From an uncultured virus (IMG/VR IMGVR_UViG_3300034190_003093) (lineage: Duplodnaviria; Heunggongvirae; Uroviricota; Caudoviricetes), in the IMG/VR virus record IMGVR_UViG_3300034190_003093, positions 117,543 through 137,542 of that record: a DNA stretch of 20,000 nt, one strand, 5' to 3'. The position numbers and the translations under genes are program-made. The notes beneath the pieces were generated by a model that was not told where the DNA came from, did no database searches, and saw nothing but the letters and a program-made list of their open reading frames with translations. This document shows, one piece after another, positions 1 through 20,000 of the stretch (positions are counted from its first letter, which is position 1; every line of letters starts with the position of its first letter).

Positions 1-1
1 T

Positions 2-667
2 GTGAAACTTATTTCCTATTCGAAGGCAACAGAAGACTTGGTATCCGAAGGATTGGATGACCTTCAAGACTTGATTGCATTTTGCGCTAAGGTATCAAAT
101 CCCAGTGCACAGATCAACAACGAAACAAGCGAACGTCTTCTTAACTATCTTGTTAAACATCAGCATTGGTCACCATTTGAGATGGTTAGTGCTTGCTTGG
201 AAATCGAAACGACACGTGATATTGCACATCAAATTGTGCGTCATAGAAGTTTTTCATTCCAGGAGTTCAGTCAACGTTATGCTAATCCTGCAGAAATGGG
301 AGACATGTTTGTATTGCGTGAAGCACGTTTGCAAGATACAAAGAACAGGCAGAACAGTGTAGAAGTCGACAGCGAAGAAGATATTCACTATGCCTGGGCA
401 ACTGAACAGCAAAAAGTAATTGATGCAGCCAGCGAAGCTTACAACTGGGCCATCAAAAACGGCATTGCCAAAGAACAAGCTCGTGCAGTGCTGCCCGAGG
501 GTAATACAAAAACAAGACTGTATATGAACGGAACTATTCGTAGTTGGATTCATTACATTGATTTGCGTGGTGCCAATGGCACACAAAAGGAGCATATGGA
601 AATTGCTCATGCTTGTGCAAAAGTTATTAACTATATTTTTCCAAACATTAAAAACTACACAGCCTAG
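2..667 (+). CDS. thyX: FAD-dependent thymidylate synthase ThyX (probably missing the first few codons at the window edge)
   Basis: ThyX signature RHRSFSFQEFSQRY (RHRx7S), plus HWSPFEM, EQARAVLP, MNGTIRSWIHYIDLR and TQKEH. The GTG at position 2 may be an internal Val codon. Confidence 0.96.
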   Translation: MKLISYSKATEDLVSEGLDDLQDLIAFCAKVSNPSAQINNETSERLLNYLVKHQHWSPFEMVSACLEIETTRDIAHQIVRHRSFSFQEFSQRYANPAEMGDMFVLREARLQDTKNRQNSVEVDSEEDIHYAWATEQQKVIDAASEAYNWAIKNGIAKEQARAVLPEGNTKTRLYMNGTIRSWIHYIDLRGANGTQKEHMEIAHACAKVINYIFPNIKNYTA

Positions 668-690
668 AATTAAGCAACTAATTACTAGAA

Positions 691-708
691 TATAAAAGGT
701 AAACAAAC
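691..708 (+). promoter_or_regulatory. Putative ribosome binding site (AAGGT) in the only intergenic gap, preceded by an AT-rich TATAAA
   Basis: tataaaaggtaaacaaac-ATG. AAGGT ends 8 nt upstream of the ATG at 709. Confidence 0.45.
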
Positions 709-1758
709 ATGGCTAAAAAGAAGCACCCAAATCAAAAGAAAAAACAAACAGAAAAAGTAGCAACCGAAGCTACATTACCTGTAGGAAGTAAAGTACTAGT
801 AACAGGCGGCTTGGGGCTTATTGGTCACAATGTTGTCGCAAAGCTGCAATCAGTAGGACATGAAGTACAAATCATCGATGTACTCACAACCTACAACAGC
901 ATCAACAAAGAAGAACTAGAGTACCTATACAACGAACGTATTAAAAAGATTTCTCCAGACACCCACATTTATAAATTAGATATTTGTGATGGCAAAGTTG
1001 ATGAAGTCTTTGCAAGCTTTAATCCAGATTATGTTATTCACTTGGCTAGCTTTCCAAGAGAAAAAGCAGTAAAGCACAACCCAATTGATGCAGCACACAC
1101 AATGGGCGAGGGCTTGATTAACATCATGGAATGTTGTGCACGACATGGTGTTAAAAAAGTATTGTATGCTAGTTCTAGCATGGTGTATGGCGACTTCGAA
1201 GATGATGTAAACGAAGATGCAGTACTAAATCCTCAAGGTGCATATGCAATTTGGAAAGCAGCTGGCGAGCAAATCATGCGTCAGTACAAACGTGCACACA
1301 ACTTAGATTATGTGATTGTTCGTCCTAGTGCAGTGTACGGTCCGTTAGATGTAGGTGATAGAGTTATCAGCAAATTCCTTATTAGTGCAATGTCCGGTGG
1401 AACACTTCAAGTTAATGGTGCTACAGAGAAACTGGACTTTACATATGTTGATGATGCAGCTGATGGCATGATTGCTGCTACATTCAGCGAGCACGTTGGC
1501 ACATACAATCTCACCAAGAGTCATAGCTGCACACTGGAAGAGGCTGCAAATCTTGCAGTTAAACTAGCTGGTAAAGGCTCAGTTAGCATGCATGCAAAAG
1601 ACGACGACTTCCCAAGTCGTGGTGCACTAAACATTGATGCAGCAAGAAAAGACTTTGGATTTGATCCAAAAGTTGATATTGATGAAGGCTTTCAAATCTA
1701 TTATGATTGGCTTACAAACAGTAGTTATTGGGCCGTTAATAAAGCACAAGTTGCATGA
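709..1758 (+). CDS. NAD-dependent nucleotide-sugar epimerase/dehydratase (extended SDR)
   Basis: VLVTGGLGLIG (GxxGxxG), VIHLAS, YASSSMVYG, catalytic YAIWK (YxxxK), RPSAVYGP and DFTYVDD. Carries a Lys-rich N-terminal extension. Confidence 0.93.
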   Translation: MAKKKHPNQKKKQTEKVATEATLPVGSKVLVTGGLGLIGHNVVAKLQSVGHEVQIIDVLTTYNSINKEELEYLYNERIKKISPDTHIYKLDICDGKVDEVFASFNPDYVIHLASFPREKAVKHNPIDAAHTMGEGLINIMECCARHGVKKVLYASSSMVYGDFEDDVNEDAVLNPQGAYAIWKAAGEQIMRQYKRAHNLDYVIVRPSAVYGPLDVGDRVISKFLISAMSGGTLQVNGATEKLDFTYVDDAADGMIAATFSEHVGTYNLTKSHSCTLEEAANLAVKLAGKGSVSMHAKDDDFPSRGALNIDAARKDFGFDPKVDIDEGFQIYYDWLTNSSYWAVNKAQVA

Positions 1759-2840
1759 AAATACCATTTACTAACTTACAAGCCCAATATCAGGATTGTA
1801 AACAAGATATCGATGCAGCAATACAACGTTGCCTCGATATCGACAGTTTTATTACAGGACCTGATGTTACAGAATTTGAACTAAAGTTTGCAGAATACCT
1901 TGGTGCCGATGATGTAGCAAGTTGCGGTAGCGGCACTACAGGACTTTATTGTGCAATGCGGGCATTGAACATCGGACCAGGTGATGAAGTAATCACAGTG
2001 AGCCATACGTTTGTTGCTACGCCCGAAAGTATTGTTATATGTGGAGCTACTCCGGTGTTCTGCGACATTGATCCAGACACTTGGCTAGTTGATCTTGATC
2101 AGTTGGAAACACTGATTAATAAAAACACTCGTGCTGTACTATTTGTAGACATTTACGGACAATGCCCCGACATTGAGCGAGTGCGCAGCATATGCAATCA
2201 TTACAATCTTGCAATGGTAGAGGATGCTGCACAAAGTGTGGGCAACCGGTGGAACGGTCGTCCGGTGGGAAGCCTCAGTGACATTACTTGTATGAGCTTT
2301 AATCCTGTGAAAAATTTGGGTGCAGTAGGTGATGCAGGCGCAGTAAGTGGCAGCAAGCATTACATGAATGAAGTTCGCAAGTATAGAGATCATGGTAGAA
2401 CTGGTCGTTACAACATTGTAGAAGTTGGATACAATGCTAGAATTGACAACATACAAAGCAATGTTGTTATGGCTAAATTGCCCAAGCTAGATGGCTGGCT
2501 TGAGCGCAAAAGAGAAATCTGTAACTATTACACCGAACAGTTATCAAGTGTGATTAAAACGCCTGTTACTGTAGAAGGTAACAGTCATAGCTGGTATGTG
2601 TATGTAATACAAACTGCCAATAGGGAAAGTTTAAAAGCACATCTCAATGACGCTGGCATTGGAACAAACATTCATTATATGAGAGCTGCTCACCAACAAC
2701 CAGCATTTGCACAGTGGAGCCGTAGTTTGCCAGTCACTGAGCGCACTGTAGACGAAATACTCAGCATACCGTGTTGGTATAGCATGACTGACAGCGAAGT
2801 TGATTATGTAGTAGACAATGTTAAAGGTTGGAAATCATGA
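1755..2840 (+). CDS. DegT/DnrJ/EryC1/StrS family PLP-dependent sugar aminotransferase
   Basis: GSGTTGL, GPGDEVIT..HTFVAT, GATPVFCDID, EDAAQ, SFNPVKNLGAVGDAG (Schiff-base Lys) and GYNARID. ATGA overlap with the upstream gene. Confidence 0.95.
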   Translation: MKIPFTNLQAQYQDCKQDIDAAIQRCLDIDSFITGPDVTEFELKFAEYLGADDVASCGSGTTGLYCAMRALNIGPGDEVITVSHTFVATPESIVICGATPVFCDIDPDTWLVDLDQLETLINKNTRAVLFVDIYGQCPDIERVRSICNHYNLAMVEDAAQSVGNRWNGRPVGSLSDITCMSFNPVKNLGAVGDAGAVSGSKHYMNEVRKYRDHGRTGRYNIVEVGYNARIDNIQSNVVMAKLPKLDGWLERKREICNYYTEQLSSVIKTPVTVEGNSHSWYVYVIQTANRESLKAHLNDAGIGTNIHYMRAAHQQPAFAQWSRSLPVTERTVDEILSIPCWYSMTDSEVDYVVDNVKGWKS

Positions 2841-3706
2841 AAATGAATTTGGTCGGAGCGGGCTACTGGGGAAGTAAACTCCTTGAAAGCTTGAAGCAGT
2901 TCGATGTTGATGCAACAGTAATTGACATACGCAACGGCCAAACCATCAATGACATCAACAACAGTGATCCAGTTATACTAGCAACACCATTGTGGCAGCA
3001 CCACGAGCAAACAGTTGAGCTGGTTAAACGTGGGCACGATGTGTATGTCGAAAAGCCAATGGCCGAAACTGCTGAACAAATTGAAGACATTGCCAGCCAT
3101 CTTAAAGATGATCAATTGATAATGGTAGGTCACATATTCCTGCACCATCCTCAAATACATTTGATTAAAAGCATGCTGGATAACGGCGACATTGGCGACT
3201 TGACTTATATTCGCAGTGAAAGATCAAATTGGGGAATTTATCAGACTAAAACAGATCCAGTGCTGAGTTTAGCAACACATGATATCAGCATTGTGAATTA
3301 TTTCCAAGGCCCAATGACTGTAACCAATGCACAAAGTTGGAACTACAGTAATAATGTAGTACCTGACAGAGTTTGGTTTAGTGGCACACCCGGTTACGAT
3401 ATTGATGTCAGCTGGTATAGTCCAGTGCGTATTCGTCGCACTGTGTTGCTAGGAACCAAAGGACAAATTGTTTGGGACCAAGATGCTAACACTGTTACTG
3501 TTAGCAAACACAGTATAGAAGATCGCAGAAGTATAACCGATGCTTCCCCTAAAGTATATGAATACGATTACGAATATTCGCCCTTGGAATACGAATTAAA
3601 GCATTGGGTAGATTGTGTTGTTAATCGTACTACACCAAGCACAGGCATACGCAATGCATTAGAAGTTGCTAATGTTATTGATTCCCTTAAAGGGATCCGT
3701 ACTTAG
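2837..3706 (+). CDS. Gfo/Idh/MocA family NAD-dependent oxidoreductase (sugar/cyclitol dehydrogenase)
   Basis: VGAGYWG, VYVEKPMA, MVGH, LATHD and PLEYELKHW. Start reassigned to the ATG at 2837, which overlaps the aminotransferase stop (ATGA). Confidence 0.88.
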   Translation: MKMNLVGAGYWGSKLLESLKQFDVDATVIDIRNGQTINDINNSDPVILATPLWQHHEQTVELVKRGHDVYVEKPMAETAEQIEDIASHLKDDQLIMVGHIFLHHPQIHLIKSMLDNGDIGDLTYIRSERSNWGIYQTKTDPVLSLATHDISIVNYFQGPMTVTNAQSWNYSNNVVPDRVWFSGTPGYDIDVSWYSPVRIRRTVLLGTKGQIVWDQDANTVTVSKHSIEDRRSITDASPKVYEYDYEYSPLEYELKHWVDCVVNRTTPSTGIRNALEVANVIDSLKGIRT

Positions 3707-5261
3707 AATCAAAGTACTGTCTCAGCCAGGTCCAATCAAATGCAGCCTTTAATTTAGGCAAATCTGGACCAGTTGCTTTAAAGAACTCCACACCATCGCG
3801 GGCACCATTTAACACCCATTCACTGTGTGGGCCGTATGCTTCGCTGGTCCATACATGCAATCGATGACGAGCTTCCATGTTAGGATTTCCATCCAAGAAG
3901 TAACTCAATTTACTAGCTTCTCTAAATGCAGTACGCCAAGCTTGATACGGACTAGTAGCAAAGTTTCCATAACAACTTAGCTCAGGAACTACTTCAACTG
4001 GAAAGCTCATTGTGAAGTCTAGTCCTAGCTCGCTGTAATCAGCACTTTCAATTACCAAGCGATTATTATATAATATAACTCCCATGTGCCCGTATACTAA
4101 ATTGTTGCTCATGTTTTTGCAATTAAAAATATAGTGATTAGGTTGTTTCATATAATCGGGTACATAGTCAAACTTAAACTCTGGATTTAGTTCAGTTTTT
4201 GCAAACACATGATAACTCCAGGGTGTGTTGCTTTTTGAGCTTGCTGCCTGCAACGCTTGTTGCATGCCGTTGACTCCGTGCACACGATGCACAGTATTAG
4301 GCAAATCTTTTGTTATTTCTAATAATGTATTATAATTCTTTTCAGCATCAATTTCATCATAACTGATATAAACAATATCCTGAGGCCGAGATGGAAGTGT
4401 AGGACGGCTTTTATCCAACCATGGATAGTCATAAATTTGCTCATTTAAATGATTCTTAACTTCTCGCGGAATTAATACAGTACTTGCACCTGCTACTAAT
4501 GGGACAACTGTCTTGGTTTGTTCTTGCCACAAACTAATTGCTGGCACATCAATCTGCGCATTGTCATAACGACGAAATACTGCATAAGGCTCAACAAATT
4601 CGTGTTGCCATACTGCATCAACCACAGTGTCTGCGTCGAAGTCAACAAAAGGCATAGGCTGACGTTTTACTGTCCAAACATCTGTAACAAAATGCAGTGT
4701 TTCAAACCATTCAAGTATTTTTAAGTTTTCTGTTTTAGCTAAAAAACTAGGCACATGCACATAAAAAGTATCGCCAAACTTTTGTTCATTGCTAGGAAAT
4801 ACGTGCAGCATGTCGTGCTGGTATTCACTGTGATGCCAAGTGAAATCAAAATCTTCGTAATTGCAAACATCAGCTGTAACCCAACAATACTCCCAATCTA
4901 CTTTCTTTAACACTCGACGCATTGTGCCCAAGTAATCACTGATATATCGTGTGTTGATATCACCCAAGTCCGGACTGGATGGGCTGTGTTTTATATGCAG
5001 TCTAGGTGCTTGCCCGGTGTGTCTTATAATGTCATGATTATAGTTTTTGTCCACAGCTCCTTGTTTTGGGACAAGCATAGTGCCAGAGTTTTCTTGGTGC
5101 TGACTGGGCCACACGTGTATTTGTTCACTTTCCCAAGGTGCCGGCTCCCAGGAGAAGTCAAAGTTAGAATAATCACACCGGTCATCTAATACCCATAAGT
5201 ACCTAGTCCTGCTGAGTTTGCAGGCTTCATTAATGTCTATGGAATAAAATTTATCAAACAT
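3687..5261 (-). CDS. Putative glycosyltransferase-like protein built from internally repeated domains
   Basis: 524-aa ORF with repeats YLWVLDDRCDYSNFDFSW..IHVWPS and YCWVTADVCNYEDFDFTW..LHVFPS. The C-terminal domain DIVYISYDE..HRVHGVNG..QAWRTAFRE resembles GT-A-like proteins. Function is inferred. Confidence 0.55.
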   Translation of the reverse strand: MFDKFYSIDINEACKLSRTRYLWVLDDRCDYSNFDFSWEPAPWESEQIHVWPSQHQENSGTMLVPKQGAVDKNYNHDIIRHTGQAPRLHIKHSPSSPDLGDINTRYISDYLGTMRRVLKKVDWEYCWVTADVCNYEDFDFTWHHSEYQHDMLHVFPSNEQKFGDTFYVHVPSFLAKTENLKILEWFETLHFVTDVWTVKRQPMPFVDFDADTVVDAVWQHEFVEPYAVFRRYDNAQIDVPAISLWQEQTKTVVPLVAGASTVLIPREVKNHLNEQIYDYPWLDKSRPTLPSRPQDIVYISYDEIDAEKNYNTLLEITKDLPNTVHRVHGVNGMQQALQAASSKSNTPWSYHVFAKTELNPEFKFDYVPDYMKQPNHYIFNCKNMSNNLVYGHMGVILYNNRLVIESADYSELGLDFTMSFPVEVVPELSCYGNFATSPYQAWRTAFREASKLSYFLDGNPNMEARHRLHVWTSEAYGPHSEWVLNGARDGVEFFKATGPDLPKLKAAFDWTWLRQYFDSKYGSL

Positions 5262-6372
5262 GATTAGAATCGACGAAGTTTACGATAATGTTTTTCTGCC
5301 ACGTGCATTGGCACAGACCAACGAAGGCTGCAAAGATAATTGCAACTATCGAGTTGGTTTGCACTGGTTTGACCCCTTTGGTACAACGGATTTTCAAAAC
5401 ATACGTAGTCAACCGCCTGCCAATTGGAGCATGCTGCCAGAACAAACTGGAAATCCCAAAGATAGCACTAGAGTTATATTCTGGGATCAAGAAGTGTTGA
5501 ATAGATTTAGATTTCATAATTTTATCACACCATTTTTAGATATGTTTGAGTCCAACATCAAAAGACTTGTTACCAGTGAATACAATAGCGAAGATGCTCA
5601 GTGGGCTTGTGATACTTATGGACTCACTAGCGACTATTATTTTTTTCATGGATGGGCTGCACTTGACTGGTATCGGGGATATAACAGAACTAGTTTAGCA
5701 CAACCTTTTGCAGAGCGCAAGCCATATAATACATTTCTTTGTCCTAATAATATAATTGGTGGTGAACGTCGACATCGAATTGAACTTTTAAATCAGTTTG
5801 CAAACAGAAATATGTTGGACCGAAATCTTATATCATTTCCAGACACATGCCCATATGAAGGGTTGTCGATTAATGCTATATGCAAAAAGTATAACTTACA
5901 GGTACCAAATGTTCGATTACCTCTTACCATTGACAATGGTAGTGGATACGCTGCACAAAGTCATAGAATTGATTTATGGGAACAAGCAAACAATAGTTTA
6001 ATACAAGTTGTAACAGAAACAGCGTACGACGGTAACAAGCAACACTTAACTGAAAAATCATTTAAGCCTATAGTAATGCAACAGCCGTTTATAATACAGA
6101 GTTGCAAAGGCAGTTTAGAATATTTGCGCCGTTACGGATTTAAAACATTCAGCGAATTCTGGGACGAAAGTTACGACGAGCACGAAGACGACAGACGAAC
6201 TCAGGAAATCGGCAAAGTATTATACGATATTAACAATATGAGCCAAAAAGAAAAAGCCTCTCTGCAAAAGGCTGTAAGTAATACTGTACAACACAACTTC
6301 GACTGGTTTTATAGTGACAAGTTTGAGAACATACTATGGGACGAACTCAACGAAATGACAAATCAATGGTAA
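5260..6372 (+). CDS. Putative glycosyltransferase, GT10 (alpha-1,3-fucosyltransferase)-like C-terminal motif; paralog 1
   Basis: 370-aa ORF with VVTET..HLTEKSFKPIVMQQPFII..GSLEYLRRYGFKTF..DESYD, resembling the GT10 FENS..TEK..P motif. Confidence 0.55.
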   Translation: MIRIDEVYDNVFLPRALAQTNEGCKDNCNYRVGLHWFDPFGTTDFQNIRSQPPANWSMLPEQTGNPKDSTRVIFWDQEVLNRFRFHNFITPFLDMFESNIKRLVTSEYNSEDAQWACDTYGLTSDYYFFHGWAALDWYRGYNRTSLAQPFAERKPYNTFLCPNNIIGGERRHRIELLNQFANRNMLDRNLISFPDTCPYEGLSINAICKKYNLQVPNVRLPLTIDNGSGYAAQSHRIDLWEQANNSLIQVVTETAYDGNKQHLTEKSFKPIVMQQPFIIQSCKGSLEYLRRYGFKTFSEFWDESYDEHEDDRRTQEIGKVLYDINNMSQKEKASLQKAVSNTVQHNFDWFYSDKFENILWDELNEMTNQW

Positions 6373-7541
6373 CATTTTGTGCAGATCAATTTAAAGGCGA
6401 TGTGCCTTTTCCTAACTGTGCTACTTGGGATGCAGCTCCGTACACACCAGAATGGCGCAAATTTAGTTTGAACAGCCCGTTTAGCGAACCAGTGCATTTT
6501 TACGAATATCTAAAACAAGAAGGCATTGACTACACTGTGGTCAAAACTGATGATGCACCCAATGGCAGCATATATCCAATTAGTCTTAGCTTTTTTGATT
6601 TCACTGTGGAATGGTTTGATATTATCCCAAAAAACGTTGTAAAACGTCTCGTAGACAACCAACTAAAAATTTGGTTTTTCTACAGCGAAGGAGATAACCC
6701 TTTTCGCATAAAAAAACATATTAAAAAACAAATGGTTACAGCAGGCATTTCGCCAGAAAACCTGCATTTTACCACCGCAAACACTAAAAGCCATGATCTT
6801 GCACAATTCAGCTACTTATGTGACGACGAGCTGTTATACCGGCTCCGTAATGAAGGTTTAGCAACTGAATTCCATGACCGTCCACGCAGTAAAAATTTTA
6901 CTGCACTTGTGCGCACACACAAATGGTGGCGGGCTAATACAATGACCAGACTGTGGATGAAAGGGTTGCACGAAAAAGGATTCTTTAGTTACAATGCTGA
7001 TATTAGTGTGGGTGATTTACCAGAAGATAATCCAGTCGAAGTTGATAGCTTTGGTAGCCTTAGACATCACACCGAATTCTTTTTAAAGCTATGCCCGTTC
7101 CATGCTGACCTGTTGAGCAGCAACGAACATAATTTGTACCATCACACTGTGGCAGCACATCACGACGATGCATACTTTAATTTTGTAATTGAAACACATT
7201 TAGATGTAGATCAAAGCAATGGTGTGTTCTTAACAGAAAAAACATTTAAACCTATTAAGCATGCACAGCCATTTGTAATTGTTGGTGCCGCTGGTAGTAT
7301 ACAACAGTTACGTGACATGGGATACAAGACATTCGATCATGTGGTTGATCACAGCTATGACAACATCTCTAACAACACCGAGCGCTGGAATGCAGTGTGC
7401 AACGAAATGGAACGAATTGCAAAATCTAAAAAAATACATCAAATGTATATAGATTGTAAAGAAGATTTGCTGCACAATCAACAGTTATTCTTGGCTAGCA
7501 AAGCCAATAGATTAGAAACAATATTAGGAAAATTAAAATGA
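6366..7541 (+). CDS. Putative glycosyltransferase, GT10-like C-terminal motif; paralog 2
   Basis: YFNFVIET..FLTEKTFKPIKHAQPFVIVG..LRDMGYKTF..DHSYD aligns by eye with the upstream ORF. Start reassigned to the ATG at 6366 (7-nt overlap). Confidence 0.55.
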   Translation: MVTFCADQFKGDVPFPNCATWDAAPYTPEWRKFSLNSPFSEPVHFYEYLKQEGIDYTVVKTDDAPNGSIYPISLSFFDFTVEWFDIIPKNVVKRLVDNQLKIWFFYSEGDNPFRIKKHIKKQMVTAGISPENLHFTTANTKSHDLAQFSYLCDDELLYRLRNEGLATEFHDRPRSKNFTALVRTHKWWRANTMTRLWMKGLHEKGFFSYNADISVGDLPEDNPVEVDSFGSLRHHTEFFLKLCPFHADLLSSNEHNLYHHTVAAHHDDAYFNFVIETHLDVDQSNGVFLTEKTFKPIKHAQPFVIVGAAGSIQQLRDMGYKTFDHVVDHSYDNISNNTERWNAVCNEMERIAKSKKIHQMYIDCKEDLLHNQQLFLASKANRLETILGKLK

Positions 7542-8563
7542 GCAAAGTAAGCAGCTATACTAGTTGGCAACCATTGGAAGAAGTTATTGTTGGTCGTGCA
7601 TACACACCTGACTACTTTGACTTTATCGACGATGCACAAGTTCGTAACCAGCTACAACAAATTTTAGCAGAAACAAACGAAGACTTGGACAACTTGCAAA
7701 AGACTTGTGAAGAATATGGTGCTGTTGTAAAACGCCCTAGTTTACCCGATAAAGACAATTTCCAAGGAGGCCAAGTCGCCGACGGTGGCGCACCATTGCC
7801 TCCGCTTACACCACGTGATTGGCAGATTAGTTTAGGTGACAAGCTGTTGCGAGTATTGCCAGTTGACGAATTAAATGATATTTGTGCCGAATACGGAGAT
7901 CAAGTTATTAACCCACACGGTGAAACATTTGATCCTGATTGCATTTTAAATGGTGCTAGTGCTAGTTGCATCGTGCGTGTTGGTCGTGACGTGTTCTTTG
8001 ACAATAGCGATTATTTACAACCGCATCAAACTAAATGGATTGTAGAAAATGCATTAGGCCCAGAATATCGTGTACACGAAGCAATTACAGACGGCCACGG
8101 CGATGCTGTATTTGCCATTCTCAAACCAGGTGTTATTCTTTCAAGCAAGTGGGATGATCAACTCAACTTAGCCGAAGACTTTCCGGGATGGGACGTTTGT
8201 AAAATATGGGATAGTAGTATCTGGGCTGCAATGGAAGTTGGTAAGTTTAAAGAAGAAAACTTCAACGGCTCTTGGTATGTGCAAGGACAAACCCCAACAC
8301 AAGAATTCAGCAACTTTGTAGACCAGTATCTCAGTAAATGGGTTGGCTTTGTCAGCGACACAGTGTTCGATGTTAACTGCCTTGTGTTAGACGAAGAAAA
8401 TGTTGTCTTTAGTGCGTATAATAAAGAAGTATTTGATTATTGCGCCAAGCACAAAATCAATCCTATTATTAGCGAACTGCGTCACAGTTATTTCTGGGAT
8501 GGTGGTATTAGTTGTTGCACACAAGACATTAGGCGCAAAGGTGGATTAGAGAGTTATCTCTAA
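7538..8563 (+). CDS. Amidinotransferase (glycine / inosamine-phosphate amidinotransferase-like, pentein fold)
   Basis: N-terminal SYTSWQPLEEVIVGRA, GAVVKRP, PRD, RVGRD, GHGDAVF (HxD), DVNCLVLDE and C-terminal GGISCCTQDIRR with the nucleophilic Cys. Confidence 0.85.
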   Translation: MSKVSSYTSWQPLEEVIVGRAYTPDYFDFIDDAQVRNQLQQILAETNEDLDNLQKTCEEYGAVVKRPSLPDKDNFQGGQVADGGAPLPPLTPRDWQISLGDKLLRVLPVDELNDICAEYGDQVINPHGETFDPDCILNGASASCIVRVGRDVFFDNSDYLQPHQTKWIVENALGPEYRVHEAITDGHGDAVFAILKPGVILSSKWDDQLNLAEDFPGWDVCKIWDSSIWAAMEVGKFKEENFNGSWYVQGQTPTQEFSNFVDQYLSKWVGFVSDTVFDVNCLVLDEENVVFSAYNKEVFDYCAKHKINPIISELRHSYFWDGGISCCTQDIRRKGGLESYL

Positions 8564-8856
8564 CCCCAGCCCATTATAATTTTAGTATCTTCTGGCACCA
8601 TGTCCAGGCTAAATGGTGGATCAAACACTAGTTGCCTATCTACAGTTTCAATACCTTCAACGCCTTGCACTGCTACGTCGATGTCATTGCAAATTTGATC
8701 TGCAAACGGGCACATCATGCTAGTAAGTGTGTGTTCCACCATGCAATGCGATCCGGTTATTTCAATGTTGTAGATTAATCCCAAATCAAATACATTAATT
8801 GGAACTTCTGGATCGTGCACTTGACGTAGTGCTTCTTTGACATCATCTATCAGCAA
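8560..8856 (-). CDS. SufT/PaaD-like (DUF59) iron-sulfur cluster assembly factor
   Basis: ALRQVHDPEVPINVFDLGLIY, TLTSMMCP and LVFDPPF match the DPE-x-T-x-C pattern of DUF59. TTG start with AGGGG upstream. Confidence 0.9.
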   Translation of the reverse strand: MLIDDVKEALRQVHDPEVPINVFDLGLIYNIEITGSHCMVEHTLTSMMCPFADQICNDIDVAVQGVEGIETVDRQLVFDPPFSLDMVPEDTKIIMGWG

Positions 8857-9688
8857 AATCTTCGGCCCCTAACGGTGAAATTGTATTGCAAAATCTTGTC
8901 CACGAATCATCAGGACCTTCCACTGGCGGCAAGTCAATGTTTTCAAGTCCAGTAACACTTTCATGTATAGCCAGTATACTAAAGATATGTGTGTCGCCCC
9001 AGGTATTTTCAGTGTTGTTGTTGAAATTTTCTGGATTGTAATTTGGGCAAGCATACCACCACATCTTGTATCCGTGCTTGTCAAGCATGTTGTAGTGTTC
9101 GCTGGTGTCAGTTTGCTCACCAGCTTCCATATAGATAATTGGCTTTGTGATTAACATCAAACCAATTGCACCTTTTAGTACATCAATTTCATGTCCCTCG
9201 ACATCAATCTTGACCACGCTAGGTGGCGGCAGTTCCATTAGATAACTGTCCAGTGTGCGACATTCAACAACTGTTCCAGTTTTGCTGCCAACTCTTGCTG
9301 CACCATAATTGCCAGGCACTGTGTCGTCGAACTGCTCAACTGTAATAGTTTCAACATCAGGTGCACCAATGGCTTTGTTAATACAGTGAATATTGGGAGC
9401 CAGTTTGCCTTTGGTATTCAATTTCAATATTGCAAAGTGTTGAGGATTTGCTTCCCAACATACAACTTGTTTTGCCACTTTGGAAAATGCCATAGCATGT
9501 GTTCCAATGTTTGCGCCCACTTCCCACACAACCGATGCTACGTCATTGTGTCTTATTAGATTGGATAACAGATTGATTTCTCTTTGCTGATACTCACCAT
9601 ACTGTGTTAACTGCATGCCAATAACCGAATCGTTTGCATGATATGCAAAATTTTCACTGTAACGTGTTTTTATGTGTTTTAGCTGCAC
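8843..9688 (-). CDS. FkbM family SAM-dependent methyltransferase
   Basis: VWEVGANIGTHA (motif I), EANP, TLDS and KIDVEGHEIDVLKGA. GTG start preceded by GGAG/AAGG. Confidence 0.88.
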   Translation of the reverse strand: MQLKHIKTRYSENFAYHANDSVIGMQLTQYGEYQQREINLLSNLIRHNDVASVVWEVGANIGTHAMAFSKVAKQVVCWEANPQHFAILKLNTKGKLAPNIHCINKAIGAPDVETITVEQFDDTVPGNYGAARVGSKTGTVVECRTLDSYLMELPPPSVVKIDVEGHEIDVLKGAIGLMLITKPIIYMEAGEQTDTSEHYNMLDKHGYKMWWYACPNYNPENFNNNTENTWGDTHIFSILAIHESVTGLENIDLPPVEGPDDSWTRFCNTISPLGAEDFADR

Positions 9689-11217
9689 ACCTTTACTCCA
9701 TATTGTTTTTCAAATCTATCTGCATCTGCTCTGTCATCAACCATTGGTTCGCCACGGATATTCAATGATGTGTTTAGCAACATCGGGCACCCTGTTTCTT
9801 TGTACCAAGCTTCTAATAATTGTCTGATGCCACTACCGTCGCTGGGCACTGTTTGCACTCTTGCTGTACCGTCTACATGTGTAATAGCAGGAAACTGGTC
9901 CGGGTGTTTAACTGGCGCTACTACCTGCATGTAATGTGATGTATTTTGATTTTTTGGCATGTTGAAATAATCGTGTACATGTTCTTCAAGTATCACTGGA
10001 GCAAAAGGACGAAACTTTTGCCGCTTTTTTATTTCATTTACTTTGTCTTTAATTTCGGCACCACGTGGATCAGCAAGTAAACTTCTGTTTCCAAGAGCAC
10101 GTGGGCCAAACTCGGCCTTACCACTTGCCACTCCTACTATCTTTTTAGTCTTTAATTGTTTGATTAATTTCTTTACTGGATACTTGCCAGGAATATCAGT
10201 GCCCAGTAATGCTGTGCGCCAATTGACCTTTTTACCATATGCTAGTGCCGCGGCACCTAAACTACTGCCTGCATCTCCCGGGTTGGGCATGATCCATATG
10301 TTGTCAAAAATATCACCCAGCTTGCTGTTCGCTACACAATTAAGTGCAACACCACCCATGTAAACAAGATTGTTTGAACCTGTTAATTCTTTGGCCTTGT
10401 GCATCACTTGCATAATCAGCTCTTCGCAAAGTTGCTGTCCTGCGGCTGCAATATCCATTTCGTCAACGCCTGCAGAAAACTCCAAGTCTTGCATGCCAAT
10501 GTGCAGGTTTCTTTTAAATTTTGCTGTTGATGTGTTGTCTATTAAATTATCAACCAACGTGTGGTATGCTTTTGATGCATCGCCATATGCTGCCATACCC
10601 ATTGTGATGTATTCTTCATCCATTGGGCGCAAGCCTACACGCTGTGTAACAGCACTATAGTACATGCCGATGCTGTTAGGATACTGCTGACACCAAACAC
10701 GCTTGTACTGGGCCTGTCTGTGCTTCTTATACCCCAAGTAACCAGTGGTAGCATCGTCGTATCTAGCTTTGTAAATGCTGATAGTATCTATTTCGCCGAT
10801 TGCATCAATTACAACAACAGCAGCTTCTTCGTAAGGCGATGTTTGAAATCCACCAGCAGCGTGACTCATGTGATGCCCAACACTGGTTATAACACCTTTG
10901 TGTTCTGACATTATTATTGGAATTGTATTTTTAAGTTCCGACCTTAGTCGCCAGTTACCGCCCCAGGGTTCACCGCTGAGCAATTTACGCAACTGCCGTT
11001 TCCACGGTTTTTCATAGTATACAATTTTATCAAATGGACCGTGTGCAAGAGCTGCCATCTCAAGTTCTAGGCAAATATTATTATCGTTTTTCTGTTTACT
11101 GTAACGCTCACTATGGCCAGCAAATACAATTTCGTCATCATGCAACACAGTTAATGCTGCATCATGAAATCCTGCACTAACTCCGAGTATTCGTTTTAAT
11201 TTAAGTTTTTGTGCCAC
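9679..11217 (-). CDS. O-carbamoyltransferase (NodU/CmcH/TobZ family)
   Basis: GFHDAA, SERYSKQK, HHMSHA, VIDAIGE, GGVALNCVAN, PNPGDAG, EFGPRALGNRS, KKRQKFRPFAP, HVDGTARVQTV and LLNTSLN. Confidence 0.95.
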   Translation of the reverse strand: MAQKLKLKRILGVSAGFHDAALTVLHDDEIVFAGHSERYSKQKNDNNICLELEMAALAHGPFDKIVYYEKPWKRQLRKLLSGEPWGGNWRLRSELKNTIPIIMSEHKGVITSVGHHMSHAAGGFQTSPYEEAAVVVIDAIGEIDTISIYKARYDDATTGYLGYKKHRQAQYKRVWCQQYPNSIGMYYSAVTQRVGLRPMDEEYITMGMAAYGDASKAYHTLVDNLIDNTSTAKFKRNLHIGMQDLEFSAGVDEMDIAAAGQQLCEELIMQVMHKAKELTGSNNLVYMGGVALNCVANSKLGDIFDNIWIMPNPGDAGSSLGAAALAYGKKVNWRTALLGTDIPGKYPVKKLIKQLKTKKIVGVASGKAEFGPRALGNRSLLADPRGAEIKDKVNEIKKRQKFRPFAPVILEEHVHDYFNMPKNQNTSHYMQVVAPVKHPDQFPAITHVDGTARVQTVPSDGSGIRQLLEAWYKETGCPMLLNTSLNIRGEPMVDDRADADRFEKQYGVKVCS

Positions 11218-11873
11218 GCTTCTGCATCCTCTGGTGTATTGATTTCGGTACCATTAAACACACATGGGAATACACCTATATCCCATCCATTTTTTAGCCA
11301 ACGTAGTTGCTCTAGACCTTCTAATCGCTCTTCACGTGTGCTGGTCAAATTAGGATACATTTCTAGTGCATTACGCTTATATCCATAAATGCCTAAGTGC
11401 CAATCGCCATATCCTGTCATGCCTCTACCAAACCACAAACACTTATCAGCTGCTCTTACTAGTTTAACTGAGTTTGGATCGTTCTGCTGTTCTGCTGGCA
11501 TCATAGCGCACATGGTAGTTACTGAATAGTGTTGTAAATGCCATTTAGTTTTTTCAATCATTTCTAAAGTCACATCAGGCATATCACCTTGTACGTTAAT
11601 GAACTGATTATATTTTGCAAAGAAGTCATTCTTAACTGCACCTGCGCATCGTTCTGTGCCATTGGCATAATCTGTTTGATCAACCCAGCAGTTATCAACA
11701 TTGAATAAGTTAAAGATGCGCATGTCATCAGTGAGCACGTATGTTGGTAGGTTAGACGCAACACAAGCGTCATACACACGCTTTATCATTGGAACGCCAT
11801 CTAACATAGCTAATGGTTTACCAGGGTAGCGTGTGCTGTTATACCTAGCTGGTATTAGTATTGCTGTTGTCAT
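11196..11873 (-). CDS. kdsB: 3-deoxy-manno-octulosonate cytidylyltransferase (CMP-Kdo synthetase)
   Basis: IPARYNSTRYPGKPLA, NGTER, INVQGDMP, HLGIYGY, EGLEQLRWL and INTPED. Adjacent to kdsA. Confidence 0.93.
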   Translation of the reverse strand: MTTAILIPARYNSTRYPGKPLAMLDGVPMIKRVYDACVASNLPTYVLTDDMRIFNLFNVDNCWVDQTDYANGTERCAGAVKNDFFAKYNQFINVQGDMPDVTLEMIEKTKWHLQHYSVTTMCAMMPAEQQNDPNSVKLVRAADKCLWFGRGMTGYGDWHLGIYGYKRNALEMYPNLTSTREERLEGLEQLRWLKNGWDIGVFPCVFNGTEINTPEDAEAWHKNLN

Positions 11874-12661
11874 GACCAGGTGTATCCTCTTGCTGCGTCA
11901 CCTACAACTTTGATTTGTTTAACCACATCCTCAAAGTCTTCTAGTTTAAGCATATTAGGTCCGTCACTAGGTGCGTTGTCTGGATCAGGGTGTACTTCTA
12001 AGAAGAAGTTGCTAACACCCATAGCAGCGGCAGCACGAGCAAGACCTGGAACGTAATCGCGATTACCGCCACTAGATTCCCCATTGCCTCCTGGCTTTTG
12101 GACAGCGTGGGTAACATCAAAAACACAAGGTACATCGTAATTGTCAAGCATATACTGGATCCCAGTGAAATCAACAACCAAAGTATTGTAGCCAAAACTT
12201 GTTCCTCTTTCTGTTATCCAAACTTCCTTTGCGCCTTCTGTTTTACTCAATATACCTTTGACATCCCACGGTGCCATAAACTGACCTTTTTTAATATTTA
12301 CAATCTTGTTTGTACGACATGCTGCTCGAATAAGATCTGTTTGTCGACAAAGAAAAGCAGGTATCTGTATTACGTCAACAATATTCGTATAGACATTTTT
12401 AAGATGTCCAATCTGTTCTGTAGTGTGCACGTCTGTTAGTATTTTAACATCAAGTGACTCTTTAATCTGCGCAAAGTCACTTAGAGTTGTAATTAAACCG
12501 GCGCCTCTTTTTCCATTAACACTAGTGCGATTAGCCTTGTCGTAACTTGCTTTAAAGTAATATTCAATGCCATATTTGTTGCACACACGTTTACACTCAC
12601 GTGCAATCTCGCTAGACTGTGCTAACGATTCGTGCTGACAAGGTCCTGCAATTATTTTCAT
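11870..12661 (-). CDS. kdsA: Kdo-8-phosphate synthase, metal-dependent type
   Basis: IAGPC, FKASYDKANRTS, QIPAFLCRQTDL, NIKKGQF, TERGTSFGY, FDVTHAVQ and FLEVHPDP..SDG. Cys/His/Glu/Asp metal ligands are present. Start reassigned to the ATG at 12661 (TAATG overlap with the metK stop). Confidence 0.96.
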   Translation of the reverse strand: MKIIAGPCQHESLAQSSEIARECKRVCNKYGIEYYFKASYDKANRTSVNGKRGAGLITTLSDFAQIKESLDVKILTDVHTTEQIGHLKNVYTNIVDVIQIPAFLCRQTDLIRAACRTNKIVNIKKGQFMAPWDVKGILSKTEGAKEVWITERGTSFGYNTLVVDFTGIQYMLDNYDVPCVFDVTHAVQKPGGNGESSGGNRDYVPGLARAAAAMGVSNFFLEVHPDPDNAPSDGPNMLKLEDFEDVVKQIKVVGDAARGYTWS

Positions 12662-13746
12662 TACCAGCCAATTTTTTCCCACGGCACATCTTTATTGCCA
12701 AAGTGCCCGTATGTACAATTTTCACTGTAGTTAGTATAGTTGAACAAATCAAATCTGTCAATGATTCCTTTTGGACTCATATCAATGTTTTCTTTAATAA
12801 ACTTTTCAATACTGCGATTGTGTCCATTGCTATCAATATACACACTTGTTGGTGCCTTGACACCAATAGCATACGACAACTGAATGTTACACCAGTCTGC
12901 CATATCATCTGCTACTACATTTTTGGCGATCCACCTAGCCATGTATGCAGCACTTCTATCAACCTTTGTGGGATCTTTGCCACTAAAAGCACCGCCGCCG
13001 TGAGGAGCAAACCCGCCATAAGTATCAACGATAATCTTGCGTCCAGTAATGCCAGCGTCACCATCAGGCCCGCCAATAACAAAATTCCCAGTGGGATTAA
13101 TATGCCACGTAGTATTTTCATCAATTAAATCTCCCAAAGCATGATTCGCGGCGCCTCTTGCAATCATTCTTGCTGCTTCAATTTCGCCGGCTGCATGTTG
13201 TGTACTAATAACAATTTGATCTGCACGTTTAGCTATGCCGCCTTCGTACTGTATACTAATCTGTGATTTTGCGTCAGGACCTAATATGTTATCTAATAAT
13301 CGAACTTCTTTCAATTCTTTTAAAACTTCGTGCGCATAGTAGATAGGTGCTGGCAAGTATGCCAAATTATCATTACACGCATATCCAAACATAATACCTT
13401 GATCGCCTGCGCCAAAGTCGTCTGTGCCTAGTGCAATGTCTGCACTTTGACTGTGGATTTCATTGTAAATGTTTAATTTATCCCAATGAAACCCTTCTTG
13501 CTCATAGCCAATTTCTCGAACTTTGTTGCGTACAATCTCTCGAACTTCCTCTTTACTTACGTTGAAGTTTTTTACTTCGCCTGCCAACGTAACGTGGTTG
13601 GTAGTTACAAGTGTTTCAACAGCAACACGAGTTGTTTCGTCACCAGCTTTGAGTCCTGCATCAACTAGCGCATCGGAGATTTGGTCTGCAACCTTGTCTG
13701 GATGTCCTTCGCTAACACTCTCGCTGGTAAAAATATAATTATTCAT
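12661..13746 (-). CDS. metK: S-adenosylmethionine synthetase
   Basis: FTSESVSEGHPDKVADQISD, GAGDQGIMFGYA, INPTGNFVIGGPDGDAGITGRKIIVDTYGG and GGGAFSGKDPTKVDRSAAY. Confidence 0.98.
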   Translation of the reverse strand: MNNYIFTSESVSEGHPDKVADQISDALVDAGLKAGDETTRVAVETLVTTNHVTLAGEVKNFNVSKEEVREIVRNKVREIGYEQEGFHWDKLNIYNEIHSQSADIALGTDDFGAGDQGIMFGYACNDNLAYLPAPIYYAHEVLKELKEVRLLDNILGPDAKSQISIQYEGGIAKRADQIVISTQHAAGEIEAARMIARGAANHALGDLIDENTTWHINPTGNFVIGGPDGDAGITGRKIIVDTYGGFAPHGGGAFSGKDPTKVDRSAAYMARWIAKNVVADDMADWCNIQLSYAIGVKAPTSVYIDSNGHNRSIEKFIKENIDMSPKGIIDRFDLFNYTNYSENCTYGHFGNKDVPWEKIGW

Positions 13747-13865
13747 TTGTAAATAAATGGATCCTTTTTTCTAAGCTCTTTGAGCTTTTTTCTATAACGT
13801 ATTTCAAGTTTAATTTTATTAATTAAACTTTTTGGCCAGCTTAATATTTTTTTGATTGTTTTCAT
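13743..13865 (-). CDS. Small basic 40-aa protein MKTIKKILSWPKSLINKIKLEIRYRKKLKELRKKDPFIYK (absent from the ORF track)
   Basis: Hand-translated. It exactly fills the gap between the 358-aa gene and metK, with ATGA overlaps at both ends (13862-13865 and 13743-13746). Confidence 0.85.
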   Translation of the reverse strand: MKTIKKILSWPKSLINKIKLEIRYRKKLKELRKKDPFIYK

Positions 13866-14938
13866 AGCAGTGATACCTGTAATTCTTTGCTGTCTCGCCA
13901 AGTGTAATCGTACTCAGCATATGCATTTGATGTGCGTATACTATATACATCTAGATGCTGTGTCAATTTACTTAGTATCTGTTCAAAGTTGGTAGTAGAA
14001 AAGCTTGCTTTTAAATCTACTTGTGCCACTTTAGGATGCCCAATTGTTAAACTTTTATCATTGGGGTCAAAATTATTATCTGTTAGCCAGCCACGGAAAC
14101 TGTTGAGTTGGTCTCGCATAAATTTTTGGTGCAGTGTAGGGTTACCCCATTCAATGTCAAAGTCGCCCGCTGCTATAGTTTGCGGCTTTAGTGATGTTGT
14201 AACAAGTTCGCCGATTCGACTGTCTCGGCCCTCATCCTGGAATACTTCCCAATGGTGTTTTCCAACAGCCTTATTGACTCCAACATACACTCCGCCTTGA
14301 TCTTTTGCAATAGTGTTAACACCAAACAGTTCATAATCCTCTTCGCTGAGGGCAAATCGAGGTGCATTTAACCAACACATAATATTACTAGGACGAATCC
14401 ATTCTGGCGCATGCTGTTTTTTACGCAAGCTTAAAATAAGACTTTCAGCTTCGTGGCACAATAAATTTAATTGTCGAATATACCAACGAGTTTCTGCATT
14501 TGCAGCATTATAATGTCTGGACATGTTGCCGCTTTCGCCTTGTGTTTCTTCAAAGTACAAATGTAATTGATTAAACTTTTCGTGGTTAATACCCAGGCTT
14601 TCGCCTTGGTCAGTGCGAGTCTGTTCTGTATCTGGAAGTTGCTCAGGTTCAACGACATTATCTACTGTAAAATGATCGTCAATGTAATAGTCGATGCTAC
14701 TATCATTAATGCCTTTGATTGTTGCATTAATTTGATCAACGAGTAATTGCAAATCACGCTCGCCATCTGGAAATCCAAAAAAGCAATAATTCTTTTCAAG
14801 ATGGTAATTATTATTAAGCAACTCATTGAGTGCCGGAAGCCATTTACGGCTTAAACTATTATCATGTACATCAATGTGCACAGGAAACAATTCTCCTGTA
14901 ACATTATGTCTAAGTTTCATTTCAATTCTATCTAACAT
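13862..14938 (-). CDS. Hypothetical protein with paired His/Glu helical motifs
   Basis: 358-aa ORF overlapping both neighbours. Motifs NQLHLYFEE, QLNLLCHEAES and VGKHHWEVFQDE. No family recognised. Confidence 0.8.
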   Translation of the reverse strand: MLDRIEMKLRHNVTGELFPVHIDVHDNSLSRKWLPALNELLNNNYHLEKNYCFFGFPDGERDLQLLVDQINATIKGINDSSIDYYIDDHFTVDNVVEPEQLPDTEQTRTDQGESLGINHEKFNQLHLYFEETQGESGNMSRHYNAANAETRWYIRQLNLLCHEAESLILSLRKKQHAPEWIRPSNIMCWLNAPRFALSEEDYELFGVNTIAKDQGGVYVGVNKAVGKHHWEVFQDEGRDSRIGELVTTSLKPQTIAAGDFDIEWGNPTLHQKFMRDQLNSFRGWLTDNNFDPNDKSLTIGHPKVAQVDLKASFSTTNFEQILSKLTQHLDVYSIRTSNAYAEYDYTWRDSKELQVSLL

Positions 14939-16244
14939 CGATGCTATCCCACCATTTTAATATATCTGTTTTAGTACTGAGAATATCTCTCATGCATAAA
15001 TTGTTTTTTCGAATACTTTCAAGTTCGAGCATGCGCCTTTTACCTTTTCGCATGCCTTTCCAGTATTCATCCCCATGGTACGTTTCTTCCATGTTAGGTC
15101 TGTTTTTTAATTGCAATAACACGCTACTTAATGCATCACCGAGTTTGTTGTTTGTAATTAGTTCGTCTACTAAACTGTTTAATATTTCACGTGGCAATGC
15201 CAAAGGACTCATGATAATATCTGGCGTAAACGTAAATACCACTTTAGCAAGAATATCAACATCAAGCTCGTCTGCTAGTTTTTGCACATTTGCCACATCC
15301 AGCATTCCAGGTAATGTAAGTGTAAAATCAATGCGCATCTGCCGACGATGTGTTGCTATCTCTAACCCCTGCTTAAAGTTGTCCACCCATTCATTGTATT
15401 TTAGACCTGTGCGTATATATTCGCCTATTGCACCTGTGCCGTCCAAACTTGCACACATTTGCCAATCACGTGTGTGTGCTAGTATATCATGATATAAATT
15501 TATACCTTTGTAATTAACTCTGCTGAGATTGCTATTGTACCTTGCATACAACCGGCGTGCATCACCTAATTCAACAATGCGTTTCATATAACGCCAGTGC
15601 TGTTCGTACATAAGAGGCTCGCCGCCTACCCAGTAAATTTCTTCAACACGGTGTTCTTCAACTGCTTCGCTAAACTCTTGTTCAATTTGCGTGTCTTGGA
15701 ATTTGGTTATTTCTGCACGTACTTCTGGCTTCATCCAGTTGTTTTTAGGATCGGTTAAGTCTGCCATGTCGTGTAGTTTTTGTTCTGATTCCCAACTACT
15801 ACTTAACATATCTCCACACATGCGACATTTAAAATTACACAAGTTCGAGAAACGATAATCCCAACTAATAGGTTTCATTGTGGTGCAGCCAGCGGCGTCG
15901 GTCTTTTCCCAGATATCATTGTATTTGTGCTGGAACATTCTTTCAAAGTAACTACGATATACGTCTGTGTTTAATAGTTGGCTGTTGCACACATCACATT
16001 CGGGCAATGTTTCTCCTGCCATCATACGTCGACGAACACTTTGCATATGGTCGTTGTTCCAGTGCTCGTCAAGGCTCACGGGCTGGTATTCGCCGCTGCC
16101 GGTGTTGGTGTCAATATATTGTGCAAAGCTTTGTGCAGGTTCTCGACTTGCACAGCACATACGTCTTTCAGTTTGCGGACTTAGATAAGTGTGTGTCCAT
16201 GGTGCCATGCACAGGGTAGGTGGCTTGCTGTCAGGTTTTTGCAT
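14928..16244 (-). CDS. Radical SAM protein with N-terminal twitch/SPASM-like Cys domain
   Basis: CNFKCRMC (CxxxCxxC), VGGEP, YNSN and SLDG. N-terminal CMAPW..RMCC..CDVC. Confidence 0.9.
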   Translation of the reverse strand: MQKPDSKPPTLCMAPWTHTYLSPQTERRMCCASREPAQSFAQYIDTNTGSGEYQPVSLDEHWNNDHMQSVRRRMMAGETLPECDVCNSQLLNTDVYRSYFERMFQHKYNDIWEKTDAAGCTTMKPISWDYRFSNLCNFKCRMCGDMLSSSWESEQKLHDMADLTDPKNNWMKPEVRAEITKFQDTQIEQEFSEAVEEHRVEEIYWVGGEPLMYEQHWRYMKRIVELGDARRLYARYNSNLSRVNYKGINLYHDILAHTRDWQMCASLDGTGAIGEYIRTGLKYNEWVDNFKQGLEIATHRRQMRIDFTLTLPGMLDVANVQKLADELDVDILAKVVFTFTPDIIMSPLALPREILNSLVDELITNNKLGDALSSVLLQLKNRPNMEETYHGDEYWKGMRKGKRRMLELESIRKNNLCMRDILSTKTDILKWWDSIDVR

Positions 16245-16647
16245 CAGTAACCCTTTTACGTAAATCGCTACTGCTGAATCTATGATCTCTTTTGTTAAAG
16301 TGTAGTGCTATTCCACGTTTTTGACAAACATTTTTACCACTAAAGTCTTCGTGCTTGTACTCTTCTCCTAGAAAACGCACATCTAATTGAAACAGTTCTA
16401 GTATATCAATAACGTCTTGTTCTGTTTGGTATGGAACAATCTCATCGATTAAATGTAATGCATTTAACTGTACATAACGCTCTACCATTGTTTGCACAGG
16501 CTTGTTCTTAGTGCCCGGTCTATCAATTGTAGGGTCGCTTTGTAGTCCTACAATCAAGTAATCACAGTTTTCTTTTGCTTCACGCAACATTCCAATATGT
16601 CCTGCGTGTAACAAATCAAACGTGCTAAACGTAATACCTTTTCTCAT
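16231..16647 (-). CDS. Cytidylyltransferase, TagD (glycerol-3-phosphate cytidylyltransferase)-like
   Basis: STFDLLHAGH (HxGH), LIVGLQSD, KNKP..ER and RDHRFSSSDLR. Single-domain, 138 aa. Confidence 0.88.
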   Translation of the reverse strand: MRKGITFSTFDLLHAGHIGMLREAKENCDYLIVGLQSDPTIDRPGTKNKPVQTMVERYVQLNALHLIDEIVPYQTEQDVIDILELFQLDVRFLGEEYKHEDFSGKNVCQKRGIALHFNKRDHRFSSSDLRKRVTDAKT

Positions 16648-17219
16648 ATCAATTCCATTTGTTGTGGTACAATCTTATCCAACACAGTAGTAGTAAATAT
16701 TTCAGCGCCTTTGTGCACATTGGCTGCCCATTCAGCACCTTGATCTTCGCCGTCAGCATCGCTGTCAGAAATATACTTGTAGCAGTCAAATGGTGTGTCA
16801 AATTTTTGACAAACCTTTGCTAGTGCATATGCTTCCATTTCGACCACTTGATAGTTGATATGCGGCACACTGAAGCTGTCACCGGTGCCGCATACATACA
16901 AACTATCGTGCTTGGTTTGACAAATAATCATTTGTTCTTCGTCGCCAGGGCTAACATAAAGTGGCAAGTCAAGTGAAGTGCAATCCATGTCTCTTTCGAT
17001 AACTGCACTTATACCCACTAGTTGTCCTTTTATTTCAGCAATGCCGCCTGCTGATCCGTAGTTTATTACTTTACTATAACTAATAGAACTATTATAACAC
17101 AATTCCGTAGTTAATGCAATACTTGCATTAACCTTTCCGACACCGGTTACTAACTTTTTAAAGCCATTGGGTAATGCACCGGGCAGTTCTTCTTCTAATG
17201 CTATTACCACCAGTATCAT
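16644..17219 (-). CDS. 5'-methylthioadenosine/S-adenosylhomocysteine nucleosidase family protein
   Basis: IALEEE, TGVGKVNA, INYGSAGG, TGDSF, VEMEAYALAKVC and KYISDSAD. Confidence 0.87.
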   Translation of the reverse strand: MILVVIALEEELPGALPNGFKKLVTGVGKVNASIALTTELCYNSSISYSKVINYGSAGGIAEIKGQLVGISAVIERDMDCTSLDLPLYVSPGDEEQMIICQTKHDSLYVCGTGDSFSVPHINYQVVEMEAYALAKVCQKFDTPFDCYKYISDSDADGEDQGAEWAANVHKGAEIFTTTVLDKIVPQQMELI

Positions 17220-18418
17220 GCAGGACCTCCATATTCAATTGCATCAGCAAGTTCTTTATGGTGATCACGCAAGTCTTGATTTCTACGCCAATCTACATCT
17301 TTTACTTTCATGCGTAATATGTTACCGTCTAGGCTGACTCCACTGTTAATAAAGTCAATAATATTATTGAATTCTTTTTTATGAAATTCAGTTACATCAG
17401 CATTTTGCAAACGTTTAATTGCTATCTGTTTTGCTGCTTCGGGCAATGTTCCTACACTGTGGTAGTATGCTTCGTGCAACATGTTCCAGTATACAAACTC
17501 AAAGGATCTAGTATCAATCCAATTGGCCAGACCTTCGAGATACATTACATTAAACACATTAACAGTTGCGCAACACTGCAACTGTATGTTGTCTAGTTTA
17601 TCTCGTAGCTGTTCAAAGCGATCCATATTATGGTTAACCAGTTGCCACTCGGCGTTAGCACGTTGGTATTCGAATCGTTCGCCAACATCGTCAATACTAA
17701 ATGCAATTTCTATTAGCTTAAAGTGTTTCCATATATCTTCAGCATGCTCTGGATAGTGAGTACCATTGGTATTATAATGTATTTCAATGTTGCCTGCAAT
17801 GCCTGCGTCTATGCAACGCTGCAACAAGGCAAAGTGTTCTTGTATCATGAATGGTTCGCCACCTGTAAATTCTAAGTAACGAATTTGGTCCATCATTGGA
17901 TCAATTTGGTCCCAAAACTTTTGGTTCTTTCTAGGCCAGGCGCCTTTTTGCAGCATTTCGTAATGAAAGCTGTCTTTACCCTCAAACTTGATTTCTTCAG
18001 TAGCAAACGTGCTACTACTCCAGCTTCCGCAAATACGACATTTAAGGTTACAAATATTGCCTAGTTTAAAATCAATAAACACAAGAGGTTTAGCATCTTT
18101 GCTCCATTCTGTGTCTGTAACAATATGTTTAAGTCGATTTAATGTGTGCATGCGCTTGCTGGTGCGACCACTGCGTTCTTCATTCCAGCATTTTCTGCAT
18201 GTCTGCGGCTTCTTTGCATCCAGAAAGTCTTGTCGCAAATTGTTCATATAGTCACTGTGGTGTATTTCATTTAGTGTGCTGTTGTTGAGATCAAACTTAA
18301 CGCCATCAGCATCTTTGATTTCATCTTCGGCTAAACAACAAGGACGAGCAGTGCCAATCGGTGATGTTTCGATGCTTACCCAAGGCAGCACACAGAATTT
18401 ATCGTGCGGTAATTTCAT
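17216..18418 (-). CDS. Radical SAM protein with N-terminal twitch/SPASM-like Cys domain
   Basis: CNLKCRIC, FTGGEP, YNTNGT and FSIDD. N-terminal CVLPW..RPCC..CRKC. Confidence 0.92.
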   Translation of the reverse strand: MKLPHDKFCVLPWVSIETSPIGTARPCCLAEDEIKDADGVKFDLNNSTLNEIHHSDYMNNLRQDFLDAKKPQTCRKCWNEERSGRTSKRMHTLNRLKHIVTDTEWSKDAKPLVFIDFKLGNICNLKCRICGSWSSSTFATEEIKFEGKDSFHYEMLQKGAWPRKNQKFWDQIDPMMDQIRYLEFTGGEPFMIQEHFALLQRCIDAGIAGNIEIHYNTNGTHYPEHAEDIWKHFKLIEIAFSIDDVGERFEYQRANAEWQLVNHNMDRFEQLRDKLDNIQLQCCATVNVFNVMYLEGLANWIDTRSFEFVYWNMLHEAYYHSVGTLPEAAKQIAIKRLQNADVTEFHKKEFNNIIDFINSGVSLDGNILRMKVKDVDWRRNQDLRDHHKELADAIEYGGPA

Positions 18419-19794
18419 AAATCATACTTTCTAAATTCGTCAATTAACCATGGAAATGTTTTACGCCAATTTGTTTTACGTCTTAAATCCATTTTGTTAA
18501 GGTGATTAAATAGCTCTCTAATCTCAAACACGTTTGGTTCATTGTTTTTACTTTGTTTTGCAATGCCTAGCAAATAGTTTTTACTTGAAATTTCTTCGGG
18601 CGTTCTTTCTGGTTTCAGGGTTAATGCTTTGTCAAAGTCGTCTGAAAAGATATCTCCAAATATATCAATAAACATGAATTCTGGGCTATTTACGCTGTTT
18701 TGATAATGATAAACAGTGCGTACTTTGTTCCATTCTTGTATCTTGTTTAACAAGTCCGGCAATGTTTTCACAGTTAACGGAGTAACAGTTGAACTAATAA
18801 TAAGATTAATCCAATTACACCCTAGTAGATATTCAAAATTTGTTTCCCATGTTGTTAAATTTAAGGGAAAACGCACATACTCTTGTTGTGGTCCCCAGCA
18901 ATCAAGGCTAGCAGTTACTTCAAATTCTCTGAGGCACCCTGTATCTATTAGATGTTTAACACGTTTTGTTACTTTTTTTACATAATCAAGTTTTGCATTT
19001 AGATTTGTAAAGATTTGTAGTTTTAATTCTGGCGCAGGGTATGCTTCAAACAAATCTAAGCATTCTTCCAATTCACGTTGATATAACGGTTCGCCGCCTA
19101 GTATATTAAAGTTGGTCAAGTACTGTCCGTTTACTTTTAACCAATCAAATAGCTTTTGTTTATTAGATTGCAAATTTGGATCTTTGGCAAGAGCCGGAAC
19201 ACCAAATTTAACATTTTCAGCATCCCATAGACTGCTAAATCTTGGACCACAATACAAGCATTTGAGGTTACAAGTATTGTCAAAATATATTTCAAGTATT
19301 CTTGGTGTTACTTGTGTTGCAATGGGGTTGTCAGCTAGTTCAACTGGAGCATGCTGCCCAGGAAAGTCCAAGTTGGTAATCCTGTCGCTTTGGCCGCCTG
19401 CTTTTTCAATATTAATACAATAGTCACAACCTACTTTTGGCCATTTACCTTGCAGCATTTGTTTGCGATCATCAACCTTACTTGGCGTATTATGAAAATC
19501 AAACTTGTCAGTGTCAAACTTATGATGATTGGTTCTATGACAACTAGCAGTTTCGCCGGTGGTTAGAAATACTGTACTCCAATTCCATTTAAGCTGACAT
19601 GCAGTCGGTGTGTTAATTGGAAATGGCTTGTTAACGAGTTTGCTTGTGTGTTTAAACTGCCCAATGTTATATCCGTATACATCAATGCATTCATCTTGTA
19701 CGTGCTGGGGGAGAGACGGAAAGTCCGATTCTTGCTCGCAAACAGGCCAGCTTGGGTCTTTTATATCATTATAAAATTCTATCCAAGTGCTCAT
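18415..19794 (-). CDS. Radical SAM protein with N-terminal twitch-like domain and an extra N-terminal module
   Basis: CNLKCLYC, LGGEP, FTN and SLD. N-terminal CQLKW..ASCH..CDYC, preceded by an extension starting WIEFYNDIKDPSWPVC. Confidence 0.9.
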   Translation of the reverse strand: MSTWIEFYNDIKDPSWPVCEQESDFPSLPQHVQDECIDVYGYNIGQFKHTSKLVNKPFPINTPTACQLKWNWSTVFLTTGETASCHRTNHHKFDTDKFDFHNTPSKVDDRKQMLQGKWPKVGCDYCINIEKAGGQSDRITNLDFPGQHAPVELADNPIATQVTPRILEIYFDNTCNLKCLYCGPRFSSLWDAENVKFGVPALAKDPNLQSNKQKLFDWLKVNGQYLTNFNILGGEPLYQRELEECLDLFEAYPAPELKLQIFTNLNAKLDYVKKVTKRVKHLIDTGCLREFEVTASLDCWGPQQEYVRFPLNLTTWETNFEYLLGCNWINLIISSTVTPLTVKTLPDLLNKIQEWNKVRTVYHYQNSVNSPEFMFIDIFGDIFSDDFDKALTLKPERTPEEISSKNYLLGIAKQSKNNEPNVFEIRELFNHLNKMDLRRKTNWRKTFPWLIDEFRKYDL

Positions 19795-20000
19795 TTCAGT
19801 GATGCCAACTCGGGTATTGCATCCAGTACATTTTCTTTTCGTATACCGTCAAGTTGATTGGTTTTTTGCCAGAACTTGCTAATCAGACGAGTGTTGTCTG
19901 TACTATCCATATACTGTAGTGCACTTTCAAATCCCACTGTAGCCCTGTTTAACTGATCCAATGGACGCAACCATTCTAAGTGTGCTTCGTACTTTTCTTT
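19791..20000 (-). CDS. C-terminal 69 aa of a gene running off the window, probably another radical SAM paralog
   Basis: Hand translation: KEKYEAHLEWLRPLDQLNRATVGFESALQYMDSTDNTRLISKFWQKTNQLDGIRKENVLDAIPELASLK*. The tail LDGIRKE..PEL matches the paralog tails MDLRRKT..PWL and VDWRRNQ..KEL. ATGA overlap with the next gene. Confidence 0.7.
   Translation of the reverse strand, partial: KEKYEAHLEWLRPLDQLNRATVGFESALQYMDSTDNTRLISKFWQKTNQLDGIRKENVLDAIPELASLK

Follow-up and report, generated by a model that had tools for sequence, protein, structure and literature searches.

Gene content of the window

The window, a 20,000-nucleotide stretch of DNA, was found to carry a block of radical SAM (rSAM) and sugar-modifying enzyme genes from an uncultured marine giant phage. 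It forms the end of a 137.5-kb jumbo phage fragment that is approximately 34% complete. The source record (G000) is a linear viral entry of IMG/VR that encodes a family B polymerase and has PHROG matches of the baseplate or fibre type; this bears out the suggestion of an earlier note on this DNA that the genes are likely phage-encoded. Gene identities in the chain were determined from the open reading frame (ORF) list and family scans, and N-twitch rSAM proteins were identified using the N_Twi_rSAM model (NCBIfam NF033640). The features are listed below in window coordinates.

709..3706, plus strand: NDP-sugar 4,6-dehydratase/epimerase, DegT aminotransferase and GFO/IDH/MocA oxidoreductase (PF01370; PF01041, 345 bits; PF01408)
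3687..5261, minus strand: conserved 524-aa protein with a predicted C-terminal nucleotide-sugar transferase (GT-A-type) fold (59 of 79 related loci)
5260..6372, plus strand: conserved 370-aa protein, paralog of the 401-aa protein (53 of 79 loci)
6336..7541, plus strand: conserved 401-aa protein, paralog of the 370-aa protein (52 of 79 loci)
7538..8563, plus strand: amidinotransferase, 341 aa, core gene (A4 profile against StrB1 1bwd, E 4.8e-63)
8560..8856, minus strand: DUF59 / SufT-PaaD-like Fe-S assembly protein, 98 aa (PF01883, 59.6 bits, cut-off 23.5)
8843..9688, minus strand: FkbM-family SAM methyltransferase, variable insertion (TIGR01444, 91 bits)
9679..11217, minus strand: NodU/TobZ-type carbamoyltransferase, core gene (PF16861, 176.7 bits; PF02543, 126.3 bits)
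11196..11873, minus strand: KdsB-like cytidylyltransferase, CMP-KDO synthetase-like (PF02348, 84 bits; NF003952, 165 bits, below the cut-off of 193)
11870..12682, minus strand: KdsA, KDO-8-phosphate synthase (NF003543, 347 bits, cut-off 242)
12661..13746, minus strand: MetK, SAM synthetase (TIGR01034, 417 bits, cut-off 309)
13862..14938, minus strand: conserved 358-aa protein, core gene (59 of 79 related loci)
14928..16244, minus strand: rSAM_A, N-twitch rSAM, 438 aa (NF033640, 290.4 bits, cut-off 170)
16231..16647, minus strand: small cytidylyl/adenylyltransferase-like protein, 138 aa (PF01467, 45.8 bits)
16644..17219, minus strand: small MTA/SAH-nucleosidase-like protein, 191 aa (PF01048, PNP_UDP_1, 46.3 bits, cut-off 25.1)
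17216..18418, minus strand: rSAM_B, N-twitch rSAM, 400 aa (NF033640, 334.8 bits, cut-off 170)
18415..19794, minus strand: rSAM_C, N-twitch rSAM, 459 aa (NF033640, 221.8 bits, cut-off 170)
19791..20000, minus strand: C-terminal 69 aa of a fourth N-twitch rSAM, cut by the contig end (NF033640 model positions 331-397, E 1.7e-6)

The earlier note had placed three complete rSAM genes, a probable fourth, metK, an MTA/SAH nucleosidase, a DUF59 gene and an FkbM methyltransferase in one gap-free minus-strand chain. This gene content was recovered from the ORFs and family scans. Adjacent genes overlap by 4-22 bases, with the sole exception of the junction between MetK and the 358-aa gene, where a gap of 115 bases makes the chain nearly, not strictly, gap-free. 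The 358-aa protein was ruled out as an rSAM enzyme because it lacks the CxxxCxxC motif; thus, the sole candidate for the probable fourth rSAM is the ORF truncated where the window ends, upstream of which close kin of the phage carry further rSAM copies. In rSAM_C the CxxxCxxC motif and N-terminal Cys residues were invariant in alignment A2, and in rSAM_B a SPASM/twitch domain (residues 9-78) precedes the rSAM core (residues 119-277).

KDO-8-P synthase, the CMP-KDO-synthetase-like protein, the carbamoyltransferase, the FkbM methyltransferase and the small cytidylyltransferase also belong to the chain. Sugar genes, which the earlier note omitted, make up about half of it. Beyond the part that note covered, the chain runs on to the amidinotransferase and sugar-transferase-like genes, and the amino-sugar genes at 709..3706 flank the island.

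The nucleosidase scored below all NCBIfam equivalog cut-offs (best 81.5 bits versus 129). Alignment to solved MTA/SAH nucleosidases (MTANs) showed that it retains the motifs GxGKVNA, GSAGG, VEMEA and SD, which we take to be catalytically significant in these enzymes. The DUF59 protein was under the cut-off for TIGR02945 and the SufT models, and its translation retains the DPE and T..CP motifs. Matches of the 138-aa protein to RfaE domain II and TagD-like models were likewise under cut-off. Elsewhere on the source contig, Fe-S genes (SufE, an A-type carrier of the Fe-S_biosyn family, ferredoxin and ferritin) are dispersed, and further SAM users include methyltransferases, a QueE-like rSAM and a B12-binding rSAM.

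Conservation of the core island and its insertions

Giant phages and Bdellovibrio-type bacteria widely share a core island that consists of 5-6 N-twitch rSAMs, the carbamoyltransferase, the amidinotransferase and conserved unknowns. The rSAM copy number was 5 or 6 in 62 of the 79 related viral loci, and the carbamoyltransferase was found in 56. The amidinotransferase (71-81% identical to 20 relatives) also matched SxtG and AGAT by its A4 profile, with StrB1 nearest. An AF2 model of the 524-aa protein (pLDDT 89) was compared using Foldseek and matched GT-A glycosyltransferases (E 3e-5 to 1e-3), with VIA Z scores of 9-10.3 across residues 290-435 or so. For the 358-aa protein (AF2 model, pLDDT 88), Foldseek returned no PDB match at E ≤ 0.001 and a VIA-wide structure search returned cyclophilin-like barrels as possible matches at Z 7-8.8. 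The 401-aa protein, whose paralogy with the 370-aa protein was detected by BLASTP (E 1e-12), is possibly a GT10-like sugar transferase; this is a lead only, as its nearest named atlas clusters were Glyco_transf_10 (0.78-0.79) and Pfam GT10 matched 0 of 30 family members.

MetK, the nucleosidase and the DUF59 gene are inserted into this core in one subclade. Close relatives of the nucleosidase (74-99% identity) were found at 18 viral loci from about 11 lineages, on contigs up to 328 kb. In all 18 the gene comes immediately after one and the same rSAM gene, rSAM_B, within an array of 5-8 copies, and it was found at no other place. Of the 15 loci with a long enough flank, 14 have MetK behind the 358-aa gene; DUF59 comes after the carbamoyltransferase at all 10 loci that could be assessed. 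Conserved synteny at three separate junctions, all holding SAM or Fe-S housekeeping genes, argues for a functional tie, although synteny inside one clade can be plain inheritance.

Within 10 kb of the 79 array-relative loci, MetK was present at 1, the nucleosidase at 3 and DUF59 at 2; across whole records (n = 49) the counts were 5, 7 and 3, respectively. Of three genomes that are essentially complete, two (337 and 344 kb) lacked MetK, the nucleosidase and DUF59 alike, and the complete 337-kb relative has the core layout without the three insertions. Near cellular N-twitch arrays (80 loci, mostly Bdellovibrionota), neither MetK nor the nucleosidase was detected (0/80 each). The three genes are rare in related loci yet occupy fixed junctions in one subclade, which indicates an addition specific to that lineage and not a partner of the island in general. 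The proposal that they form a dedicated support kit and are not independent auxiliary metabolic genes (AMGs) was partly supported, by the fixed junctions of that subclade and not by the related islands at large. A tie to rSAM arrays in general was contradicted by the MetK relatives: among 80 viral loci whose MetK is 77-98% identical, 55 had no N-twitch rSAM inside 10 kb, an outcome that the earlier note had listed as refuting. On contigs without arrays, MetK was accompanied by KdsA at 10 and KdsB at 8 of the 80 MetK loci.

Among near-complete records, the two that have both MetK and a PNP_UDP_1 protein carried 16 (G017) and 14 (G053) N-twitch copies (E ≤ 1e-40), and the two that have neither carried 7 (G006) and 9 (G008), a contrast that is only a hint of dose, drawn from four genomes of related lineages in two differently chosen sets. 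All seven MetK-bearing records of at least 99 kb had at least 9 N-twitch matches.

Other insertions were more variable. KdsA and the KdsB-like gene were each absent from all 79 related and all 18 nucleosidase-clade loci, and KdsA occurred only in the source phage among those compared. The 138-aa cytidylyltransferase-like gene was present in 5 of 18 clade loci, and FkbM in 3 of 79 related and 3 of 18 clade loci. In relatives' contigs from three RNA libraries, position 8837 is joined to 9679 and FkbM is absent. Of the 79 loci, 19 have a DegT homolog no more than 10 kb away.

Interpretation and rival explanations

The most likely task of the core island is to assemble and modify an unusual molecule of sugar type, given the GT-A-type fold of the 524-aa protein, an amidinotransferase nearest to StrB1 and the flanking amino-sugar genes. 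We put at about even the chance that the chain represents one lineage's form of an N-twitch rSAM tailoring island found widely among giant phages, with the support kit as an optional booster that the island can do without. One phage branch would have gained the three housekeeping genes at their separate junctions (behind rSAM_B, the 358-aa gene and the carbamoyltransferase) and then retained them. Judging from their family assignments, the added genes probably supply the island enzymes with cofactor and clear waste products. MetK would make the SAM spent in every rSAM turnover and methyl transfer, and DUF59 may assist in loading each rSAM with its two [4Fe-4S] clusters. 5'-Deoxyadenosine is an inhibitor of rSAM enzymes and a substrate of MTA/SAH nucleosidases; the phage nucleosidase would clear this by-product together with inhibitory SAH. 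The source phage would have gained KdsA, KdsB and FkbM on top of the kit, and its other Fe-S genes would spread the Fe-S theme genome-wide.

MetK is found in many unrelated cultured phages (137 records matched, all but one at < 60% identity), and SAM is linked to restriction and defence. MetK could accordingly counter SAM shortage caused by the host or competing elements, or support DNA methylation against restriction, unrelated to radical chemistry. This is very improbable: family scans of the window placed no defence or anti-defence gene next to MetK, the island of this clade holds MetK at a fixed place along with the nucleosidase and DUF59, and the seven longer MetK-bearing records are all rich in N-twitch rSAMs. 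A pathway role for the nucleosidase, which we consider improbable, has precedents in MqnE and HpnH, which add the 5'-deoxyadenosyl radical to a substrate, and in MqnB and HpnG, which remove the adenine. One of the flanking rSAMs would add the radical, the nucleosidase would cut off adenine to leave a ribose-extended higher-carbon sugar, and SAM from MetK would be a stoichiometric carbon donor. Consistent with this, the nucleosidase gene is wedged in between a pair of rSAM genes at all 18 loci, and the protein is short (191 aa versus 230-250 aa in solved MTAN chains) and scores below cut-off to futalosine hydrolase (TIGR03664, E 5e-9), HpnG (E 0.003) and MTAN models alike. Its best matches, however, are MTA/SAH nucleosidases and a generic 'nucleosidase' model, the flanking rSAMs could not be distinguished from orthologs in islands without it, and its absence nearby in 76 of 79 loci means that it cannot be a core step.

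Alternatively, MetK, the nucleosidase and DUF59 may be general AMGs that boost the SAM cycle and Fe-S supply for all SAM- and Fe-S-using phage enzymes, among them DNA and sugar methyltransferases and the QueE-like and B12-type rSAMs, their position being a recombination accident at permissive junctions that was later inherited. We regard this as unlikely, though a serious contender. It would account for the MetK relatives away from arrays, the other SAM users and dispersed Fe-S genes on the contig, and the gain or loss of FkbM, KdsA/B and the cytidylyltransferase between loci. In the complete 347-kb genome G017, MetK adjoins a sugar C-methyltransferase, not rSAM genes, and the nucleosidase lies 10 kb further on, both outside the array. 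A similar gene set from Lake Baikal has also been interpreted as a SAM-cycle boost (Coutinho et al. 2020, 10.1101/2020.04.02.019802). Against an accident stand three different junctions in one island, each with a cofactor-related gene, an arrangement that about 11 lineages retain at identities as low as 74%, and a nucleosidase clade seen solely behind rSAM_B.

Comparison with known systems

Cellular pairs of an rSAM enzyme and a PNP_UDP_1-family nucleosidase include MqnE/MqnB (futalosine route) and HpnH/HpnG (hopanoid side-chain synthesis). The likeness is a nucleosidase of this family encoded with an rSAM enzyme; theirs acts on the adenosylated product, whereas the phage protein best matches MTA/SAH nucleosidases.

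Among viruses, a 183-kb marine T4-like environmental genome is described with an A-type Fe-S carrier, 12 rSAM genes and a PaaD (DUF59-type) gene, and the authors suggested that Fe-S assembly genes carried by viruses act on Fe-S proteins that the viruses themselves encode (Nishimura et al. 2017, PMC5332604); the passages on that genome mention no MetK, nucleosidase or in-array synteny. The Lake Baikal population VP_139 (10.1101/2020.04.02.019802) resembles the window in gene content, with nearly the same accessory set: rSAM proteins, methionine adenosyltransferase, MTA/SAH nucleosidase, three methyltransferases and glycerol-3-phosphate cytidylyltransferase. Its authors proposed a boost of the host SAM cycle and PQQ synthesis in methylotrophs, and the passages describing it give no layout or array and propose no relief of rSAM product inhibition. 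In pelagimyophages, rSAM cassettes are reported as a variable part of a host-recognition cluster near tail-fibre genes (Zaragoza-Solas et al. 2020, PMC7029224), in passages without enzyme-level description, support genes or N-twitch assignment. As far as these passages go, Fe-S genes of phages beside arrays of rSAM genes were thus in print by 2017, and by 2020 so was one phage population encoding rSAM, MetK and MTA/SAH nucleosidase. Because they hold parts of the gene set, the earlier note's claim that no characterised system has this layout needs softening.

The closest system is the giant-phage N-twitch rSAM island itself (NF033640 arrays), which shares core genes and their order with the window: 5-6 N-twitch rSAMs, the 358-aa protein, the carbamoyltransferase, the amidinotransferase, the 370-aa and 401-aa paralogs (transferase-like) and the 524-aa protein with its GT-A-type fold. 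To the usual island, the window and its subclade add the nucleosidase, MetK and DUF59 at three junctions, and the source phage alone adds KdsA and KdsB.

The source phage

The window (bases 117,543-137,542) ends where G000 ends, the single linear IMG/VR virus record from which it was taken (137,542 bases; CheckV completeness estimate 34%), on which 173 open reading frames (ORFs) were called and then scanned for families. The phage genes on the rest of the record encode a baseplate-wedge/fibre-type protein, a family B DNA polymerase, a clamp-loader-like ATPase, PhoH, ClpP, a ClpB-type ATPase, DnaJ and a QueE-like radical SAM (rSAM) protein with FolE and QueD. Among cultured phages, the polymerase is nearest to those of giant phages of Alphaproteobacteria (Sinorhizobium phage Phosso, 52%; Agrobacterium phage Atu_ph07, 46%), and complete relatives measure 337-347 kb, with terminal repeats. 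The earlier note had left the contig to be classified; the virus record, the phage genes and the polymerase identify it as an uncultured marine jumbo phage, and a cellular origin of the window was ruled out on the same grounds. Megablast of the window against cultured phages gave no match and the rSAM_B gene had only four matches in phage records, at 18-28% identity; no isolate is available as a model.

Table. Further genes on G000 (coordinates on L007, L008 and L010-L012, pieces extracted from the contig)
G000 81-88 kb; L011:3134-3832, 5930-6406, 9176-10111: GTP cyclohydrolase I, QueD/PTPS-type protein and QueE-like radical SAM (phrog_2076, E 2e-53), close together
G000 10-31 kb; L007:9900-12193; L008:8326-8646, 10903-11466, 12098-12382; L010:8913-9356: SHMT, SufE, DoxX, cytochrome c, ferredoxin, Fe/Mn superoxide dismutase, IscA-type Fe-S carrier and ferritin-like protein, Fe-S and redox genes lying scattered
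L011:15902-19661, L012:40-756: second tailoring spot, with a B12-binding radical SAM enzyme, a second carbamoyltransferase and a phosphomannomutase
L012:11112-12329: fifth N-twitch rSAM
L007:12610-12864, 13725-13982, 16787-17011; L008:5-1543: DUF1127, two DUF6552 proteins and a TctA transporter subunit
L008:12924-19931: 837-aa fibre/baseplate-connector-like protein, then a 1497-aa protein with Ig-like (He_PIG) and class-3 lipase domains

Judged by sequence, the GTP cyclohydrolase I/QueD/QueE cluster points to a pathway for 7-deazaguanine DNA modification in G000, and the 837-aa and 1497-aa pair may form a fibre with an enzymatic tip. SufE, the A-type carrier, ferredoxin, ferritin and superoxide dismutase are consistent with a genome-wide investment in Fe-S chemistry. 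The DUF1127, DUF6552 and TctA families, which we take to be typical of Alphaproteobacteria, agree with the rhizobial phages that are the nearest isolates by polymerase.

Gene identities in the chain

The genes named in the earlier note were all recovered by ORF calling and family scans where it had placed them. Packing along the chain is tight: neighbours overlap by 4-22 bases, and the single gap, of 115 bases, is the one place to which its description as gap-free does not extend. The features needed here are as follows.

3687-5261, 524-aa protein
5260-6372, first of two paralogous proteins (370 aa)
6336-7541, second paralogous protein (401 aa)
7538-8563, 341-aa amidinotransferase
8560-8856, minus strand, DUF59 protein
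8843-9688, minus strand, FkbM gene
12661-13746, minus strand, MetK
14928-16244, minus strand, rSAM_A
16644-17219, minus strand, nucleosidase
17216-18418, minus strand, rSAM_B
18415-19794, minus strand, rSAM_C

All three complete radical SAM genes that had been proposed pass the cut-off of NF033640 (N_Twi_rSAM; 334.8, 290.4 and 221.8 bits against 170), match along the whole model and carry CxxxCxxC. The probable fourth is present only as a 69-aa C-terminal piece at the contig edge (27.4 bits to NF033640); a 358-aa gene tried for this role was rejected, being without the Cys motifs. Residues C123, C127 and C130 (the CxxxCxxC motif) as well as C9, C74 and C77 are invariant across four N-twitch copies. 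The N-twitch genes have an N-terminal Cys-rich domain, picked up in two copies by PF13186 (SPASM), at residues 9-78 and 12-87.

MetK was identified with TIGR01034 (417.2 bits, cut-off 309.4) and exceeds the cut-offs for all three of its domains (PF00438, PF02772 and PF02773). The nucleosidase passes only the superfamily model PF01048 (46.3 bits against 25.1) and falls under every equivalog cut-off (NF004168, 81.5/129; NF004079, 51.5/169; TIGR01704, 42/73.8; bits/cut-off). Aligned to solved MTANs, it keeps the EMEA and SD motifs and the N-terminal EEE stretch, sequence motifs of MTA/SAH nucleosidases that may hold the catalytic acid/base residues and the ribose-binding motif. The DUF59 protein matches PF01883 (59.6 bits against 23.5) and has the DPE and T..CP motifs of DUF59 proteins; it lies below the SufT/SUF-associated equivalog cut-offs (TIGR02945, 95.4 bits/143.4; TIGR03406, 75/202.6), and the PaaD model scores it similarly (85, cut-off 180).

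KdsA was supported by NF003543 (347.3 bits against 242) and TIGR01362 (332.7 against 314). The KdsB-like protein passes PF02348 (84.2 bits against 22.6) and stays under the equivalog and subfamily cut-offs (best NF003952, 165.1 bits against 193); the sugar that it activates may be a different 3-deoxy or nonulosonic one. The earlier note had mentioned FkbM, but gave no weight to the KDO-8-P synthase, KdsB-like protein, carbamoyltransferase and small cytidylyltransferase, whose genes alternate with those of MetK, the nucleosidase and the DUF59 protein (the trio that it called support genes). Half of the chain is sugar chemistry, not support.

A widespread island and its lineage-specific insertions

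Viral contigs were searched with an alignment of the four N-twitch paralogs, by which at least 663 stretches were found to encode relatives; 79 loci were kept, and partners within 10 kb of the array were counted by tblastn with the window's proteins. Five or six rSAM copies lie within 10 kb in 62/79 loci. The recurrent partners are the 358-aa protein (59/79), the 524-aa protein (59/79), the carbamoyltransferase (56/79), the two paralogs (53/79 for 5260-6372 and 52/79 for 6336-7541) and the amidinotransferase (22/79, at 71-81% identity in 20 of the 22), and amino-sugar genes flank the island at the window and in 12-19/79 relatives. The plain layout is seen in a complete 337-kb relative, in the order five rSAMs, 358-aa protein, carbamoyltransferase, small ORF, amidinotransferase, two paralogs, GT-A-fold protein, DegT aminotransferase. 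Against this order the window has insertions at three junctions. The nucleosidase and small cytidylyltransferase separate two rSAM genes; the 358-aa gene is parted from the carbamoyltransferase by MetK, KdsA and KdsB; and FkbM and DUF59 separate the carbamoyltransferase from the amidinotransferase.

The 341-aa protein was assigned from full-length matches of its family profile (A4) to StrB1 (1bwd, E 4.8e-63), 6u1r (7.7e-54), AGAT (~1e-52) and also SxtG, and the StrB1 motif that bears the Cys is aligned with its C-terminal block. G000 has three amidinotransferase-family paralogs (phrog_25854; L007:829-1749, L012:1405-2421 and window 7538-8563). The island copy is unusually conserved, the identity seen in those 20 relatives comparing with 35-60% for neighbouring genes. 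The C-terminal half of the 524-aa protein is, in its predicted model (pLDDT 89), a nucleotide-sugar transferase (GT-A-type) fold, with Foldseek matches to glycosyltransferases at E 3e-5 to 1e-3 and VIA Z of 9-10.3 over residues ~290-435. The 358-aa protein (model pLDDT 88) had no match in a profile search of PDB sequences and none at E<=0.001 in Foldseek of the PDB; VIA-wide it gave cyclophilin-like barrels at middling Z (7-8.8) and atlas scores near 0.81 only, with no clear structural relative. For the two paralogs, a shared motif and the nearest named atlas clusters (0.78-0.79) are GT10 fucosyltransferase-like leads only; a PDB profile search returned no useful match, and Pfam no GT10 match on 30 members.

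Cellular relatives (294 stretches, 80 loci kept) come mostly from MAGs labelled Bdellovibrionota, at ~30% identity. Their arrays reach nine copies, with a carbamoyltransferase nearby in 15/80 loci and an amidinotransferase in 5/80, and they may act on a different substrate. One Bdellovibrionia MAG (locus L108, 917-kb contig) has nine N-twitch-type rSAM genes in 21 kb, with two Asp/Arg beta-hydroxylase-family genes and several uncharacterised genes; sugar genes were not recognised in this array. Separately, four loci on contigs classed as cellular carry the phage-type island with the same partners at 39-62% identity: L092 and L093 (148 and 183 kb, both assigned to a Haliscomenobacter MAG), L094 and L095. 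By their look, either giant-phage contigs were binned into these MAGs or the contigs hint at the host.

The earlier note had asked whether the trio co-occurs and stays syntenic with N-twitch arrays. This is the case in one subclade. The nucleosidase has 18 viral relatives (74-99% identity, ~11 distinct lineages, contigs up to 328 kb), in all 18 of which it comes immediately after the rSAM_B ortholog within an array of 5-8 copies. Where the flank extends far enough (15 loci), MetK comes next after the 358-aa gene in 14, a 316-kb contig being without it, and DUF59 follows the carbamoyltransferase in 10/10 assessable loci. KdsA and KdsB occur in none of these 18 loci and FkbM in three, and the nearest kin (MetK 96-98% identical) lack all three. 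The trio is therefore the stable feature of the branch and the sugar add-ons are recent. Contigs of close relatives from three RNA-library runs have 12-16 letters in place of the whole FkbM gene (window 8837-9679), joining DUF59 straight to the carbamoyltransferase, which makes FkbM a presence/absence variant within the population.

Across array-bearing phages, and in cellular arrays, this is not the case. MetK, nucleosidase and DUF59 were found within 10 kb of 1, 3 and 2 of the 79 viral arrays, in 5, 7 and 3 of 49 whole records (46 contigs of at least 50 kb and three close kin, from the 79) and near 0, 0 and 1 of the 80 cellular arrays; KdsA and KdsB were at 0/79 array loci. Completeness reaches 99% or more in three records, and two of these have none of the trio. 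The third, G017, has MetK ~40 kb and the nucleosidase ~30 kb from the array, with MetK adjoining a sugar C-methyltransferase, a UDP-glucose dehydrogenase and an epimerase. Among viral loci with a MetK 77-98% identical to that of the window, 55/80 have no N-twitch rSAM within 10 kb, and some MetK loci away from arrays carry KdsA (10/80), KdsB (8/80) or the small cytidylyltransferase (15/80). At eight MetK loci (L191-L193, L201, L215, L216, L228 and L230) the gene adjoins KdsA, KdsB and often the small cytidylyltransferase; an N-twitch rSAM within 10 kb is absent from six of these and single in L215 and L216. MetK and KDO-type sugar genes may move together as a cassette.

The trio had been read as a dedicated support kit, a reading that, by the earlier note's own criterion, would be refuted if its genes occurred independently of arrays in related genomes, and the 55 MetK loci count against it. 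The interpretation is right in part: the trio is very probably tied to the island in this branch; most arrays lack it, MetK lies mostly away from them, and the trio is an optional, lineage-specific addition to a widespread rSAM tailoring island.

Copy number was compared as well. MetK-bearing records picked by MetK similarity alone have an N-twitch match in 28/39 cases, and all seven records of at least 99 kb have at least nine.

Table. N-twitch copies (E<=1e-40) in four near-complete relative genomes
G017: MetK and PNP_UDP_1 protein both present; 16 copies
G053: MetK and PNP_UDP_1 protein both present; 14 copies
G006: neither present; 7 copies
G008: neither present; 9 copies

That the support genes go with higher copy number is only suggestive, with four genomes from related lineages in two differently ascertained sets. 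A promoter and terminator scan of 8000-20000 did not rise above shuffles (38 vs 31.8 +/- 5.8; 13 vs 9.5 +/- 3.1) and was uninformative on operon structure. In three metatranscriptome libraries there are contigs, 90-99% alike, that span a large part of the island and run across several gene borders; being assembled from libraries that can hold DNA, they are no sign of transcription or co-transcription, and low or missing cover of the KdsB part in two RNA runs carries no evidential weight.

Proposed working and known systems

Radical SAM enzymes are costly: every turnover spends one SAM and sets free an inhibitor, and the iron-sulfur clusters that it needs are fragile. We infer that the core would build or edit a sugar-type molecule, given the GT-A-type fold, the closeness of the amidinotransferase to an aminocyclitol enzyme, the NodU/TobZ-type carbamoyltransferase and the flanking amino-sugar genes. 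The N-twitch rSAMs would perform unusual steps; in this branch MetK would replenish SAM, the nucleosidase would clear 5'-deoxyadenosine and SAH, and DUF59 would assist cluster insertion.

There are rival explanations. The trio could provide a general boost of the SAM cycle, as was proposed for a Lake Baikal viral population whose gene set (10.1101/2020.04.02.019802) comprises rSAM proteins, MetK, an MTA/SAH nucleosidase, three methyltransferases and a cytidylyltransferase. MetK could also be defence-related. The nucleosidase, wedged between two N-twitch rSAM genes, might instead be a biosynthetic step after radical adenosylation: an island rSAM would add the 5'-deoxyadenosyl radical to a sugar-type acceptor, with SAM as carbon donor and MetK there because SAM is a building block, and the nucleosidase would strip adenine to leave a ribose-extended higher-carbon sugar. 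We regard this as improbable; if true, it would be a new phage-encoded route to long-chain sugars.

Under the preferred reading, in which the trio supplies, cleans up and loads, the insertions point to the island as a real and heavily used pathway. A virus with six or more rSAMs, one lineage of which keeps such genes, is a natural experiment on the limits of radical chemistry in an infected cell, and MetK, nucleosidase and DUF59 together form an obvious helper cassette for laboratory expression of N-twitch enzymes. Of higher interest are what the island makes and by what chemistry the N-twitch enzymes work, the island being common in giant phages and predatory bacteria.

Literature searches found no paper on MetK, nucleosidase and DUF59 fixed at three junctions inside an N-twitch array, on relief of 5'-deoxyadenosine inhibition in a phage, or on NF033640 by name. 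Nothing pertinent was found on radical SAM with carbamoyltransferase (with or without amidinotransferase) in phages or jumbo phages, with metK and nucleosidase in phages, or, among the papers listed, with a glycosyltransferase or Fe-S cluster in huge phages. Elsewhere, rSAM cassettes are placed in the host-recognition cluster of pelagimyophages (PMC7029224). Nishimura et al. (PMC5332604) describe a marine T4-like genome with Fe-S assembly genes, 12 rSAM genes and a PaaD/DUF59 gene, and propose a genome-wide Fe-S investment for marine phages with many rSAM genes; the Fe-S genes of G000 match the investment proposed there.
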